Of a stretch of DNA of 64,000 nucleotides, positions 1 to 64,000 are shown piece after piece; within the stretch, counting starts at the first letter, position 1, and each line of letters begins with the position of its first letter. The stretch is from positions 1 through 64,000 of the IMG/VR virus record IMGVR_UViG_3300021440_000013. The stretch is one strand, 5' to 3'. The position numbers and the translations under genes were made by a program. The notes below the pieces were generated by a model. The model saw only the letters and a list, made by a program, of their open reading frames with translations, made no database searches and was not told the DNA's origin.

Positions 1-20
1 TTTTTTTTTTTGCATAGGAA

Positions 21-58
21 AGAGGAGACGGGGCTAAAACCCCGTCTCTCTTGTTTTT
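21..58. terminator. Intrinsic terminator-like hairpin
   Basis: GAGACGGGG-CTAAAA-CCCCGTCTC inverted repeat next to the stop of 57..872(-). Confidence 0.7.
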
Positions 59-872
59 ATAAACCTGGGTCTATTTGGAGTTTGAGAATATCCTCATAGA
101 CTAAGCGATCGTTCATGTTGCCGATTGCCATCCATTCTTCTTTCAGGTAATCCTGATACATCTGTTCCGCGTCACTTAACCCATCGATGTACGATTTCAC
201 AGAACCCAACTCCTGACCTCCTTCAATATAACCTCGGTCAAGTTTGATCAAGAGCTCATTGTAGATGAAGCTCTTGACCGCTAACTCACACAACTTGGCA
301 AAAGCATGCGCATTTCGGATATTGATGTTAGTGAGACGCTCTTCGTGCGTAACGACACAGCGGGCTTGAACGACGCTCGCTGTGATGAGGTGGTTTCGGA
401 TCATGATGGTGTAAGGACCCACCACGATGCCTTCCGCGTTTGATACGATCGGGATGTTGCTTCTCGAGTCCATCGCGCGATGCGCTGCGCTCGTGACGTC
501 GTTGATGGCAGCTGGCGTCGACGGGCTGGTGCCGGGCATATAGCTATTGCAAACGCTGTTATACGCCATGTAGTTGACAGACAAAACCGAGAGGATCGTT
601 CTGAAGTTGATTCGCTGAGGCGGAATCTCAAAGATGTAGTTATACTTATCAAGCATCTTTGGAGTTAGATCCTTCAGATCGACAATGATCGTCTCACCCC
701 CGCAGATGTTCGTATCGACGATCACCCTGGCGTTAATGGTTTTGCGCCGGATCTGTTCATCGAGACTGATCGGTGCTGCATGAGGATTATAGGTGCCGTG
801 GTAGGCAAGCCTCAGGACCTCATAGGGGATCCTGAACTTAATTTCATCGATCGCTTTTGAAATGATATCCAT
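57..872 (-). CDS. Conserved phiKZ-like hypothetical protein (core gene near chimallin)
   Basis: 271-aa ORF, coding-like composition; sits in the chimallin neighbourhood. Confidence 0.6.
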   Translation of the reverse strand: MDIISKAIDEIKFRIPYEVLRLAYHGTYNPHAAPISLDEQIRRKTINARVIVDTNICGGETIIVDLKDLTPKMLDKYNYIFEIPPQRINFRTILSVLSVNYMAYNSVCNSYMPGTSPSTPAAINDVTSAAHRAMDSRSNIPIVSNAEGIVVGPYTIMIRNHLITASVVQARCVVTHEERLTNINIRNAHAFAKLCELAVKSFIYNELLIKLDRGYIEGGQELGSVKSYIDGLSDAEQMYQDYLKEEWMAIGNMNDRLVYEDILKLQIDPGL

Positions 873-886
873 GGTTTGAAATACCT

Positions 887-1966
887 CTAAAGGTCGGGTT
901 GTACATGACGCGTGAAGAAATTCACTTCGTCAAAGAGTTCGATGGGGAGCCGCTGCTTAAAAACGTTGTCCGATCTAAAGCGTTTGAGTTCGATCTTAAG
1001 TTGACCGATCGCTGCTTGGTTAAAATGGCGACCTCGCTCACCCGCCACATCCCATAAAAACATCATGGTTTTGATTCGAGCGATATAAAGCGCCCACCAG
1101 ACTTGAACCGTTTCAGCGATATCAGGCATCCTAAAAGGCTTGTCGCTAAAAATACGTGGAATCTGATTTAGGATCACCCCGTACTCTGTCTGTGCGTTAG
1201 AGATGCGTTTAAGCACCTCTGTGAGGACTTTATCCAAGTTGAGCGTATAATCGCTCACTTGGAAAGGATGGCGTTTAACACTATCACCCATAGGCGCGCC
1301 ATAATACAAATTCATCAAACGATTCACCAGCACGATGTCGGTCTGACTCTTCAACATATTTGGGATGACATAACGTGCCACAAACTGACCAACGCTTGCG
1401 ATGGGATGACTGGGGTTTAACAATGCTCGATTCTTTTGATCAAAATAAAAAGCACGATACTGCACCATCAGTTTCGGAATATCGATCTCAATGAAAGCAT
1501 AACCGTGCTCTGTGTTGTGAGGATGTCCGCTTGGAAGCATGTATTTCATGTTGGATACCGGATGGTCAAGCACCCGCACCGCTTCCACATTCCGCCAGTC
1601 TTTCACGATCTCACGCGGATCACTGTCGTCCGTGATCCCAAAGATGATCTCTTTGGATCCATGGTAGAACACCCCATCAAACCATTTGCCGCGACTCACC
1701 GAGGATGTGAGTTCAAAAAGTGTCGCTACCTGTAGGGCTCTGAGTGAAGCGACATCGTAATATTGTTCAAGTGGATACCCGAGTGGTACACTAACAGTGT
1801 TGATGAGTCTGACAAGGAGATGGTCATTCTTCACAGAGAATGCACCATCTCGGTAGTAATCAATAACACGGGTGACATCCTCGACAGTTCGCGCTTCAAC
1901 GTTATTAAAGCCCGCTGGTACGATGTAACTTCCGTATGCCTTAGTTTGGTTAAATAGACCGTACAT
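887..1966 (-). CDS. Conserved phiKZ-like hypothetical protein (possibly gp52-like), divergent from chmA
   Basis: ORF track gives 887..1990; the ATG at 1966 (MYGLFNQ) is the likelier start; divergent position next to chimallin. Confidence 0.55.
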   Translation of the reverse strand: MYGLFNQTKAYGSYIVPAGFNNVEARTVEDVTRVIDYYRDGAFSVKNDHLLVRLINTVSVPLGYPLEQYYDVASLRALQVATLFELTSSVSRGKWFDGVFYHGSKEIIFGITDDSDPREIVKDWRNVEAVRVLDHPVSNMKYMLPSGHPHNTEHGYAFIEIDIPKLMVQYRAFYFDQKNRALLNPSHPIASVGQFVARYVIPNMLKSQTDIVLVNRLMNLYYGAPMGDSVKRHPFQVSDYTLNLDKVLTEVLKRISNAQTEYGVILNQIPRIFSDKPFRMPDIAETVQVWWALYIARIKTMMFLWDVAGERGRHFNQAAIGQLKIELKRFRSDNVFKQRLPIELFDEVNFFTRHVQPDL

Positions 1967-2116
1967 AGATCGAAGCCCTTTAAAAGTCACTAGATCTGGT
2001 CAAGATAAAAGTAAGGTAAAAAAAGTTTCTCAAATATACATATAAGTTGGAACCTAATTACCTTGCGTTTATAGACGCATGGGACGTAACGTTCTATGTG
2101 CGTAAATATGGCAATC

Positions 2117-2160
2117 ATCCTGTTTCTAAAAAAAGATTGGCCATGTACATATTACTTGAC
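2117..2160 (+). promoter_or_regulatory. Putative early (virion RNAP) promoter of chmA
   Basis: ATCCTGTTTCTAAA...CCATGTACATATTACTTGAC; resembles the phiKZ early TATATTAC motif and recurs at 35221 and 37923. Confidence 0.6.
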
Positions 2161-2269
2161 ACCTGATGTTATAAGTGTCGCTAGCGATCCTTGAGCCATA
2201 GTTCCGTGGTTTAAGATAAACGATAATGAGGTTGTGCACAAACCTCAAACTTTTTAAATGGAGTAACAT

Positions 2270-4126
2270 ATGGCCACCAACTTCATCAACCCGAATGCCA
2301 ACCAAACCGCCGAAGGTGCTGAAAAGCAACCCGCTCAGCGCACCTGGTCTTTCCACAGCTCCAACCTCCTAGGTTCGCCCGTGGCAGCCGGCGTGGGTGG
2401 TGAGTATCTCCAGAAGTTCCGCCAGACGCTGGCTGAGATCTATAAAGAGATCGTCCCTGGCGTTGAAGTTCAGATGCTGACCCTGAACCGGCAGAACACC
2501 CCGGCACTGCGTTTCTCCGCGATCATCATCGCGTGCCGTATCCCCGAAGTCAGTGTGAACCACGTCGCGTTTCATACGCTGATTCTGGAGGCTACCGGTG
2601 AGCGCCTCCAGCCGGTGATGCGTAACATCGATAACCAGCAAGTCCGGGTAAACCTGGTGACGCCCGACGCGTTCGACGAGGTCCTGCGTAAGATCGCCTA
2701 CGACGCAGTCTCTGAAACGTACCCTGGCGCACCGGTGGTTGTGGCTGAAGGTATGGTGGTTCCGGCTTCCATCGTCCCGAGCAACAAAGATACGATCGAG
2801 AACATCGCCCGTAACGCCGCGATGGCGTGCTTCTCGGAGCTCTCGGTACAGACCAACAACTTTGGTCAACTGAACCTGGCTTACATGGAAAAAGATGTTC
2901 GATTCACCATCGACGTCTCTTTCGGTAACCATCAGGTGACCGATTTCACCGGTATGCCCCAGCGTGCTTCGGTGCTGATTGGCTTTAACAGCCAAAAGAA
3001 GATCGCGGGTCAACAAGGCTGGGGTGTCGAAACGATCAACATCCCGGATTCGGTGTCGCGTATTTGCGAACTGGGCGGTTTCCTTAACCCGATCTGGGCA
3101 CCGGTGGCTCAACAGAACGCCTATGGCCTGGGTTACGGTAACTACATGCAGCCGCAGCAAATCCAACCCACGCAAAAGTTCGCGGCGGAGTTCGTGATTA
3201 CCAGCGTGCGCAGCGACCATGCAACGAGCCCGGCTGCCGTTCTGCTGGCGCTCTCGTCATTCCTCTCCATCGTTGACAACGACACTTGGATCCAAGGTTT
3301 CTTGCCGCGTGGTGGCCAGCGTGATCGCAACCAGATCGATATCACGGATATCGGTGCCCTCAACATCACGGCCAATTTGGCTAACGAAAAGGACCAAGGT
3401 GATTTCGGTACGCCGATCGACACGGCTCCGATGCGCAGTGACCTGCGTGAAGCCAACAAGTATCTGGTCTCGCTGTTCCAGCCGGGTGTAGTGGTGTCGA
3501 TGGACTGCCCGGAAGTGGGTCCGTCTTCGTGGTACATGACGCCCTTCGCGCTGGCTTCGATGGGGATCGGTGACAATGCTGACCGTATCTACAACGCCGC
3601 GATGGAGCTGACCAACGGTAACTTCGGTAAATACTTCGATCGTAAGACCCGGATGTTCAGCAACAGCCAACGTGTTCCGCTGGGTTATTACACCGTCGGT
3701 GATAAGCAGTTCGATATCCGCAGTATCGATTACGTGGCCATCTGCAATCAGTTCCGCAATAACCCGCAGATGATCCATGAGTACAGCAACACCTTCGTGC
3801 CGCGTCAAGGTGTCTCCCCGGCGCGTAACCTCGCGATCCGTGAAGGCATCATTATGCAGGCTCTCAACGAGCAGGCAGTCATCACCGGCTATGCTTCTCG
3901 TGTGACCTTCAGTCGTGAATTTGTTGAAGCGCTCTCGATGGCCATGTCAGATTGCAAGCTTCCCGTGACCGTCAACACCCCGCTCAATGCAGACCAACTG
4001 CGCTCGGGCGTGGCTGCGCCTGACTTCATCAGTGGTTCTCTGGCCCGTGGCACCCATACCTTCAACAGCGGTTATGGTGGTCAGCGTGTTCAGACCAACT
4101 ACACGGGCAATGCGTTCCGTCGTTAA
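2270..4126 (+). CDS. chmA: Chimallin (phage nuclear shell protein)
   Basis: 618 aa; segments align by eye with recalled 201phi2-1 gp105 (VITSVR..WIQGFLP..DIGAL; LGYY..D.R.ID; TGYASRVTFSREFVEAL); SD GGAG, strong codon bias, downstream terminator. Confidence 0.9.
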   Translation: MATNFINPNANQTAEGAEKQPAQRTWSFHSSNLLGSPVAAGVGGEYLQKFRQTLAEIYKEIVPGVEVQMLTLNRQNTPALRFSAIIIACRIPEVSVNHVAFHTLILEATGERLQPVMRNIDNQQVRVNLVTPDAFDEVLRKIAYDAVSETYPGAPVVVAEGMVVPASIVPSNKDTIENIARNAAMACFSELSVQTNNFGQLNLAYMEKDVRFTIDVSFGNHQVTDFTGMPQRASVLIGFNSQKKIAGQQGWGVETINIPDSVSRICELGGFLNPIWAPVAQQNAYGLGYGNYMQPQQIQPTQKFAAEFVITSVRSDHATSPAAVLLALSSFLSIVDNDTWIQGFLPRGGQRDRNQIDITDIGALNITANLANEKDQGDFGTPIDTAPMRSDLREANKYLVSLFQPGVVVSMDCPEVGPSSWYMTPFALASMGIGDNADRIYNAAMELTNGNFGKYFDRKTRMFSNSQRVPLGYYTVGDKQFDIRSIDYVAICNQFRNNPQMIHEYSNTFVPRQGVSPARNLAIREGIIMQALNEQAVITGYASRVTFSREFVEALSMAMSDCKLPVTVNTPLNADQLRSGVAAPDFISGSLARGTHTFNSGYGGQRVQTNYTGNAFRR

Positions 4127-4148
4127 TCGCAAGCGGTAAGCCTTAAAC

Positions 4149-4190
4149 TAGGTGGAGGGGTCAAACCCTCCACCTATTCTTTTTTCTTTT
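4149..4190 (+). terminator. Intrinsic terminator after chmA
   Basis: TAGGTGGAGGG-GTCAAA-CCCTCCACCTA followed by a T tract. Confidence 0.85.
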
Positions 4191-5004
4191 GAAGGTATTT
4201 AAAGTGGATATAAAGGAACTTGAAAAGCTCGTCAAAAGGATCACAAAGCCCGCCTGGATCCAAGAGACATTTAAAACCACCGACCAAGACGGTAAACTCA
4301 CCGTTTATTTAAAAAGCCCAGAACATATCCCTAAAAGCACCACAGTTAAGAATCTGTTTTCCTCATTCAGGAAAACAGAAGATCCTTTTCCGAGGATCGC
4401 GTGCTTTTGTATCACCGCCATGGTTGAGGAAAAAAAGCAAACGGTCTTTATTAGCTACTTTAGAGTCGCGCTAGGGACAGGTACCGCGACCTATCAGTTG
4501 CGTTCAATCTGGGTAGCGGAACCCAATCACCGCTTTATTAATTTGACGCACTTTAAAGACGGTGATGTGATCATCACTGTGGCAACATTGTCGAGTCAGT
4601 CGCCGCTCGGTTACATTCAGGCTAAGCTTGATCAGGAGGGCGCCTACACGGATTCCTTATACACCCCTGAGTCCATGGTCAGCTCTGAAAAAGAATCGCT
4701 CCTAGAGGCTGCTAAACCACTTAGTTTCGGTGAATCTTTACTCGCCCTAGAAGAGTACACCCTGGAAGAGCTTGAAATCCTAGAAGCCCGCATCCAATGT
4801 CTTCGGAAAAAGAAAGAAGTGCAGAATTTGGCCAACGAGCTCCTGAATGCACTTAACAAAATCGACAACGAACCACTTAAGTACATCGCCAAGATGATCC
4901 CTGAGGGGTTGAAGATGGTCGACATCGGTGAAGCACCTTCTGTAATCGATACACAACTTAACGCTATTCGGCGGCTTATTGCCACTTTCAAAGAGCTATT
5001 TTAA
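4189..5004 (+). CDS. Hypothetical protein
   Basis: 271-aa ORF with TTG start, C-terminal coiled-coil-like segment. Confidence 0.55.
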   Translation: MKVFKVDIKELEKLVKRITKPAWIQETFKTTDQDGKLTVYLKSPEHIPKSTTVKNLFSSFRKTEDPFPRIACFCITAMVEEKKQTVFISYFRVALGTGTATYQLRSIWVAEPNHRFINLTHFKDGDVIITVATLSSQSPLGYIQAKLDQEGAYTDSLYTPESMVSSEKESLLEAAKPLSFGESLLALEEYTLEELEILEARIQCLRKKKEVQNLANELLNALNKIDNEPLKYIAKMIPEGLKMVDIGEAPSVIDTQLNAIRRLIATFKELF

Positions 5005-5013
5005 ACGTTGATG

Positions 5014-5046
5014 CGTTAAGAGAGGGGTTTGGCCCCTCTCTTAACG
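5014..5046. terminator. Bidirectional terminator hairpin
   Basis: CGTTAAGAGAGGGG-TTTGG-CCCCTCTCTTAACG between convergent genes. Confidence 0.8.
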
Positions 5047-5060
5047 GTTAGTATCTACAC

Positions 5061-6590
5061 TTAGAACAGACTGTCAGAGCCGCCTTGATAACCACTGCCT
5101 CCACGCGGAATTTTACGAAGCGGGCGATAGTTCTCTATATGGAGGTTACTCGGGATCGGCATCTTAGAGGGCGGGAAGGGCAAGAAGAAAGAGCGCGCTG
5201 ATCCTTCAACCGGTGTCGGGAAGCGGTGCTTATCGAGTACGACATGAAGGTAATCACCATTCTCTGTCTCGACCTTGTGGATGAGTAGGCCGATGTCGTA
5301 GATCCGATCAAGACCTTTGGTCTTCTCGAAGTAGCCACCCCCTTTAATGGTATTGAGGAATTGCTCATGCGGCACCCCTTGCAAGAGCCGTTTAGCATCG
5401 GTCGAGAGTTGATGCGGAGTGATGAAAAGAATGTTATTGGCTGCTGAGAACGCCCGGATGCGTGAAAGCATATCCATGACATCGTCACCCATGCTACCCT
5501 GGTTGCAGCCCGTAGTCGGAAGCTTCGAGAGATAATCCACCTCCAAGACTTCGATTGAATAACCCATCGATTCAAGCTCAACCACGCGGTTGATCAATGA
5601 TTGATAGGTCCAACTGGTGGGATTCACCTCATCCATCAGGATGTGGTAGCCATTGACCTGTAGGCACTGCTTAACATAGGAGATCATTTCGTCGACCGTT
5701 ACTTTCTTAACGTCGACGAAAATACCCGTTTCCTGGTATTTAAAGAGCTGATACAAAAACTGTGCGTTATTACGGAGCGGATCTTCGAAGGTCACCCGGT
5801 AGAGCAGCGGCTTTTTCTTCGGATCTTTGGTTTTGGGTTTGTTGAAAAGTGCGATGTGGGCAAACAGGGACAAAGCGAAGCCGGTCTTGTAGTTGTGTTG
5901 AAGTGCGCCAATGACCACGGTGTCACCTGGACGAGGACCCCCCTGAAGCGCTTGGTTGAGTTCTTTCCAACCCGTCGTAAACGCCAAGCCTTCTGAGTTC
6001 GACGCTGCCACCGTGTTGAAGATTTCTCGCATGGAGGTGTCGTCACCGATATCGAGACTGCTGGTGATAGCGGGGTCTTTGGCTACGGCTTTACTTGAAG
6101 TCACTTCGAGCTCCAGGATAATGTTACGAATGTACTCACCCATGTCAGAAATGGTGTGGCGTTTAAAGTTGATGTCGGCGTGTGCCCGCGCAACGATCTC
6201 GGCTAAGCGCAGCTCTCTAAAGTAGTTGAGAAGCGTTTTTCGAAGCGTGGTGATGGTGCGTTTAAGGGTGGGTGGATTCAGTTCACCTTCGAGACCTTGA
6301 GAGATCGCTGTGTAGAGATTGAGATCTCCGTTAGTGATAATCCGAATCTGTTGAAGCAGCTCGAGTAGATCGTACTCGTGACCGATTCGGTTATTACCCA
6401 TCTCGAGCGCAAGCTTACGAAGCTCAAGCGATGTGTCACGACGGGTCGGGATACCGATCACTTTGTCGTTGATCTTGACTTTCTCAAGAATAGTTTTCAC
6501 GAGACCGGAGCTATTCTCGGTCGCGTTTTCAAGTTGCGACTCACGGAACAAAAGCGTGATGCATTTAGAGAGTAGGAGATTGACTTCCAT
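5061..6590 (-). CDS. dnaB: DnaB-like replicative helicase (phiKZ gp118-like)
   Basis: TTGWKELNQAL..GDTVVIGALQHNYKTGF variant Walker A, VDYL Walker B, HQLS, KHR arginine finger. Confidence 0.88.
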   Translation of the reverse strand: MEVNLLLSKCITLLFRESQLENATENSSGLVKTILEKVKINDKVIGIPTRRDTSLELRKLALEMGNNRIGHEYDLLELLQQIRIITNGDLNLYTAISQGLEGELNPPTLKRTITTLRKTLLNYFRELRLAEIVARAHADINFKRHTISDMGEYIRNIILELEVTSSKAVAKDPAITSSLDIGDDTSMREIFNTVAASNSEGLAFTTGWKELNQALQGGPRPGDTVVIGALQHNYKTGFALSLFAHIALFNKPKTKDPKKKPLLYRVTFEDPLRNNAQFLYQLFKYQETGIFVDVKKVTVDEMISYVKQCLQVNGYHILMDEVNPTSWTYQSLINRVVELESMGYSIEVLEVDYLSKLPTTGCNQGSMGDDVMDMLSRIRAFSAANNILFITPHQLSTDAKRLLQGVPHEQFLNTIKGGGYFEKTKGLDRIYDIGLLIHKVETENGDYLHVVLDKHRFPTPVEGSARSFFLPFPPSKMPIPSNLHIENYRPLRKIPRGGSGYQGGSDSLF

Positions 6591-6735
6591 GGTTTAATGA
6601 GTCCGTTTGGCTGTTATTCAAGTTATACGTGGGTCAGGATCGTGGTCTAAAAGATTTAGAGTCATACGAATTTTAAATTCCTTCTCGTTAGGCATCGGTC
6701 ATAAATCTCTTCTCTTTAGTAAAGGATATCGAGAC

Positions 6736-7389
6736 ATGTACTTCGAAACCACTGCGGATACTTCCGTACTCAATTACACACATCCGAGTTATTTTGTGAT
6801 ACCCGGTTGGATCTTTGACGCTTTTACGCGTCGCTTCAGTCTTTCTGAGATCCACGAATATGGGAAGCTGCGTCAAGTAGCCTCCATTCAAGATGTCGCA
6901 CAACTCGAGATCTATGTGACCGCCCTCTTTAATAAAGGCGGTCTGGGAGATATAGATTGCTATGAATTGTCTTCTTTGATCTTTGGGTCTCATTCACGCA
7001 TCGATAACGTGGATCTGCCTAAGGTGACTGAGGAAGAACGCATCGAAATCCAGTCAACACTTAAACTGCTTCTTAAATCTGAGGCAGCGCGTCACGAAGC
7101 CCTTAACAGGCTTCGTAATGTGGAGCGAGGTGAAGAAGGTTGTCTTATCGCCAGCTTAGGTTTTCCTCAATCCAGTGAGAGTGCTGATCAAGTCCCTTAC
7201 CGTATCATTACGCGTGAGGATTGCTTGTATATCATTGTGGAGGAAGGCTTTCTCTCGCATTTTGAGGGTAAAGCCGCGCGGCTTGCCTTCCTTACCCAGG
7301 TCTTGAAAGCGGCTTATGCGATTTACCCGCTGGAAGTAGTGAATCGCAGTGTGTGGTACTCCCACTATGTTCAAGCGCTTCGGCCTTGA
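6736..7389 (+). CDS. Hypothetical protein upstream of capsid gene (gp119-like position)
   Basis: ATG 6736 with AAGGA SD within ORF 6607..7389; lies between helicase and MCP. Confidence 0.6.
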   Translation: MYFETTADTSVLNYTHPSYFVIPGWIFDAFTRRFSLSEIHEYGKLRQVASIQDVAQLEIYVTALFNKGGLGDIDCYELSSLIFGSHSRIDNVDLPKVTEEERIEIQSTLKLLLKSEAARHEALNRLRNVERGEEGCLIASLGFPQSSESADQVPYRIITREDCLYIIVEEGFLSHFEGKAARLAFLTQVLKAAYAIYPLEVVNRSVWYSHYVQALRP

Positions 7390-7435
7390 AACTCGTTTTA
7401 AACTTTGCAAAGTTCAACACAAGAGGTAATTCCCT

Positions 7436-9607
7436 ATGAGTATCAAATCCAACTCCCTTCGGGGCGGCCAAGTTCATTCGAGCTCCCAAGATGCTCGTTT
7501 CCTGGGTGAACTGAACGCCGCACTGCTTGACAGCGCTCCGGTTCCGGGCAACATCAGCCGTCGCCTCTTCGCTACCGAAGCGATCAGCGAAACCGACATG
7601 ATCCAGATCGACAGCGCCGCTTCGAACCTGGAAGCCACCCTGCGCTCTGTTTCTGGCAAGCTCAACCTGAATATCGCCGGCAATTCCATCTGGGTGGCCG
7701 AACAAGCTGCTGTTCAAGGTGGTCTTCTGGCCAGCGATCCGGCCGCTTTTGCTGGCCGTTCTTCCGACTTCCCGCAGCACAGCACCGCTGACAAGTTCGT
7801 GATCGGTGCTTCCGGTGATCCCGGCTATGTGGGCAAGCGCTCCACCGTCTTCGCAACCGAAGCGTTTGACAACCGTGAAACGCGTAACGCCGTACTGTAC
7901 ACGATGGCGTACAACTACTCGGTGGCGCGTCAAGATGAATTCGGCGAAACCGTGTGGCCGACCCTGACTCTGCCGGCTGACCAAGTGGGTTTTGGCATCG
8001 TCGTGAACCGTCTGACCATCCATCGTGGTGTGACCCATACCGTGGACGGTAAGATCGTTGACTTCAACAAGAAGGATCTGATGCGCGCTGAAGCGGATCA
8101 CACCATCCTGCTGAAAGACAAAACCCGCATCTACCCGGTGGTGCGTCCGGCAGCGATCAATAAGTTCGTTGATGCGGCCCTGATCGCCCCTTACGCCTAC
8201 GACAACGAAGGCGTTGTGATCAACACCGCTCCGTACCGTGTAGGTGAAGAAATCGGCATCGTCGGTATCTCCCAGACCGACGCTCAGCTTGATGCTGGCT
8301 CGGCCAACCAGACCGACACCGTGGATCCGGCCATCTCGCTGGAAAACCTCTACGTCAAGATCGGTAATGATATCATCACCTTCCCGGTCTACAGCCAGCC
8401 GACGGCAAACTTCACCTACGCACCCCAGGGTCTGGACAAGCTGCGTGTGCTGAACTTCCGCAGCAAGGCCGTCTCGATCTCCAACAAGACCAAGCAGTTC
8501 AACGGCGCCGCACTGGTGGCTCTGGCTGACGTTGTGACCAACAACTACACCGTTGTGGTTGAACTGGTTGCTACCGGCGAAGCCAACACCGAGTTCGGTT
8601 CGGTCGTGGTCTATGGTAACAAGGTTGCCATCGTCAAGGTGCAGGATGCTGACGGCAAGCTCATCGCTGACAGCAACCCCGTGGTCCAAGATGTGCGTGC
8701 CGCTTTCTCTGGCGCTCAGATCATCGGCTATGACCTGCGTGCTTACAAGACCAACATCAACATGCGTGAGCGTGGTGATTTCATCGATCGCACCCACTTC
8801 ACCCAGCTGTATGAAGTGCCCCTGCTCTCCCCGATCACGGCTCAGCGTCCGCAGAACACCGACGGCCAACTGGACGCTGGAGACTTCGAAGCCCTGGTTA
8901 CCGCCACCCGTTTCCGTCTGAAGAACGATGCCGTTACCGCAATCTTCGAATGCTCCAAGCGTCTGCAAGAGCATATCGAAGGGGGTTCGGCAGGTGAAGA
9001 AATTCCGGCAGCCATCGGTGCCGCACGTTACCATGTTCGCCCGACCTTCTACGCACCGGCGCCGTACGACGTCACCGCCATCGTTCAGAGCCTGAACAGC
9101 TCCGATCTGGCCTCCGATCTTCAGTCCGCTATCGTGAACATCGTGCGTGACCTGGCTTTCCGCATGTACGTACATTCGGAATATCAGGCTGCTGCTTCCG
9201 CACTGGGTCAAGTCGGTAACCCGACGGTGACGATCGCAACCGATCCGATCCTGCATCGTTACCTGATGATCAATGGCGATCTGCGCACCCTGACCGAAAA
9301 GTTCAGTGTTCGCATCGTCTCGACCCTGGACCGCCGTTTCACCGGCAAGATGTTCATCACCTTCGGTGTGTTCGACGAGAACCGTAACCAAGCGCCGAAC
9401 CTGCTCAACTGGGGCAACCTGGTGTATGCGCCGGAAGTCGTGATGACCGCCTCGGTGCCACGTGGTGAATCGCTGTCGCGCGAAACCATCGTGCAGCCGC
9501 GCTACAAGTTCGTCAACCATCTGCCGATCGCCGCCATGCTCTCGTTCGTGAACGTGCCGGATCTGTTCGCTGACGGTCAAGCGTTCATCACCACCGTTAA
9601 GCCGTAA
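7436..9607 (+). CDS. Major capsid protein (phiKZ gp120-like)
   Basis: 723 aa; ATE maturation sites (FATEAF), ARQDEFGET, N.RERG, LNWGN..PE and VQPRY motifs; SD GAGG; extreme codon bias. Confidence 0.9.
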   Translation: MSIKSNSLRGGQVHSSSQDARFLGELNAALLDSAPVPGNISRRLFATEAISETDMIQIDSAASNLEATLRSVSGKLNLNIAGNSIWVAEQAAVQGGLLASDPAAFAGRSSDFPQHSTADKFVIGASGDPGYVGKRSTVFATEAFDNRETRNAVLYTMAYNYSVARQDEFGETVWPTLTLPADQVGFGIVVNRLTIHRGVTHTVDGKIVDFNKKDLMRAEADHTILLKDKTRIYPVVRPAAINKFVDAALIAPYAYDNEGVVINTAPYRVGEEIGIVGISQTDAQLDAGSANQTDTVDPAISLENLYVKIGNDIITFPVYSQPTANFTYAPQGLDKLRVLNFRSKAVSISNKTKQFNGAALVALADVVTNNYTVVVELVATGEANTEFGSVVVYGNKVAIVKVQDADGKLIADSNPVVQDVRAAFSGAQIIGYDLRAYKTNINMRERGDFIDRTHFTQLYEVPLLSPITAQRPQNTDGQLDAGDFEALVTATRFRLKNDAVTAIFECSKRLQEHIEGGSAGEEIPAAIGAARYHVRPTFYAPAPYDVTAIVQSLNSSDLASDLQSAIVNIVRDLAFRMYVHSEYQAAASALGQVGNPTVTIATDPILHRYLMINGDLRTLTEKFSVRIVSTLDRRFTGKMFITFGVFDENRNQAPNLLNWGNLVYAPEVVMTASVPRGESLSRETIVQPRYKFVNHLPIAAMLSFVNVPDLFADGQAFITTVKP

Positions 9608-9640
9608 CCAAGTAACACCGCCACACGACGTGTCAAACCA

Positions 9641-9674
9641 CACCACCCAGTCCGTAAAGGCTGGGTGGTGTTTT
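9641..9674 (+). terminator. Intrinsic terminator after MCP
   Basis: CACCACCCAG-loop-CTGGGTGGTG TTTT. Confidence 0.85.
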
Positions 9675-9724
9675 AATCACTTCTTAAGATCGAATGACAC
9701 GGCCCCTTAGGTAGGAGAAAGAAA

Positions 9725-11401
9725 ATGCCCAGTGTTAGTACCACGCTTCCCGATATTGAACAATCGGTTGCTCGACCCATTATCTTCACTGTCGTCAACC
9801 AAATCTTTGATATCACGGGTCTTTCTAAAGACACCGAAGTGATTTATGCGGGTGTCAGAAACGTGGTGCGTGCACCTGGCACCACGATCGATGACGAAGG
9901 TGATAAGGATGCTAAATTTCAGGCAAGCAGGATGACCTTTGTCGAGGTGGATGAAACGTATAATCCCGCAGCGATGCAGGAGATCCATACGCATTCTTTC
10001 GAACACATCCCTGTTTTTGAAGATAACGCACTTTGTTTTTCACTACGTCCCATTTACACCCCGTCTGATGTTGAGATTAAAATTCGGTATCGCTCAAACA
10101 GCGAGACCGAAGTGAAGCGTTGGCAAGCCGAGATGTTTCTTAAGAGCAGTCGTGGCCAAGACGTTAATCTTCACACGGTCGAATATAGCTACCCAATCCC
10201 ATATGGCTTTTTAATGCTGGTTGAGGATGTGTGGAAACTACGCGAAGCGGTATCGCCTTATGGGCAAAGCTTTAAAGAGTACATGCTCACGCACAGTACG
10301 GATCGCCTGACGGTGCTTTCTAATCAAGCGGGTGAGTATGGACACCTTGTGGTCAAAGAGAAACAAACCCGGATTCAGGGGTTCTTTGATTTTGTTGCTG
10401 TACCTGAAAAACCTTCGCGGGACGAAGAGACCGGAACATGGGAAATCAACTTCGTCTATAGGTTTAACTACCAGCGCCCCGATGCGGTATTTATACATTA
10501 CCCGATCAGTGTGCATAACCAACTTATCCCCGAGCGGTATGTGGAACACATCGGAAGTGAGCCAGATCCGTTCTTTCAAAATCCGACCTATTCAAAGAGC
10601 TATGCGGCTTTAAATTATTTTGAAGCTGACACGATCGCGATGCAGGTGCGTGCTCCACATCCAATCATCAAGATCCCAAGCTATGATGATTTTAAGTTTG
10701 GTAACACCGCCCCTGGTACGGCCAGTGTGATTTCGGCACTGTGTTTTATCGAGGAGGATAAAAAGACACTCCTCGATTTAAACTATCTGGATGAGTTTAT
10801 CATTGATTCGGATATCATGACCTTTCTTAAAGGTGAATATCCCTACATGACAAAGCTCTATCATTCAGTTTTTCACATCGCGCTTTACTGCGGTGAATAC
10901 CCAATGGTCGATACCAGTATTGAAGTCACGCCCGACCTGGTTGTGAAAGCAACGCGTGAACTTGACCCACGCAAGGTCTATCACTTGCGGATTTCGATGA
11001 TGGTCGAAATCCAGATGTTGGTGAAAAGTGCACTGGATCGTTTGGCACTCTACCCTAGGGCGTTTACGAAGGTCATTTCAGCCATCAATGACCTTTTAAG
11101 AATCAATCCTGATTTTAATCACCTGGCCAATAAAAACCATATTGAGCCGTGGGAATTGACGAGCGTTTATAGAATCCTCACAGGAGGGCTTAGAACGAAC
11201 GCTATGGGACTTTCGACCTCTTTGGTAAGCTATGAGGTAGATAGCTTAAATAAATGGCCACACGGGCTTAAAAACGATTTTCTCTCCGATATCGATCAAC
11301 GCACGGTCAGAGAGTATCTGAGGCAAAAACGACGAGGTCAATTGACGGTGATGTTTGCAGGGATCATTGTGCATAAACTTCCATTGAGTAAAGTGGCATA
11401 A
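9725..11401 (+). CDS. Virion structural protein (phiKZ-like, possibly gp101-like)
   Basis: 558 aa, SD AGGAG; N-terminus (SVARPII..V) resembles conserved jumbo-phage virion proteins. Confidence 0.55.
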   Translation: MPSVSTTLPDIEQSVARPIIFTVVNQIFDITGLSKDTEVIYAGVRNVVRAPGTTIDDEGDKDAKFQASRMTFVEVDETYNPAAMQEIHTHSFEHIPVFEDNALCFSLRPIYTPSDVEIKIRYRSNSETEVKRWQAEMFLKSSRGQDVNLHTVEYSYPIPYGFLMLVEDVWKLREAVSPYGQSFKEYMLTHSTDRLTVLSNQAGEYGHLVVKEKQTRIQGFFDFVAVPEKPSRDEETGTWEINFVYRFNYQRPDAVFIHYPISVHNQLIPERYVEHIGSEPDPFFQNPTYSKSYAALNYFEADTIAMQVRAPHPIIKIPSYDDFKFGNTAPGTASVISALCFIEEDKKTLLDLNYLDEFIIDSDIMTFLKGEYPYMTKLYHSVFHIALYCGEYPMVDTSIEVTPDLVVKATRELDPRKVYHLRISMMVEIQMLVKSALDRLALYPRAFTKVISAINDLLRINPDFNHLANKNHIEPWELTSVYRILTGGLRTNAMGLSTSLVSYEVDSLNKWPHGLKNDFLSDIDQRTVREYLRQKRRGQLTVMFAGIIVHKLPLSKVA

Positions 11402-11403
11402 GT

Positions 11404-11434
11404 TGACGAGGAGGGCACTAAGCCCTCCTCGTCA
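11404..11434. terminator. Bidirectional terminator hairpin
   Basis: TGACGAGGAGGGC-ACTAA-GCCCTCCTCGTCA between convergent genes. Confidence 0.8.
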
Positions 11435-11435
11435 G

Positions 11436-11912
11436 TCACGACCCTTTTAAAGAGTCTTTTAACACCTGCTCAGCATTTTCTACCGCCTTCACTTTTCTCT
11501 CATGGACCGTGTCAGTTATTTCACGAAGCATCTTTGTCATATAACACGGCAGATTCAAGAATTCCGTCAGGTTCAACCCCCAGATCTCCTTGTAATTCTT
11601 CTCAGCGTAGTTAATCAAAGAATCATACAGCATTCCACCCTCAGTAAAGTTCTCCGAAGGATGCATCGCTACGCTCGCTAGCGGTCTAGCATCAGAAGGC
11701 TCACGTGGACTCAGGTGGTCGTATATCCCATAGCGTGTTTCATATTGATCGTACATGACGATCTTACTATCCACGCGGTTAAGGGCAGGTAGATTTTCAA
11801 GGGCATGCTCAATCAGATCTCTCGGATCTCGATCTAACCCAAAGGTCAGATCGAGAATAGAGCGCTTTACCGATTGTCGGCTCGTCCAAGACGCTGAGCG
11901 ACTAGGGCGAAA
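11436..11912 (-). CDS. Probable -1 frameshift extension (gpGT/E'-like tail chaperone C-terminal part)
   Basis: Frame is open from ~11960 to the stop at 11436; annotated GTG 11774 has no SD; IWGLNLTEFLNLP motif. Confidence 0.65.
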   Translation of the reverse strand, partial: FRPSRSASWTSRQSVKRSILDLTFGLDRDPRDLIEHALENLPALNRVDSKIVMYDQYETRYGIYDHLSPREPSDARPLASVAMHPSENFTEGGMLYDSLINYAEKNYKEIWGLNLTEFLNLPCYMTKMLREITDTVHERKVKAVENAEQVLKDSLKGS

Positions 11913-13495
11913 AAAACCTGAAGGATATCGATAGGAATAATCGAAGCGTGCCTCGGGTACTCATCCGAGGGCGCTTGAGGTTTTCCACACACCGGGCAAT
12001 CAAAGGACGGCACACCGATAACAGCGAGTGTCGATTCATTAATGTACTTGATCGTCTCATCCGTAAAGGCTTCACGAATAGAGTCGGTCGCTGAGAGAAC
12101 GCTTAGGACGTTCTCAATGGTTTCTCGGTCAGTGATGAGTTTGATTGAAGCCTCATCACCGCCTTCTTCGTTAAACTGACCGTATTCAATTGAATCCACC
12201 CAGTGAATGTATTGCCGAAGACTGGTGGCTTTACTGACACGGTTGATTTCGTTGTTACGATCTTCAACCGAGGCGTTCATTTCAAGCGCAGCGCTGATAC
12301 TCTCAACGATGCCTCCGATCCAGCGGTGGCCTTGTTCGATGTACTCGGTTATCGTTGGCGTTTTGAGTGTAAACGCCAACTCATGTTTAGTGCCCTTATT
12401 GACCGTGATGCGTCTTTTCTGTGAAAGCTTGAGCTCGTCTTTGTAACGCTTGATCGAATCAAGACTTTTTGAATTGGCAGACATACCCGTCATGTGGGTC
12501 TTTTGCCAATCGGTCAGTGCGGATTCATCGACCCATTGAAGCTTGGTGATGTTGAGGGTTTCTTCAACCACATGGGTGCACTTAGTCGGGTCAACTACGC
12601 AGCCGGTCGAGTAATGAAAACCGCTTGGGTAGTTGGCAGAGAGAAAACCCCAGATAAAGCTGTAGATGTCCTGCGGCGCTACCCAGTTTTTAAGTTCAGA
12701 GAGCGGAAGCTCCTCAGAGCGCACGCTGGTGTTATACACATGGCGCAAGGCGAACTCGAAAACCCGATCGAGCGTGTAAACGATGTTGTTAGATAACGCC
12801 AAGCCGTAGCTGTAGCGACCCATCTTGATCTTGTCTGATGCGATTGCGCGGTTGAGCTCCAGAAGCTCAACCTCCGTAGCGGGCTTAAAGGTTACCCAGA
12901 TACCACTGTTCCAAAGCGGGGTTCTAAAGAGACCCCCCACACCAAGGTGAGAGACGATCTGCAAAAGTGCAGCTTCGCCTTCGATCTCTCTGGTACCCGC
13001 TTCTTTTTTAAAGCTGGGTGCGATACCCCGAAGCTTAGTGCCGTTGTGTTCAACCTGCTGTTTAAAGCTGGCGCCAACCTGCGTAAGACGTGAATTATAG
13101 AAGTTGCCTTCGGGCAAAAAACGCAGGCTCTCATGCATCACGTAAAGCCACTTGCGCTGATTCTTACTGACGACATTATCGACGTTAGGCTGGTTGTTAA
13201 GCCTCGCTTCGATTTCATCCGCCGCTGCCGGAGGAATCATCACCATGTCGGGCGTGCCTTTTTCACGCGCCGAGCTCGTCGGGTAGTCCTGTAGCGCATT
13301 TTCAACGCGATTAAAGCTCTGTAAAGGAACTTCGGGTTTTGTTTCCTGAGACGAGGTTTCTTCAGTGGAAACCTCGTTAGCAGAAACCGGCTCCTTAACC
13401 TCAGGCTCCGCGCCCTTGGCTTCCAGATCACTTACGATCGGCTCACCCGCCTCAACTTCAGGCTCAGTGGACGCACCGTTATTTTCATTACTCAT
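11867..13495 (-). CDS. Conserved phiKZ-like protein (gp77-like position); probable tail/baseplate assembly chaperone (gpG-like)
   Basis: 542 aa, acidic N-terminus, CPVCG near the C-terminus, LQVFF encoded by a slippery T run. Confidence 0.6.
   Translation of the reverse strand: MSNENNGASTEPEVEAGEPIVSDLEAKGAEPEVKEPVSANEVSTEETSSQETKPEVPLQSFNRVENALQDYPTSSAREKGTPDMVMIPPAAADEIEARLNNQPNVDNVVSKNQRKWLYVMHESLRFLPEGNFYNSRLTQVGASFKQQVEHNGTKLRGIAPSFKKEAGTREIEGEAALLQIVSHLGVGGLFRTPLWNSGIWVTFKPATEVELLELNRAIASDKIKMGRYSYGLALSNNIVYTLDRVFEFALRHVYNTSVRSEELPLSELKNWVAPQDIYSFIWGFLSANYPSGFHYSTGCVVDPTKCTHVVEETLNITKLQWVDESALTDWQKTHMTGMSANSKSLDSIKRYKDELKLSQKRRITVNKGTKHELAFTLKTPTITEYIEQGHRWIGGIVESISAALEMNASVEDRNNEINRVSKATSLRQYIHWVDSIEYGQFNEEGGDEASIKLITDRETIENVLSVLSATDSIREAFTDETIKYINESTLAVIGVPSFDCPVCGKPQAPSDEYPRHASIIPIDILQVFFALVAQRLGRADNR
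11909..11915 (-). promoter_or_regulatory. -1 programmed frameshift slippery heptamer T TTT TTC
   Basis: Minus strand CAG GTT TTT TTC GCC; the -1 frame continues into the 11436 ORF; hairpin 6 nt downstream. Confidence 0.7.
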
Positions 13496-14030
13496 CTTGC
13501 TTTTCCTTCACATCGATAACTTCAGCGTTTTCTTTATCAAGTTTTGCTTGAGCGCGATCCTTAGCTTCAAGCGCAAACTCAGTAAAGGTGATCAGGGTGT
13601 GCTGCATGGTTCCGTTTAGGTGTGCGCTAAACTGTTGATAGTTTTCAAAAAGATTAATGCACAGTGATAGCTCATCATTACTCCTGACGATCCCGTGTTT
13701 GGTGTTGTGTTGATTACGGATCTTGATAAAATCATCCGTAAACTTATTAAGATCACGATTAACGGCTTCAACCGCGATGTTAAACTCACGCACATGCGTG
13801 CAGCCATAGTGACGCACAAGCTGCGCGGTTTCATGTACTTCAGAAGCAATCGTGCTAATCTGATTAGCGATCGCTTCTGAGATTTCGTTGAGCTCTTCCC
13901 ACGTTTGCTGGGCGACTTTACTCACATCGCCTTGCGTGATTAAGGATTTTGCATGAACACTTGGATACGCCGCCGCTACCAACGTAGCGCCCACGCTGGG
14001 CATAATCATCTTAAGCGTGTTTTTTTTCAT
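13488..14030 (-). CDS. Hypothetical helical protein
   Basis: 180-aa ORF overlapping the start of the next gene. Confidence 0.65.
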   Translation of the reverse strand: MKKNTLKMIMPSVGATLVAAAYPSVHAKSLITQGDVSKVAQQTWEELNEISEAIANQISTIASEVHETAQLVRHYGCTHVREFNIAVEAVNRDLNKFTDDFIKIRNQHNTKHGIVRSNDELSLCINLFENYQQFSAHLNGTMQHTLITFTEFALEAKDRAQAKLDKENAEVIDVKEKQDE

Positions 14031-14202
14031 GATCTTTAGTTTCCAATTGGTTTAAGTGCGTTGATGAGGGTATCTTGTGACTTTTTGGATCAAGTTAATC
14101 CAAACCTAATACTTGGGTGCGGCGCGAGTTCTTTCGCTCATAAACATTGGTTTAACGTGTTATATTTTTACTCAATCTTTCTTTGAAGGGCGTGTTCTCA
14201 CT

Positions 14203-15090
14203 ATGGACCAAAACACCCAAGAACTCATCGATACCTACATCGATGAGAATTTCAGCAGTGAGCTACAAAAAGACTTAAACGATCTACTGGCCCTCTGTGA
14301 TGCGTTTGAATACAGTGCGCTTTATCGTGAATTCCCCGATGTGATCTATGACGTTGAGGCGGAGGACAAAGATCAGACACGTCTTAAAGTGCTCTCGCTT
14401 TTTATCGAAGCGAGTGATGCGCTTTTTTCTGCACACCAAATCAAAGTCGTTGATTTCGCTACGCTCAGCGAACGAAATCAGATCCTCTCTGTGCTCCATG
14501 TTTTGCAGTCAATCGAAGATCCAACACCTGTCTTACGTATCCTCGAATCTTCTTTTTCTGAGGAAGAGCAGTTTGGTAAGATCATTGAGAGTTACTCCAC
14601 ACTCGACTTAGCAAGGGTGCTCACAGTGGTTGAATCGATCGACCCATCGACACTCAAACTCTTACAGAAGCTTCTCTATCAAAAAGAAGAGCTGATAGAG
14701 GAGGTTGGGACACTCACAGAAGAAGTTAAAGCCCGGCTTGTGAGTAATTTGAAAGATTTCTTTCATGTTCATGGGGACGACAATATTGCTTTTGAGATGA
14801 TCCAGAACGGCATCACGATTGGTTTTCCACTCAGGCTTTATTACCCGTATGTGGGTGAACATCTGGTGCTTGAAAGCGATGAGGCCACCGCCAAGAATCT
14901 ACTCTCATTCTTTTTCATGTCGTACGATACCTTTAATGACCCTCTGAAAGTGTATTACGCACACAGCGAGAGTCTCTTAGGTGGGAAGGGACATAACCGA
15001 ATCCAGAAGGTTGAGCAGCTTTTGATGAAGCTGCTCAGTGATTTACGGAGTTATCAGAAAGCTAAAGATGACGCAGCGCGTCTAGGCTAA
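14203..15090 (+). CDS. Conserved hypothetical protein (gp79-like position)
   Basis: Likely ATG 14203 (MDQNTQ) within ORF 14113..15090; directly precedes the RNAP subunit. Confidence 0.6.
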   Translation: MDQNTQELIDTYIDENFSSELQKDLNDLLALCDAFEYSALYREFPDVIYDVEAEDKDQTRLKVLSLFIEASDALFSAHQIKVVDFATLSERNQILSVLHVLQSIEDPTPVLRILESSFSEEEQFGKIIESYSTLDLARVLTVVESIDPSTLKLLQKLLYQKEELIEEVGTLTEEVKARLVSNLKDFFHVHGDDNIAFEMIQNGITIGFPLRLYYPYVGEHLVLESDEATAKNLLSFFFMSYDTFNDPLKVYYAHSESLLGGKGHNRIQKVEQLLMKLLSDLRSYQKAKDDAARLG

Positions 15091-15104
15091 GAGGTCACTG
15101 AAAA

Positions 15105-16415
15105 ATGAAACTGATCGACTATCTTCTCTTTGCGATTCAAGAGAAGTGTTATAAAAAGAAAGCCTGGGTGATAAGCGTCTTTTCAATTACCCAAGAGAGC
15201 GATGAACAAAAGAAAAACACCTATCCCGGCAAGCTAATACGTGAGCCGTTTGGTTTCTTTACCGTCACCAAAGAGAATGAGAAAGTTCAGATCGAGACGA
15301 AGAATCCTTTGACCGAACCGCTTTTGACGATCAAAGAGCGTCTGACAATCACCAAGGCCTGGATCGGTTCGTTACGGGAAGACAGTTTAGAGACGAGTAT
15401 TGGCACCCTCTTGGTCAACCTCATCTGCCTTTACGAAGCATTTGGGGATAAGTTCCCGTATAAGGCGGGAACTTTTAGCCCTAAGGATCTTGAAAAAGAG
15501 ATCGTTAAAAAACTCCAAGACACGCCTAAGCCTGGCGCGGCTCGTGAAGAAGGGGTGTATTATGTCGACGAATATCTAAAGTTCTGTGAAGGTATTCTTT
15601 TTCTAGAGAGCTTTACACAGATCTTTACGCACTCCATCACTCGCCAAGGTCTTCTTCCGGCGCCTGGGCGTAAAGCTTTTCGTGAGGAGTTGGTTAAGAA
15701 GTATGGCGACACCCTGCGCGACCCGGTCACGATGGCTAAGTTTGAAGCTGAACTATCGGCTTTTGATAAAGCGTACTTAAAGAGCGATCCTGCCTATGGT
15801 AAATTCATGTCTGGCAAGGTGGCTAAGAGCCGCATGAAGGCCTACATGACCCAGGGCGGTGAATCGAATAGCTTTATCCAGGCCATGGAGGTTACGCCCA
15901 TCGTCCAGCCACTGGAGGAGGGTTTCCCGATCGATAAAGAAGGCTTCACGGCCGTATCTAACACGATCCGTTATGGTTCTTTTTCACGAGGCTCAGAGAC
16001 CGTGAACGGCGGCGTCACCGCTAAAGCACTGATGCGTGCCGCAGACAACTGGAAGATCACCGAAGGCGACTGTGGAACAACCCTGGGTATCCGGCGTCTT
16101 TATCGAGAAAATGAAATCGAACACCTCGTCGGGCGCTATGTTATTCAAAACGGAAAGAGCGTTGTCATCGAGACGATGGATCAGGCACGCGCCTTTATCA
16201 ACCAGAAAATTGTTCTGAGAAGCCCACAATACTGTAGGAGAAGTGGCACACAAACCTGTGAGGTCTGTGCCGGGCTTGCACTTGCTAAGTACCCCACTGG
16301 CCTGCCGATCCCTCTTATGGAGGTCTCCGGCGGCATCCTAACCGACAGTCTTAAGTTGATGCACAACACAACGCTCGTAACCGAAGTCGTGCATCTGCCC
16401 AGTGTAATCACCTAA
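15105..16415 (+). CDS. rpoC: Virion RNA polymerase beta-prime C-terminal-part subunit (phiKZ gp80-like)
   Basis: ITEGDCGT..LRSPQYC..TCEVCAG beta-prime Zn-binding motif; LKLMH trigger-loop-like end. Confidence 0.85.
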   Translation: MKLIDYLLFAIQEKCYKKKAWVISVFSITQESDEQKKNTYPGKLIREPFGFFTVTKENEKVQIETKNPLTEPLLTIKERLTITKAWIGSLREDSLETSIGTLLVNLICLYEAFGDKFPYKAGTFSPKDLEKEIVKKLQDTPKPGAAREEGVYYVDEYLKFCEGILFLESFTQIFTHSITRQGLLPAPGRKAFREELVKKYGDTLRDPVTMAKFEAELSAFDKAYLKSDPAYGKFMSGKVAKSRMKAYMTQGGESNSFIQAMEVTPIVQPLEEGFPIDKEGFTAVSNTIRYGSFSRGSETVNGGVTAKALMRAADNWKITEGDCGTTLGIRRLYRENEIEHLVGRYVIQNGKSVVIETMDQARAFINQKIVLRSPQYCRRSGTQTCEVCAGLALAKYPTGLPIPLMEVSGGILTDSLKLMHNTTLVTEVVHLPSVIT

Positions 16416-16432
16416 GAAAGAGATAGACAGCT

Positions 16433-17182
16433 ATGAACAACGGGACGACTTTCCCAAACTTCTCTGGTCAAGACGAACGTCCCAGTGCTGGGGGCGGTGA
16501 GCAGCGGTCTTGGAGTGGCAATGGCGCTAACACGCCTCGCAACAATGAACAAAGACAGTGGGGTGGTGAGAAAAAGGCTTGGGGTGGTGGAGGCGGTGGT
16601 AACCGCACTTTCCAACGCGCACCTGAGACCGACATGACGCTCTACAAACCCTACGCCGTTGTTTCTAACAACGATACGCCCCAACCGATCCTGGATCGTT
16701 TTATCGAGATCGCTAAGCGTCTTGACGCACTCGGTTACACTGCGCGTGTCGGGGGAAATAACAGTGGCGTGGATCAGCTGGTCGAGGACACCGTGTCTAA
16801 GAAGGAGGTGATTCTTCCTTGGCGTGGTTTTAACGACAAAGAGTCAAAACTGACCTTTACGCTTGAGCGCGCCAAAGCGGTAGCCAAGCAGTTTCATCCG
16901 GTTTACGAGTCGATGAGCGATGGCGTTAAGATGTTTCTTGCGCGTAACGCACGTCTCGTGATGGGTGACAAAATGGTCAACCCCGCCCTCTTTGTTTTGT
17001 GCTGGACTGAAGATGGTGTGGAGACATATCGTGAACGCAACAGCAGGTCTGGCAATGCTGGCCATCCGATCGCTATCGCTTCTGCGGCAGGTATCCAAGT
17101 CTTCAACTTGGGTAAACCTGGCGCCTATGAGCGACTGAACATGTATCTGGAAGAGCGCCGCAACGAGCAGCCTGTACTTTAA
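16433..17182 (+). CDS. DprA/Smf-like (SLOG family) nucleotide-binding protein
   Basis: GYTARVGG..GVD, ILPWRGFN, ARNARLVMG, VLCWT.DG, IQVFNL motifs. Confidence 0.7.
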   Translation: MNNGTTFPNFSGQDERPSAGGGEQRSWSGNGANTPRNNEQRQWGGEKKAWGGGGGGNRTFQRAPETDMTLYKPYAVVSNNDTPQPILDRFIEIAKRLDALGYTARVGGNNSGVDQLVEDTVSKKEVILPWRGFNDKESKLTFTLERAKAVAKQFHPVYESMSDGVKMFLARNARLVMGDKMVNPALFVLCWTEDGVETYRERNSRSGNAGHPIAIASAAGIQVFNLGKPGAYERLNMYLEERRNEQPVL

Positions 17183-17195
17183 TAGGTCTTTTAAA

Positions 17196-17978
17196 ATGGC
17201 TAAACGTAACCGAGGACGAGTAATGAACACCCAAGAAGCAGCCCAATCCGAACAAACTGAATTTCCTTCTACCGAAGGTGAAGTGAACACTGACACCGCT
17301 GTGCAAGACGGCGCGCTCGAGGCTACGGAAGCCGCGCAGGAAAGTGGTGCGAAAGAGCCCGCTATCCCGGCACCGGAACCGGAAGTAAAGCAGCCTGAAG
17401 TCAGTGTGGTCGAAACGGTAAAAGAAACCGTTGTGCTCACGCCTGAACCTGTGGTGGATACCGAAGCGCTTGCACCCGAAAAGAGCGTTCAGCTGACCGA
17501 TGAAGAAGCCTACATCGAGAAGATTCGTACCGAAGGAACGGTTGAGCAAAAGCGCATTCTTGCGGCCGTGGAGAGCTTTTCAGAAAAGCTGAATCCGCGT
17601 CGCCCTGCAACCGACGCAATCATCAACGAAGCCCAGCAAGAGTTCCTTGGCCATCTTCAGTGGGCACTCAACAAAGACTACGAAGTCTTTCGTCAGGTCT
17701 GGAACGTGATCTTGGTGTATTTTGCTATCCATCACGGCAAACCCACCCAGGCCAACTACAGCGCGATCTCTGAGTACAGCACCAATCGCTCCCTCCATTC
17801 GTGGAGTAAGGGTGAAGAGAAGTGTGACGCTTACAGAAACCTGCTGACGTTGATTCGCATGACGCGCCATTCAGCGACCCGCAAACATGACGTGAAGGCC
17901 GTCTCCTTGGAAAAGATCGCTCCGAACGTCGTAGCCCAAAAGCAGCTGGAAAACCTGCAAAAGTTCTACCAGTCGTAA
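17196..17978 (+). CDS. Hypothetical protein with acidic low-complexity N-terminus
   Basis: 260-aa ORF with coding codon bias. Confidence 0.65.
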   Translation: MAKRNRGRVMNTQEAAQSEQTEFPSTEGEVNTDTAVQDGALEATEAAQESGAKEPAIPAPEPEVKQPEVSVVETVKETVVLTPEPVVDTEALAPEKSVQLTDEEAYIEKIRTEGTVEQKRILAAVESFSEKLNPRRPATDAIINEAQQEFLGHLQWALNKDYEVFRQVWNVILVYFAIHHGKPTQANYSAISEYSTNRSLHSWSKGEEKCDAYRNLLTLIRMTRHSATRKHDVKAVSLEKIAPNVVAQKQLENLQKFYQS

Positions 17979-17989
17979 TCACCACTAAC

Positions 17990-18022
17990 GAGATGAGAGA
18001 GGGTTTAGCCCTCTCTCATCTC
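17990..18022. terminator. Terminator-like hairpin
   Basis: GAGATGAGAGAGGG-TTTAG-CCCTCTCTCATCTC. Confidence 0.75.
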
Positions 18023-18059
18023 AAGTCAGTAAATTCTTTTTAACCTCTGAGATAGTCTG

Positions 18060-18260
18060 GTGGAATGAATCTACTCGGCTAACACTCACTAGCTGAAACA
18101 CTGTGTTAGTTTTCTTACTAGAACGCTAGCACAGGAGCATGAGTATTTTTTCATACGTAAGAAAACAATGCTGCACGTGTCAGCGGCACGTGCAGCAACC
18201 TCCCTAGGGTCTACATCATTAGGGAGTGTAAACTTTTTTACCCTTTACGAAAAGAAGTTT
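18060..18260 (+). ncRNA. Candidate structured RNA upstream of tnpB (omega-RNA-like or regulatory leader)
   Basis: Stems CTAACAC/GTGTTAG, GTTTTCTTAC/GTAAGAAAAC, TGCTGCACGTG/CACGTGCAGCA, CTCCCTA/TAGGGAG. Confidence 0.45.
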
Positions 18261-18263
18261 GGT

Positions 18264-19424
18264 ATGGCTAAACCATCTAATCGTATTATCAGAGGTTTTA
18301 AGTATTGTATCCATCCCTCGGAGGAACAAAAGGTAGAGTTAAATTCTATTTTAGAAGACTGCCGACGCATTAGAAACAAAGTCAGCAAAGTCATGCATAC
18401 GTTAATTCCCAGAAATCAAAACTGGGAAGACGTCTTTAAGCTAGAAGATGCACTTAAAGTTGCCCAAGGAATTAAAACCCAGTTCTTTAAAACAACAAGA
18501 GCACCCGCACGTTCACTCACAACAGCCATCGAAATACTTTACCAGCTTCATAAGAAAGCGATTAAGTTGCGTGTTAAGCCGCCAGGCTACAAACACGAAG
18601 AAAGTCACTTGGCGGTTCACTACCCACACGAACTCTATAAGCTCTGTGGCGATCATCTTACACTCTCAGGTATAACGGGCGATATTCGTATAAACCTAAG
18701 CAGACCTATGCCAGATGGTAAAGTTCATAGAGTCGTGGTGAGTCGCGATATCTCTGGAAGGTACTTCATTTCGTTTACGATCTGTTTTGTTAAACAGATC
18801 GAACATGGTGATAAGACCATCGGTCTAGATCTCGGTGTCGATGACCTTGTCACGACGTCTGAAGGGGTTCGCTTCGAAGCTAAACTCAAGGCAACGGATG
18901 TTCAGCTTAAGTTGAACTGGTATTTCGATCTTCTTAGACGCAAGACAGTGATGTCTAGGTCTTGGAAAGCGCTAAAAGAAAAGATCCGCAAATACAAAAC
19001 ATGGGTGATGAATACTCGGATCGAACAGTTCTATGAGATCGCCACTGCTGTTGTAAAATCAGCATCAGCGATTTCGATGGAAAGGCTTAACATCACCAAA
19101 CTTTTGACTCAGCCGCGTCGGGCTTTTCAGATTTCACACTCTGGCTGGAATGATTTGAAACGAATATTGGTTGCTAAAGCCGAAGAAGCACAGATCGTGA
19201 TTGGATTTGTAGGGCAGTATTACCCAAGCACTAAGACGTGTTCACGTTGTGGCTATGTTTTGCCAAAATCACTTCCTCTCACAATTCGTTCATGGCAGTG
19301 TCTTGAGTGCTCTTCAATCCATGATCGCGATGTTAACGCCGCGATAAATATTCGAGACTGTCTTTCGAGCTGGATAAAACGAGGCGTGTATAAAACCCAA
19401 CATAAAGTTGTTCTCTTAAACTAA
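18264..19424 (+). CDS. tnpB: TnpB-family (IS200/IS605) RNA-guided RuvC endonuclease
   Basis: N-terminal FKYCIHPSEEQ HTH, GLDLG (RuvC-I D), SMERLNI (RuvC-II E), STKTCSRCG..WQCLEC Zn ribbon, DRDVNAAINI (RuvC-III D); ATG 18264 likelier than 18168. Confidence 0.92.
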   Translation: MAKPSNRIIRGFKYCIHPSEEQKVELNSILEDCRRIRNKVSKVMHTLIPRNQNWEDVFKLEDALKVAQGIKTQFFKTTRAPARSLTTAIEILYQLHKKAIKLRVKPPGYKHEESHLAVHYPHELYKLCGDHLTLSGITGDIRINLSRPMPDGKVHRVVVSRDISGRYFISFTICFVKQIEHGDKTIGLDLGVDDLVTTSEGVRFEAKLKATDVQLKLNWYFDLLRRKTVMSRSWKALKEKIRKYKTWVMNTRIEQFYEIATAVVKSASAISMERLNITKLLTQPRRAFQISHSGWNDLKRILVAKAEEAQIVIGFVGQYYPSTKTCSRCGYVLPKSLPLTIRSWQCLECSSIHDRDVNAAINIRDCLSSWIKRGVYKTQHKVVLLN

Positions 19425-19455
19425 CGATCCATAGGCTTTGAGGCCTATGGATCGT
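19424..19455. terminator. Hairpin immediately after the tnpB stop
   Basis: ACGATCCATAGGC-TTTGAG-GCCTATGGATCGT, perfect 13-bp stem; no T tract. Confidence 0.5.
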
Positions 19456-19842
19456 CGTGTCTGTACAAATGCTATTCAACGTCAGCTTGAAGAATTAACC
19501 GCAATTGTCAAACAAAAGTTTGACAGCATGAGCGCTTTGCAACAGCTGTATTTCAAGGGAATTCACAGTCGTGTCGACTTGATTCGGGCATGCCCGATCG
19601 AGAAGATGAGCCACCTTCTCGAGGAATTAAACCTCGTCGACCAATTTATTAAGGTCGTCGAGCAGGCTTTTAAAGATATTGAAAGACCCGCCCGTGAACA
19701 CAGATCTGCTGGCCGCCCTGATGTGACTTGGCATCAGGAGCAAAATCAGTTTCACCGCCAGCAATGGCAAATGCTGCATCAAGAAACTGTGAACCAGTTT
19801 CAACATCAGCAACACATGCAGCAGCAGCAGCATTTTTACTAA
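19447..19842 (+). CDS. Hypothetical protein with Q/H-rich C-terminus
   Basis: ORF 19438..19842, ATG at 19447; followed by hairpin 19848..19878. Confidence 0.55.
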   Translation: MDRRVCTNAIQRQLEELTAIVKQKFDSMSALQQLYFKGIHSRVDLIRACPIEKMSHLLEELNLVDQFIKVVEQAFKDIERPAREHRSAGRPDVTWHQEQNQFHRQQWQMLHQETVNQFQHQQHMQQQQHFY

Positions 19843-19894
19843 ACCCTACGAGGGGTGTGTATTTGGCACACCCCTCGTCTATGGAGTATACCAG

Positions 19895-20023
19895 ATGTCA
19901 TTGATTGAACAACAATTGAAGGCCAACAGCGCTAAGCTCGCCACGGCCTTTAGTGAGTATAAAAGCTTCTGCGCCACTGAGCAGCAGAAGCTGGCTGCCC
20001 TTAAGCTTATGCTCACCAAGTAA
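19895..20023 (+). CDS. Small helical protein (42 aa), not in ORF track
   Basis: GGAG SD; MSLIEQQLKANSAKLATAFSEYKSFCATEQQKLAALKLMLTK*. Confidence 0.55.
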   Translation: MSLIEQQLKANSAKLATAFSEYKSFCATEQQKLAALKLMLTK

Positions 20024-20100
20024 GGAGCACGTCATGAAAGTCCAAACGACAGGACCAGGCGGGTGTTTATACACCCCCTGGTTTTCTTTTTTGTTTAAAA

Positions 20101-20137
20101 AGAAAAAAGGACTGACTCCCAACAAAGGGAGTCAGTC
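20101..20137 (-). terminator. Intrinsic terminator (minus strand)
   Basis: GACTGACTCCC-TTTGTT-GGGAGTCAGTC then CTTTTTT on the minus strand. Confidence 0.8.
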
Positions 20138-20251
20138 TTAAAGAACGGAGAGCTCAATACAACCAGGCGTTAGCACGTCCCACACCCTCGAGGGAAGGGT
20201 GCTCACAGATTGTCCAGACCCGCGAAATGCTTTCACCACAAGATAAATGTT

Positions 20252-21991
20252 TCAAAGATCGTCAAAGTAACCCAGTGCGGCCTGTGGCGGCGGCAATCCA
20301 TGCATCACCGACACATACTCAAGTGCATTCACATGCCCCTGCATGAGGTTAATATTCTGACACCGAAACTGAACTTCATCCACACCAACGATATCGACGA
20401 TCTCTTTGACGGTCGTTTCACGAGACACATTACCGACCGCTGTACAGCTTGGATAGGCTGACACAGCATCAGAGTCATAGACAAAACACCGGATCAGGCT
20501 GTGAAGTCTAGGGTTTTCAAGAATACACTGTCGACCCAGCACAGACATATGTGCAGGAAGTGTTACAATCCATCCCCGTAAAGACATGATTTCTGTCTTT
20601 TCAACATAGCGCTCTTCGTCCCCTGTGTTTTCTTCATCCTCGTCTTCAACGATTTCATCATCTGCCTCTTCGACAATCTTAGCGCGTGGAGGAATCGTGC
20701 CGATCACTTTTCCTCTTTCTAGGAGGAAAAAGTGATAGCTATCAGCAAACCGCTTAGTCTGCTTATCGAAGAACATAAAGTCAGACACATCTGAGTTCAC
20801 CGGAACGGAGGATTGAAGATCGTTGTTTTTCTCTTCTAACTCCACCATCCCGATACAGTCAAACATGTTGTAGACAATGTATTCAAAAGGATACTTTGAC
20901 TGCATGAGCTCATGCCACTCTAGCTCAACATACCCTTCAGCTTCTTGAAAGTTAAGTTTTCTTAACCCGAGTTCATCATTGAGGATACTGTCAAGTTTGT
21001 ATTCAGGGCGTTCCTGTTCACCTTGTCGAACAAATCGAAACGCACACATCGCATCGATTACGTAAAAACCCGATGGACAGATAAGGGTGTGCCACTGCTC
21101 CGATGGGTTCTTGGGTTTGACCTGTCCGGATGCGGTGATCTTCTTGGTTGAGCCTTTCTTATACCGTGAAAAGCGAAACTCAGTGGGTAGTTTTGGATCA
21201 CTGAAGACCTCTTTGGGGTCAACGCCATATTTTTCAAGCGTCTCAATGATACGCGGTATGTCGAAGTCGATGTTCCAGATGGCTAAGAAATCCGGAACCA
21301 ACTCATGTGCTTTAGCAAAGACCCCTTTAATCAGATCGACCGGTGTCGCGCACTCCGTAAAGACGATCTCATAGTGATGCTTGTCGATGTAGGTCTGAAG
21401 GTATTTTTTAACGGCTTGATCAAGCTGGTGTGTTGGGTTACTGTACCCAGCGATAAAGCTCGTAAGGCAAAAGGTGTAAATCGTCTTACCAAAGATCAGC
21501 GTGGCGAGAATAGGGTCATTGGTGCCGTGGAGCACGTCCGTCTCGATGTCAAAGAAACTCACCGTGAAGGGCGAAACAAGATCAGGAAACTTCTTTCTAT
21601 ATTCGTATTTGATAATTGAACTACTGGAGACATCAGAGCCGTAAAGATAGGGTGACTCAGCGAGCTGCTGAAGCTCAGCAGTGGACCACGCCTCATCGAG
21701 CGCCTTAGCCACACTACGACGCAGGTTCGATTGAGTGCATTCAAAACGAAGGAGTTTATCGACGACTTCGTATTCTTTTTTTTGCTGGTGATTACGGTAG
21801 GGTTTTTTAGTGACCCAGAAGGGACGCTTAAAGTCAAAAATATACCGGATGTTAGGTTTAACCGTTCCGTCATCGTAATGGATGACTTCTTTGATGAGGT
21901 GAAGGTCTTGTCTATCGGCTTGGCGTGTCGGGATATGGACAACAAACCGACACTCCCGACCAACTTCTTTTTTAACTTCTTCTAGAGCCAT
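20252..21991 (-). CDS. Split family-B DNA polymerase, exonuclease + motif A subunit (phiKZ gp82-like)
   Basis: ExoI FFDIETD, ExoII WNIDFD, ExoIII YNMFD, pol motif A DAVSAYPS; no motif B or C. Confidence 0.85.
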   Translation of the reverse strand: MALEEVKKEVGRECRFVVHIPTRQADRQDLHLIKEVIHYDDGTVKPNIRYIFDFKRPFWVTKKPYRNHQQKKEYEVVDKLLRFECTQSNLRRSVAKALDEAWSTAELQQLAESPYLYGSDVSSSSIIKYEYRKKFPDLVSPFTVSFFDIETDVLHGTNDPILATLIFGKTIYTFCLTSFIAGYSNPTHQLDQAVKKYLQTYIDKHHYEIVFTECATPVDLIKGVFAKAHELVPDFLAIWNIDFDIPRIIETLEKYGVDPKEVFSDPKLPTEFRFSRYKKGSTKKITASGQVKPKNPSEQWHTLICPSGFYVIDAMCAFRFVRQGEQERPEYKLDSILNDELGLRKLNFQEAEGYVELEWHELMQSKYPFEYIVYNMFDCIGMVELEEKNNDLQSSVPVNSDVSDFMFFDKQTKRFADSYHFFLLERGKVIGTIPPRAKIVEEADDEIVEDEDEENTGDEERYVEKTEIMSLRGWIVTLPAHMSVLGRQCILENPRLHSLIRCFVYDSDAVSAYPSCTAVGNVSRETTVKEIVDIVGVDEVQFRCQNINLMQGHVNALEYVSVMHGLPPPQAALGYFDDL

Positions 21992-22093
21992 TTTTGGTAT
22001 CCTAAGATTGTGTGGTTAATCCGGGAGGAGTCACCTCATCTTGGATCGGTAAAGGTTTTTGATTGGATCAATCGGAATAAGGATATTTCTACT

Positions 22094-23416
22094 ATGGAAC
22101 TTACGCTTAAGCGGCCAACGCGACTGATGGCGCTGGAAACGATCACGGTGCAAGACGATGGCTTTGGTGAACGCCTTGAGTCACTGATGCGCCTTCTTTG
22201 TGAAGATATTAACCACAACGTCATCACACGCCCTTCGGATACGATCGATCACCCGGTACTGAAGAAACTCGAGTCAGAGATCTTCTCACGCCTGGGTATC
22301 AAGGCCAAGATCATCACAACGAGCCATGCGGCAGCGGTCATCCCGTTTTACGCTAATAAAAACCACGTCTTCCTGAATGAATATATTCGAGGTGACTTTA
22401 ACATCCGTGAGCAGCAAAAGCTCTTGAAGAATATGCAGGGTAAGCGCGGTACGGTGGATTTGGATAAAGCCAAAGTCACCGGGATCTTCAGTGAATACGT
22501 CCATCCGGTTTATTTGAATTTCTTCTTTCTCGTTAAGACGATGGGGATGAGTGCGGCGCAGATCGCCGCCGTCACGCTTCACGAACTGGGACACGCTTTT
22601 TACGCATGCTATTACGCTAACCGTACCGATGAGACCAATCAAGTTTTAGCCAGTATCGCTAAAAACATCATGGGGACCGAAACCGGCGAAGTAGAGTATA
22701 TCTACCGCGAGCTTGAAAAGATCAACCCGAGCGTCACTAAGGGTGAGATCGATAAGATGCTCAATGGACCTCGGGTGGTGGCCGGCGCAACATGGTTTAA
22801 GATCGTGGTAGGAATTGTGCGTAGTCAGTTTGTGGATGACACGTATAACCAGACTGCCTTTGAGCAAAGAGCCGATAATTTTGCCGCACGCTTTGGCTAC
22901 GGCAAAGAAATCGTTTTAGCGCTCGATAAGCTTTATCAGTTTGCACCAGAGAAAAACAGCTCAATGCGTTTGTTTGTGCAGATGGTCTCCGCCACTACGT
23001 TTATTGTGGGCTGCCTTTTGATTTTCTCACTGATTGCGACGGCATCGGTTGGGGTGGCGCTTTTCTTTGCGGTGATGAAGTTTATTATGCTGCAAACCCA
23101 CCGTGAAGACATGAAAGATCACACGTACGACAATTTGAAGATGCGCTACCTTCGCATCCGCCAAGACGTCATCGACCAACTCAAGGATAAGGAGCTCGAC
23201 AAGACCCAGGTCAAGGAGATGATCGATGTGATCACTGAGCTCGATTATTCGATCAAGACCACCTCCACGGTTAAGGTTTTGCCTGAGTACGTCGCCAACT
23301 TTCTTTTCTCGGGTGCACGCCAAGCCGAGAAATCCATCACTGATCAGCAGCTGATGGAAGAGCTCGCTTCAAACGAGCTCTTTGTTCAAGCAGCACAATT
23401 CCGAGTCGAACACTAA
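22094..23416 (+). CDS. Virion protein with zincin HEXXH motif (gp84-like position)
   Basis: LHELGH...FEQRADNFA; hydrophobic helices near the C-terminus; ALE site near the N-terminus; ATG 22094 with AAGGA SD. Confidence 0.65.
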   Translation: MELTLKRPTRLMALETITVQDDGFGERLESLMRLLCEDINHNVITRPSDTIDHPVLKKLESEIFSRLGIKAKIITTSHAAAVIPFYANKNHVFLNEYIRGDFNIREQQKLLKNMQGKRGTVDLDKAKVTGIFSEYVHPVYLNFFFLVKTMGMSAAQIAAVTLHELGHAFYACYYANRTDETNQVLASIAKNIMGTETGEVEYIYRELEKINPSVTKGEIDKMLNGPRVVAGATWFKIVVGIVRSQFVDDTYNQTAFEQRADNFAARFGYGKEIVLALDKLYQFAPEKNSSMRLFVQMVSATTFIVGCLLIFSLIATASVGVALFFAVMKFIMLQTHREDMKDHTYDNLKMRYLRIRQDVIDQLKDKELDKTQVKEMIDVITELDYSIKTTSTVKVLPEYVANFLFSGARQAEKSITDQQLMEELASNELFVQAAQFRVEH

Positions 23417-23446
23417 ACACCCCACACTTTTTAAGGAGACTCTCTA

Positions 23447-23980
23447 ATGAGCGCCAATCTGTACTACCTGGCTAAACATAGCCGTCAAACGATCGATTTT
23501 CTGAATAGCATCGCGAATTCTGGATGTAATCGGTCCAAGTCTTTTGAAGTGGCGGTTGCTTATTCGCTCGCCTCAAAGCTCGCTCTTCCGACCGATAAAG
23601 TCGATGATATCACGATGTATTTCCGCATTCAACACGAAGCGGCTATCCTTGGCCGACTGAATCACTTGAACGAAATTCTTCCCTTTAACACCAAAGCCGC
23701 TAAAGAAGCCGCGAAGGCTTTTTATAACCTTCGTGTTTATCAGGCCAATCCGGCCGAGATTCCGCTTGCGTTCATTAAAGGCCAAGAGCTTAAGGATTTC
23801 TTCGGGATCAATCATTGCCTGCCGGCCGAGGTCATCGAGACGATTGAAAACGAAGGCGGTAAGATCACCAATCTTCTAAATGGTGTCGCTCAGTTCTATA
23901 AGGAAATCCAGGAGAAACGCGTGAAGGATGTCCAGTCCTACATTAGCCAGCGATCCGAAGATGTCTACACCGCAAACTAA
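23447..23980 (+). CDS. Putative virion/head protein
   Basis: 177 aa, AAGGAG SD, inside the structural cluster. Confidence 0.6.
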   Translation: MSANLYYLAKHSRQTIDFLNSIANSGCNRSKSFEVAVAYSLASKLALPTDKVDDITMYFRIQHEAAILGRLNHLNEILPFNTKAAKEAAKAFYNLRVYQANPAEIPLAFIKGQELKDFFGINHCLPAEVIETIENEGGKITNLLNGVAQFYKEIQEKRVKDVQSYISQRSEDVYTAN

Positions 23981-23992
23981 GAGGAGCTCACC

Positions 23993-25099
23993 ATGAGCCT
24001 CAATGACGAAGCGGTTGAAGATCTTGACGTCGATGTGGTTAAGGAGCCCGGTGAAGAGCCGGGTGAAAACCCAGCGCAGAGTACGATCGAAGTGATCGTG
24101 TCGCCTAACAGCACGGGTGAGACATCGGAAGAGCGTGCCGCCATCAGTGATCTGGATGAAAACCACGTGCTTCTTCAGACCGTCGAGAAGGGCGTTACAC
24201 GCGTCCACGACATGGAAGATGTCGTGACCACGGTTCTTTCTGAAGAATCGATCTCACGTACGACTGCGCGTACGCTGGCGGCCTGCTTTGAAGACTTTGC
24301 CGAAGCGGTCGCTAAGCCGATCGAGTTTACCGAAAGACCTACCGCCACGAATCTGAAAGTGACGCAGGCTTTCATTAAAACGCGCTATACCGAAGAAAAA
24401 GAAAAGCTGGTCGATAGTTTTTCTAAATACCTTCACTCGACACTGGGTTCGATCAAGTGTGTTGTCGGTGAAATCGAAAACAAGCTACTGCCCGAAGCGC
24501 ACGTTACGCTAGAGGCGCTGCGTGTTCAGGCACTGGCGGATCTAGCCAGTGTTCCGCTATCCAAAGCGTTTTATCTTTACAACAAAGAAAAAACACTGAC
24601 GGACTTGCGTGCTCGTCCGATCGATTACACGGTTGAGAAGGAGGATTTTCCTGATGTGGATTTATCGATCTTTCCTTCAAATGCGTTGACACGCGCCCTT
24701 CACACGGAGGTTTCGAACCCCATCATTCGAAACCTCTTGCGCCTAAGTGAACTTCAACTCAATGACCCTCGGCGTCTTGTCAGGATGTTTAGAACCGAAG
24801 GCGAATACCAGGTGCTGACCTACCAGAAGCTCCTTGGCGTATATGCAAGCGGCGGCTTTTTGACGGTGTTCACTAAAGTAGGTGAGTTTTACAAAGGCGA
24901 AGCTCAGCGTGTGCTCGGCCTCCTTGAGAAAGATTTTTCTGAGGGACAGACCTACACGTTTGAAGAGGTTCAGGAAGCCATTGAGCCTTTGTCGGATTTC
25001 GTTAATGAGATCGCGCTTTTTCATAACGTTCTTCTGAGCACCAGGACGTTCTTTATGCTCTCCGGTGAACTCTTGTCACACTACCGTAAACTTCTGTAA
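23993..25099 (+). CDS. Putative internal head protein
   Basis: 368 aa, GAGGAG SD, acidic N-terminus, SEESI site. Confidence 0.6.
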   Translation: MSLNDEAVEDLDVDVVKEPGEEPGENPAQSTIEVIVSPNSTGETSEERAAISDLDENHVLLQTVEKGVTRVHDMEDVVTTVLSEESISRTTARTLAACFEDFAEAVAKPIEFTERPTATNLKVTQAFIKTRYTEEKEKLVDSFSKYLHSTLGSIKCVVGEIENKLLPEAHVTLEALRVQALADLASVPLSKAFYLYNKEKTLTDLRARPIDYTVEKEDFPDVDLSIFPSNALTRALHTEVSNPIIRNLLRLSELQLNDPRRLVRMFRTEGEYQVLTYQKLLGVYASGGFLTVFTKVGEFYKGEAQRVLGLLEKDFSEGQTYTFEEVQEAIEPLSDFVNEIALFHNVLLSTRTFFMLSGELLSHYRKLL

Positions 25100-25103
25100 A
25101 ACT

Positions 25104-25135
25104 TTAGAGAGGAGGGTTTAGACCCTCCTCTCTAA
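25104..25135. terminator. Bidirectional terminator hairpin
   Basis: TTAGAGAGGAGGG-TTTAGA-CCCTCCTCTCTAA. Confidence 0.8.
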
Positions 25136-25143
25136 GTATGACT

Positions 25144-28068
25144 TTAATCCATCTTATTCCACTCGAAAACAACCGCGTCACTAACGAGCGTCGTCTTATC
25201 GGGCTGCACCACCAGTTCTTTTTTGATACACAGTTTCGTATTGGGATTCACCAGACGCACCACCTGGTAATTCGAACCCCCTCCCAGACCACTGAGACGC
25301 ACCGAACTGACAGAGTCAGCATAATAGACACGGAGATAATCTTCAATCTCCGATACGTTTACTCGATTCTGACCGATGTAGGTGTTAAGGATCTCGATGG
25401 TCGATCGTTCAAGCTTTTCTCGTACCGCAAGATTTTCGTAGATAGCTTTAGGTACGTAGAGCGAAACAGTAAGGACTTGCTCGGCGTCTAAATAATCCTC
25501 GGCATCGTTCGGCGTATAAACACGTACCAGACCCAGCGTCGTCTTAGGGTAAAAGTAAATCCGTGTCTGCTCTAAAAGTTCTTCAGAGATTGCGCCAAGA
25601 CCATCCACGATCCAGTCTGTCAGGATCGATTCAATTTCTTTTCGATAACTCACGGTTGCTGTATCGGTTGCAAAGAAGTAGCGCGCATCCACAACAAGCA
25701 GGTCACACTCACGCCCCGTCTTAAGATCAACGTCATAGACAGGTTCGCCCGACTCATCTAAGAGTACGTCTCCGGCCCGGTACTTATAGACCGGGTTTCC
25801 ATTCGTATCAAGAACCGGTTCTCCTACCCGGTGTAGGTACTGGTAGACGATCTCACCGTTTTCGATCGTAAAGGCACTTCCTGTAACGGGATCGGCATTA
25901 AAAACAACCTCTTCGTAAAGGAGTGGAACATCAACCTGATGGGTTCGGTAGATGCGGTCTGTTTTAAAAGACCGCGAGCGCGACCACAAGTTTTTAAGCG
26001 CATCACCAAAATGAAGGGTGAGCTTTTCAAGACTGTTGCCAACATGTCCCGGTGTAAGAAGAAACTTACCCAGAAGCAGGTCAGTTGCATCGTACGTAAA
26101 GTTTTCAGTCAGTGAGTTCGTGTGATGGATCAGGTTAAACTCAGTGGTTAGATCCACCCACGCTGTATAGTCCGTGATGCCTTGAACTTGACTGTTGGTG
26201 ATAGCAAGAAGATGTTCACTATTTAGATCGTGGTTCGTTTCGATCTTAAAGCTAAAGGTGCGCTCACCGTCCGAGCCTTTGGTTTCGAGTACGCCATTGA
26301 TGTATGCGTAGGTTGATTCACCCATGGGGTTAAACGCAAGCTGAACACCGATCTGTCCATTATCCAAGTTCTGATAATAGTTACCGCTCTTCGTTGTGAT
26401 CTTGAGAATAAAGCCGTCACTGACCTTTGTGATGCTGTACGCACCCGTGTTTACAAAGAGCTGAAGTGTTTGGTTTTGCCTAACGAAATTAAGGTCTTTC
26501 GCATAGGGCTGATCGAGCGCATAGGAGCGAATCTCAAACTCATCCCCACTTGCATCGAACACCGTGTAAAAGGGCGTGTAAAGATAGCTACCGCTATTAA
26601 CAGCGTCCACCATGGCGGTTTGATTAAGCGCGTAGAGCTGATTAATCTCAGCGCTGTCCATGAGGCTTAATTTTCCATTCACGCTCTTAAAGAGAGATTT
26701 AGAGAGAATGGTGGCCCTTGCACCATTACCAACAACGCTGCTCTTAGCCACGAGCTCTTCTAAGGAGCTCGTGAAGGTCACGATACCGATGTTTGCCGGC
26801 GTGATCAGTTTGCTGTTTTTTGGTGTGGGGAGTTCACGTGTTGCTTGAAAGACACGATTTGTCACCACGTCAATATTTTTAACGATCTGAAAGCCGTTGT
26901 TTTCGACACTGGCTTCTTGTTGGAAGTTCGTGATCGGAAGCACCTGAGGTCCAACGGAGTTATAAATAACACGTTCACGCAATGTTTCAAAGTCGATCGC
27001 GCTTTTACCACCAGTGACTACATCGAGACTATAGCAGTAGTATGAAACCCCGGCCATGGCGTTGGTGTAGTTAGAAAGATCGCGCTCCTCATCGATCGCT
27101 TTGAGTTCAACTACAAAAGCATCTTGACGATAGTTCTGGAGGTTAAGTGATAGTTCACCCTTTGTGGTATAGAGGTCTACACGAAGCTGACCACTGATCA
27201 ACCCACTGGTGATATACACAGCAGGGATTTCCACCAACACCGTGTCTTCCAGCACTTTTAGAAGCGCCGTGGGCTTGGTGATATCGAAAACCTGCTCGCT
27301 GTGTGTGGTGAGGATCTCAACCCATTCTTTAGCCGTGTTTTCATTTTGATAGAAAACACGTGCGTGAAAGAAGTCGTCAGTGTAGACGATAGACTTCTTA
27401 AAGTTGTACGTTTTCTCAATAACGAAGTAGCTTGTTGAGATCGCGGTTTGAAGCGCAGGGATGGTAAAGAAGATCCATTCATCGCCATTGGCAGCGCGCC
27501 GTGAGGTCGGTTCGATGATGGTATTTTTAAGGCTGCTCACCGGGTTACTGATACTCGGATCATAGCTAATTTGCACAACACCGTTGCTATAGCGACGGAT
27601 CACGATGGGGTAGAGTGTGGTAAAGGTCACTCCATCGACCGTGATGGTGGAGTCCCGTGGAAACTCCACCTTGTAGGTTTTTTCAACCGTGTCGTAAACC
27701 ATCTGACTGATGAGATCACTGACTTGAATTGAAAAGGTAAAGTTACCCGTCGCCGGAGAAGCAAAGCGGTTTAGGTAATCTTCGTCGCTCATGTGGTAGT
27801 AGAGCTCTTCGATCGTCACGGCCAATGACGGATACTGTTTACGTAAAAGCGCAGCGTTTTCTTGAATGCAGTTCGAAGCCAGTACCGCGGCCATCTCAAG
27901 AATGAGCACCGCAGGGTTAGTGGCATCAACCAAAAGCGCTTTGTTGTTGGTGATTTCTTCAATGGTTTCAATTTCCGTTTTGATCAACATCGTCGGATCA
28001 AAACGAGCTTCATTAAAGCGTTCACGCACGCTTGAGATCGCGGTGGGAGTATAGTTTGTGAGGTCCAT
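25144..28068 (-). CDS. Baseplate wedge-like virion structural protein (gp87-like)
   Basis: 974 aa; DATNPAVLILE..YPSLA..LY.HMSD..FASPA; GG..IDFETLRERVI resembles baseplate J/gp6 motifs. Confidence 0.7.
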   Translation of the reverse strand: MDLTNYTPTAISSVRERFNEARFDPTMLIKTEIETIEEITNNKALLVDATNPAVLILEMAAVLASNCIQENAALLRKQYPSLAVTIEELYYHMSDEDYLNRFASPATGNFTFSIQVSDLISQMVYDTVEKTYKVEFPRDSTITVDGVTFTTLYPIVIRRYSNGVVQISYDPSISNPVSSLKNTIIEPTSRRAANGDEWIFFTIPALQTAISTSYFVIEKTYNFKKSIVYTDDFFHARVFYQNENTAKEWVEILTTHSEQVFDITKPTALLKVLEDTVLVEIPAVYITSGLISGQLRVDLYTTKGELSLNLQNYRQDAFVVELKAIDEERDLSNYTNAMAGVSYYCYSLDVVTGGKSAIDFETLRERVIYNSVGPQVLPITNFQQEASVENNGFQIVKNIDVVTNRVFQATRELPTPKNSKLITPANIGIVTFTSSLEELVAKSSVVGNGARATILSKSLFKSVNGKLSLMDSAEINQLYALNQTAMVDAVNSGSYLYTPFYTVFDASGDEFEIRSYALDQPYAKDLNFVRQNQTLQLFVNTGAYSITKVSDGFILKITTKSGNYYQNLDNGQIGVQLAFNPMGESTYAYINGVLETKGSDGERTFSFKIETNHDLNSEHLLAITNSQVQGITDYTAWVDLTTEFNLIHHTNSLTENFTYDATDLLLGKFLLTPGHVGNSLEKLTLHFGDALKNLWSRSRSFKTDRIYRTHQVDVPLLYEEVVFNADPVTGSAFTIENGEIVYQYLHRVGEPVLDTNGNPVYKYRAGDVLLDESGEPVYDVDLKTGRECDLLVVDARYFFATDTATVSYRKEIESILTDWIVDGLGAISEELLEQTRIYFYPKTTLGLVRVYTPNDAEDYLDAEQVLTVSLYVPKAIYENLAVREKLERSTIEILNTYIGQNRVNVSEIEDYLRVYYADSVSSVRLSGLGGGSNYQVVRLVNPNTKLCIKKELVVQPDKTTLVSDAVVFEWNKMD

Positions 28069-28073
28069 GGTCT

Positions 28074-29162
28074 TTAATCACCGGTCATGTCGTTATAGGT
28101 GGGATCGTCAGAGATCGAATTCAGGTAATTGCCCGCAACCTTATTATAGGTGTTTAGAAACACCCACCATTCGAGCTCGGTCGTGTCGGGGTTAATTCGA
28201 GGGTAACCGTAGTTATTAAAAGCCTGAATCAGACTGTGTGGGACCTTGATCATGCTGCCACCCCGAAGCTGATCGTGCATGCTCGGGTTAAAGATCACCA
28301 CAGTTTCGTTAAACTCTTTAACTAGGATGTCGTCAAAATAGTCGACCCCCATGCATTTAAAACGCATGGAGATCTCTTGGTTCGCGTCAACGTAGGGTTT
28401 GTCACCCGGAACGTTAAAGGCTTCACCCACCGGCACGCCTGTCGGAAACGCCGCATTACACGCAGTAATCTTTGTAACATACCGGCGCTGGTAATCGAGC
28501 ACCAAGCGATAGATGCGAGTGTTGTAATCGATCTCGTTCTCGGTGATCATATCGAGATACGGAACAAGCTTACCTTCAAAAACCATCGATGCATAAAAAA
28601 CCCAGACATAGAACAGATAAAGAACCGGGTCGCCGCGTGTGTTTCTAAAATTAGCCGTGAGATCGAAGACTTCTTTATTAACGACCCGGCCATCGACCAT
28701 GGCGTAGCCCTCATTATAGAGCCCTGGCGTCGAGGTGAAGGTGGGGACAGAGATATCGGGCCAACCACTGATGCTTGTGAGGTTGTTCGTGAGGATGGGG
28801 ATAAAGGCGTTCATGTTGTCCACGATGGGACAGCTGATCGAAGGGATCGATCCGTTCTGATAATGCACCCCAGCGATCAAGCGTGGATCCAGCATAGTGC
28901 GGATATAGCTTTGGATGCTCACGGGGTTATCTGAGAGTAGCGCGGACATCTGGCGCACATTTCTTAGGTTATCTTTTTGCATGTTGAGCTGAGGCCTTAC
29001 AAAAAAGGTCAAGCCCGGCATATCGCGGTTCATGGGCACCATGCCCTGAACCTGACGATGATTGATTCCTCTTAGGTTATTTAAAATCGCTCGATCTAGG
29101 GAGCCTGAGGGCATCGCAGAGAACAGCTCATCGATTGTTCGTGTGGTGATACTGTCAGCCAT
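28074..29162 (-). CDS. Virion structural protein (gp88-like; tube-initiator/baseplate type)
   Basis: GLTFFVRPQLN..DYNTRIYRLVLD motifs; ATG 29162 likely. Confidence 0.65.
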   Translation of the reverse strand: MADSITTRTIDELFSAMPSGSLDRAILNNLRGINHRQVQGMVPMNRDMPGLTFFVRPQLNMQKDNLRNVRQMSALLSDNPVSIQSYIRTMLDPRLIAGVHYQNGSIPSISCPIVDNMNAFIPILTNNLTSISGWPDISVPTFTSTPGLYNEGYAMVDGRVVNKEVFDLTANFRNTRGDPVLYLFYVWVFYASMVFEGKLVPYLDMITENEIDYNTRIYRLVLDYQRRYVTKITACNAAFPTGVPVGEAFNVPGDKPYVDANQEISMRFKCMGVDYFDDILVKEFNETVVIFNPSMHDQLRGGSMIKVPHSLIQAFNNYGYPRINPDTTELEWWVFLNTYNKVAGNYLNSISDDPTYNDMTGD

Positions 29163-29330
29163 CTTGCTTAAATCCTTCGCTAAAAACAAAAAGCATTTTA
29201 TTCAAAAGGACGGCATGCCAAATATAGTGACCTAGAAAGCGGCTGTAGTGGAGGGTCTTGTCCCTACCCACGCTTTATCCGGCTAATACCGTTTTTATTT
29301 CCTTATCAAAATCCTCGGAGGCACTCCACC

Positions 29331-30455
29331 ATGGCCGTAGACATTCTTCAGACCGCGAACGCCACTCTGACCGCAGTGAGTAAAGCGATCGATTACGTTA
29401 AGAACAACATCGTTGGACACGTTCATGACAGTTCCCTCACCGAGGTGACTAAGCTCACGCGTGCGGAGCCTCTTACGATCATCTCACAAGATTGTTCGAA
29501 CCTAGAGTATCTTCCTGACGTTTTGAATGTGGTGGCAAGCATCTACTCGGGTTACTTTTTGCAAGCGGTAGCGATGCTGACGACGGTGAATAACATCGAA
29601 GTCGTGCGCATCTTGGATCGCCTTAACCCAGACCGTGATTCAACAGGTTTTTTGCTTCAAGGCCGAATGACGACGGAGTCGATCGGTCTACAGATGAAGG
29701 ATAACTATAAATACAGCTTGCCAACCAAGAGCGTGCTTGCTATGGAAGCTGCCCTTCAAGATGACCGGGGCTTTGATACTTCGAACTCGAAGAATATTTA
29801 CGAGACCTCTAACCTGGCTGTTGGTAAGCTGATCAACGTAGGCATCACGGTTAAAGATAACGAGGGATCAAGCCAGATCGTGAACGTGCCGGTCTCTGTT
29901 CGTCTCTCGCCCGCGATTCTCAATGAAGAGACGCTGACACACATCTTTACGCACCGTAAGCTTGACACGGGCTTTGTAGAGCGTTATCACTCATGGCGAT
30001 CGGGCAGGATCTCCCTGATTAAGGATATGATCTTCTGTCAAGATCTTATCTCGGCTTATCGGCGTGCCGCCATTAAGGATAAGTCCGGTACGCTTAATGA
30101 GATCGTGCGTCGTGTTAACAACGCACGTGCCTATGGCCTTCTGACCCAGAACCCGTCGCTCGCCGTAGCAAGCAATATCTATATCCTGTCGAAAGATTCG
30201 GCACAGGCCATCGAAGCTAAGGTGGGGCAGCGTTTTAACAACCAGAAGGGTCGTGAAAAGCTTCTCGAGGACACCTACGCCATGATCGTCTGCATCATCG
30301 ATCCAGAATGGGAGCAGGCCACGGTGTATTTTAACGGCATCGCTTACCCTTCGACGATTTCACTGCGTGCCATTAAGAGCGGTAGCAAGAACAAGGGACC
30401 TGACGTGGGCGATATCATGCGCTCGCTGCTTGAAGGTCGCGCCCCCACGTTTTAA
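29331..30455 (+). CDS. Inner-body head protein (gp89-like)
   Basis: SSLTEVTKLTRAEP, NLAVGKLI, GRISLIKDMIFCQDLI motifs; GGAGG SD; AME site. Confidence 0.7.
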   Translation: MAVDILQTANATLTAVSKAIDYVKNNIVGHVHDSSLTEVTKLTRAEPLTIISQDCSNLEYLPDVLNVVASIYSGYFLQAVAMLTTVNNIEVVRILDRLNPDRDSTGFLLQGRMTTESIGLQMKDNYKYSLPTKSVLAMEAALQDDRGFDTSNSKNIYETSNLAVGKLINVGITVKDNEGSSQIVNVPVSVRLSPAILNEETLTHIFTHRKLDTGFVERYHSWRSGRISLIKDMIFCQDLISAYRRAAIKDKSGTLNEIVRRVNNARAYGLLTQNPSLAVASNIYILSKDSAQAIEAKVGQRFNNQKGREKLLEDTYAMIVCIIDPEWEQATVYFNGIAYPSTISLRAIKSGSKNKGPDVGDIMRSLLEGRAPTF

Positions 30456-30473
30456 TCTCCCTGGAGTCCACAA

Positions 30474-31388
30474 ATGAATATCCTTAATTTCACCAAGAAG
30501 CTCCTCCCACGCATTGAGCGCCACACGGTCTTGGAAGATCTACGCACGACAGAAAAAGAGTGCGTCAATATCGCCATACCAACCTGGAGCGCAGCGGCCG
30601 ATCACTTCAAGATGCTCGGCTTAAAGTCCGATCGCCTTGAAGACATGTCGTTTAACTTCTATCGCAACTTCAACCTGAATAAGGCTTCGAAGGGCGTTAA
30701 CTTCGTTCAAGATATCGCGCGGCGTCTCGAAAACTTTCACAACAACGTGGTGTTTTTGCAATCAGTGATCGATAAGTATCTGGAAAAAGATATCATCGCT
30801 GAAGGCTTGACGATCCGTTCGGCTTTTGTGCTGCGCTCGGGCTCGAACATGTCGTTTGTGTCCCGCTACGTGCTTAACCTGCTTAACTACATTTACACGG
30901 TTGAGGCGGAAGCGGTGGATGTGAAACTGGATGCCTCGCTTCAGATCTCTCCGGCCGAGATGCGTTACGTCGAACAAAACTTTGTTCGTTTTGTCAAGCT
31001 CTTTAGTGACTACTCGATCGATCCGAAGGTCTATAAAGCCCGTGTGGGTGAAAAGCCTGACGTCTTTTTGGCTTCAAACAACGGGCAAGCTGTGTCGGGG
31101 TTTTTTGCAGGCTCGACCGTGGACTCACTGGACCAAGTCGGCCTGGCAGGTTTCGTGGGTAATCCGATTTATCGTATTCGCTTGGTGGTGGCTAAATGGC
31201 AGAATGATCGCTATGAGTCCGCTAAGGCTAAGAAGCAGCAGCTTGAGCTGCGTCTGACTTACCTGAAGAGCCACGAAGAACACACAGAAGACCCCAGTAT
31301 CGGTCGCGAGATTGAACGGCTTCAGTCGCGCATCGAGGGCTTCGATAAGTATCTGCGTGAAGTTGAAGAATCCATCGCCGAGGAATAA
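30474..31388 (+). CDS. Inner-body head protein (gp90-like)
   Basis: GNPIYRIRL..WQ..RYE motif, C-terminal coiled coil; gene order. Confidence 0.65.
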   Translation: MNILNFTKKLLPRIERHTVLEDLRTTEKECVNIAIPTWSAAADHFKMLGLKSDRLEDMSFNFYRNFNLNKASKGVNFVQDIARRLENFHNNVVFLQSVIDKYLEKDIIAEGLTIRSAFVLRSGSNMSFVSRYVLNLLNYIYTVEAEAVDVKLDASLQISPAEMRYVEQNFVRFVKLFSDYSIDPKVYKARVGEKPDVFLASNNGQAVSGFFAGSTVDSLDQVGLAGFVGNPIYRIRLVVAKWQNDRYESAKAKKQQLELRLTYLKSHEEHTEDPSIGREIERLQSRIEGFDKYLREVEESIAEE

Positions 31389-31391
31389 GTC

Positions 31392-32000
31392 ATGACACGT
31401 GTTTTTGTGCTGCAATCTGGTTTTGTGACCACCGTGGCCGATAAGCTCGTGCGTAGTGCCGACAAGGACATCAGCTTCAGGGATAGTCTTTTTGTGCTAG
31501 ATTACCGTGTCACCGACACGAGTAATTATTACGACGAAGAAGTCGAGCAGCTCTTTCAGCAATTCAGGCGTGATAACTCGGTTCTGGAAAAGTTCGAGTT
31601 CCGAGAAGGCGTCTTACGCACGGTGTATCGTCTTTTTAAAAGCGAAACCATCGTGCCGTGGCTTCGACTCCAGATGGAGCAGCGCACGGTTGGATATCTG
31701 CATAAGCGTTTTTTGCGTGATGTGCTGGAAAATATCCTTAGCGGTAAAGCTCGGGAAATGGAGAACTACCAATACTACCGCTTGCTTTTGGCAAGCGAGA
31801 TTTCTCGAAACGCTCCACATAAGCCGGACGATACTGACGCGCTTTTAAAAGTCTTCATTGACAGCGAACACTCGAATTTGATCTCCGACATTCTTTGTAG
31901 CTGGACACGCAACATGCGTGGAGTCGCAGATGTGATCGGCGTTCTACACGTGCTTTTTGGTCCACGGCACGGCCCGGTGAGTGTTGCCTCTGGAGCATAG
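31392..32000 (+). CDS. Hypothetical virion-cluster protein
   Basis: 202 aa, GAGGA SD. Confidence 0.6.
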   Translation: MTRVFVLQSGFVTTVADKLVRSADKDISFRDSLFVLDYRVTDTSNYYDEEVEQLFQQFRRDNSVLEKFEFREGVLRTVYRLFKSETIVPWLRLQMEQRTVGYLHKRFLRDVLENILSGKAREMENYQYYRLLLASEISRNAPHKPDDTDALLKVFIDSEHSNLISDILCSWTRNMRGVADVIGVLHVLFGPRHGPVSVASGA

Positions 32001-32004
32001 CGCC

Positions 32005-33621
32005 ATGACGATCTACGCGATTGAAGAGCTTCAAGGCTTTGATGGGCTTGAGATCGAGGAGTTGGTCAATAAGGAGCAAGAAACCGCTAAAACCGGTGAG
32101 TATGCAGAACTTAAAGACTACGTTGACGGTGTCGTCGAGGCGCAGCAAGAAAGTGACGACACGTCAGACTCAGGTGAAAGTGATCAAGGTGAAACGGGCG
32201 AGCAAACCGATACTGATAGTGGCGCTGATCCATCTAGTGGCAACGACGCTGATGGCGATGAGTCGACCGGTGAGTCTTCTGACGATGGTTCCTCCGATTC
32301 CGACGACGGCGCTTCTACCAAGGAGGATCAGTCAAAAGGAGCAGGTGAGGATCAAAAAAACGATCCTGAGAGCAAAAAAGACAGTAAAGAGAACACGGAT
32401 GCCGAGGACGAAGAAGACGGTGCGCTAACTGAGAAAGACGGTAAGCGCACTACTGTGGCGGCTGAAAGCTTACGCGAAGAGTATTACGATCGACTGATCC
32501 TTGAAAGTATTGACGGCCAGGACGTCAAAGACGTACTTCATAGCGGGGTTAGGTTGTTGGGCTCGGCTGCCGTCGTAGTGGGGCAGTTCGGCCTTGAGAC
32601 ACTTGGACGTCTTGCAGCGATCCTGCGTGATCTAGGGATCCAATACTCACCAGTGGTCATCAAAGCGATCAAGATGGGTGCGATCTACCTTTTTACCAAA
32701 TCGGTCACATCGCTCTTCAAGCTCATCGTGGGGGTCTCTGACTGGGGTAGACGCTATTATCGAAACATCGATAAACGTCAAAAAGAGATCCGTGATCTTC
32801 GTGCTGCGCTTGAGAAGCTTAAGACCTTGGAGGAAAAACCCAGCCTCGAGGGTAAACGTTTCGTACAAAGCGATGTTCTTTCATGGCTCACCACCAAGTC
32901 TGGCGTGAGTCCTATGAAGTCGGCTGACGTGCTATCCCGTTTTTTTAAAACGGCAGTCACTGAAATCGACCGCGCCATGCAGTACGATGTGGGTTTGGTT
33001 AAAAAGCTGATCGAACTCTCAGAAACCGGAGTTCGTGGTGAACTCATCGGCTACCTGAAGGTCCAGCCTTTTTCCGGAGCGTTTCTTAAGCGCAACGTCA
33101 AGGGCTATGTGAAGGATCCTGAGCTCGTGGAGAGCTTCGTTTATCGCGAAGCTCTCCCAGATTCGGTTCTCTTTGTGGCGACGCTGCCACGTAGTGATCT
33201 GAAGGATATGGAGGTGATCGGACACGCCTACACGGCGGCAGGGATCTTTTTAGCCGTCGACGATCAGTCTAGACCTTCGGCTGACGGTATAGATTATATG
33301 GACATTGAGGCATTGATAAAATACCTAGATGTTCTGGAGGGACTTTGCGAGACCGCCAAAACCCATAAGGCGTTCTTTGCACGCGTCGTTAAAGACGCCG
33401 AAGCGCTCAAGTTCGGTTATAAGCACTACTATCAAAAAATGGTTGAAAGTAAAGAGCAAGCGACAGTTAGATCGTCCTTGGTCGAATACGTCTACCATAA
33501 GCAAAGCTTCACCACCAAGGTGTATGCGCCCGCTGCGATGGATGTGCACGATTACATAACCGCCTATCTGTTGAGAGCGCTTCGTTTTGCTAAAGATAAC
33601 GTAAAAGCGTTGTCGCCGTAA
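32005..33621 (+). CDS. Internal head protein with long acidic propeptide (gp92-like)
   Basis: ATG 32005 with GGAG SD; D/E/S/G-rich stretch; AIE and AAE sites. Confidence 0.6.
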   Translation: MTIYAIEELQGFDGLEIEELVNKEQETAKTGEYAELKDYVDGVVEAQQESDDTSDSGESDQGETGEQTDTDSGADPSSGNDADGDESTGESSDDGSSDSDDGASTKEDQSKGAGEDQKNDPESKKDSKENTDAEDEEDGALTEKDGKRTTVAAESLREEYYDRLILESIDGQDVKDVLHSGVRLLGSAAVVVGQFGLETLGRLAAILRDLGIQYSPVVIKAIKMGAIYLFTKSVTSLFKLIVGVSDWGRRYYRNIDKRQKEIRDLRAALEKLKTLEEKPSLEGKRFVQSDVLSWLTTKSGVSPMKSADVLSRFFKTAVTEIDRAMQYDVGLVKKLIELSETGVRGELIGYLKVQPFSGAFLKRNVKGYVKDPELVESFVYREALPDSVLFVATLPRSDLKDMEVIGHAYTAAGIFLAVDDQSRPSADGIDYMDIEALIKYLDVLEGLCETAKTHKAFFARVVKDAEALKFGYKHYYQKMVESKEQATVRSSLVEYVYHKQSFTTKVYAPAAMDVHDYITAYLLRALRFAKDNVKALSP

Positions 33622-33770
33622 AGATATACCGGTTACACGTGGCTCGGTGTAACCGGTTTAGCCATCTTACGTCTGTTAAGGTGGTGGCCCACCTGTTAAA
33701 GGTGGGCCAAAACCCCTAGAGCCTCCAAACGTTTGGAACAAACCTTTTTTCGAAAAACAGGAGTATCACT

Positions 33771-35138
33771 ATGCGTTACAATTCTGGCCTGATCGCTTCC
33801 ATGGAAGAAATCGACAACGACCCGATCACCAATGATGTCGAAGCCGCTGAAGTCGCTGCGACCGTTGCTGACGAGTCCGCTGAAATCCAAACCGAAGGTG
33901 ACGAAATCGGTACTTCCGTCACCGAGATCGAAGATGCTGTCCAAGGTGGCGAAGAACTCGAAGCCATCGGTGAAGTAGCCGTCGACGCCGTCGAATCCGG
34001 CGAAGGTCTCTCCGAAGATGCCGCCGAAGTGGCCTCGATCGCTATCGAATCGATCCGTAACCGCCTGGGCTTCCGTGCCGATACCCGTCTGGTGCCGGCA
34101 ACCGAATCCTTCGGTAACAGCAACACCCGCCTGATGTCGACCCGCCTGGTTGTTGAAGGCGTGATGGACTCCATCAAGAAGATCTGGGCAGCCATCAAAG
34201 CCGCCGTGCTGCGCGTGTGGGATAAGATCAAGTCCTTCACGGCCAAGCTCTTTAACAGCGCCACCATGCTGGGCAAGCATGTCGAAAGTCTGCGTGCCCG
34301 TGCGCGCGATCTGCCTTCGAACGCCAAGCTGAAGGAGAAGAAGATCTCCACCGGTATCGCCGGTCAGATCAATGACGGCAAGACCGCCAACATGGCTTCG
34401 TTGAAAAAGATCTCTGAAAACACCCTGGCTCTGGTTGGTGTTGCCGGCGATATGTCCGAAGCTCAAAAGACCGTCTCGGCCGAAGCTCAAACGCTGGCTT
34501 CCGGGGAAATCAACCAGGCTTCCGTTAAGAAGTTCCTGGCTGCCCAATCTGCTGCAAGCTCCAAGATCCTGGCCGCTCTGTCCAAGATCAATGTCTCCAA
34601 TGAGCTGGCTGCTCAGGCTTCTACTCGTGGTCCGAAAGCAGCCAAGGGTTCCAAGACCATCACCAAGGCCTTTGGTCCGTTCGTGGGTAACACCCTCCTG
34701 GTCGTGGATGAAAACGAAAGTGAATTCCTGGGCACCAAGGTTTCACGTATCACTCTGTCCTTCCAAGCCCCGAAGGGTAAAGCTGCCGACAAGGTCGATG
34801 CACTGAATCCCGGTGAAATCCAAGAAATCCTGGGCATCGCCAACAAGATGGCTCTGGTGCTGCAAGACTTCAAGAAAGTCCAAGGCAACTACGACACCAT
34901 CACCAAAGCCACCACTAAGCTGGCTGACACCGTGATGTCGAACAGCCAGAAGATCCTGGATAAGACCGGTTCTGATTCCGAGACCCGTCAAGGTCTGCAA
35001 GAACTGAAGACCGAAGTCAATGCCGGTATCGCCGCCATGAACGCTTTTGGTAGCCGCGCCCCGGCACTGGTGTTCCAGCTGGTGAAAGCCATGGCTGACT
35101 ACGCTTCGATCAGTATGCGTAACCTGGAAGCCGCCTAA
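33771..35138 (+). CDS. Abundant internal head protein (phiKZ gp93-family-like)
   Basis: Acidic propeptide, SME/AIE/ATESF sites, EG...IKKIWAAIKAAV amphipathic motif, strong codon bias. Confidence 0.75.
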   Translation: MRYNSGLIASMEEIDNDPITNDVEAAEVAATVADESAEIQTEGDEIGTSVTEIEDAVQGGEELEAIGEVAVDAVESGEGLSEDAAEVASIAIESIRNRLGFRADTRLVPATESFGNSNTRLMSTRLVVEGVMDSIKKIWAAIKAAVLRVWDKIKSFTAKLFNSATMLGKHVESLRARARDLPSNAKLKEKKISTGIAGQINDGKTANMASLKKISENTLALVGVAGDMSEAQKTVSAEAQTLASGEINQASVKKFLAAQSAASSKILAALSKINVSNELAAQASTRGPKAAKGSKTITKAFGPFVGNTLLVVDENESEFLGTKVSRITLSFQAPKGKAADKVDALNPGEIQEILGIANKMALVLQDFKKVQGNYDTITKATTKLADTVMSNSQKILDKTGSDSETRQGLQELKTEVNAGIAAMNAFGSRAPALVFQLVKAMADYASISMRNLEAA

Positions 35139-35180
35139 TCGGCCGGTGGTATTTAATCTTCTCTCTATGAGTAGATAACT

Positions 35181-35213
35181 CTAGCTGGAGGGCGTGAGCC
35201 CTCCAGCTAGTTT
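35181..35213 (+). terminator. Terminator hairpin
   Basis: CTAGCTGGAGGG-CGTGAG-CCCTCCAGCTAG TTT. Confidence 0.75.
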
Positions 35214-35220
35214 GATCACA

Positions 35221-35263
35221 ATCCTGTTCCTAAGAAAACTCAAACATATATATCCTACTTGAC
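35221..35263 (+). promoter_or_regulatory. Putative early promoter
   Basis: ATCCTGTTCCTAAG...CATATATATCCTACTTGAC matches the motif before chmA. Confidence 0.5.
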
Positions 35264-35321
35264 CGATACTTACACAAGTATCACTTTTCTGTAGTAAAAC
35301 CTGATCAAGGAGAAACAGATC

Positions 35322-36290
35322 ATGTCCGCATCCATCCTGAGTACCGCCCTTTCCGGTGTCAAGCTCTTTAACCTTTTCGATGAGGTTAAAGTAAAGAAAG
35401 CCGCCAAGGGACCCACGGTGCCTGTTGTTGAAAGTCTGACGAACTCGGCGGTTGACTTCGCGACGCAATTCAACATCGGCATTAACCCCTACACGGGAGT
35501 AAACCGCAACCTGCCTTTCTGGAAGGCAGGAGGCTACTCCAGTATGGCAGAGAAAGTTCTGGATCATGACCGGTTTTGTCTTGAAAAAGACATTCGTGAC
35601 ATGGTAAGTGAGCTCTCCGAGCTGGAGAGTGATTTCGTCGCCGCCAAGCGAAAAGAAGCAATTTCGCTTGAAAAGAAAATAGGTGAGCTGAAACTGAAGC
35701 TGGCCAAAAAGGTCTTGAAGTTGGAAAGCGTTGTAAAGAAGTTGGTGAAAGAATACGGTTTCCAGAGCTGGTATGGCGATTTGTTTTCTTATCCCACCGA
35801 TGCTCAGGGCACTGACGTCGCCGCCGTGCCCCAAGCCACAACCAGCCCGAAGGCAGAGAACGTCGCTCCTGAAACGGTGGCCACTCCGGCTCCGGTACTC
35901 CTGTCCGGCGAGGAACTTGCCAAGCGTTTTATGGAAGAACTCCTCAATACGGCGTTTTTGGCTGAACTCGCCAAGAAGCAGCCAGGCGAAGCAGAGCTGG
36001 CTGACCACATCCGGCACCGCGGTGAAGCTGTCATCCTTGGCTTGAAGGACCAAACTGACCCCGACGACTTTAAAGTTTTCTACGAAGCATTTAAAGAAAA
36101 CTACTCTTCTTCCGAGGAGCCGGAGCTGAAGGTGATCGAACCTGCCATCGTTGAGGTGGTCATGGAGGATGGCGAGCCTCGGAGCTTGGAGGAGCTGGTG
36201 AAAGCCGCCGGACCCAGCAGCGCCACGCTCATGGCTGAGAAGTTGGCCAAAGCCGCGAAGGCGGTCCAAAAGGCTAAGCGGAGGAAATAA
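35322..36290 (+). CDS. Hypothetical early protein
   Basis: 322 aa, AAGGAG SD, coiled coil, terminator at 36306..36346. Confidence 0.7.
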   Translation: MSASILSTALSGVKLFNLFDEVKVKKAAKGPTVPVVESLTNSAVDFATQFNIGINPYTGVNRNLPFWKAGGYSSMAEKVLDHDRFCLEKDIRDMVSELSELESDFVAAKRKEAISLEKKIGELKLKLAKKVLKLESVVKKLVKEYGFQSWYGDLFSYPTDAQGTDVAAVPQATTSPKAENVAPETVATPAPVLLSGEELAKRFMEELLNTAFLAELAKKQPGEAELADHIRHRGEAVILGLKDQTDPDDFKVFYEAFKENYSSSEEPELKVIEPAIVEVVMEDGEPRSLEELVKAAGPSSATLMAEKLAKAAKAVQKAKRRK

Positions 36291-36383
36291 GCCTTAATGG
36301 AAAGCGCTGGGGAGAGTAAAAACTCCCCAGCATTCTCTATTTTTTTGGTAGTTTAAAACTACCCTTTAAAAAGGAGACAAATC

Positions 36384-36809
36384 ATGGCTGCCGTGATTGG
36401 ACCCAATCATTACGTGACTGGGCAGGTACTACGTTGTCCGTATGGTCAGGCGTGTGATAAACATGAAGAACGCCTCGCTGAAGTGCGTGTGGTAGGTGAA
36501 ACAGATAGCTCTGGAAGCGAACTGGTCGATATGTGCCAGGAATGTTTTCAAGATTACCTGCGCGATAAAAGGGACGCGCAAGACGAGTTGGTGCGTTGTC
36601 AGCTGTGCGGTTCATTGACAGACACGTGCAAAGCGTGGAAAGACCCCGAAGAAGGCTGGGGTGGTCCGCAGTATCAAGCCTGTCAAACATGTCGACACCA
36701 GCGAGAAGAGGCGTTTGCTGAGTCGCTCATCGATGAGGCTGAGGATAACAGCGACGAAGTCGACTATGATGAACTCGTTTTTGGTGTTGAACTTGAAGAC
36801 GACGATTGA
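36384..36809 (+). CDS. Cys-rich zinc-finger-like protein
   Basis: CDKH, CQEC, CQLC, CQTC pairs; AAGGAG SD; acidic tail; terminator at 36815..36855. Confidence 0.7.
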   Translation: MAAVIGPNHYVTGQVLRCPYGQACDKHEERLAEVRVVGETDSSGSELVDMCQECFQDYLRDKRDAQDELVRCQLCGSLTDTCKAWKDPEEGWGGPQYQACQTCRHQREEAFAESLIDEAEDNSDEVDYDELVFGVELEDDD

Positions 36810-36900
36810 TAGCCAGGTGGGGTGGGTTTTGGCCCACCCCACCTTTTTCTTTTTTATCTCTTTCTATGGTGTGACCAGTCTTTTATGGATAGAGTGTAAA

Positions 36901-37398
36901 ATGGAAAGTCCGTATGTGTGTAAAATAAGAGAGCTTTTAAAGAACGTCACCTTGGTTCTGATGGGGGACCTGGATAAGATTTGTGACCACGAGATTCTGC
37001 GATCGATTAAGACGATCATCGATGAAATACCTTCCGATTCAATTGACTGGGGAGAGGTCGTGCCAATTCGAATTAACCTCACCAAAGTCAACTTTACTTT
37101 GGCGCATTATGCCGCACTGTCTGGGAGCCTTCCTAAGGGCTTTATAGCGTGGTCGATCAGTGCGCTGATAGGTAACCGCAGTGTGAGTGTAGCGGAGATT
37201 GCAGCGCGTTTTAATAGCCTTCCTGAGGATTTTAAAGACTGGCATCTCGCTGATGAAAAAGGATGGTCGGTTGCGCACGTCTACGCATCACTTCGACCCA
37301 TGCCAGAAAGTTTTACCCAGTGGGACTTATCCACTGTAAACGATGTGACGGTGCGTGATATCGCGCAGTATGTAAACTCGACAGGCTACCCTCAATAA
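36901..37398 (+). CDS. Hypothetical protein with ankyrin-like repeats
   Basis: Repeated W.L.D..G.(T/S)(L/V)AH.AA units; ATG 36901. Confidence 0.5.
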   Translation: MESPYVCKIRELLKNVTLVLMGDLDKICDHEILRSIKTIIDEIPSDSIDWGEVVPIRINLTKVNFTLAHYAALSGSLPKGFIAWSISALIGNRSVSVAEIAARFNSLPEDFKDWHLADEKGWSVAHVYASLRPMPESFTQWDLSTVNDVTVRDIAQYVNSTGYPQ

Positions 37399-37416
37399 AA
37401 GAAAGGTTTTTTAAAA

Positions 37417-37875
37417 ATGCAAGAAACCGTACTCGACATCGAAGACGCTGTGATTGTGAATGAGACTTCGCGTGAAGCGGTCGCTAAGAAACCGACGCTG
37501 GTCGTGAAGATTGATCGACATTCACCCTTTACCCCTTTGCCGTTTGTCTTTCTGGGTATGGGGGATGTGAATAAGCGCTACCATGCGTGGCTTAACCAAA
37601 AGGTTAAAGACACGCTAAACGATCTGGGTCACGAGACCAATAAAGAAGGCAAGCTGCGTAAGCGCTATATGGAGGCGGTTAACTTCATGCGCACGCTGGT
37701 CTTTTTGGCTGACAGTCTTACGAGCCATGAAGGGTTTGAGATCGTCTACACGGGTGTTCCGCTGCCCAAGAAGATCGAGTTCACGCCGGCGGTGCGTCAG
37801 GTGGTAGAGGACAGCAAAGAGCTGTTCTTGGCGTTGAAGGGGTATTATGCACCTGAAGTTAAACAGGCTGGATAA
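37417..37875 (+). CDS. Hypothetical protein
   Basis: 152-aa ORF followed by hairpin 37896..37927. Confidence 0.65.
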   Translation: MQETVLDIEDAVIVNETSREAVAKKPTLVVKIDRHSPFTPLPFVFLGMGDVNKRYHAWLNQKVKDTLNDLGHETNKEGKLRKRYMEAVNFMRTLVFLADSLTSHEGFEIVYTGVPLPKKIEFTPAVRQVVEDSKELFLALKGYYAPEVKQAG

Positions 37876-37922
37876 ATAAAGTCTTAACAGAGATCGGGAT
37901 ACAGGGGCTTTACGGCCCCTGT

Positions 37923-37966
37923 ATCCCTGTTTGTAAATCGTTTTAGACCATGTACATCTTACGTGA
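37923..37966 (+). promoter_or_regulatory. Putative early promoter
   Basis: ATCCCTGTTTGTAAA...CCATGTACATCTTACGTGA, upstream of the nvRNAP operon. Confidence 0.6.
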
Positions 37967-38004
37967 ATCTTTACCCCTACTCTTTTTTACGAGGTGTTTT
38001 TATC

Positions 38005-39444
38005 ATGGAAACGACTCAGCAAAACAAACCCAAGAAATCACGCCGTCCTGTCCCGGTCCCTCCTCGGTTCGTGGAGATGGACTCCACGCCTTCGAAGCAA
38101 AGCACGTTCGGGCAGTTTGAAAGAACGATGGTGATACACAACTTCACCAACCATCTTCTCTACATCCGTGACTCACGCGACTTTGTGTCGGTCGTTGAGC
38201 CCGAGAGCACAGTCAGACCGCGCCATACGAATATCGGTGGACACATTTCAGTTACTGAGACCTACACGATCCGTGGGGTAGATGCGGCTCGCCTTAACGC
38301 GATGCTTGTCGATCAGCATGTCTTAACGTCAACCATCAATCCTAACGTCGCAACAGCGTTTAAAAACTGTTACGACGAAAAGATCAAGGATGCGCAGGAT
38401 CGCTACGGCAGTCAACTTGATCCGAGAAGGATCAAGAACATGGTGGTCTCTTTCTCGCTGATTTGCACCTACACGCTTGAAAACCTCCGCATCAACCAAG
38501 TCATTCACTGTAAAGACGCGGGTGTGGTGATAGGTCTTAATGAGGAAGCTCTTGGTCACGTCTATCCGAACTCTGAGTTTTTGATTCAGACCAAGGATTT
38601 TACCGATGGGAAGTTTTACCGCGACGAAGTGTATAGCTCACTTCGTCTGGTCGACAATCACAATGAGATCGGCGATCAATACATCTGGCTTTTGAATGGT
38701 GTGCGCCACATTCCTGCGGTAAAGGACAGCTCGGTGGAGTCAGGGCTTTACGTGGTGGCGCCGCGTGCATGCACTGGTGAGATCGTGCATAGCGCAACGC
38801 GTTATTCGTTCGCTGACGCGCAGCGCTTGTTCCATATTCGCAGTACACAAAAAGAAGCCGTCGAGGCAGGTAACCCTCAGGTGTCTGAAGAAGTCGCTGT
38901 TAAGACCATTGAGAAAGAGACTAAGCTTCTTTCTGCCCAGGGTAAAAAGGAAGAGGCAGAGCACTCCACGCTCAAGAACCTCATTCAGAGTCTTCTGGCC
39001 TCCAAGGGCCTTGAAGACAGTCTTAATAAGTCTAAGGAAGAAAAGCGCCTTTCAGAAGAAAAGGCGCGCTTAGAAAGCGAAGAACGCGAGCGTAAAGCAA
39101 GCTACGAAAAACGTCGTATGGAGATGGAAGAAGCCGAGCGTCAACGTAAGGCTGAGTTTGAAGACAGTGAGCGTCGGCGCCGGCTTGAACTTGAAGAGTT
39201 CGAGCGTCAGCGTAAAACCCAAGCTGAAGATCTTGAACGCCGTATCAAACTGGAGTTTGAACAGCGTAAAGTGGAGCTTGACCGAATCTCGCAACTTAAC
39301 AAGATGAATACGGAGAAACGACTTAACCGGAACAAGGAGCGTTCCGAGAAGACCAAGATTCTTGGTGACATTATGAAAGCGGCGCCGGCGATATTCTTGG
39401 GTGCCTTGGGGTTATTCGCGATCTTTAAAACGCGAAGCGCCTAA
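38005..39444 (+). CDS. Coiled-coil protein with C-terminal hydrophobic anchor (gp122-like position)
   Basis: GAGGTG SD at ATG 38005; E/R/K-rich repeats; APAIFLGALGLFAIF tail. Confidence 0.65.
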   Translation: METTQQNKPKKSRRPVPVPPRFVEMDSTPSKQSTFGQFERTMVIHNFTNHLLYIRDSRDFVSVVEPESTVRPRHTNIGGHISVTETYTIRGVDAARLNAMLVDQHVLTSTINPNVATAFKNCYDEKIKDAQDRYGSQLDPRRIKNMVVSFSLICTYTLENLRINQVIHCKDAGVVIGLNEEALGHVYPNSEFLIQTKDFTDGKFYRDEVYSSLRLVDNHNEIGDQYIWLLNGVRHIPAVKDSSVESGLYVVAPRACTGEIVHSATRYSFADAQRLFHIRSTQKEAVEAGNPQVSEEVAVKTIEKETKLLSAQGKKEEAEHSTLKNLIQSLLASKGLEDSLNKSKEEKRLSEEKARLESEERERKASYEKRRMEMEEAERQRKAEFEDSERRRRLELEEFERQRKTQAEDLERRIKLEFEQRKVELDRISQLNKMNTEKRLNRNKERSEKTKILGDIMKAAPAIFLGALGLFAIFKTRSA

Positions 39445-39530
39445 CACTAAACCTTAAGGAGAACTTTTTTCTGGTAAAGACCAGATCCCCTGGTCTCTAA
39501 TAATCGGAGATTGAAAAACACTTAACCGCT

Positions 39531-41189
39531 TTGAATAATAAGAAGGGAAACATCTTGAATCACCTTTTTTCAAGAATGACCAAACGCTATACCCCGCCGA
39601 TGAATCGAGAGATCATGGAAGGGATGGCGATCAGCTCGATGCGCTTCTTAGAAGAGTATTTAGATGCGCAGATTCGTTCGGTCTGCGATGGTCTCCCGGA
39701 TTGTGTTAAGTATTTAAGTTACGAGCGCTGTACACCCGAAGAGGAATTTCAAGAAATCACCAAAGTCCGGAATAACCGTAGAAGCTTTGATCTGGCTAAG
39801 TCCAGTGTTTATTTGGTCAAGTATCACTTTGAGTTCACTGACCAAATGGACCATGTGCATCAGATCACGCGCTACATCTTTTTGCCCTTCGTTAATAACA
39901 CGGGCATTATGCACATCGGCGGGACCCAATATCACATTGTCCCTGTGCTGTCAGACAAAGTCTTTACCCCCGGACGTGACAGTATCTTTGTGCGCCTTAT
40001 GCAGGACCGTAACAACATGTTTCGGATCTATCACACGCTACATATTGATGGAAAGCGTGAATCCAGATACGTGGTGTGGGCGCTTATCTATCGTGGAGAA
40101 AATAAGGATGCGAGAATCACTCGCACCACCAATGCAAAAACGACCCTGTCTCACTACCTCTTCGGTAAGTATGGTTTTTCAGAAACCTTTAGACGCTATG
40201 CAGGCAGTGTGCCTGTCGTAGGTGGTGATGAAATCAACCACGAAACCTATCCGGCGAGTGACTGGATCATTTGTGAGTCAACCGGTGTTAAACCCCTTAC
40301 ATGCACAGATAAGCTTTACCAAAAGAGCCCGATTCGCTTAGCTGTGAAAAGAACGCAGTGGAACGCGTCGATGGAAACGCTGGTTGTAGGTTTTTACTAC
40401 ATCATCGATCACTTCCCGACACGCTTTCAACCGATCGTAAAACACCTCGACATGAGCAGTGAATGGAAGATCATGATTGGCTTCATTCGCTTTAGTGCCC
40501 AGTATGGTGAGGATAAACTCCATCGAGAAATCGTAGAACACTATGAGACCGTCGATGGCTACCTTGACACGGTGGCTAAAAATAAACTCGGAGAAGAAGG
40601 GATCGCACTAGAGAACTACTACGACTTATTACACTACATTCAAGTCAACTTCGGGAACATGGTCAAAGAGAACGAAACCAACGGTCTCTCGGTCTATGGA
40701 AAAACACTTGAAGTCCTGTACTATCTTCTTTATGACATTCTGTATGGTTTTACGATGGTGAAGTTTCGCCTTTGTAAGATTGTGAGTCGTAAAAAGATGC
40801 TTACGCTTAAAGATGTGACGGAGAACTTCCATCGCCGGGTGCGCATGGGCACCGTCTTTAGGCTCTCTTCGAACAAGATCATTACTGAGGCGGTCAGTTA
40901 CGGCGGCGATAACATTTACCCAAAAATCACAGCGATCATCGCGGAGCAAGAAAATCGCGCTGGCGCTAATCGAGGAACTTCTGATCGTGTCGTAGTGGGT
41001 CCGCAACATCGGATCGATTTGTCGATGGTCACGGTCGGCAGTGTACTTAACCTTCCTAAGAGCAATCCTACCCCGCTTGCTCGCATTAACCCTTGGGTAA
41101 CACTTGACCCTAAGACAGGCACGGTCATACCTAACCCCAAGTTCGAGAAACTTCTCGAAGAGAATTACCCGCTCTTTAAACTCTCGTAG
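39531..41189 (+). CDS. rpoB: Non-virion RNA polymerase beta N-terminal subunit (phiKZ gp123-like)
   Basis: IFLPFV..GIMHIGGTQYHIVPVLSDKV beta N-terminal motif; GSVLNLPKSNP...INPW. Confidence 0.8.
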   Translation: MNNKKGNILNHLFSRMTKRYTPPMNREIMEGMAISSMRFLEEYLDAQIRSVCDGLPDCVKYLSYERCTPEEEFQEITKVRNNRRSFDLAKSSVYLVKYHFEFTDQMDHVHQITRYIFLPFVNNTGIMHIGGTQYHIVPVLSDKVFTPGRDSIFVRLMQDRNNMFRIYHTLHIDGKRESRYVVWALIYRGENKDARITRTTNAKTTLSHYLFGKYGFSETFRRYAGSVPVVGGDEINHETYPASDWIICESTGVKPLTCTDKLYQKSPIRLAVKRTQWNASMETLVVGFYYIIDHFPTRFQPIVKHLDMSSEWKIMIGFIRFSAQYGEDKLHREIVEHYETVDGYLDTVAKNKLGEEGIALENYYDLLHYIQVNFGNMVKENETNGLSVYGKTLEVLYYLLYDILYGFTMVKFRLCKIVSRKKMLTLKDVTENFHRRVRMGTVFRLSSNKIITEAVSYGGDNIYPKITAIIAEQENRAGANRGTSDRVVVGPQHRIDLSMVTVGSVLNLPKSNPTPLARINPWVTLDPKTGTVIPNPKFEKLLEENYPLFKLS

Positions 41190-41249
41190 TGTCAGTAGCA
41201 GCTAACGCAGCGCGGCTGCACCCATTAAAAACCATCGGAGTCATGAACC

Positions 41250-43052
41250 ATGTCGATCTTCCCCATAGCCTCTCAGTACACACAAGCGGCGCCACCGTTT
41301 GTCCCGAACATACAAGTTTTCCCTCAGTATAGCCAGTTGGTCATCCCGGCGTGCTCGTTGGTGGCCAATCTTGCTGAGCAAGCAGCGCAGATGACCCAAG
41401 TGCGCGCGTGGATGCTGCAGATTCTCTCGAGCAACGCATGGCAAAATCAAGACTACGCCACAGCGGTTAAGTTTGCCATCGATTACCACATGCACCGAGT
41501 GCTCTCAGGCAAAAGTAGCTTTGGTGATTCTCTCACCAACGACGCCGGTATCGCCCTGACCCTCTACACGAGCTTTGTGGTCTGTACGACCACGGGGTTA
41601 CTCGACAGCGTTGATCCTAATCAACGCCAGCATCTGCAGTCGAACTCAGCACTTTATGTAAGCTTGGTGCAGGAGATCCAAGGGCTTTATCAGAACCAAA
41701 ACACACCTATTGGCCAACAGTCTTTTCAGCGCCCTGGGTTCTGGCAGGGCGCGGTACAACAAAGAGGGGGTGCGTTTGGTCAAGCGCATGTCAACCCGTC
41801 GGCATCTCAAACCTATATGGGGCGAAACACCACGGTACCAACATCTGTTCCGCGTCAAGGGGTTGTGCGTAATGTAACGGGTGAAGCGGCTGTCACAAAG
41901 GCCACTCCTAAGAGAACGCGTGGAAACAACTATGGTGCCGTGATCATCAACCCCATCAAAGAGATGGAAATGATCGACACGTCTCCTCTTGCGCCGGTGT
42001 TCGCTGAGGATGATAAAGTCTTTGATATCTCAGACGACGGTCCGGATTATAGCCGGACCGAAGAGCATGACCCCGTTTCTAGTGGGAAGAAAAACATCAA
42101 TCTCATCGACGCATATCTCGGAGAAAGCGGCATCATGGATCGTGAACTACATAGTCTGCCGTATTTTGGTGAGCACTACGAGACCCTCAAGCCCGTTGGG
42201 CGTGATGTTTTTGAAGCGATCGTCAACGCTGAAGAAGCTGAGGCAGAAAAAGAAGAGATCACTGTAAACGACGTCTGGTTTGTCGAGGCAACGCTCTCTG
42301 AGCTTTTGAATGTGGCATGGGTAAAAGCGCTGGGTAGCCCTCCTGGTCAAACACCGGTCCAACACTTTCACGGCTTCGTGGTCACGCCGGTGATTGGTCG
42401 AGCCAACCTGAAAGCCTATTTCGAGAAGATCCGGCCGGTGGTGACATTTGCCGACTTTTCGATTCAGTCCAAAGCATACATCAAGGCTGTTTCTGAAAGG
42501 ACAGATGGCGCGCGTGAACTGAAAGACACACTGGCCGCCATCGCACAGGTTGATCGCGTCTTGACAAAGATGCTGAATCACTTTTTGCTCGAAGTGATCC
42601 CGGTGCCGGTGTTTTCGATCGACAGCGCGATCCAAGACGGCTCTGAGGTTGTTAAAAACCTGAACGCAAGCGAAGCCAGTGGTTACCTCAACACCTTTAT
42701 GCGTTATCAACGTGCGGTGTTTGAGACGTTCTTCAAACACACCCGTCTTGAAAACGACAGTTTCTCTGGCGTAGTGGAGTACGAGCACGATGAAAGCGTC
42801 TTCATTGATCAGATCGCGGAGTCGTACTCGATCCTTTATATGGATGGTTCTCCTGGGGAGTTTAAGCTGTTGGAACACGACAGCCAGCTCGATATCACAT
42901 TGCATCAACTGATGCGCCGACTTGTGGAGGCAACCAGCGTGCTGGATAATAAAAAAATCATGGCAACGCGTCACATCTTGCTGTTTAGCGACGGCAGCCA
43001 TTACGACATGGTGAAGAAAGCGGATGGCAATCACCAACTGAAGCGGATGTGA
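41250..43052 (+). CDS. Hypothetical protein downstream of nvRNAP beta
   Basis: 600-aa ORF with low-complexity Q/G linker. Confidence 0.65.
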   Translation: MSIFPIASQYTQAAPPFVPNIQVFPQYSQLVIPACSLVANLAEQAAQMTQVRAWMLQILSSNAWQNQDYATAVKFAIDYHMHRVLSGKSSFGDSLTNDAGIALTLYTSFVVCTTTGLLDSVDPNQRQHLQSNSALYVSLVQEIQGLYQNQNTPIGQQSFQRPGFWQGAVQQRGGAFGQAHVNPSASQTYMGRNTTVPTSVPRQGVVRNVTGEAAVTKATPKRTRGNNYGAVIINPIKEMEMIDTSPLAPVFAEDDKVFDISDDGPDYSRTEEHDPVSSGKKNINLIDAYLGESGIMDRELHSLPYFGEHYETLKPVGRDVFEAIVNAEEAEAEKEEITVNDVWFVEATLSELLNVAWVKALGSPPGQTPVQHFHGFVVTPVIGRANLKAYFEKIRPVVTFADFSIQSKAYIKAVSERTDGARELKDTLAAIAQVDRVLTKMLNHFLLEVIPVPVFSIDSAIQDGSEVVKNLNASEASGYLNTFMRYQRAVFETFFKHTRLENDSFSGVVEYEHDESVFIDQIAESYSILYMDGSPGEFKLLEHDSQLDITLHQLMRRLVEATSVLDNKKIMATRHILLFSDGSHYDMVKKADGNHQLKRM

Positions 43053-43685
43053 ATGATGAGTTCAGAACTGGAATGCCATCGTTTCCGTTCTGAACTGAGT
43101 TCCGTACAAGAAGAGAGCGTCAAGTGTTACCTGAGTCGAACGACGCTCCTTTGGAACTACATTGTTCAGGCGATGACGCAAGACGCGCGTGAGTTTGTTA
43201 AAGAGCCGGCATCGGAGGCTTCGGATGTTGTGTTTTTCACTAAGCTCATGGCGCATTTTGACTTGATCACCACGGGAGATATCGGTAAGGTCGAAAACAA
43301 ATGGAAGAAGTTTGTTTCTCAGTTACGTGAACTTCCTCAGTCGGTGCTTATCCACCGACTGAAGGATCTGGTTTGGGCGTATGAGACCGCTAAGAAACAC
43401 TACAGCTCAGACATCAAGAACCCGACACGTCTTCCTAAGAATAAAACGGTCAATAGCAGTCAGTCCGTTCGTTTCAGTCCGACGCACTTTACGATCAATG
43501 GTGACATGGTAACGATCGAGGCGCCCTTTAAATTTGAGATCATGCTTTCGGGTTTGAATGAAAAGCGGGATCCCGACAAGCTCTATACCTTCTCGATTAC
43601 CCGACGTCAGGTCAGTTTTGAAGAAGATATGGGACCTGCGCCAAAGAGCACCTCGTACGTGTTTACATTGAAAGAGATTGAATAA
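43053..43685 (+). CDS. Hypothetical protein
   Basis: 210-aa ORF abutting the previous gene. Confidence 0.6.
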   Translation: MMSSELECHRFRSELSSVQEESVKCYLSRTTLLWNYIVQAMTQDAREFVKEPASEASDVVFFTKLMAHFDLITTGDIGKVENKWKKFVSQLRELPQSVLIHRLKDLVWAYETAKKHYSSDIKNPTRLPKNKTVNSSQSVRFSPTHFTINGDMVTIEAPFKFEIMLSGLNEKRDPDKLYTFSITRRQVSFEEDMGPAPKSTSYVFTLKEIE

Positions 43686-43695
43686 GTGACATCGG

Positions 43696-43736
43696 ATAAG
43701 AGAGGGGCTAAAACCCCCTCTCTTATTTTCTTTTTT
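43696..43736. terminator. Bidirectional terminator
   Basis: ATAAGAGAGGGG-loop-CCCCTCTCTTAT followed by a T tract. Confidence 0.85.
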
Positions 43737-43744
43737 ACCTTTAT

Positions 43745-46594
43745 TTAACCAAAGGGGCTGTTATTTGACATTTCATCAGAAGGCGATTCCGTTGAACCTT
43801 CCTCTTTAGCTTCAGCGCCTTGAGGCGCAGCTTCTCCCGCACCGAGTTCTTCATCAGCGCTCTCAAAGGGATTACCACCCCCCATCTCGTCGGATCCCTC
43901 TTCGCCCCCAAACGCGCCACCGTCAGAAAACTCTTCTGAACCCCCTTCTTCACCGGAATCCGAACCACCTGAACTTCCGCCTCCGCTGGGCTCAGCACCG
44001 ATGGCTGCAAGATCCTTATCCGACGCAGCTTTAGCAGCCTGCATCTTCTTTAGGAAGCCTGCGATATTGAGCATCACATTCTTGTTGTAAGAAGTGACGG
44101 TGGTGAGAAGATCCGCCATGGGCTTACCGTCCTCGGCGATGTCGGTAATATCGAACGCTTCAGGCGTGTAGTTATTCTCCGCCATCCACTTACGCATGAG
44201 CGCTGCTTTCCACGCCGTTTTGATGGTATCGGCATACTGGCTTGACTGACCCGCCAGATCGCTCGGCAACACATCGGCACTAAAGATGTACTGGAGCGAT
44301 TTATCCAGCGCCTCTTCATACTGCTCAAGCGCGGCTTTTTGCGAAGCGTTACGGGTACTCTCAGGCTTAGGTAGATCCACCTCTAACGAGTCGATAAAGA
44401 CCTCCAGCACGTAGCCAATAAAACCATTTGGATTAGCTGCCAAGAATTCACGCTCTTCGTCTCCTAGGACACTTTCAATCTCGCCCTTATTTTCAAGGAT
44501 GATCTTCATAAGCCCCTTCAGGATTTCTTGGTCATGCTTGATGAGCTTTTGAACAAAGTCGGTCAAATCCTTCGAGAAGGTGTTTGAGAGCGACGTGATC
44601 CGTCGCGCAAAGAGGATACTGTTTTGCTCGATGGTCGTAGCGAACTCGGCTTTGGCTGCTGAGTCAACCGTTTCAGGTGAAAGACCCAGATGCATATATT
44701 GCTGATAGCGCAGCATCTCATCGAGGTCATCATCTGGCATGGTATGCTGGATGTTCTTTGACTCAAAATTAAACGAGGTCGTAGGCAAGCCTGGGTGGTT
44801 CTCAAAGGCAAATTCAATACCCGCTCTCTGAATCCAGTCGGTCAGATCGACCACGCGGTTAAGCCCGTGTGGGAAATACTGCTGCCGAGCTTTGGCAACC
44901 AAGTGCTTTGCCATCTCGATGGTCTTAACGGGATCACGGTCTCGTTCATCGAGTTTGATCGTTGCTAAGGTTGTCGTTATAGACGACTTAACCTTAGCCA
45001 TGACTTTAGAGAAAAGCACCATCGCGCGAAGGCTGGTGATGTTCGACAAATCGTCGAGGTAGGATTTACCGACACCGTTACGATGAAAGTTAAACGCGAA
45101 GTAGGTGACGTAATCCGCCGGAATATAGATCAAGCGAGTGTATTGACCTGAGAGCGTTCTAGCGAGCATGACGCGATAGATCTCGTTATTACGTCCAATG
45201 GTGAGCTTGCGGCTGTAGACGCCCTTAGAGAGCCTCTCAAGTAGGTCAGCTTCGATGATATTGGCGTAGAGTTCAGAGATATGGTCGATCACGGGCACGA
45301 AGCTGTCGCTGCCTAGATTTCTTTTTGCTTTCTCGGTCAAGAGGCTGGCTGTCGTGGTGTTGGAGCGATCCGATTGAAGGATCGATGACAGACCCCCTCC
45401 GGAGTCATACCCGACCGAGTCCACCGTGACAGGGTTGCCATCCACATCCGACGGAATAAAGTAACCGATGTGTTCTGACGGATTACCGGGAACATGTACA
45501 GGGATGGCCGCCTCAGAAGGAATGGTCATCACTAGAGGACGCCCCACGCTCTTACGCTTAAGGTTAAGGGGTGTCGGAATGCGTACAAAGGGTTTATAGT
45601 CAGCTTTGCCTGACTTATAGACCATACTGCCAATCTCACCGGGTGTGGCTTTACCTTCTTTTTTCTTTTCTCGGAATTCGTAATACGACTCCATGGCCAA
45701 AGCGCCAATCTCACTGAGCGCCGAGGGCGTGAGCCTTTCAATTTGCTGACGAGTGGCCTTTTCAATTAGGCGAGGTAGCTTAAGCGCATGGTAATTATCA
45801 GAGACCTCAATACTCGTTGATAAAAGCTCTTTAAACTTATCGAACTCAACAACCTCGCTCTTGTGTGTAAAGCCGATATGAAGCGCGCCATTATAGGTCT
45901 CTTTAGCGGCACTGCTAAACATCGATTCAAGCGCAAACTTAGCTTTGGATTGGGTGTCGTTGGTGTCACCCAGGAAGCCCAGGTTACGTAACACAAAACG
46001 ATCTTGTCGTTGACTAAAGATATCGGACGAATAGATCGATTCGGTTGAAATGACCTTTGCGGAATTAATGAGTTCGTCGACAGCGGATTCAGGGAGCGTA
46101 AGCCGTACGTGAGAGCCTGTTTTAAAAAGCGCGTCTCTTAAAATGGTCTGTAGGTCATCCTTAAGCTTATATTGCCCATCGACTTCAGCGTGAACATATT
46201 CAACTAACTTCGCTGTAACCTGAGAAGGAAGAACCGACGTAGCGGTTCGGTAGATAAGCTCGTGGCCGACCATATCCTTTGGTGACAGGACCGAGCTGAC
46301 TACAATCTGAACGGCCAGTTCAATGTCGGGAAAGAGTTTGAAGATATTTTCATTATCCTCGACCCTCGACATGACGACTTTCGAGATCTGCTCGATCCCA
46401 GTGCTGATCATCCCGACTTCAGCGTTTTCATCCGTGAGACGAAATGTTCCGCGGTCTCTACCCGGTTTAACGAGCTTACTGATCAGTGCGGCTTGATCGA
46501 GATTTTTGAGGATGGCGCTGGCAGGTTGTGTGGAGCCCGCTTTATTGGCGATCCCTCGAAGTTCAGCGATTACACTCTCATCGGTCTTTGGCAT
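43745..46594 (-). CDS. Portal protein (phiKZ gp129-like)
   Basis: LFPDIELAVQIVVSSVLSPKD, P.EA.IPVHVPG.P..HIGYF, YFAF..NGVGKS, LGLSPETVD motifs; ATG 46594 likely. Confidence 0.8.
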   Translation of the reverse strand: MPKTDESVIAELRGIANKAGSTQPASAILKNLDQAALISKLVKPGRDRGTFRLTDENAEVGMISTGIEQISKVVMSRVEDNENIFKLFPDIELAVQIVVSSVLSPKDMVGHELIYRTATSVLPSQVTAKLVEYVHAEVDGQYKLKDDLQTILRDALFKTGSHVRLTLPESAVDELINSAKVISTESIYSSDIFSQRQDRFVLRNLGFLGDTNDTQSKAKFALESMFSSAAKETYNGALHIGFTHKSEVVEFDKFKELLSTSIEVSDNYHALKLPRLIEKATRQQIERLTPSALSEIGALAMESYYEFREKKKEGKATPGEIGSMVYKSGKADYKPFVRIPTPLNLKRKSVGRPLVMTIPSEAAIPVHVPGNPSEHIGYFIPSDVDGNPVTVDSVGYDSGGGLSSILQSDRSNTTTASLLTEKAKRNLGSDSFVPVIDHISELYANIIEADLLERLSKGVYSRKLTIGRNNEIYRVMLARTLSGQYTRLIYIPADYVTYFAFNFHRNGVGKSYLDDLSNITSLRAMVLFSKVMAKVKSSITTTLATIKLDERDRDPVKTIEMAKHLVAKARQQYFPHGLNRVVDLTDWIQRAGIEFAFENHPGLPTTSFNFESKNIQHTMPDDDLDEMLRYQQYMHLGLSPETVDSAAKAEFATTIEQNSILFARRITSLSNTFSKDLTDFVQKLIKHDQEILKGLMKIILENKGEIESVLGDEEREFLAANPNGFIGYVLEVFIDSLEVDLPKPESTRNASQKAALEQYEEALDKSLQYIFSADVLPSDLAGQSSQYADTIKTAWKAALMRKWMAENNYTPEAFDITDIAEDGKPMADLLTTVTSYNKNVMLNIAGFLKKMQAAKAASDKDLAAIGAEPSGGGSSGGSDSGEEGGSEEFSDGGAFGGEEGSDEMGGGNPFESADEELGAGEAAPQGAEAKEEGSTESPSDEMSNNSPFG

Positions 46595-46644
46595 AGGAGT
46601 TCTTTCAAATGGAAAGTATTCAAAACGGCTACCTAGGTGCATAC

Positions 46645-48810
46645 ATGGAGAACAACTTACTCCTTGTGCGCACGATGGTAGTCAAACTAAAAGAAGCAGC
46701 GAGTCTTTTTAATGAAGCTGTAGTCACGCGATATGGCATGGATGCCGTAAATACACTCTACCCTAAAACGTGGAAGTATTACATGAACATTGCGGGGCTC
46801 TATCACCCCACTGACACCATGATGGTCGTACCGTCAATGGATACCTTGGAATTGATAGAATTTACAAAAGAAAACCTCGAGATCCATACCGCAACAAAGA
46901 AGGCGTATCAATTTGGTTCACGGCAATACTATTCCCTTGTCACGCAGTATCCGGAGCAGGAGTTTTTGATTAACGGGGTTCTTAACCCGGTTGACATGGA
47001 TCTGGCGATAAAAAGCGAGAACGGCACGATCCTAGGGTATCCTCGAGGTCTCGTCGAAGATAACGAGACCTCGTTGATCAGTGAACTCGAAGGGTTTATA
47101 AAGAGTCAGATTCATCGCTGGTTCAATACTCAGTTCATCATGTCGGACAATTTGTTTTGCAGCGTGTTCTTTACGTCGCTGCATGCGTTTGTTTTACCCA
47201 AGCTGTTAAATTTACGTTTAAAGCGCTGTAAGACCAACGAAGTGCATAGCTTTCATGTACGGATGTACTTGGCAAGCCACTTTGGTTTAGACCGATATCT
47301 GCCCTATCTCACGCAAAAACAAGCCCTTTGGCTATATCGAAATATCCGCTATATTGAACGCAACCCCGGTAAAGCCAAGACGCTCTTTAAACTGATCCAA
47401 GAAATCCTAACGCGGCGTGGAGTTCCGATCGGTGAATACTCGGTCAGGCATCTCGATGCGTTTAATGACGATTACACGCCTAAACAGATCGCACGGATCA
47501 AACTCATCAATAACGATCAAAATACCCTCTCAAGCGACACCCATTCGGTTGAGGCACTTTTTGATAAAGAGCTTAACAAAGCTTCTGGTAACACCGATTA
47601 TCTTGATGCGTTTCGTGAACGCGATCTTGAGAGACTAAGAACTTCGAGCTCAGCGATCACACAGACCAAGGTGCTTCACTCATCGATGGTGGATTACGGC
47701 GGATCGATTCCTGAGCCTTTTGAAATGATCGCGCTGCGTGAATGGTGTCATCTTTCAATGTCGGGGCACTACGAGGTCTCGGTCTCTTTTAAGGATCCCA
47801 AGACCTCAGAGACCCATACGCTCTTTGCCAAAGATGCATTTGCCTACATGCAGTATCTTGCGTTAAATGCGGCGGGATTGACGTTGGAGGTATTTCCCGA
47901 TTACCTTAACATGCAGCAGCGGCGCCATCCAAAACCCACTGTTAGCGAACTGCTTTCTTTGGTTGATTTTAAGAAGCGTGATCTTTTTAAAGTCGCACAG
48001 CGCTTAATCAGTGGCCAGCCTAGTATAGAGGCGTTTTACTCGGTGACAGCCTTTAGAAACTATGTCGAGACCCTCACCGATGAGGCGTACTACCACTGGC
48101 TACTGATCTCTTCAATCGAAGATCATTTTGAGCGTGCGTTAGTTGAAAATATGGTGCGTCGTCTTTATGAGGATGAGCGCATTACGTTTACGTTAAAAAC
48201 CCTTAACGTGGATGAGTGGTTAGCGTCGCTCAATCTACCCCAATACGACAGAACATCGGCCGACGCTGAGAGTCTAGTCCAGTTAATCTTTGAGGCATCA
48301 ACGGGGTACTCGGTCGATTCAGCACGAATGCTTAAGAATATTCAGCGCTCACTGATTGATCTAATGACGGAGCTCTCAAGTTATACGGTTCAATTTACGC
48401 GCGAGATTAATGAAGACCGCATTATTAATGTGGCGTGGCCCGCTGTGCGCTTTGGCAACCAGAGCGCACAACAATCCGATTTTCGCTATGTTGACAACGG
48501 TGTCATTTCTACTTCATCGAGTGGATCTCTGTCATCAAGTTGTCAGATCGGCATCGATACCAGCACCTTACTTGAAACCAAGCCTTCAAATACACGACTC
48601 AGTACCGTCGTGCAAATTGACCCAGCGAGCTCACACGTCTCAAGCATGCGTTTGATTGAGGGTGTCGATCTGGTTGGACCCCCCATCGAAATGCGTATCA
48701 CCTATCCTGGGCAAGACATGGCGTTGGAGATAAAGACACAACTTCCAGGCTATACGACATTTGATCGTCTGCCTGAGTCCGCCCGTTCTCAGTTAAAATC
48801 CATCTACTAA
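46645..48810 (+). CDS. Virion structural protein (gp128-like, baseplate-related)
   Basis: WKYYMNIAGLYH..D, RLKRCKTNEVHSFH..YLASH, QALWLYRNIRYI motifs. Confidence 0.7.
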   Translation: MENNLLLVRTMVVKLKEAASLFNEAVVTRYGMDAVNTLYPKTWKYYMNIAGLYHPTDTMMVVPSMDTLELIEFTKENLEIHTATKKAYQFGSRQYYSLVTQYPEQEFLINGVLNPVDMDLAIKSENGTILGYPRGLVEDNETSLISELEGFIKSQIHRWFNTQFIMSDNLFCSVFFTSLHAFVLPKLLNLRLKRCKTNEVHSFHVRMYLASHFGLDRYLPYLTQKQALWLYRNIRYIERNPGKAKTLFKLIQEILTRRGVPIGEYSVRHLDAFNDDYTPKQIARIKLINNDQNTLSSDTHSVEALFDKELNKASGNTDYLDAFRERDLERLRTSSSAITQTKVLHSSMVDYGGSIPEPFEMIALREWCHLSMSGHYEVSVSFKDPKTSETHTLFAKDAFAYMQYLALNAAGLTLEVFPDYLNMQQRRHPKPTVSELLSLVDFKKRDLFKVAQRLISGQPSIEAFYSVTAFRNYVETLTDEAYYHWLLISSIEDHFERALVENMVRRLYEDERITFTLKTLNVDEWLASLNLPQYDRTSADAESLVQLIFEASTGYSVDSARMLKNIQRSLIDLMTELSSYTVQFTREINEDRIINVAWPAVRFGNQSAQQSDFRYVDNGVISTSSSGSLSSSCQIGIDTSTLLETKPSNTRLSTVVQIDPASSHVSSMRLIEGVDLVGPPIEMRITYPGQDMALEIKTQLPGYTTFDRLPESARSQLKSIY

Positions 48811-48821
48811 GGAGTGCTATC

Positions 48822-49679
48822 TTGAGTAATACCAACGTTGTTCGTACCGCCATCGCTTCATTGATGCAAACCGGTCAGTATATTGGCACCAGTGTTCCGA
48901 AGCTCCCTAACTCCACACTCAACCAGAAGCTCGACATCCATCAAGATATCGAGCTGGCTGCGGGTGATGTACCGAGTGTGCGTTATCTGGCCATCGGGAA
49001 CGGCGGCCATGGTTTTATTGTAGGTGCCAACGGTCATGTGAAATGGAAGGCCGTTCATCATAAGGCCCGTCATACCGCGTTGTACAACCAACTGCCTTTT
49101 GTACTGCGGCGCCTAGATGAGGATCTCTCACCGACCGAGCGTTTGCGGTATCGTCTACGTCGTATTGAAACCCACAATGGTGTTCAGTACGCCGCTTATT
49201 ATCTGCGTGTACTCGATATCAGTACGACCGATGTGCTCGCTGAGCTTCGTCACGTGGAAGACGGTGTTACCACGTCGACCCCCTGGACGCCGACACTCGA
49301 GGATCTGAACCCCATGCCGCCGACTCTGGTAGCGGGTGAAGCGGTTACGACCACCGGGGATTATATCGCCTCAACCGCTAAGATCCCTTTCTTGATGTCG
49401 GCTGACGATGTTGCGGAGTTTGTCAATGCCGTCAAGATTATTGAAGGCGACGATGGCTATGCGGTTATTAGTGAGGTGGCCACGGTCTCGGGTGTCGATC
49501 GCTCCGTAGTTGGTAATATTGGTGGTGCAAACCAAGCTTACACCGATGTAATCTACGCCCAAGTTACTTCGTTTATCTCTACGGCCTGGGTGATGGAATA
49601 CCAGACCGACGGCGTCGCCTTGACCATCGACGTGGGTAACGTCGAGGCACTTCTCGATGTGTCCGTAGCAGGTATCTAA
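48822..49679 (+). CDS. Virion structural protein (gp139-like)
   Basis: NSTLNQKL, YLAIGNGGH, LYNQLPFVLR..DL...R..YRLR motifs; AAGGAG SD with TTG start. Confidence 0.7.
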   Translation: MSNTNVVRTAIASLMQTGQYIGTSVPKLPNSTLNQKLDIHQDIELAAGDVPSVRYLAIGNGGHGFIVGANGHVKWKAVHHKARHTALYNQLPFVLRRLDEDLSPTERLRYRLRRIETHNGVQYAAYYLRVLDISTTDVLAELRHVEDGVTTSTPWTPTLEDLNPMPPTLVAGEAVTTTGDYIASTAKIPFLMSADDVAEFVNAVKIIEGDDGYAVISEVATVSGVDRSVVGNIGGANQAYTDVIYAQVTSFISTAWVMEYQTDGVALTIDVGNVEALLDVSVAGI

Positions 49680-49710
49680 AAAGACTAGACTATCCATCCG
49701 TCTAAAAACG

Positions 49711-50307
49711 GTGGATAGTCTTCTTTACACGACTATGTTTACGCTACCCAGTCATCAAAAAGCAATGACCCTTTTGGCGATCGATCCGGGTTTAAATAAC
49801 ACGGGTGTCGCTGTTTTTAAGCTCAACCTAGATCCCTTTGAGATTGTGTCGATCAATGCGCTCACGCTTCAAGCACAGCGTTTGATTGATACGAGCGGGC
49901 TGGATGATGAAGACTACGCGGAGCGGGCACATAAACGTTACAGCATGGCGCATGCTTTAAAGTCAATTATCGTTCGAGAAAACCCATCAGCCATTGCGTG
50001 TGAGAGTCCTTTTTTCGATCGAAGAAAACCATCGAGCTTCGCGGTGTTGACAGAAGTGCTCATCACCTATTACGACACGGCGGTTAAGGTAAACCCAGCG
50101 GTCCGTTTCTCCTACGTGGAACCCCTCCTAGTTAAAAAGATTTTAGGCGTGGCAGGTCAAAAAGGCAAGGAGCCCGTTCGAGAATCTATGGAAAAACAAG
50201 ATTTTCTAAGTAAGTTAACGCAGCGTCTAGACGATCTGGATGAACACGCGGTTGACGCCATCGGGGTAGGGATCACGTACATTAAAGTTAAGAGCGGTCT
50301 GGTATGA
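49711..50307 (+). CDS. ruvC: RuvC-like Holliday junction resolvase
   Basis: LAIDPGLNNTG, IACESPF, VKK..G..G.K, DEHAVDAIGVG catalytic motifs. Confidence 0.85.
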   Translation: MDSLLYTTMFTLPSHQKAMTLLAIDPGLNNTGVAVFKLNLDPFEIVSINALTLQAQRLIDTSGLDDEDYAERAHKRYSMAHALKSIIVRENPSAIACESPFFDRRKPSSFAVLTEVLITYYDTAVKVNPAVRFSYVEPLLVKKILGVAGQKGKEPVRESMEKQDFLSKLTQRLDDLDEHAVDAIGVGITYIKVKSGLV

Positions 50308-50399
50308 AAGAGTTGGCTTTTCTTTTGGGCGTTATCGCCGCCGCGGGCACTTTTCTCTATTGGTTTGTAGAAAGTGGAACGATCAAGTATCTTAATTAA
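50304..50399 (+). CDS. Small single-TM peptide (31 aa), not in ORF track
   Basis: ATGA overlap with the ruvC stop; MKELAFLLGVIAAAGTFLYWFVESGTIKYLN*. Confidence 0.55.
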   Translation: MKELAFLLGVIAAAGTFLYWFVESGTIKYLN

Positions 50400-50413
50400 A
50401 GAAAGGGATTAAC

Positions 50414-50884
50414 GTGTTATTTAAAGCAAGTGGTCCGGTGTCGACATCGGGATATATCATCGTTTTTTTACTGATAGCGTTAGCTGGGATGTATGGCTAC
50501 CAGCATTACACCGTAGAGTTAGCGAACTCAAAAGTCACTGAGACCAAAGCGGTTTCACAAGTTGATCTGATCCTGAGGCGTGCACGCGAGGCTGAAAGTA
50601 AACTCGAGACGGCTGAGGATGCGAACACCAACCTTAAGGGTGTCATTGAACTTCGTGATAAACTTGACGAAGTTAAGAGAGAGACGACACAGCTTCAAAA
50701 GATCGAAGTCAAAAAGACTACTGCTCACACCGAAGCCCTTAAAAAGACGCTGCCGATCGTTTCAAAAACAACCTTATCCATAGCAGAAGCGGATAAGGCA
50801 TCACTGATGCGCATTAACGCCATCTGGGATGCATACTGCTATCCAACTCAACCCGGTGTAAACTGTACGGAACAAGAACAATGA
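50414..50884 (+). CDS. i-spanin (Rz-like)
   Basis: N-terminal TM, coiled coil, C-terminal IWDAYC..C; overlaps a lipoprotein gene. Confidence 0.75.
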   Translation: MLFKASGPVSTSGYIIVFLLIALAGMYGYQHYTVELANSKVTETKAVSQVDLILRRAREAESKLETAEDANTNLKGVIELRDKLDEVKRETTQLQKIEVKKTTAHTEALKKTLPIVSKTTLSIAEADKASLMRINAIWDAYCYPTQPGVNCTEQEQ

Positions 50885-51228
50885 AAACACTTCTTTTGAT
50901 CAGTTTGGTTTTTCTTCTGTCCGCTTGCGCAACGGTCGAACCCCCTAAAGTGTTTATTCAAAAAGAGATCCAGCTTTTTGAACCCAACCCGAGTTTCTTG
51001 GAGCCGTGTATTAAGCCCAAACCGCCCGCGGTTGACACCTTCATGATGGCTTCTGTAAAAGAACGTGAAGACCTTTTAGCGCGTTTAATCCTTGATCAGT
51101 ATAAGTCAATCACTCTGTGTAATATACAGCTCTCGAGTCAGCGTGACCAGCTCCAAAAAGAAAGAGATCTCGTGAAGAAACATAACGAAGACGAAGCGCT
51201 TCGCATGCGAGCCTATAAAGAAAGGTAA
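50881..51228 (+). CDS. o-spanin (Rz1-like lipoprotein)
   Basis: Signal peptide with LSAC lipobox, Pro-rich segment, C..CN motif. Confidence 0.8.
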   Translation: MKTLLLISLVFLLSACATVEPPKVFIQKEIQLFEPNPSFLEPCIKPKPPAVDTFMMASVKEREDLLARLILDQYKSITLCNIQLSSQRDQLQKERDLVKKHNEDEALRMRAYKER

Positions 51229-51234
51229 ACCATT

Positions 51235-51873
51235 GTGGCTACGAACGAAACTGAACTGTGTTTTTACGCAAAGGTAACGCGCCCAGAAGGTTATAAAGAA
51301 GCCGCCGATATCGAAGAGCACGAGCAATGGGAATTTAAACCCCTTGTCAAGGTAGATGGTTCGTCGCGCGGTAAGATGCGTGTGCGTAAGACCACGCGTA
51401 ATGGCGCCAGTAAGTTTGAACAGACCATCAAGCTGCCTTCGGGTGAGGGTGGGGCTGCTACTGGGATGACGGAGTTTAACACCGTCATCGATGAAGAAGT
51501 CTTTGAGGCTTGGAAAAAAGCTTTTGGTGAAAAAGGCTACATCAAGACGCGTTATACATTCATCTCAAAGAACGTGGAGCTCGACTACGATGGACGAACA
51601 ATCAAGCTGCCGGAGATTAAATACGAGATCGATGCCTTTTATAATCAAAAGGGACAGCGTGGTAAATGGGTCAAGATCGATATTGAGATCGATCACTTAC
51701 TCGATTATCTCGACGACCAACACCCCGATCTAGGAAAGTTTGGCCTCTCGGTTAAACTCTCGAGTCTGCCACTGGGTCTTGAGGACGCGATCTCAGCCGT
51801 TACGAAGAATGCTGAAGAGTGTTCAGCGATCTCTACGTTCTGGGACACCTTTGCTCACAAGGAGATTTCGTGA
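51235..51873 (+). CDS. CYTH-domain (triphosphate tunnel / class IV adenylate cyclase-like) protein
   Basis: ExE N-terminus (ETEL), MRVRK, QTIK, EFN, KTRY, YEID, IDIE motifs. Confidence 0.7.
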   Translation: MATNETELCFYAKVTRPEGYKEAADIEEHEQWEFKPLVKVDGSSRGKMRVRKTTRNGASKFEQTIKLPSGEGGAATGMTEFNTVIDEEVFEAWKKAFGEKGYIKTRYTFISKNVELDYDGRTIKLPEIKYEIDAFYNQKGQRGKWVKIDIEIDHLLDYLDDQHPDLGKFGLSVKLSSLPLGLEDAISAVTKNAEECSAISTFWDTFAHKEIS

Positions 51874-52340
51874 GTGAGAAACTGGATCGTAGGAGAACTC
51901 ACCGTTTAACGATCACGCAGGTCTTAGATGAGATGCAGCAGATCGCCGACACGGACTTTCAGGGTGATCTACCCGACAATGCACTGAGTGTATTTAATAC
52001 ACTGAGTGAAGATGATCGAAAAACCTTTTTACGAAGGTCGCTTGAACTACATTGGAAGAACCAGATCGAACTTGCAAAGAACGGCATGCAGGATGTGGTC
52101 GTTGAACACGAAGTGGTGATCGATCCAGTCTCTGTCGAGAAAGAGCGTAAGTCGATCGAAGAGGTTGAAGTCGAAGAGCAGCTTCGACTCAAGACTTGGA
52201 TGAGTAAGGTGACCTTCACACTGGGGCTAGTGGTCTTTGGTGCGATCATTCTGATCACATACTTCTATGGAGGGTCTTCGGCTAACATCACCGATATCCT
52301 TAAGCGTTTGAATGGTGTTGCGGATCTTTTACTTAAATGA
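51870..52340 (+). CDS. Membrane protein with single C-terminal TM
   Basis: GTG 51870 with AAGGAG SD; FTLGLVVFGAIILITYFY. Confidence 0.6.
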   Translation: MSEKLDRRRTHRLTITQVLDEMQQIADTDFQGDLPDNALSVFNTLSEDDRKTFLRRSLELHWKNQIELAKNGMQDVVVEHEVVIDPVSVEKERKSIEEVEVEEQLRLKTWMSKVTFTLGLVVFGAIILITYFYGGSSANITDILKRLNGVADLLLK

Positions 52341-52341
52341 C

Positions 52342-52373
52342 ACGAGGAGAGGGCTCTAAGGCCCTCTCCTCGT
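52342..52373. terminator. Bidirectional terminator hairpin
   Basis: ACGAGGAGAGGGC-TCTAAG-GCCCTCTCCTCGT. Confidence 0.8.
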
Positions 52374-52375
52374 CT

Positions 52376-54301
52376 TTAAATGTGAATTACTAAACTTCCT
52401 GCCTCATCACCGCCATTCTGTGTAAGATAAGCGATAAAGCCCATTGTGCCATCATAACTCAAATAGAGACGGTAGCCAAAGTAGCTGTTTGGGTAGGTCG
52501 CGGGTGGCGTGAACTTGTTCGAGAAATTGAACGCCGTTCCATCGAAAGTATAGACATAAACTTCACCTGAGTTGACATACGGGGTTTGTTTAAGATTAGC
52601 GACGAGCATCTTATTACCCTTAAACTCAACCCGCCCACCAAACTTATCGTTTGACGCCAGATCGTTCGGAACGATCTTCTGTACCTGAGTCCACGTAGTG
52701 CCACTGCGTTTAAAAACATAGATCGCGCCATTAGGCGTATTAGCCGTGGGGTAACACCCTGTGACAACGATGTTTCCGTCACTAGAAAGACCTCCGCTGC
52801 GGGCGCTAAGCATTTTTGAAGTCTCGGAATCAGAGGCTACGAGCTTAGCTTGCTCACTCCATGTTGAACCCGTTCGGGTGTAAATGTAAATGCATCCCGC
52901 GTCTATAAAACCGGAGATATCTGCACCGTGCGCTCCAGCGGCTAGAGTATTTCCATCGCTTGAAAGCGAGAGAAGCTGCCACGCCATATCCTGCCATTGG
53001 TCTGTCTGGGACGGGGAGACTTTAGATTGGAGCGTCCATGTGTTGGAAACGAGGGCGTAGATATACACCGCCCCCTTACCAGCGTCAGCATATGCAGCAC
53101 CTATAGCTATTGTGGTGCTGTCTCGAGAAATTACGGCGGTTGAGCCGTAATGTGCATCGGGCAATAGGTCAGACGGAGTGAGTTTCTGGACAAATAACCA
53201 CACATCCCCTGTACGAGAATAAATGTAAGCGGAACCTTTGTTGATAGCAGTGCCTGTCCAAGCCGGCGCGCAGATAACAGCCAGCGTTCCTTCCGGGTTC
53301 ATTGCCACCCAAAGACCAAACATTTCAGAGGTCAGTGGAACAGGTGCTTTAATGTACTGCTTGTTAGTGTAAACGCCGTTGACGCGTTTATAAAAATAGA
53401 CCGCACCACTATCTAAAGCAGTGTTATCGTCGTTATACGCACCGATAAGGATGTAGTCTTTGTCGTCACTTACAGCAAAGCTGTTGCCAAAACGACTATC
53501 TGGGTAATAGTTCTGCGCAACAAGGCGTTGAATCTCAGTGTTAATCAAACCGTCGTTCCCGGTGGTAAAAGCCACCGGGGTACTCCACGCACTCACCAGA
53601 CCACTTTGGCTCCGGTAGCGGCAACGTACAAAATGTTGGGTTAATTCTTTTATATAGGTAGGCGCCCATTGCGTTAAATCGTTCGAGTTGTAGACACTTT
53701 CAAGGAGTTGATTAAACTCCGTGTTTAAACTAAGCTGCCAGTCACTTCCACTATGTACCGCGTTAGTTTGATCGAGGTTAAAAGTTGACGCAACGATTAA
53801 TACCTTTGAGAAAGAAATCGTGTCACCATTTAAAGGTGACTCAATAACAGGGGTTTCAATCTCAGGCAGAATGATCTGAATGGGATAAGTGCGGCCGTTG
53901 ATGATGATCGCACCGGGTCCTGGTGTCGAGTTTGCCGTGAAGGTGATGACATCCACCTCTCGACTGAGCACTCCGCCTAGACCGATCGCTGTGTAGATCG
54001 CTGAGGTGTCGTAATTGGTGATCGTGTACTGGACGGTTTTGGTCGTGATGACTTGATCTGGTCCAAAGAGGCTCGGAATACTTGGGTCAGAGATCTCAGG
54101 TGGGAAGATATCGCGGGGTAAGAAACCCTGTGCATCGCGCGCAACCGCGCCATTCGGTTTATTAAGGTCTTCCGAACCCAAAAGACGAAGTTTAGCACGC
54201 GCACCCTTAGCGCTAACGCTCCCGGTGCCGCCCTGTTCGATAGGAAGCGCCTCGAGATCACTAAGTTCAGGTCCAAACAAAAAACGGGTCTTAATATCCA
54301 T
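52376..54301 (-). CDS. Tail fibre/receptor-binding protein: GGTG fibre motif + Fn3-like + FG-GAP beta-propeller
   Basis: PIEQGGTG..ARAKL; DWQLS..HFVRCRY..SAWS..FTT; ~7 FG..VA.S.DG..GA..GAVYIY repeats. Confidence 0.75.
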   Translation of the reverse strand: MDIKTRFLFGPELSDLEALPIEQGGTGSVSAKGARAKLRLLGSEDLNKPNGAVARDAQGFLPRDIFPPEISDPSIPSLFGPDQVITTKTVQYTITNYDTSAIYTAIGLGGVLSREVDVITFTANSTPGPGAIIINGRTYPIQIILPEIETPVIESPLNGDTISFSKVLIVASTFNLDQTNAVHSGSDWQLSLNTEFNQLLESVYNSNDLTQWAPTYIKELTQHFVRCRYRSQSGLVSAWSTPVAFTTGNDGLINTEIQRLVAQNYYPDSRFGNSFAVSDDKDYILIGAYNDDNTALDSGAVYFYKRVNGVYTNKQYIKAPVPLTSEMFGLWVAMNPEGTLAVICAPAWTGTAINKGSAYIYSRTGDVWLFVQKLTPSDLLPDAHYGSTAVISRDSTTIAIGAAYADAGKGAVYIYALVSNTWTLQSKVSPSQTDQWQDMAWQLLSLSSDGNTLAAGAHGADISGFIDAGCIYIYTRTGSTWSEQAKLVASDSETSKMLSARSGGLSSDGNIVVTGCYPTANTPNGAIYVFKRSGTTWTQVQKIVPNDLASNDKFGGRVEFKGNKMLVANLKQTPYVNSGEVYVYTFDGTAFNFSNKFTPPATYPNSYFGYRLYLSYDGTMGFIAYLTQNGGDEAGSLVIHI

Positions 54302-54315
54302 GGTTGAATTACTCC

Positions 54316-55548
54316 TTAAGAATACGCACCCAGCTCAAGGAGAACACCTTGGCTATAGTGATAAGGCTGTTGACAATACATCTGGTCGGTGATGTTTTCA
54401 AGGGTATCGCGGGCTTGAAGGGTATGGACGTAGTTCCGATAGTAGCTATCGACCACTGTCACCGACCACACCCCGTCTTCTTTGACTTTCCAATACTCTG
54501 CAAGTCGACCATGACCAACGATAAGTGGATAGGTCGGATCCTGATAGGTACTAAAGATACCTGGAGACTGTATTTGACGAATGCTGATTTTATTAGAAAA
54601 GAGGTTGGGTGTGTCGATAACGACCAAGAAACTCTGTGAAAGCGTCAAGTACCGCTTAAGGACTGCGTCACTATAGACTTCATCGAGATTAATGAGTCTG
54701 TCACTAAGCTCACTCTGGGTGAGCTTAAGTGGACTCAAGTCGATATATTGACGTGCCTCAAAGAGTCGTTCGAGGTAGGGGAGTTGGTTGATATCGAGCT
54801 CAAAGCTTTTATCGCCCGTCTGATAAAAGATGTTCTCTTGCGGCAAAACCATCACGCCGGCTAAGACCAAGATGACGGATTTATGCGTAAGATCCTCTTC
54901 AACAGAGAAGAGGATCTTATCTTTCAGATGCATGTTAGGGCGTGAGGTGATCTTTTCAGGATCAAGCTTAACTTTTGTAACGGCACCGATGTCTAAGAAG
55001 CTCGTTAAACCAAAGTGATTGTGGTTGCAGATTCGGCTACTGACACCCCCGTCGACGATGTAAGCAACTTGGCCATCCGTGTCGGTCATGTGGTAAAAAC
55101 CATTGACCGACACCAGCGCATGACTATGGATCAGTGAGAGGTCCGTGTCAAACTGAGGGCGCGTCAAAACGATGTCGGGTAGTTCTTCACGCGGATAGTT
55201 TTCAGGTGTCACAAAGCCGCGCTTAGCTAAATGTGTCTGATAGCAGGCCCGGTGCATATCGCCATACTTAACGTAGCTTACCTTTTGATCAGGTAAGCTT
55301 GCAAGCGTATCGAGTGTTCGGTTCCCTAAGACTTGAAGTAAGACATTCAGGGTGTTGCCATACGTGGCGTATTCGTCTCGAAGCTGCTCCATATTGACAA
55401 AAACATCTTCGCCAGAAAGATTCAACGTAAGGATGATTCTTCTATAATTCAAAAACAAATTGATCACCAACTCATTTCCGAGACTGGGCGAAACCCATTG
55501 ACTCGCACTTTGGTTGGGTAGTGCGTGCGCTCTAACGAGGCTGTACAT
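54316..55548 (-). CDS. Virion structural protein (gp130-like)
   Basis: ALVSVNGFYH, YLTLSQSFLVVID motifs; inside the fibre cluster. Confidence 0.6.
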   Translation of the reverse strand: MYSLVRAHALPNQSASQWVSPSLGNELVINLFLNYRRIILTLNLSGEDVFVNMEQLRDEYATYGNTLNVLLQVLGNRTLDTLASLPDQKVSYVKYGDMHRACYQTHLAKRGFVTPENYPREELPDIVLTRPQFDTDLSLIHSHALVSVNGFYHMTDTDGQVAYIVDGGVSSRICNHNHFGLTSFLDIGAVTKVKLDPEKITSRPNMHLKDKILFSVEEDLTHKSVILVLAGVMVLPQENIFYQTGDKSFELDINQLPYLERLFEARQYIDLSPLKLTQSELSDRLINLDEVYSDAVLKRYLTLSQSFLVVIDTPNLFSNKISIRQIQSPGIFSTYQDPTYPLIVGHGRLAEYWKVKEDGVWSVTVVDSYYRNYVHTLQARDTLENITDQMYCQQPYHYSQGVLLELGAYS

Positions 55549-55664
55549 ACCGATTCCTTTTTAACAAGCTTGTTTATGAGGGTGAGAAGCCGCTATCTTG
55601 TGACAATGAAAGCTTATTAATATGCTTTCTCTTTGATTAAAACGCCTTCTAAAGGAGAATCTCG

Positions 55665-56396
55665 GTGAGTAGTGTTACCTATCCGTTTGATTCATCGGGG
55701 GTAGCCCCTGAGAATCTCGTGGCAAACGAGCTCCATACGGTAACTGCGATCAACGCCGTCCCGTACCGCATCCTCATCCCTATCTTTGCACCATTTTATC
55801 TCCACAATCTCAAGCTGGAGCACGTCGACTTGACAGGTGTTGTAAAACCCCTGGATGAAGGCGTGGATTTTTATCCTTCGCTTCCTTATATGGCGGCGAC
55901 GCGATCGATCGGTCAGTATCTGTATGGCGGTCTTGTCTTTAACAACGATTTGATGAATGGCACGATCCGCGTTACCTATCAGACGCTGGGGGGTGAGTGG
56001 TGCGCCGATGTAGACTACGTTCACGGCCAGCTCCTTGAAAGTATCTACAACTCGCGTGTCGTCTGGTGGGATCAAATCACCGATAAACAGGGCGTCTTTC
56101 CGCCGATTGAACACAGTCATGATGTAGGGAGTTTTTATGGTCACACGGAGCTTCTGCTGCGCTTAGAAGCGATCCGTGAAGCGATCATGACCGCACCTGC
56201 TTCGGCGCCGGCATCGTATCTTGCACATCTTCTGGATAGCCAAAACCCACACCAGACCAATAAAGCCCAGGTCGGTTTGGGTAACGTACCCAACCTGGCG
56301 CTTGCAACCGACGCTGACGTAGCAAATGCGCTTTTTGAAGACAAGTTTATCACCTTGCGTCAAGTGCTTTTGCTCATGGGTAGAACGCCTCAGTAA
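55665..56396 (+). CDS. Tail fibre anchor-type protein
   Basis: YPFDSSG..NL..E.H, P.FAPFY, YQTLGG, NPHQTNKAQVGLGNV fibre repeat. Confidence 0.7.
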   Translation: MSSVTYPFDSSGVAPENLVANELHTVTAINAVPYRILIPIFAPFYLHNLKLEHVDLTGVVKPLDEGVDFYPSLPYMAATRSIGQYLYGGLVFNNDLMNGTIRVTYQTLGGEWCADVDYVHGQLLESIYNSRVVWWDQITDKQGVFPPIEHSHDVGSFYGHTELLLRLEAIREAIMTAPASAPASYLAHLLDSQNPHQTNKAQVGLGNVPNLALATDADVANALFEDKFITLRQVLLLMGRTPQ

Positions 56397-56453
56397 TACA
56401 AAATCCATTCTCATCTTTTTAAAACTTCTTCAAAGATACCGGAGTATACAAAC

Positions 56454-56762
56454 ATGAGCGGTCTTAAGAACAAACTGATTTCCGATGGCACTGTCCAGCT
56501 TCTGGGTACGGTAAGCGACAGCGTCCTGTTTTCCCTGACGACGATCCGGGCCGTGAACCCAACCGCCACGGTTAAAGAGATCACGATCTGGGTCTCTACG
56601 TCACCGACGCCAAGCGACGTTGATTTGGTTGAAGCACCGACGAGCCTTACGCCCAAGGGCCGGTACGAGCAGAACAACCTGCAACTCTCTCCGGGTGAAA
56701 AAGTCTTTGTGTTTGCCCCGGCAGGCGTGGTCTTTCGCATGGAAACCGTCGACGAAGCTTAA
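56454..56762 (+). CDS. Small beta-rich virion protein
   Basis: 102 aa, GGAG SD. Confidence 0.6.
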   Translation: MSGLKNKLISDGTVQLLGTVSDSVLFSLTTIRAVNPTATVKEITIWVSTSPTPSDVDLVEAPTSLTPKGRYEQNNLQLSPGEKVFVFAPAGVVFRMETVDEA

Positions 56763-56794
56763 CTCTTCTCGTTTACGCTTTGGAGGATTAAGCT

Positions 56795-57757
56795 ATGCCG
56801 AGACAGTTGCAGCAAGCGGATCCCTTTATCACTAACTTCACCGATGTCGCCTCCGTTGACAAAGGCGGTACGGGAAGTACCAGTGTGGAGGGTGCCGTAC
56901 AAAACCTCGGTGGGGTCTCACGCGATCTTTTGGGAGTGCCAAACGGTATCCTTCAGACCGACGAACGTGGATTTATCCCTACCGCGGTTCTAAGAGAAGC
57001 GGGCTTTACGATCGGCTACGCGCTTGAAGGACCCGAGTCTCTTACTCACGGTAATGTCAGTGTTTTTCGCATCACTAACTTTAACAGCTTAGCGAAACCC
57101 GTGGTCTCTGTTGACCATGGTTCGGTGAGTGTGGTGGGTGAAGAGATCTTTATCACCGCGCCTCTTTTTGGCGACGCGGTAGTTTTAACCGTTAATGACC
57201 GGCGGATCACCCTTCCGATTTATCAGGATGGGCCCATCCCGCCTAAGATCGTTTATCCGGAAGCGGGTCTAAAGATCCGTAAACGCTCTACGATCGTGTG
57301 TCGTGCGTTTCACAGTGAACCTGAAGCATACAGTGCATGGACGCCTATCGATGCAGTAGGCGGGCTCTATGCCCCTGTGCCGAGCTTGGCAAGCGGTATC
57401 GAAGTGCTGGGTAAACGAGGTCAAGCGGGTGCGGCCTATGTCCGCACTCAGGTAGGCACACACCAGCTCGGTGAGTCGATCACTCGGCGCCGTATCTTTA
57501 AGACACAGGACTCGGAGTTCTATTTCTTTAAGTCAGGTAGTGGTGAGATGCGTTACCGCTGGATCTACCCGATCGCTGAACATGTTTCGACCGATTGGGA
57601 AGTGGCGACCGACAGCGCATTTAGTCAAATCGTTTTTAGTCGCTACTACGATACAGAAAACCTGACCACCTGTGAAGTGAATCTACCGGAAGGGGCTTAC
57701 TTTGTGAGAACGCGCTTTAATGGGCGGCTTGCAGGGGGTACTCCGATTCAAAGTTAG
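56795..57757 (+). CDS. Tail fibre adaptor (GGTG motif + C-terminally incomplete Fn3-like domain)
   Basis: VDKGGTG..GAVQNLG; paralogous to the N-half of 52376..54301 but ends after YFVRTRFNG. Confidence 0.7.
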   Translation: MPRQLQQADPFITNFTDVASVDKGGTGSTSVEGAVQNLGGVSRDLLGVPNGILQTDERGFIPTAVLREAGFTIGYALEGPESLTHGNVSVFRITNFNSLAKPVVSVDHGSVSVVGEEIFITAPLFGDAVVLTVNDRRITLPIYQDGPIPPKIVYPEAGLKIRKRSTIVCRAFHSEPEAYSAWTPIDAVGGLYAPVPSLASGIEVLGKRGQAGAAYVRTQVGTHQLGESITRRRIFKTQDSEFYFFKSGSGEMRYRWIYPIAEHVSTDWEVATDSAFSQIVFSRYYDTENLTTCEVNLPEGAYFVRTRFNGRLAGGTPIQS

Positions 57758-57775
57758 TGGAGTGTTAACAGATGC

Positions 57776-57810
57776 GAGTGACGGGCTTAACGGCCCGTCA
57801 CTCTTCTTTA
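57776..57810 (+). terminator. Terminator hairpin
   Basis: GAGTGACGGGC-TTAACG-GCCCGTCACTC TTCTTT. Confidence 0.75.
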
Positions 57811-57878
57811 ATGTTTAAAATAGGCTTGGGCAAATGGTGTGGTTGGGCGTATAAAACGCTTATTAAGAGATAAGGACA

Positions 57879-59768
57879 GTGGTGATGAAGACAATCGGTG
57901 TTGTGAAGACGGTGGGTTTTCCGAGTAACTTGGGTGCTGGTAAACTTGCTTTGGTTAAAGAAGACGGCCACCTGAACCTGGAATATAAAGGCACTCAGGA
58001 CACTAAGAGCATGCGGGCGAGAAGATCGATTCGTCTTAAAGGAGACGTCTCGATCCCACGAAGCTATCCTGGCCACCCCTACACCTATCAGTATTTGGTC
58101 GAGAACTACGACAGCTTTACCGAGTACAGCGGCTCTACAACGGCCGGCTCAATCGATGTGTCAGGTGAAGGCGTTAACCTTACTACACCGACGACGGGTG
58201 ATAGGCTCTATATCACGATCAATGGTGAAGTCTCACGCGTGATGCTTAGGCAAGCGGTGATTGGAAAACCCATCATCACCTACCCGTTAAACAACGGTGT
58301 CAATGCCCCTTTGGCGTTGGATGTGCTTTTGTCTGGCTATTTTCCGGAAGTTCCTTCTGAGCCCTTCGAGCTTGTTGAGTGGGTGATTGCGTCCGATATA
58401 AATTTCACACAAAACGTAAAGACTTATTCGAAGTCAAGCGCTACCCCACTTTTAAATCTTTCTATCTTTGGTCTATTCAGTAATACACTCCATTATCTTA
58501 GAGTAAGATTTAAAGGAATGCTCTCGGGTTATTCTGAATGGTCGGATACAGTGAGTTTCACTACGGTCTTTTCAGAGATTGTTGGTGTTGAGCAAACAAA
58601 ATTAATCGCAAACGATGGTATAGCCACCGATAACCTAGGTCGTTTTGTGGCGTTAAGTGGTGATGGTAACACCGCCGCATGTGCTGCACCCTACCGAGAT
58701 GATGTTGTAGCAAACTCTGGAGCAATCTACATTTATGTCCGGAATGGTGCTTCTTGGACTTTTCAAACAAAACTTTTAGTAAGTGATCCTACCGTAACTC
58801 TCACTGTGGGGTATAATCTAAAACTCTCTTACGACGGAAACACGCTTGCGATAGGTTCTCCCTTCTCTACTAATAACGGAGCAGGAAGTGGTGCATTCTA
58901 TATCTTTACAAGGAACGGCACGACTTGGAGTCAAGAAGCCAAAGTGTTTCCGGTCGACGGAGTCGCAAACGCTAATTTTGGCTATGCGTTGTCTTTAAGT
59001 CCGGATGGCAATACACTAGCAGTTGGGGCACGAACAGACGACGATTTAGGCACCAACTCAGGGAGTGTTTATCTTTATCTACGGTCAGGTAACACCTGGA
59101 GTAAACAGGCTAAACTGATCGCTGATGATGGCTCGAGTGGCCACGTATATGGTTGTTCTGTTGCTTTAAGTGGGGATGGCAGTACATTGGCAGTAGGGAG
59201 TCCTATTTCTAATGGTATCGTAAATGGATCAGGCTCTGTCTATATTTACATTTTAAGTGGATCGACGTGGATAAAACAGAGTAAACTCATTGCCAATGAT
59301 GGTGTAAACGGCGACAACTTTGGTTATGTAGTCTCACTTAGCGCAGATGGTTCAACCGTACTGATTGGTGCTCCGATTAAAACAACAAGTGGTTCTAATG
59401 GAGGGGGCGCATATATTTTCAAACGCGCAGGGATAAGTTGGTCCCAGCAATCCCATATATTACCCTTGGATAATGCAGCTGGTGATAAATTCGGCTATAC
59501 GGTTTCTCTTTCATATAACGGGCAACTGGCAGCGATTGGGGCGCCCTATAATAACAGCAAAGGAATAAACAGTGGATCCGTCTACATCTACACAGTGGTC
59601 AATACTGTATGGGATCAAAAGCTTAAACTTTCAGCCAGTGATGGCATTGCTGATGATAACTTCGGTATCTCAGTAAGCCTTAATCGAGATGGAAATCAAC
59701 TACTAATCGGATCATGGTATAGTGACCCTAAAGGCTCTAGTAGCGGAGCTGCATATATCTTCATCTAA
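57879..59768 (+). CDS. Tail fibre/receptor-binding protein: Fn3-like + FG-GAP beta-propeller
   Basis: HYLRVRFKG..SEWSDTVSFTT then ~7 repeats KLIA.DG...DNFG..VALS.DG.TLAVGA...SGSVYIY. Confidence 0.78.
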   Translation: MVMKTIGVVKTVGFPSNLGAGKLALVKEDGHLNLEYKGTQDTKSMRARRSIRLKGDVSIPRSYPGHPYTYQYLVENYDSFTEYSGSTTAGSIDVSGEGVNLTTPTTGDRLYITINGEVSRVMLRQAVIGKPIITYPLNNGVNAPLALDVLLSGYFPEVPSEPFELVEWVIASDINFTQNVKTYSKSSATPLLNLSIFGLFSNTLHYLRVRFKGMLSGYSEWSDTVSFTTVFSEIVGVEQTKLIANDGIATDNLGRFVALSGDGNTAACAAPYRDDVVANSGAIYIYVRNGASWTFQTKLLVSDPTVTLTVGYNLKLSYDGNTLAIGSPFSTNNGAGSGAFYIFTRNGTTWSQEAKVFPVDGVANANFGYALSLSPDGNTLAVGARTDDDLGTNSGSVYLYLRSGNTWSKQAKLIADDGSSGHVYGCSVALSGDGSTLAVGSPISNGIVNGSGSVYIYILSGSTWIKQSKLIANDGVNGDNFGYVVSLSADGSTVLIGAPIKTTSGSNGGGAYIFKRAGISWSQQSHILPLDNAAGDKFGYTVSLSYNGQLAAIGAPYNNSKGINSGSVYIYTVVNTVWDQKLKLSASDGIADDNFGISVSLNRDGNQLLIGSWYSDPKGSSSGAAYIFI

Positions 59769-59869
59769 AAGACCTAGGTCTGTTAGATGATGTGGTAAAA
59801 GGAATGATTGAGTTTTTAAAGAGGTGAGTTTAAAGACTCACCTCTATCACTTAACAAGGAGTGAGCAGT

Positions 59870-62800
59870 ATGTCGACATTGGTTGCAAGTGAATGGAGCG
59901 ATGCCGTTGAGTTTACGGTGCGTCCTTTGGGTGAAGGCTATTCAGAAGTGGCAAAGCTGATTCCGATCGAAGGCCAGTCTGACAGTAAATTTGGTCGAGG
60001 TTTGGCTGTCGATGGTGAGGGTGAGTTTATGCTCGCTCCGCTAATGCATTACAACACGCCGTATGTTAAGGCGGGTCGGGTAGATGTCTATCAGCGTTTA
60101 AACAACGTCTGGAAGCGTGTTACGACGATCCAGTCGCCTACGCCTGCGCTTAATGAAGGCTTTGGAGTCCACGCAGCGCTGTCCCGCGACGGCCTGACGG
60201 CCTATATCGGCGCAGAAGGCAATGCGGTAAAGGGATCTAACACGGGCTGCCTTTACATTTTTACCCGACCGACGAAGACGTCTAATAACTGGGTGTATCA
60301 GACGGTGCTTTATCCGGATGACCCCCAGATCAACGGCTACTTTGGAACCTCTGTTGCGGTTTCAAGCGATCAGAAGACCCTTGCGGTCGGTAAAGTCGAA
60401 GACCCGCGATACATAAACGCTGGTATTACTTCTGGTGCGATCTACATCTTTAAAAAAGGCACTGATGGTCTTTGGTATCAAAACCAAAAACTGGTGAGCA
60501 GTGATCTTGGCGGTACGGCACGTCTGGGTCGCGCCATAGCGCTCTCGGGCAATGGTAAAGAGTTGGTTTCCGTAGCGCCCCGCGTATATACCGAAATAAA
60601 CAACCCCTATAATAACACCATCTATCACTTTAGCTTGGTGGGGCCTGTTTACATCCAGACAGCTGTTACGCACTTTCCTGATTCCAAGGACGGTGTGGTT
60701 AATGGCGGTGGCGTGTGTCTTAATGAAGACGGCACGATTATGGCGGCGAGTAACAACTACGACGCCGCGCGTGGTGTGGCTTATACGGGCGACGTCTATA
60801 TCTTCGAGAAGACCGCTTTTTCAGTTTGGACACCCAAACAAAAAATCATCCCGAGAACGGATGCGGCACTCTTCGGAACTGACGTTGCTCTAACCAGCGA
60901 TGGCTCCATCTTGATGGTGGGTGCACGTCTTGACGATACGGCGTCGACCGACTCGGGTGCGATCTATTTTTATGACCGCATCAACGACGGTTTTCAATAT
61001 CAGCAATCTTTGCTACCAAAGACCCCCACTGCTGAAGACCGCTTTGGTCGCGCTATTGCGCTAAACAGCACCGGTGACATGATGATCGTTGGTGCTTTCT
61101 GTGACGACGATGACACGGACCCTACGACGTATCCTGGACTGGGTTCGGCTTACGTCTTTATTCGAAATGGCTCAACCTGGACACAAGTACAAAAGATCAT
61201 CCCTAGTGCCAAGACCGCTTGGGCGTGGTTTGGTATCGATGTGGCTGTAAGTCAGGACGGCGCGATCGCTGTGATCGGTTGTCCGGGTGAGTTGAGCGGT
61301 GGCGTCTCTAAAGGTGGTTTTTACTACTACAAGAATGTGAATGGCTCCTGGGTAGAGACCGCTAAGGTATTTTCGCCCGACGGTGTTTCTGGAGATCAGT
61401 TTGCTACATCTGTTACGCTTGACGCATCTGGAAGCTACCTTATTGTCGGTTGCGCGAAAGATGACACCGCTGCTTTAAACGGTGGTTCAATCTACATTTA
61501 CACACGCTCAGGTGACACCTGGACATTCCAACAAAAGATTACCAGCCCCGAATCCGAAGCTGAAGGTTACTTCGGCTATCGCACAGCGGTTAATGGCGAT
61601 GCTACCGCCATGGCGGTAGGCTGCTATTCTAAGGATGTTAGTGGGCTCACTGACTCAGGCGCCGTTTATTACTACACGCGTTCTGGATCAGCCTGGACAT
61701 ATCGTACGCGCATTACTTCACCACGCTCAGCTGCTGGCGCTGGGTTTGGGCTTGGTTTGGCAATGACGCAAGACGGCAACACGCTCTACGTGGGTGCCTT
61801 TAACGACCTGAATAAGGGTGCAGTATTTATCTTTAACCGTAATGGCTATGTCTGGAACTACGATCGTGAGCTGACTGATCCGCTCCCCATGAGCCTGGCC
61901 CGATTTGGTATTGGACTCGCACTCTCTGGCGATGGTTCGATTCTTGCTGTGGGTGCTGATAATGCTTCGGAAACCCTGCTTCGCGCAGGACGCGTTAACG
62001 TCTATATCAAACCCTCTACCTTCGAGCAGAAGCTTCTCACCGAGCCGTTCATTGAACGCTCTAAGTTCTATGCAGATGACACCAGTGCAGGAGACTATTT
62101 TGGTGTCTCCTGCACCTTAAACGCAGAAGGCGACTACGCGATCGTGGGTGCCTGCTATGACGCAGATAAGGGCACTAACGCAGGTGCCTGCTACGCGTTC
62201 AAGCGCGTAGGGCACAACTGGGTTCAGAAAGCCAAGTTTTATGGCCTAAATACTAAAGAAGGCGATCTTTTTGGCGTCGCGGTTTCGATGAACTCGGATG
62301 CGAACTTCTTGGTTGTTGGTGCACCGGTAGGTAGTACGGAGGGTCGAGTTAATAGCGGCGCGATCTATCTGTTTGATCGTGAAGGTGAGACGTGGCGTCA
62401 ACGTGGCTTGCCTTGGGCACATAGTGAAGCCATCGCTAACAACGGCCGGATCTTTGCTCGGTCGGTGGCCGTTAGTGATGATGGTGTTCACCTTCTTATT
62501 GCCGCCTCTGCGGCTGATCAGGCTCCTGGTGGTCCGGCGTCAGGACTGGTTTACTATGTAACCTATGACGGTTCTGATTTTACTGAGCGTCAGAAGTTCT
62601 GGAGTAGCACCGCAACGCAGAGTGACTACTTTGGCCATGGTCTTTCCATGAGCAAAGATGGTTTGATCGCAATCGTCGGTGCGCCTTATGATGATAATGG
62701 TGTCTTGACCGACGACGGCTCAGCCTTTGTCTTTACTCGGAGTGGTTACACTTGGACCCAGGAACAAAAACTGATTGCGCCTGAGGCAGCTTCAGGTATG

Positions 62801-64000
62801 ACGAGTCTTTGGACTTCCGCGATATCGGGAGACGGCAGCATCATTCTTCTCTCCAGTAATAACAGCGCTGGAATGGGTGCGTTTTATCTTTACAAGCGTG
62901 TTCTGAGTACCTACACGCTGGTTAAGAAACTTTACAGCAAGGATGGCCAGGCGGGAGACGCGCTTAGTTTTAGCTTGGCGCTAAACTACGACGGTGCGGT
63001 AGCGCTCTCTGGCGCGGTGGGTGACGACGATCGGGGTTCTTCCGCTGGCGCAGTCTACACATTTGGGACTGGTGATATCGTCGGAGAAGGGTATCGCCTT
63101 TGCAACACGATCTATTGCCCTGAAGATCAGCGTAGCGTGGGCGATAATTTTGCCGCTGGCGTTGCGCTCTCTGGCGACGGCAACTATGCATTAATCGGTC
63201 GAACCTTTGGCAATGCTAAAAACGGCGATTTCTTCGCATTTGAAAGAAGTGGGGTCGACTGGATCAGCAAAGGTAGTTTCACCGCAAACGATCTTTCTAA
63301 CACCGATTTGTTCGGACTGCAGATTTCAATGAGTTTAGACGCTCAGCATGCGGTCATATCGGCGCAAATGCAGAGTGCTTCATCTCAGCCTGAAGTAGGT
63401 TCAATTTACTACTTCACCCGCAGTGGCGACACCTGGATCCAACAACAAAAGATCGTTTGCCCGGATGTAGAAGCCTACGCTAACTTTGGTGCTGGCTTGG
63501 CAATCTCTGGAGACTCTCTTCACCTTTTAGTTGGTGCTGAAAATAAAGACGTTGGAGGAAACACCGTGGCGGGTAAAGTTTACTACTTTACCCGAAGTGG
63601 AAACACCTGGACACTTGCAAGCAGTTTTACTCAACCCACTGGGCCTGTCGAACCGTGGCGTTTTGGCGGCGGTATTGCGCTTAACTACACGGGTGATTAC
63701 GCCATGGTGGGTGGGGTCTTCACATCGCTAACGGGATACGCTTCCGGCGCAGTGAATGTCCTTAACCGCAGTGGAAACACCTGGACCGGAACAGGACTGA
63801 TTGAAAGCCCTGAAAAGAACAGTGAGTCAACTGCGTTTGGTATTGGTATTGCGATAAGCCGCGATCTTAAGATCGCACTCATCGGCGCTTCGATTGCAGA
63901 TGGACTTTATCGTGACGAAGGTGCGGTTTACCTCTATGAGCGTAACGCCATCACCTATAAGTGGGACTTCGTACGCAAAATCGCACGGCCATTCAGGAAT
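59870..64000 (+). CDS. Giant multi-propeller FG-GAP repeat protein (>1370 aa, 3'-truncated by the window)
   Basis: AAGGAG SD, ATG 59870 MSTLVASEWSDAVEFTV; no in-frame ORF ending inside the window is listed, and the same frame still reads as repeats at the end (YLYERN..WDFVRKI). Confidence 0.8.
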   Translation, partial: MSTLVASEWSDAVEFTVRPLGEGYSEVAKLIPIEGQSDSKFGRGLAVDGEGEFMLAPLMHYNTPYVKAGRVDVYQRLNNVWKRVTTIQSPTPALNEGFGVHAALSRDGLTAYIGAEGNAVKGSNTGCLYIFTRPTKTSNNWVYQTVLYPDDPQINGYFGTSVAVSSDQKTLAVGKVEDPRYINAGITSGAIYIFKKGTDGLWYQNQKLVSSDLGGTARLGRAIALSGNGKELVSVAPRVYTEINNPYNNTIYHFSLVGPVYIQTAVTHFPDSKDGVVNGGGVCLNEDGTIMAASNNYDAARGVAYTGDVYIFEKTAFSVWTPKQKIIPRTDAALFGTDVALTSDGSILMVGARLDDTASTDSGAIYFYDRINDGFQYQQSLLPKTPTAEDRFGRAIALNSTGDMMIVGAFCDDDDTDPTTYPGLGSAYVFIRNGSTWTQVQKIIPSAKTAWAWFGIDVAVSQDGAIAVIGCPGELSGGVSKGGFYYYKNVNGSWVETAKVFSPDGVSGDQFATSVTLDASGSYLIVGCAKDDTAALNGGSIYIYTRSGDTWTFQQKITSPESEAEGYFGYRTAVNGDATAMAVGCYSKDVSGLTDSGAVYYYTRSGSAWTYRTRITSPRSAAGAGFGLGLAMTQDGNTLYVGAFNDLNKGAVFIFNRNGYVWNYDRELTDPLPMSLARFGIGLALSGDGSILAVGADNASETLLRAGRVNVYIKPSTFEQKLLTEPFIERSKFYADDTSAGDYFGVSCTLNAEGDYAIVGACYDADKGTNAGACYAFKRVGHNWVQKAKFYGLNTKEGDLFGVAVSMNSDANFLVVGAPVGSTEGRVNSGAIYLFDREGETWRQRGLPWAHSEAIANNGRIFARSVAVSDDGVHLLIAASAADQAPGGPASGLVYYVTYDGSDFTERQKFWSSTATQSDYFGHGLSMSKDGLIAIVGAPYDDNGVLTDDGSAFVFTRSGYTWTQEQKLIAPEAASGMTSLWTSAISGDGSIILLSSNNSAGMGAFYLYKRVLSTYTLVKKLYSKDGQAGDALSFSLALNYDGAVALSGAVGDDDRGSSAGAVYTFGTGDIVGEGYRLCNTIYCPEDQRSVGDNFAAGVALSGDGNYALIGRTFGNAKNGDFFAFERSGVDWISKGSFTANDLSNTDLFGLQISMSLDAQHAVISAQMQSASSQPEVGSIYYFTRSGDTWIQQQKIVCPDVEAYANFGAGLAISGDSLHLLVGAENKDVGGNTVAGKVYYFTRSGNTWTLASSFTQPTGPVEPWRFGGGIALNYTGDYAMVGGVFTSLTGYASGAVNVLNRSGNTWTGTGLIESPEKNSESTAFGIGIAISRDLKIALIGASIADGLYRDEGAVYLYERNAITYKWDFVRKIARPFRN

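What the first reader, a model, noticed from the sequence alone, without database searches (positions are those of the whole stretch)
52376..64000. Tail-fibre arsenal built from integrin-like FG-GAP beta-propellers
Three paralogues carry ~55-aa FG..VA.S.DG..(V/I)GA..GAVY.(F/Y) repeats. Two hold roughly one 7-bladed propeller each, and one has >1370 aa of near-continuous repeats (three or more propellers). Linked GGTG and NPHxxKAQVGLGNV fibre motifs place them on the tail. Such propellers are atypical phage receptor-binding domains and may be lectin-like.
Basis: partly seen in the sequence, partly recalled or inferred. Interest (0 to 1): 0.6.

Follow-up and report, generated by a model that had tools for sequence, protein, structure and literature searches.

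The report
Jumbo-phage baseplate fibres tipped with FG-GAP propellers
An uncultivated freshwater nucleus-forming jumbo phage carries, where phiKZ encodes its baseplate fibres, four proteins ending in integrin-like FG-GAP beta-propellers; one is a 2,507-residue, 42-blade giant that appears to dock onto a separately encoded anchor protein by donating the missing last strand of the anchor's final domain.

Summary
Pfam FG-GAP_2 hits are very strong. A blade HMM finds exactly 7 blades in the 641-aa and 627-aa proteins. The third ORF runs past the window to genome position 67,393: 2,507 aa and 42 blades. A fourth 7-blade paralogue lies at 142 kb. AlphaFold2 (pLDDT 90.5) gives a ring that superposes on integrin alpha propellers (Z 42), but no blade has the integrin Ca2+ loop. 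The genome is a 217-kb chimallivirus (phiKZ-like). The propeller genes flank the homologue of phiKZ gp130, the baseplate protein under which phiKZ fibres attach, together with a gp131-N-like module. They therefore fill the gp131-135 fibre slot. This supports a tail location by synteny, not by experiment. The 320-aa anchor protein always ends just before the last strand of its FN3-like domain. The giant always begins with that strand (SEWSxxVxFTV). This holds in five sequenced loci; unsplit versions also exist, and a complex prediction passes its controls (0.67 against 0.00). Ligand, lectin activity and virion presence are untested. The partition into rings is uncertain: AlphaFold2 gives 6+8, not 7+7. 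Verdict: a new variant of the phiKZ-type fibre cluster.

The parts
52376..54301 (-). Paralogue A, 641 aa. Architecture: GGTG N-terminal anchor, Ig-like domain, complete FN3-like domain, then 7 FG-GAP_2 blades (aa 255-640). It starts 14 nt downstream of the gp130 homologue on the same strand.
   Evidence: Pfam E 3.6e-42; 7 blades; domain alignment A1
54316..55548 (-). Homologue of phiKZ gp130 (410 aa, phrog_3337). In phiKZ this is the outer-baseplate protein beneath which the peripheral fibres attach.
   Evidence: phmmer against PDB chain 9xqd_L PHIKZ130, E 2.2e-37 over residues 1-359; PHROG hit; role taken from PMC13250141
55665..56396 (+). gp131-N-like fibre-attachment module as a stand-alone 243-aa protein. 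It ends with the NPHQTNKAQVGLGNV motif (about 56244-56288).
   Evidence: phrog_2163/13857/23008 N-terminal matches. tblastn hits 185 phiKZ-like phages and covers the first ~229 aa of the 771-aa gene that follows gp130 in a phiKZ-type genome. A similar motif occurs in the gp132-like protein there.
56454..56762 (+). Small 102-aa ORF. A 101-110-aa ORF stands at this position in every relative. It is the positional counterpart of phiKZ gp132; its function is unknown.
   Evidence: Gene tables of relatives; no family hit
56795..57757 (+). Anchor protein, 320 aa. Architecture: MPRQLQ/GGTG N-terminus, Ig-like domain, then an FN3-like domain with an ~80-aa insert that stops before its last beta-strand. 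It has no propeller.
   Evidence: Alignments A1 and A3; family of 11 proteins, all 311-327 aa, down to 38-39% identity
57776..57803 (+). Intrinsic terminator after the anchor gene: 12-bp stem with 8 G-C pairs, followed by TTCTTT.
   Evidence: a terminator hairpin is conserved at the same place in relatives; metatranscriptome contigs break between 57757 and 57850
57885..59768 (+). Paralogue B, 627 aa from the ATG at 57885. Architecture: degenerate N-terminus without GGTG, Ig-like domain, complete FN3-like domain, then 7 very regular 57-aa blades.
   Evidence: Pfam E 2.3e-87 with 7 stretches; AlphaFold2 pLDDT 90.5; integrin alpha propellers at Z 42.3
59820..59861 (+). Hairpin (59820-59845) and AAGGAG ribosome-binding site (59856-61), 8 nt before the giant's ATG. 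Both are conserved in relative L016.
59870..64000 (+). Giant paralogue C. It continues to G000 position 67,393 and is 2,507 aa. Residues 1-20 are the orphan last strand of an FN3-like domain (SEWSDAVEFTV); 42 FG-GAP_2 blades follow.
   Evidence: N-terminal strand: S7, W9 and S10 invariant and E8 nearly invariant in 14 giants; synonymous change at these codons.

Best explanation
This is the peripheral baseplate-fibre gene cluster of an uncultivated freshwater chimallivirus, the equivalent of phiKZ gp130-gp135. Here the distal, presumably host-binding, ends of the fibres are integrin-alpha-type FG-GAP_2 beta-propellers.

Architecture (shown): the paralogues share a modular build of N-terminal anchor (GGTG block), Ig-like domain, FN3-like domain, then propeller(s). 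Three of them carry one 7-bladed ring. One carries 42 blades, enough for about six rings.

The split fibre (shown in sequence; binding inferred): the giant has no anchor of its own. Its first 20 residues are the last beta-strand of the FN3-like domain, and the rest of that domain is the C-terminus of the separately encoded 320-aa anchor protein. The two proteins are therefore proposed to join non-covalently by beta-strand complementation. Together they rebuild the architecture that unsplit paralogues have in one chain.

Attachment and function (inferred): the anchors are proposed to hang from gp131-N-like adaptor proteins docked under gp130 on the baseplate rim. The propeller arrays would act as multivalent adhesins for a host surface ligand, possibly a glycan.

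Shown versus inferred: family, fold, synteny and the conserved split are shown. Virion location, strand-complemented assembly and adhesin function are inferred.
For: Family and fold:
- Pfam FG-GAP_2 far above its cut-off.
- Blade counts of 7/7/7/42.
- AlphaFold2 pLDDT 90.5.
- Foldseek top hits are all integrin alpha, E 1e-16; VIA-align gives Z 42, rmsd 2.8 A, ~360 residues aligned, spanning the whole propeller.

Phage type:
- Chimallin, the phiKZ-type major head protein and related genes lie in the window.
- The record is 216,876 bp with direct terminal repeats.

Slot:
- gp129, gp128 and gp130 homologues at E 1e-95, 1e-95 and 2e-37.
- The 243-aa ORF matches the N-terminus of the gene that follows gp130 in phiKZ-type genomes.
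- phiKZ fibres are paralogue assemblies under gp130, and gp131 ends in a 7-bladed propeller (PMC13250141).

Modularity:
- The same Ig plus FN3-like module carries a different C-terminal domain in an unrelated viral contig.
- A second cluster at 139-144 kb repeats the design.

Conservation:
- The gene order is identical in L016/L017, L022, L021, L023 and one further contig.

Split joint:
- All 11 anchors end after Y[FY]xRx[RK] plus a short tail.
- The giants of all five sequenced loci begin M..V.SEWS....F.V.
- The strand is kept through synonymous change: 6 synonymous against 3 non-synonymous codons of 12 compared with L022.
- Unsplit proteins with the strand in place exist: the L021 minus-strand giant of 2,146 aa, P0150 of 3,686 aa, and the single-ring paralogues.
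- Complex prediction gave ipSAE 0.67 against a best control of 0.00. That mark was reached by 58 of 80 solved complexes and 2 of 110 mismatched pairs. The runs agree in at least 73% of contacts and the partner pLDDT is at least 81. These counts hold only roughly, because my own alignments were used. The interface is giant residues 2-20 against anchor residues 297-314 (antiparallel register), 143-165 and 261-276.

Expression hint:
- A freshwater metatranscriptome run holds the locus in contigs that break at the terminator, while the DNA contig does not break there.
Against: - There is no experimental evidence that any of these proteins is in the virion.
- The propeller proteins lack the gp131-like N-domain that phiKZ fibre subunits use. 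How the GGTG anchors attach is unknown, and no solved structure or PHROG family matches them.
- The complex prediction may only be re-assembling a domain topology it recognises. It shows that the two pieces fit, not that they bind.
- The RNA library may contain DNA.
- Top-face loops are only modestly more variable than the rest of the blade: 0.38-0.41 against 0.43-0.59, and one bottom turn is 0.33. There is therefore no clear signature of a receptor-binding surface.
- No ligand-binding or Ca2+ motif was identified.
Confidence: 0.62

Rival explanations
1. The proteins are virion-attached but are not host receptor binders. The propeller arrays could be general adhesins or decoration, holding the phage to particles, biofilm matrix or non-host surfaces. 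Alternatively they could be enzymes, such as polysaccharide-degrading propellers that clear capsule or slime.
For: Beta-propellers serve widely as scaffolds and catalysts (PMC8023676). The phiKZ atlas notes that the gp131 propeller fold is often associated with enzymatic activity. Cellular FG-GAP_2 relatives are large surface or secreted proteins with cadherin, FN3 and T9SS domains. No hypervariable binding face was found.
Against: All top structural matches are integrin ligand-binding heads, not enzymes. The position in the gp131-135 slot, and the variation in propeller number between relatives, resemble host-range modules.
Confidence: 0.2
2. The anchor/giant split is not an assembly joint. 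On this view the 320-aa protein is a self-sufficient short fibre or adaptor, and the giant's N-terminal strand is a retained remnant. The giant would then attach to something else, or be a non-virion protein.
For: Binding is only predicted. The anchor family keeps a variable short tail after the truncation point. The middle gene B lies between the two genes and has its own terminator and start.
Against: A useless remnant would not stay invariant (SEWS) down to 24% overall identity while its codons change synonymously. The truncation point of the anchor is conserved in all 11 members. In unsplit paralogues the two pieces are continuous. The predicted interface uses exactly this strand in the expected antiparallel register, and the controls score 0.00.
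Confidence: 0.13
3. The proteins are not virion components at all. They could be secreted or cell-associated proteins made during infection, for example to modify the host surface or for superinfection exclusion.
For: Some phage FG-GAP genes sit among metabolic or auxiliary genes, for example Vibrio phage nt-1 ORF127. No proteomic data exist for this phage.
Against: The N-terminal modules are shared with tail-fibre-like proteins. One paralogue is co-oriented and adjacent to the gp130 homologue. The S-TIM5 stand-alone FG-GAP protein is deposited as a virion structural protein (annotation only).
Confidence: 0.05

Closest known systems
phiKZ peripheral baseplate fibres (gp130 platform; gp131, gp133, gp134, gp135 paralogues; gp131 C-terminal seven-bladed propeller; PMC13250141; Sycheva et al. 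2012 as cited there)
   Same: It has the same virus group and the same genomic slot beside the gp128/gp129/gp130 homologues. A gp131-N-like module and a small gp132-position ORF are present. The distal ends vary between paralogues, and a seven-bladed propeller forms the tip.
   Different: The propellers here are FG-GAP_2 and are not detectably related to the gp131 propeller: hhalign probability is 0.04%, and Pfam gives only a weak RCC1-like hint for gp131. The gp131-N module is a separate 243-aa protein. The propeller proteins use a different GGTG/Ig/FN3-like stalk. One fibre protein has 42 blades and is split from its anchor.
Integrin alpha-subunit head and prokaryotic FG-GAP/VCBS-supercluster propellers (PMC8023676)
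   Same: It has the FG...GAP cage motif, 4-stranded blades, a 7-blade ring, Z 42 to integrin alpha, and several propellers combined with Ig-like domains, as in prokaryotic members.
   Different: There is no DxDxDG Ca2+ loop in any of the 63 blades. No beta-subunit partner is known. The context is a phage structural cluster and not a cell-surface protein.
Beta-propeller lectins of the same supercluster (Psathyrella velutina lectin, tachylectin-2; PMC8023676)
   Same: They belong to a related propeller supercluster.
   Different: Sugar-pocket residues were not compared. PVL keeps the Ca2+ motif that is absent here. No binding data exist.
Propeller-bearing receptor-binding proteins of other phages, and phage FG-GAP genes (S. 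aureus phage phi11 RBP, PMC4901313; Vibrio phage nt-1 ORF127; cyanophage S-TIM5 gp054)
   Same: Propellers do occur in phage host-recognition devices (listing). FG-GAP genes exist in a few cultured phages, and one is deposited as a virion protein.
   Different: Those FG-GAP proteins are short stand-alone propellers of about 400 aa with no fibre stalk, and they have not been characterised. The phi11 propeller is described in that paper as a platform domain of a different family. The detail that it is five-bladed is my own recollection and was not checked here.
Donor-strand complementation of chaperone-usher pili (own knowledge; not tested against a family model)
   Same: An Ig-like or FN3-like fold that lacks its last strand is completed by an N-terminal strand from the next subunit.
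   Different: There is no chaperone or usher. The system has two partners and is not polymerising. The strand pairs antiparallel with the preceding strand, as in the intact domain. There is no sequence relationship.

Membership tests
Pfam FG-GAP_2 (PF14312) | Repeats score above the curated gathering threshold (23 bits) | tested here: met
   142.7, 287.5 and 386.1 bits; 39 repeat matches in the genome
Integrin-alpha-type seven-bladed beta-propeller | Closed ring of seven 4-stranded blades that superposes on integrin alpha heads | tested here: met
   Met for the 627-aa paralogue: pLDDT 90.5; Z 42.3, rmsd 2.8 A, 357 residues aligned, model 234-629 against chain 1-598. For the giant the ring size is inconclusive: blades 7-14 model as one ring whose best matches are WD40 propellers that I recall as eight-bladed (Z 39, rmsd 2.1 A), against Z 27, rmsd 3.8 A for integrins.
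Integrin-alpha-type seven-bladed beta-propeller | Ca2+-binding Dx[DN]xDG-type loop between strands A and B (PMC8023676) | tested here: not met
   0 matches in 63 blades even with a relaxed pattern; the loop consensus here is S-x-D-G-x-T
phiKZ gp131-135 peripheral fibre paralogues | Encoded beside the gp130 baseplate-platform gene | tested here: met
   The gp130 homologue at 54316-55548(-) (E 2.2e-37) is flanked by the propeller genes
phiKZ gp131-135 peripheral fibre paralogues | Each subunit carries the gp131-like N-terminal attachment domain | tested here: not met
   That domain is found only in the 243-aa and 364-aa proteins. The propeller proteins have a different N-terminus with no PHROG or PDB match.
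phiKZ gp131-135 peripheral fibre paralogues | Propeller homologous to that of gp131 | tested here: not met
   hhalign probability 0.04%; no FG-GAP hit in a phiKZ-type gp131
phiKZ gp131-135 peripheral fibre paralogues | Physically present at the baseplate periphery of the virion | not testable with these tools
   Needs particles, mass spectrometry or cryo-EM
Strand-complemented (split-domain) subunit joint | One partner's domain lacks a strand that the other partner supplies | tested here: met
   Sequence level: alignments A1, A3 and A6. The anchor ends before the strand and the giant begins with it, in five sequenced loci.
Strand-complemented (split-domain) subunit joint | The two proteins actually bind through that strand | tested here: inconclusive
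   Prediction only: ipSAE 0.67 against a best control of 0.00 (mark reached by 58 of 80 solved complexes and 2 of 110 mismatched pairs), at least 73% contact agreement between runs, partner pLDDT at least 81. The interface is giant residues 2-20.
Beta-propeller lectins (PVL/tachylectin type) | Sugar-binding pockets between blades; carbohydrate binding | not tested
   No pocket comparison was possible without model coordinates; needs glycan arrays

The most novel reading that the evidence does not exclude
A clade of freshwater chimalliviruses builds a two-gene baseplate fibre. A giant array of 35-54 FG-GAP blades is plugged onto a small anchor protein by trans-complementation of a split FN3-like domain. 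This non-covalent, exchangeable joint would let propeller arrays of very different length be swapped at a fixed attachment point. The arrays would act as highly multivalent glycan-binding adhesins.
Probability: 0.45. Interest if true: 0.75.

Novelty: new variant of a known kind. Interest (0 to 1): 0.6.

Why it matters
How jumbo phages recognise their hosts is poorly understood. In phiKZ the distal parts of the twelve peripheral fibres could not be modelled at atomic level. This locus shows that the same slot can hold a different propeller family, multiplied up to dozens of blades. It also points to a simple way of coupling a very large receptor-binding module to a conserved anchor, which can be tested directly. 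If confirmed, it would add a new class of phage receptor-binding domain (integrin-like FG-GAP_2). It would also add a new assembly principle, a split-domain joint, of use for understanding host range and for engineering modular fibres.

Tried and rejected
- megablast of the locus against 50,697 phage records found no match.
- Recent tandem amplification of whole propellers is rejected. Blade identity is flat at about 0.26-0.29 at every lag, and the same position in different rings scores 0.262 against 0.272 for other positions.
- The 627-aa protein has no sequence match to any PDB chain. Nor does the N-terminal module of paralogue A. The anchor profile gives only a marginal hit, E 0.08, to a pyocin fibre.
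- Homology of these propellers to the gp131 propeller is rejected.
- I considered one long gene read through a frameshift, an intron or readthrough across anchor, B and giant, and rejected it. There is a strong terminator after the anchor gene. Genes B and giant have their own ribosome-binding sites and are in different frames. The same arrangement holds in all relatives. RNA contigs break at the terminator.
- Integrin-type Ca2+ sites are absent.
- 'Six 7-bladed rings' could not be confirmed. AlphaFold2 on blades 1-14 places a low-confidence linker at 373-377 and models blades 7-14 as one ring. Orthologues have 35, 42 and 54 blades, and 54 is not a multiple of 7.
- The loop-variability test for a binding face was inconclusive.
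- I looked for proteomic evidence for the S-TIM5 FG-GAP protein. The original paper is not in the searchable library, so only the deposited annotation is cited.
- A literature search for FG-GAP in phage tail fibres returned only two giant-virus papers. A search for beta-propeller receptor-binding proteins in jumbo phages returned none.
- The large representative-protein search was not used, because the family scans and the word search settled the family.


Full report
**1. Where the window lies**

The window is the first 64 kb of a 216,876-bp IMG/VR virus record with direct terminal repeats. It encodes a nuclear-shell protein (chimallin, phrog_4795, 2270-4126) and a phiKZ-type major head protein (7436-9607). 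It also encodes phiKZ-type polymerase, helicase and virion proteins. The closest cultured phages share only about 30-33% protein identity in a conserved virion protein. The phage is therefore a deep-branching, uncultivated chimallivirus, that is, a nucleus-forming jumbo phage. Near-identical DNA occurs only in freshwater metagenomes.

**2. The observation**

- Three ORFs in 52376-64000 carry the repeat. Pfam FG-GAP_2 (cut-off 23 bits) scores them at 142.7, 287.5 and 386.1 bits.
- I built an HMM from the seven 57-aa units of the 627-aa protein and iterated it on the paralogues. It finds 7 blades in 52376-54301(-) and 7 in 57885-59768(+).
- It finds 41 blades in the third ORF. A degenerate 64-aa C-terminal unit makes the 42nd.
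- The third ORF is cut by the window end. It runs to genome position 67,393.
- Its likely start is the ATG at 59870, 8 nt after an AAGGAG site. That gives 2,507 aa, the length under which the protein stands in the large protein collection.
- A fourth paralogue of 636 aa with 7 blades lies at 142362-144272.
- The blades of the giant are old and diverged, about 26-29% identical at every lag with no period-7 signal. The array is therefore not a recent amplification.

**3. Fold**

- AlphaFold2 was run on the 627-aa paralogue with a 52-sequence alignment. It gave mean pLDDT 90.5, all-beta, with four strands per unit repeated seven times.
- The best Foldseek PDB hits are all integrin alpha heads, E 1e-16.
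- VIA-align gives Z 42.3, rmsd 2.8 A and 357 aligned residues. Model residues 234-629 cover the complete integrin propeller.
- In the library of predicted viral structures the best matches are FG-GAP proteins of giant viruses and a few phage proteins.
- The likeness to integrins is in fold and in the FG/GAP cage motif only. None of the 63 blades has the Dx[DN]xDG-type Ca2+ loop; the A-B loop here reads S-x-D-G-x-T.
- A second model covers giant residues 1-842 (14 blades, pLDDT 80.1). It does not divide 7+7.
  - The only low-confidence linker between blades is at 373-377.
  - Residues 376-839 (blades 7-14) match ODA16, Sif2 and Sqt1 best, at Z 31-39 and rmsd 2.1-2.8 A. I recall these WD40 propellers as eight-bladed; that is my own knowledge and was not checked here.
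  - Integrins reach only Z 27 at rmsd 3.8 A.
- Orthologous giants have 35, 42 and 54 detected blades. '42 blades' is solid; 'six seven-bladed rings' is not.

**4. Genomic slot**

- Sequence searches against PDB chains identify three homologues of solved phiKZ virion proteins:
  - 43745-46642(-) is the phiKZ gp129 portal, E 2e-95.
  - 46609-48810(+) is gp128, E 3e-95.
  - 54316-55548(-) is gp130, E 2.2e-37 over residues 1-359.
- According to the 2026 phiKZ structural atlas (PMC13250141):
  - gp130 belongs to the outer baseplate periphery.
  - The attachment sites of the twelve peripheral fibres lie beneath it.
  - The fibres are hetero-hexamers of paralogues (gp131, gp133, gp134, gp135) that share a gp131-like N-terminal domain.
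  - gp131 ends in a seven-bladed propeller that is thought to contact the host.
- The 243-aa ORF 55665-56396(+) matches the first ~229 residues of the 771-aa gene that follows gp130 in a phiKZ-type genome. That gene is gp131 by position and length.
- The same ORF hits tail and virion PHROGs only with their N-terminal parts.
- It ends with NPHQTNKAQVGLGNV. A similar NPH...IGLGNV motif stands in the gp132-position protein of the phiKZ-type genome.
- So the propeller genes occupy the gp131-135 slot: one on the strand of gp130, 14 nt downstream of it, and the others opposite.
- The propellers themselves are not related to the gp131 propeller (hhalign probability 0.04%). A different propeller family fills the same architectural position.

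**5. Modular stalk**

- Alignment of the N-terminal parts shows a common build: an anchor block around GGTG (about 60 aa), an Ig-like domain (ITN[FY]D...), an FN3-like domain (DW...D..F...Y.VR.R...S.WS..V.FT), then the blades.
- The Ig plus FN3-like module also occurs in an unrelated viral contig with a quite different C-terminal domain. This is the usual pattern of fibre shafts with exchangeable tips.
- A second cluster at 139-144 kb repeats the design. It holds a fibre-like 252-aa protein, two small Ig/FN3-only proteins, a 364-aa gp131-N-like protein and the fourth propeller paralogue.

**6. The split fibre**

- The 320-aa protein at 56795-57757 has the anchor, the Ig-like domain and the FN3-like domain. 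It stops right after ...YFVRTRFNG, before the final S.WS..V.FT strand.
- The giant begins MSTLVASEWSDAVEFTV, which is exactly that strand.
- Between the two genes lie a strong terminator (57776-57803, 12-bp stem), the complete gene of paralogue B, a hairpin and a ribosome-binding site.
- The arrangement is not an accident of this genome:
  - The anchor protein has ten relatives of 311-327 aa, down to 38-39% identity. All end at the same point.
  - The whole gene order recurs in contigs L016/L017, L022, L021 and L023 and in one further contig: propeller gene(-), gp130(-), gp131-N-like, a ~105-aa ORF, the anchor, a ~620-aa propeller protein, then the giant.
  - The giants of all five sequenced loci start with M..V.SEWS....F.V.
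  - S7, W9 and S10 are invariant and E8 nearly so in 14 giants that are otherwise 24-70% identical.
  - The codons change synonymously: 4 synonymous and 0 non-synonymous of 12 against L016, and 6 and 3 against L022.
- Unsplit versions of the same architecture exist. They are the single-ring paralogues, a 2,146-aa giant in L021 and a 3,686-aa giant (P0150) in another phiKZ-like contig. In all of them the strand follows Y.VR.R within the same chain.
- Complex prediction on the anchor family alignment plus the giant's first 437 residues supports binding:
  - ipSAE is 0.67 (median of three runs) against 0.00 for the best of three controls.
  - In the tool's calibration that mark was reached by 58 of 80 solved complexes and 2 of 110 mismatched pairs. 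These counts hold only roughly, because my own alignments were used.
  - The runs agree in at least 73% of contacts, and the partner pLDDT is at least 81.
  - The confident interface is giant residues 2-20 only. They lie against anchor residues 297-314 in antiparallel register (302 with 15, 305 with 10-13, 308 with 7) and against 143-165 and 261-276 of the same domain.
- That is what trans-completion of the FN3-like domain predicts. It remains a prediction, and the model may simply recognise the intact domain topology.

**7. Expression hint**

A freshwater metatranscriptome run holds 94% of the sampled words of 56795-59768. Its contigs cover 55600-57757, 57850-58072 and 58024-61500. They break at the stop codon and terminator of the anchor gene, while the DNA run spans the whole stretch in one contig. 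This fits separate transcripts. However, contigs cannot prove transcription, and DNA may be present in the RNA library.

**8. Function**

What the propellers bind is unknown.

In favour of an adhesin or receptor-binding role:
- They lie in the fibre slot at the distal end of the proteins.
- The N-terminal stalk is more conserved than the propeller (0.55 against 0.47 identity to orthologues).
- Propeller number varies widely between relatives at three of the four positions: 578-646 or 2,146 aa; 2,013-3,177 aa; and 636 or 3,686 aa.
- Integrin-like, PVL and tachylectin-2 propellers belong to one supercluster, whose prokaryotic members often combine several propellers with Ig-like domains (PMC8023676).

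Against drawing a firm conclusion:
- Top-face loops are only slightly more variable than the rest of the blade.
- No pocket or metal site was identified.

**9. Rarity and novelty**

- Only 17 of 50,697 phage records give a tblastn match to the 627-aa paralogue. These are short stand-alone FG-GAP genes, for example in Vibrio phage nt-1 and cyanophage S-TIM5.
- The S-TIM5 gene is deposited as a virion structural protein. I could not check the underlying data.
- Thousands of cellular FG-GAP_2 proteins exist.
- Full-text searches found nothing on FG-GAP propellers as phage fibre tips.
- I therefore class this as a new variant of a known kind: the phiKZ-type paralogous baseplate-fibre cluster with a propeller tip. 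Three features are unusual:
  - The propeller family is different.
  - It is multiplied to 35-54 blades in one protein.
  - The split-domain joint between anchor and giant is conserved.

**10.

- Read laying was given 5,901 letters.
- Only genetic code 11 was used.
- The large representative-protein search was not needed.

Noticed in passing
window 2270-4126 (+): Chimallin (phage nuclear shell protein, phrog_4795, E 2e-69). It marks the genome as a nucleus-forming jumbo phage only distantly related to cultured ones.
   Followed up: partly
window 59870-64000 and beyond (model residues 1-842): AlphaFold2 divides the first 14 blades of the giant into 6 + 8, not 7 + 7. The linker is at residues 373-377, and blades 7-14 best match WD40 propellers that I recall as eight-bladed. 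Orthologous giants have 35, 42 and 54 blades.
   Followed up: partly
L016:11962-19115: In the closest relative (JGI sample 3300056623) the giant is called as two overlapping ORFs of 620 and 1,764 aa. The first ends in an out-of-frame tail and several blades are missing relative to this phage. This could be a real deletion or frameshift, or an assembly error.
   Followed up: no
G000 139199-144272 (L010:199-5273): A second fibre cluster. It holds a 252-aa protein with tail-fibre repeat hits, two ~190-aa proteins made only of the Ig/FN3-like module, a 364-aa gp131-N-like protein and the fourth FG-GAP paralogue. An SbcC-like gene follows.
   Followed up: partly
L021:1091-7531 (-) and L033:10001-21061: In relatives, positions that hold single-ring proteins here hold unsplit giants of 2,146 aa and 3,686 aa. 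Propeller number is therefore highly plastic at each fibre position.
   Followed up: partly
window 57757-57850: Metatranscriptome contigs stop exactly at the anchor gene's stop codon and resume about 90 nt later, bracketing the predicted terminator. The DNA contig is continuous across the gap.
   Followed up: partly
G000 70531-71850 (L009:11532-12851) and G000 69248-70063: About 3 kb downstream of the giant lies a transposase-like gene (phrog_4285, E 3e-20). A 271-aa gene whose counterparts in relatives carry an HDOD domain (PF08668) lies before it. Both are unusual items beside a structural cluster.
   Followed up: no
window 49711-50307, 50881-51228; G000 68511-69251: A RuvC-like resolvase, an Rz-like spanin hit and an endolysin-like gene bracket the fibre cluster. 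The RuvC and DUF7208 neighbours are syntenic with phiKZ-type genomes.
   Followed up: no
window 57885-58000 (N-terminus of the 627-aa paralogue): Paralogue B lacks the GGTG block but has its own conserved N-terminus (MK.I....T.GFP....GGKL.LVKEDGHLN.E.KG in relatives), modelled at low confidence (pLDDT 38-67). How this protein is anchored is unexplained.
   Followed up: no

What the first reader, a model, noticed from the sequence alone, without database searches (positions are those of the whole stretch)
56795..59930. Split Fn3-like domain: possible donor-strand complementation linking a fibre adaptor to the giant propeller protein
Seen: complete paralogues read HFVRCRYRSQSGLVSAWSTPVAFTT (52376 gene) and HYLRVRFKGMLSGYSEWSDTVSFTT (57879 gene) before their propellers. 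The 56795 protein has the same N-terminal architecture but stops after YFVRTRFNG, lacking the final strand. The 59870 protein has no adaptor and starts MSTLVASEWSDAVEFTV, matching that missing strand. Both have good SDs and are separated by a terminator and a third fibre gene. Inference: one ancestral gene was split mid-domain and the products re-associate by strand donation, as in chaperone-usher pili. This would give a plug-and-socket system for swappable receptor-binding modules.
Basis: partly seen in the sequence, partly recalled or inferred. Interest (0 to 1): 0.82.

Follow-up and report, generated by a model that had tools for sequence, protein, structure and literature searches.

The report
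Split Fn3 plug-and-socket fibre joint
In this uncultured phiKZ-like jumbo phage and its relatives, one small fibre domain is encoded in two genes: an adaptor protein that lacks the last beta-strand, and a huge propeller protein that starts with that strand. The two most likely snap together, as pilus subunits do, which would be a way of attaching receptor-binding proteins that I could not find described for phage fibres.

Summary

- **The two halves.** The 320-aa adaptor (56795-57757) stops right after strand F of an Fn3-like domain. The 2507-aa propeller protein (ATG 59870) begins with the missing strand G.
- **HMM coordinates.** A 98-position HMM was built from independent complete domains. 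All 25 adaptor homologues (25-84% identical in the alignment, 309-332 aa) end at position 81-88. All 12 partner N-termini cover 84/87-97.
- **Conservation.** The arrangement recurs in 8 independent loci. In one of them the two genes are adjacent.
- **Fused forms.** Orthologues at the same locus carry adaptor, strand G and propeller in one chain. Split and fused states alternate on the adaptor tree.
- **Structure prediction.** The complex model places partner residues 1-20 against strands A and F (ipSAE 0.71, best control 0.00). Alone, those residues have pLDDT about 47.
- **No rejoining.** DNA and metatranscriptome contigs show no joint. Stop codons differ among orthologues.

Ruled out: a decaying relic, recoding or splicing, an assembly artefact.

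Open: physical binding, stoichiometry, and whether pairing is strictly adaptor-to-giant. The genome has a second conserved socket family. A relative has a plug gene with no free socket beside it.

The parts
52376..54301 (-). Complete paralogue in one chain: GGTG adaptor, Ig-like domain, full Fn3-like domain (HMM 1-98), FG-GAP propeller
54316..55548 (-). Virion structural protein. It sits in the position of 201phi2-1 gp215, which that record annotates as similar to phiKZ gp130, and so marks the locus as the phiKZ-type tail-fibre locus
55665..56396 (+). Free-standing 243-aa anchor. It equals the N-terminal ~237 aa of the gp131-family fibre protein 201phi2-1 gp216 (32% identity, E 2e-36)
56454..56762 (+). 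Conserved 102-aa ORF, always found between anchor and adaptor. It matches no family and its role is unknown
56795..57757 (+). Adaptor or 'socket' protein, 320 aa: N-terminal GGTG motif, Ig-like domain, then an Fn3-like domain that stops after strand F
57242..57322 (+). Fn3 strands A-B of the adaptor (aa 150-176, HMM 1-28). Strand A contacts the plug in the complex model
57323..57574 (+). Family-specific beta-rich insertion of about 85 aa between strands B and C (aa 177-260). It is not in the predicted interface
57575..57727 (+). Fn3 strands C-F of the adaptor (aa 261-311, HMM 31-83). Strand F (aa 302-311) is the edge that the plug pairs with
57728..57757 (+). Non-conserved 9-residue tail (aa 312-320) plus the TAG stop. 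The tail is absent from most homologues
57776..57803 (+). Intrinsic-terminator-like hairpin (12-bp stem, T-rich tail). A hairpin follows the adaptor gene in all seven orthologous loci whose downstream sequence was read
57832..57843 (+). Conserved motif AAATGGTGTGGT, a candidate promoter of the middle gene. An RNA-library contig begins at 57850
57885..59768 (+). Intervening complete fibre gene: a different N-terminus, an Ig-like domain, a full Fn3 (HMM 1-98) and an FG-GAP propeller. The ORF opens at GTG 57879
59820..59845 (+). Hairpin between the middle gene and the giant gene. It has no T-run
59870..59920 (+). The 'plug': the N-terminal 17 residues of the giant protein, equal to Fn3 strand G (HMM 85-97). 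S7, W9, S10 and F15 are invariant in 13 partners
59870..64000 (+). Giant multi-propeller FG-GAP protein of 2507 aa. It runs off the window to contig position 67393

Best explanation
The adaptor (56795-57757) and the giant propeller protein (from 59870) are two separately translated parts of one fibre module, joined by a domain that is split between them.

The adaptor folds into an Fn3-like beta-sandwich that lacks its seventh strand (G). This leaves the edge of strand F and part of the hydrophobic core open.

Residues ~4-17 of the giant protein insert there as strand G, antiparallel to F and next to A. The chain then leaves from the distal pole of the domain straight into the first FG-GAP propeller, exactly as in the single-chain paralogues and fused orthologues.

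The adaptor's N-terminal part presumably links to the baseplate through the free-standing gp131-like anchor. The giant protein would then be a distal, receptor-binding part.

Because the joint lies at a gene boundary, propeller genes of very different size (357 aa to about 2500 aa) can be exchanged behind the same adaptor without in-frame recombination.

Shown: the cut, its conservation, its complementarity in HMM coordinates, the fused orthologues, and separate translation signals.
Predicted: the docking.
Inferred: the position in the virion, the 1:1 pairing and the receptor-binding role.
For: 1. **Conserved cut.** The first search gave 10 homologues at 39-84% identity, all 311-327 aa. All end 3-15 aa after YFVRxRFxG. 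The profile search added 14 more (309-332 aa), giving 25 split adaptors in all, the most distant 25% identical to the window's.

2. **HMM complementarity.** The HMM was built from 28 complete repeats of other proteins. Complete paralogues cover positions 1-98. All 25 adaptors end at 81-88. All 12 partner N-termini cover 84/87-97. No other of 379 ORF N-termini does so.

3. **Synteny.** Eight loci from different samples carry adaptor, hairpin and partner. In L007 the two genes are adjacent. In the other seven a fibre gene of about 600-630 aa lies between them.

4. **Fused forms.** Twelve representative clusters carry adaptor, strand G and propeller in one chain. P0029 sits at the orthologous position, between the 102-aa gene and the downstream genes that include the HDOD gene.

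5. **Repeated fission or fusion.** Split and fused states are interleaved on the adaptor tree. Supported branches force at least 6 changes. There are sister pairs of one split and one fused adaptor: P0028/P0029, P0009/P0021 and P0071/P0095.

6. **Plug under selection.** Four of 17 N-terminal columns are invariant, against 11 of 354 in the propeller (p = 0.003).

7. **Complex model.** ipSAE was 0.71, 0.68 and 0.73, against 0.00 for the best of 3 controls. That mark was reached by 58 of 80 solved complexes and 2 of 110 mismatched pairs. The interface is adaptor residues 145-169 and 297-314 with partner residues 1-20.

8. **Partner alone.** Residues 1-20 have pLDDT 47-48, while nearly all of the propeller is at 80-97 with a few loops at 54-69.

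9. **No joint.** No contig of a DNA run or a metatranscriptome run skips the region between the two genes. RNA contigs break at the terminator-promoter gap.
Against: - There is no experimental evidence of binding or of presence in virions. The phage is uncultured, and no cultured relative exists in the phage collection.
- The complex score is a model's own confidence. It may partly reflect recognition of a familiar Fn3 fold, and it used my own shallow alignments.
- AF2 models the adaptor alone confidently (pLDDT 88.5) and folds 3 tail residues (317-319) into a short strand.
- Some relatives (P0012, P0015, P0019, P0026, P0036) lack strand G in this same domain although the chain continues into more Fn3 domains. 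The domain may therefore tolerate an open edge.
- Pairing is not proven to be exclusive. The genome has another conserved G-less socket (L002 8167-8751). In L022 a plug-bearing propeller gene follows an adaptor that is already fused.
Confidence: 0.75

Rival explanations
1. The plug-and-socket principle holds but the pairing is different or promiscuous. The giant's N-terminal strand would fill another socket of this phage, for example the conserved 194-aa G-less Fn3 protein at contig ~140.6 kb. The 56795 adaptor would be filled by a plug encoded in the unseen part of the genome, or several plugs would compete for several sockets.
For: - A second socket family exists in the same contig and is conserved, with no plug next to it.
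- Multi-Fn3 shafts such as P0013 and P0067 end in cut Fn3 domains with no plug nearby.
- L022 has a plug gene directly after an already complete, fused adaptor.
- Only about 88 of 217 kb of the contig could be read.
Against: - Adaptor and plug genes are syntenic in 8 of 8 loci and adjacent in L007.
- Fused orthologues join exactly this adaptor type to a propeller.
- The complex model for this pair passes its controls.
Confidence: 0.12
2. The truncated Fn3 is a stable six-stranded variant that needs no seventh strand. The conserved N-terminal strand of the propeller proteins would then have another role, such as capping their own propeller or binding a different structure.
For: - The adaptor alone is modelled confidently.
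- Class-3 relatives keep the domain G-less inside a longer chain.
Against: - The plug aligns to HMM positions 85-97 of the same domain family, in the same register as cis G strands.
- Fused orthologues place it directly after strand F.
- Alone it is not confidently packed on the propeller (pLDDT 47-48).
- In the complex model it contacts strands A and F.
Confidence: 0.08
3. The two genes are decaying halves of a fibre gene broken by insertion of the 57879 gene, and they have no function together.
For: - A complete fibre gene and a terminator lie between the halves.
- The stop codon sits in a string QS*WS that looks like a mutated SEWS.
Against: - The cut end and the plug are conserved across 25 and 12 sequences down to 24-38% identity.
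- The nearest relative has TAA followed by unrelated sequence, so QS*WS is a coincidence.
- The junctions share no DNA similarity.
- Both ORFs are intact and have Shine-Dalgarno sites.
- The region is present in a metatranscriptome.
Confidence: 0.02
4. A single polypeptide is made by read-through, ribosomal bypass, RNA splicing or DNA rearrangement that joins 57757 to 59870.
For: The two reading frames would give a complete domain if they were joined.
Against: - The gap is 2.1 kb and holds a whole gene.
- Orthologues use TAG, TAA or TGA.
- Read-through of TAG meets TGA after 7 codons.
- An in-frame TAA at 59852 precedes the plug.
- Every plug gene has its own ATG, and those inspected have a Shine-Dalgarno-like site.
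- No joints appear in DNA or RNA contigs.
Confidence: 0.01

Closest known systems
Donor-strand complementation and exchange in chaperone-usher pili (Pap and Fim subunits; my own knowledge of Choudhury 1999 and Sauer 1999/2002)
   Same: An Ig-like beta-sandwich lacks its C-terminal seventh strand. The groove next to strand F is filled by an N-terminal extension of the next subunit, which gives a canonical fold and a very stable non-covalent joint.
   Different: - This is a cytoplasmic phage fibre, not a periplasmic pilus.
- No PapD-like chaperone or usher is in the locus.
- It is a hetero-pair rather than a polymer.
- The domain is an Fn3-like phage repeat.
- Natural single-chain (fused) orthologues exist.
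Contractile-sheath 'handshake' (beta-sheet augmentation by N- and C-terminal arms; PMC10811340, PMC13266070)
   Same: Terminal strands of one tail protein become integral strands of a domain of another.
   Different: That case is a homotypic mesh of sheath subunits with no split-versus-fused gene pair. It does not attach receptor-binding proteins.
phiKZ gp131-family tail fibres (PMC13250141; Sycheva 2012 as cited there)
   Same: - The locus is the same, next to the gp130 homologue.
- The N-terminal anchor domain is the same.
- The distal domains are beta-propellers.
   Different: - In phiKZ-type phages the anchor and the distal part are one chain.
- Here the module is spread over anchor, a 102-aa protein, adaptor and propeller proteins.
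- A joint inside an Fn3 domain is not described in that paper.
'Genes in pieces' in phages (Aeh1 NrdA split by mobE, split RNA polymerase subunits of phiKZ-like phages, T4 topoisomerase genes 39/60; my own knowledge)
   Same: One functional protein or domain is encoded by separate genes whose products reassemble. Unsplit homologues exist elsewhere.
   Different: - No homing endonuclease or intron lies between the halves.
- The break is inside a small beta-sandwich, so reassembly has to be by strand insertion.
Adaptor-based attachment of receptor-binding proteins (SP6/K1-5 adaptor, G7C gp63.1/gp66, CBA120 tailspikes; my own knowledge)
   Same: A conserved adaptor carries exchangeable receptor-binding proteins.
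   Different: Those systems dock folded N-terminal domains onto the adaptor, not a single strand completing the adaptor's own domain.

Membership tests
Fn3-like repeat of phage fibre proteins (the DWEVATD...YYVRxRY...SEWS..V.FTT type) | Match to a profile of complete repeats over strands A-G | tested here: met
   The paralogues cover HMM 1-98. The adaptor covers 1-28 and 31-83. The plug covers 85-97. Together they cover the whole domain.
Donor-strand complementation (mechanistic class) | An Ig-like fold that lacks its C-terminal strand | tested here: met
   All 25 adaptors end at HMM 81-88 of 98. The tail after strand F is short and not conserved.
Donor-strand complementation (mechanistic class) | The missing strand is supplied by the N-terminal extension of a partner subunit | tested here: met
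   All 12 partners start with HMM 84/87-97 within their first 2-6 residues. This is specific among 379 N-termini.
Donor-strand complementation (mechanistic class) | The strand physically lies in the groove next to strand F | tested here: inconclusive
   This rests on a model only. ipSAE was 0.71 against 0.00 for the controls, and the interface is adaptor strands A and F with partner residues 1-20. No structure or binding assay exists.
Chaperone-usher pilus family (homology) | A PapD-like chaperone and an usher, with periplasmic subunits carrying signal peptides | tested here: not met
   No Pfam hit of that kind occurs in the seven locus proteins scanned. The proteins are phage virion-module genes. 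The system works like this family but is not a member.
phiKZ gp130-gp135 tail-fibre locus | Synteny with the gp130 homologue and a gp131-like N-terminal anchor domain | tested here: met
   The 54316 gene matches phiKZ-like virion proteins. The anchor equals the N-terminus of 201phi2-1 gp216 at E 2e-36, next to gp215 (the gp130 homologue).
phiKZ gp130-gp135 tail-fibre locus | The distal propeller is homologous to the gp131 C-terminal seven-bladed propeller | not tested
   The propellers here are Pfam FG-GAP_2. The profile search of solved structures found only integrin alpha propellers. No structural comparison with gp131 was made.
Gene split by a mobile element (homing endonuclease, intron, intein) | An endonuclease, intron or intein sequence between the halves | tested here: not met
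   The intervening gene is a fibre protein. In L007 only 106 nt with a hairpin separate the halves.
Programmed recoding or bypass | A conserved stop or slippery context with an open continuation | tested here: not met
   Stop codons differ among orthologues. TGA follows 7 codons after TAG. No joined RNA was found.

The most novel reading that the evidence does not exclude
The G-less Fn3 end and the N-terminal G strand may be a general connector standard of a large group of mostly uncultured phage fibres.

- Adaptors, short 194-aa proteins and long multi-Fn3 shafts all end in the same open socket.
- Propeller proteins of any size carry the plug.
- Sockets and plugs encoded at different loci would combine.
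- Relatives whose G-less domain is internal would act as branch points, with one branch in cis and one plugged in trans.

Such a standard would explain how these phages build and reshuffle branched multi-receptor fibres. It would also give a natural, orthogonal, covalent-free coupling tag.
Probability: 0.35. Interest if true: 0.85.

Novelty: new variant of a known kind. Interest (0 to 1): 0.75.

Why it matters
How phages attach and exchange receptor-binding proteins decides host range, and it is a central problem in fibre evolution.

A joint made by splitting a domain at a gene boundary would let whole propeller genes be swapped by recombination in intergenic DNA, behind a constant adaptor. 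The repeated fission and fusion seen here is a natural experiment showing that the two forms are interchangeable.

It would extend donor-strand complementation, so far a hallmark of pili and of sheath meshes, to phage fibres.

The system is directly testable with two small recombinant pieces. It could also serve as a compact protein-coupling module.

Tried and rejected
- **Recombination scars at DNA level.** Local alignments between the two junctions and the paralogous Fn3 ends scored no better than shuffled sequence. A recent split or duplication in this genome is rejected.
- **QS*WS as a mutated SEWS.** Rejected, because the 84%-identical relative has TAA followed by unrelated sequence.
- **Cultured relatives.**
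  - Megablast and tblastn of the adaptor found nothing in 50,697 phage records.
  - The propeller found only an unrelated siphophage FG-GAP protein without a plug.
- **IMG/VR census.**
  - Besides the source contig and its own second locus, the single-protein scan gave only two unrelated contigs whose Fn3 domains are complete.
  - The profile scan gave only loci without a G-less socket end. One 90-aa ORF is cut at HMM 69.
  - The plug alignment was too divergent for a scan.
- **Structural neighbours.** Only generic tandem Ig/Fn3 receptors at low TM-score turned up.
- **Two-strand plug idea.** I asked whether the N-terminal hairpins of the middle-type proteins could be plugs for sockets cut before strand F. 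The Fn3 HMM gives no support.
- **The motif AAATGGTGTGGT as a genome-wide promoter.** It is not clearly enriched in the window: 9 matches against 4.9 expected.
- **Literature.** Five searches found no paper on donor-strand or strand complementation in tail fibres.
- **Pfam and PHROG.** They gave no family for the adaptor beyond a weak hit to a beta-propeller repeat protein PHROG.
Full report
**Source and setting**

The window is the first 64 kb of IMGVR_UViG_3300021440_000013, a 216,876-bp contig, and window coordinates equal contig coordinates. The sequencing runs that hold it are labelled freshwater metagenome.

The 410-aa protein on the minus strand at 54316-55548 is 26-30% identical to virion structural proteins of phiKZ-like jumbo phages such as RP12, Noxifer and PhiPA3.

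The 243-aa protein at 55665-56396 equals the first ~237 residues of 201phi2-1 gp216, a 738-aa protein (32% identity, E 2e-36). In that phage gp216-gp220 are paralogues lying next to gp215, the phiKZ gp130 homologue.

[quoted passage not shown] The finding therefore lies in the tail-fibre locus of a very distant phiKZ-like phage. No near relative exists among 50,697 phage records.

**The observation**

- The 320-aa protein of 56795-57757 ends YFVRTRFNG plus ten residues and TAG.
- The ORF from ATG 59870 starts MSTLVASEWSDAVEFTV. It continues for 2507 aa to contig position 67393.
- The 641-aa (52376, minus strand) and 629-aa (57879) proteins carry the uninterrupted string ...R.R...SxWSxxVxFTT, followed by FG-GAP propellers (Pfam PF14312, E 3.6e-42 and 2.3e-87).
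- Both halves have Shine-Dalgarno sites 8 nt upstream of ATG.
- An in-frame TAA at 59852 closes the frame upstream of the plug.
- A 12-bp-stem terminator follows the adaptor gene.

**Is it really one domain in two pieces?**

I built a 98-position HMM from 28 complete internal repeats of four unrelated multi-Fn3 fibre proteins: P0012, P0013, P0042 and P0067.

- The two complete paralogues, and a third in the contig's second fibre locus, cover positions 1-98.
- The adaptor covers 1-28 (aa 150-176) and 31-83 (aa 261-311). An insertion of about 85 aa lies between these two parts.
- The giant's residues 4-16 cover 85-97.

The two pieces therefore complement each other with neither overlap nor gap. 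Among the N-termini of 379 ORFs of at least 100 aa from the window and the fetched loci, only the partner genes match positions 84-97.

**Conservation**

A search of 5.8 billion proteins gave ten homologues of the adaptor, 39-84% identical. All are 311-327 aa long and all end 3-15 residues after strand F. The GGTPIQS tail is not conserved.

A profile search of 1.84 billion representatives added 14 more proteins of 309-332 aa with the same cut end, giving 25 split adaptors in all. The most distant is 25% identical to the window's in the 42-sequence alignment.

Genomic contexts were fetched for eight independent loci: the window, L005, L006, L007, L008, L011, L012 and L017.

- All show the same order: a propeller fibre (minus strand), the ~412-aa protein (minus strand), the ~241-aa anchor, the ~102-aa ORF, the adaptor, a hairpin, and downstream a propeller protein.
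- That protein begins M-x(2-5)-S-[EP]-W-S-x4-F-x-[VI].
- In seven loci a complete fibre gene of 599-632 aa lies between adaptor and partner.
- In L007 the partner is a single 357-aa propeller that follows the adaptor directly, after 106 nt.

More single-propeller proteins with this N-terminus exist elsewhere: P0158, P0207, P0248, P0260 and P0270.

In a 13-sequence alignment of partners, which are 24-77% identical to the giant, S7, W9, S10 and F15 are invariant. That is 4 of 17 N-terminal columns, against 11 of 354 in the propeller (Fisher p = 0.003).

A relic would not keep both the exact cut and the orphan strand across this divergence.

**Fused orthologues**

The same profile search found twelve representative proteins in which this adaptor, including its insertion, runs through YYxRxRY...SxWS..V.F.V into an FG-GAP propeller in one chain. 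Most are 665-737 aa, two are 972 and 978 aa.

P0029 (737 aa) lies at the orthologous position. It comes after the anchor and the 102-aa gene, and before the same downstream genes as in L007, among them the HDOD gene.

On a maximum-likelihood tree of 42 adaptor domains, split and fused forms are interleaved. Well-supported branches force at least six changes of the 'split' state. There are sister pairs of one split and one fused adaptor: P0028/P0029, P0009/P0021 and P0071/P0095.

Fission or fusion at this exact loop has therefore happened repeatedly. This is what one expects if the two forms give the same folded object.

**Structure predictions**

- **Adaptor alone.** With a 42-sequence alignment, AF2 models it at mean pLDDT 88.5. 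Strand F is at 303-312. Its own tail forms only a three-residue strand.
- **Partner alone.** The giant's first propeller (aa 1-371) is modelled at pLDDT 86.3 and pTM 0.88. Residues 1-20 have pLDDT 47-48, so the strand is not confidently part of the propeller.
- **Complex.** The job used adaptor 76-320 plus giant 1-371.
  - It scored ipSAE 0.71, 0.68 and 0.73, against 0.00 for the best of three controls.
  - That mark was reached by 58 of 80 solved complexes and 2 of 110 mismatched pairs. The counts hold only roughly, because my own alignments were used.
  - The confident contacts are adaptor 145-152, 154-166, 168-169, 261-276 (scattered), 292 and 297-314, with partner 1-20, 77-78, 346 and 369.
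  - These are strands A and F, the neighbours of strand G in an Fn3 fold.
  - The model supports binding but does not show it.

**Exclusion of rejoining**

- One DNA run holds the region in a single contig without differences.
- In a metatranscriptome run, one contig ends at 57757. Nothing covers 57758-57849, which holds the terminator and the conserved motif. Further contigs start at 57850 and at 58024, and the latter runs across the boundary between the middle gene and the giant gene.
- No joints were reported.
- These are assembled contigs, so the absence of rare forms is not proven. An RNA library can also contain DNA.
- Orthologues use TAG, TAA or TGA. Read-through of TAG would meet TGA after seven codons.

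**What I think it is**

It is a two-gene fibre joint in which the N-terminal strand of the distal propeller protein completes the Fn3-like domain at the C-terminus of the adaptor.

In an Fn3 fold, strand F ends at the pole where the domain began, and strand G carries the chain to the far pole. This is textbook topology and my own inference here. The plug therefore enters at the proximal pole and delivers the propeller distally, as in the one-chain forms.

It works like donor-strand complementation in chaperone-usher pili. It is not a member of that family, because there is no chaperone, no usher and no periplasmic context.

Strand donation as such is common in tails. Examples are the sheath handshake (PMC10811340, PMC13266070) and beta-sheet augmentation in lambda (PMC10721106). 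Five full-text searches found no report of it joining fibre proteins.

**Open points**

1. **A second socket family.** The same contig has a 194-aa protein (L002 8167-8751) that ends at HMM 83. Its four homologues are 62-95% identical, and their last 26 residues are almost invariant. It is preceded by a conserved 191-aa protein cut at HMM 65. No plug gene is nearby.
2. **Long shafts.** The multi-Fn3 proteins P0013, P0042 and P0067 have complete internal repeats but a cut last repeat, again with no adjacent plug.
3. **A plug without a local socket.** In L022 a plug-bearing 420-aa propeller gene follows an adaptor that is already fused.
4. **Internal G-less domains.** Five relatives lack strand G in the insert-bearing Fn3 although the chain continues.

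These points suggest that sockets and plugs may combine across loci, and that the adaptor-to-giant pairing, although favoured by synteny, is not proven to be exclusive. Only about 88 of 217 kb of the contig could be inspected.

**Verdict**

It is a new variant of a known kind of mechanism, of high interest, and it awaits a simple binding or structure experiment.

Noticed in passing
L002 8167-8751 and 7572-8147 (contig 140579-141163 and 139984-140559): There is a second conserved socket family in the same phage. A 194-aa protein ends at HMM 83 (...YYVRIQHFGKKP stop). Its last 26 residues are nearly invariant in 4 homologues. It is preceded by a conserved 191-aa protein whose Fn3 is cut earlier, at HMM 65. 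No plug gene is nearby. Next come a 364-aa anchor-like protein and a 636-aa complete fibre.
   Followed up: partly
L022 10233-11495: In a relative whose adaptor is fused to its propeller (P0029), the next gene is a 420-aa FG-GAP protein that starts MTIVTSDWSGAIRFTI. This is a plug with no free socket in the locus.
   Followed up: no
P0012, P0015, P0019, P0026, P0036 (relatives; L017 1363-2589 for P0036): In these relatives the insert-bearing Fn3 lacks strand G although the chain continues into further Fn3 domains. P0026 and P0036 also end in a cut Fn3. This could be a branch point, or a sign that the domain tolerates an open edge.
   Followed up: no
P0013, P0042, P0067 (L015 232-4716, L016 1267-3846): These long fibre shafts of 7-13 Fn3-like repeats have complete internal repeats, but the last repeat stops after strand F (...YYLRARYKGSSSL stop). 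The next gene is an anchor-like protein, not a plug.
   Followed up: partly
window 57832-57843 (also 59785-59796, with 2 mismatches): The motif AAATGGTGTGGT lies 60-80 nt after the adaptor stop. It is exact in two orthologous loci and near-exact in two more. An RNA-library contig begins at 57850. It is a candidate phage promoter, but it is not clearly enriched in the window (9 matches against 4.9 expected).
   Followed up: partly
window 55665-56396: The gp131-like N-terminal anchor domain is a free-standing 243-aa protein here and in all relatives (238-256 aa). In phiKZ-type phages it is the N-terminus of proteins of about 450-740 aa. This is a second fission in the same fibre module.
   Followed up: partly
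window 56454-56762: A 102-aa beta-rich ORF with no Pfam or PHROG match lies between anchor and adaptor in every locus where that position could be read. It shows no similarity to 201phi2-1 gp217, which sits at the matching position. Its role is unknown; it could be structural or an assembly factor.
   Followed up: partly
window 57323-57574 (adaptor aa 177-260): A beta-rich insertion of about 85 aa sits between strands B and C of the adaptor's Fn3. It is conserved across the family and modelled with high confidence. It is not in the predicted plug interface, and its function is unknown.
   Followed up: no
window 59870-64000 and on to contig 67393: The partner is a 2507-aa protein made almost wholly of FG-GAP repeats, enough for about six or seven propellers. 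Relatives have 2013-2497 aa. Other relatives carry a single 357-420-aa propeller on the same plug.
   Followed up: partly
window 57879-57887: The middle fibre ORF opens at GTG 57879. The AAGGA site at 57872-57876 and the orthologues' N-termini point to ATG 57885 as the start.
   Followed up: partly
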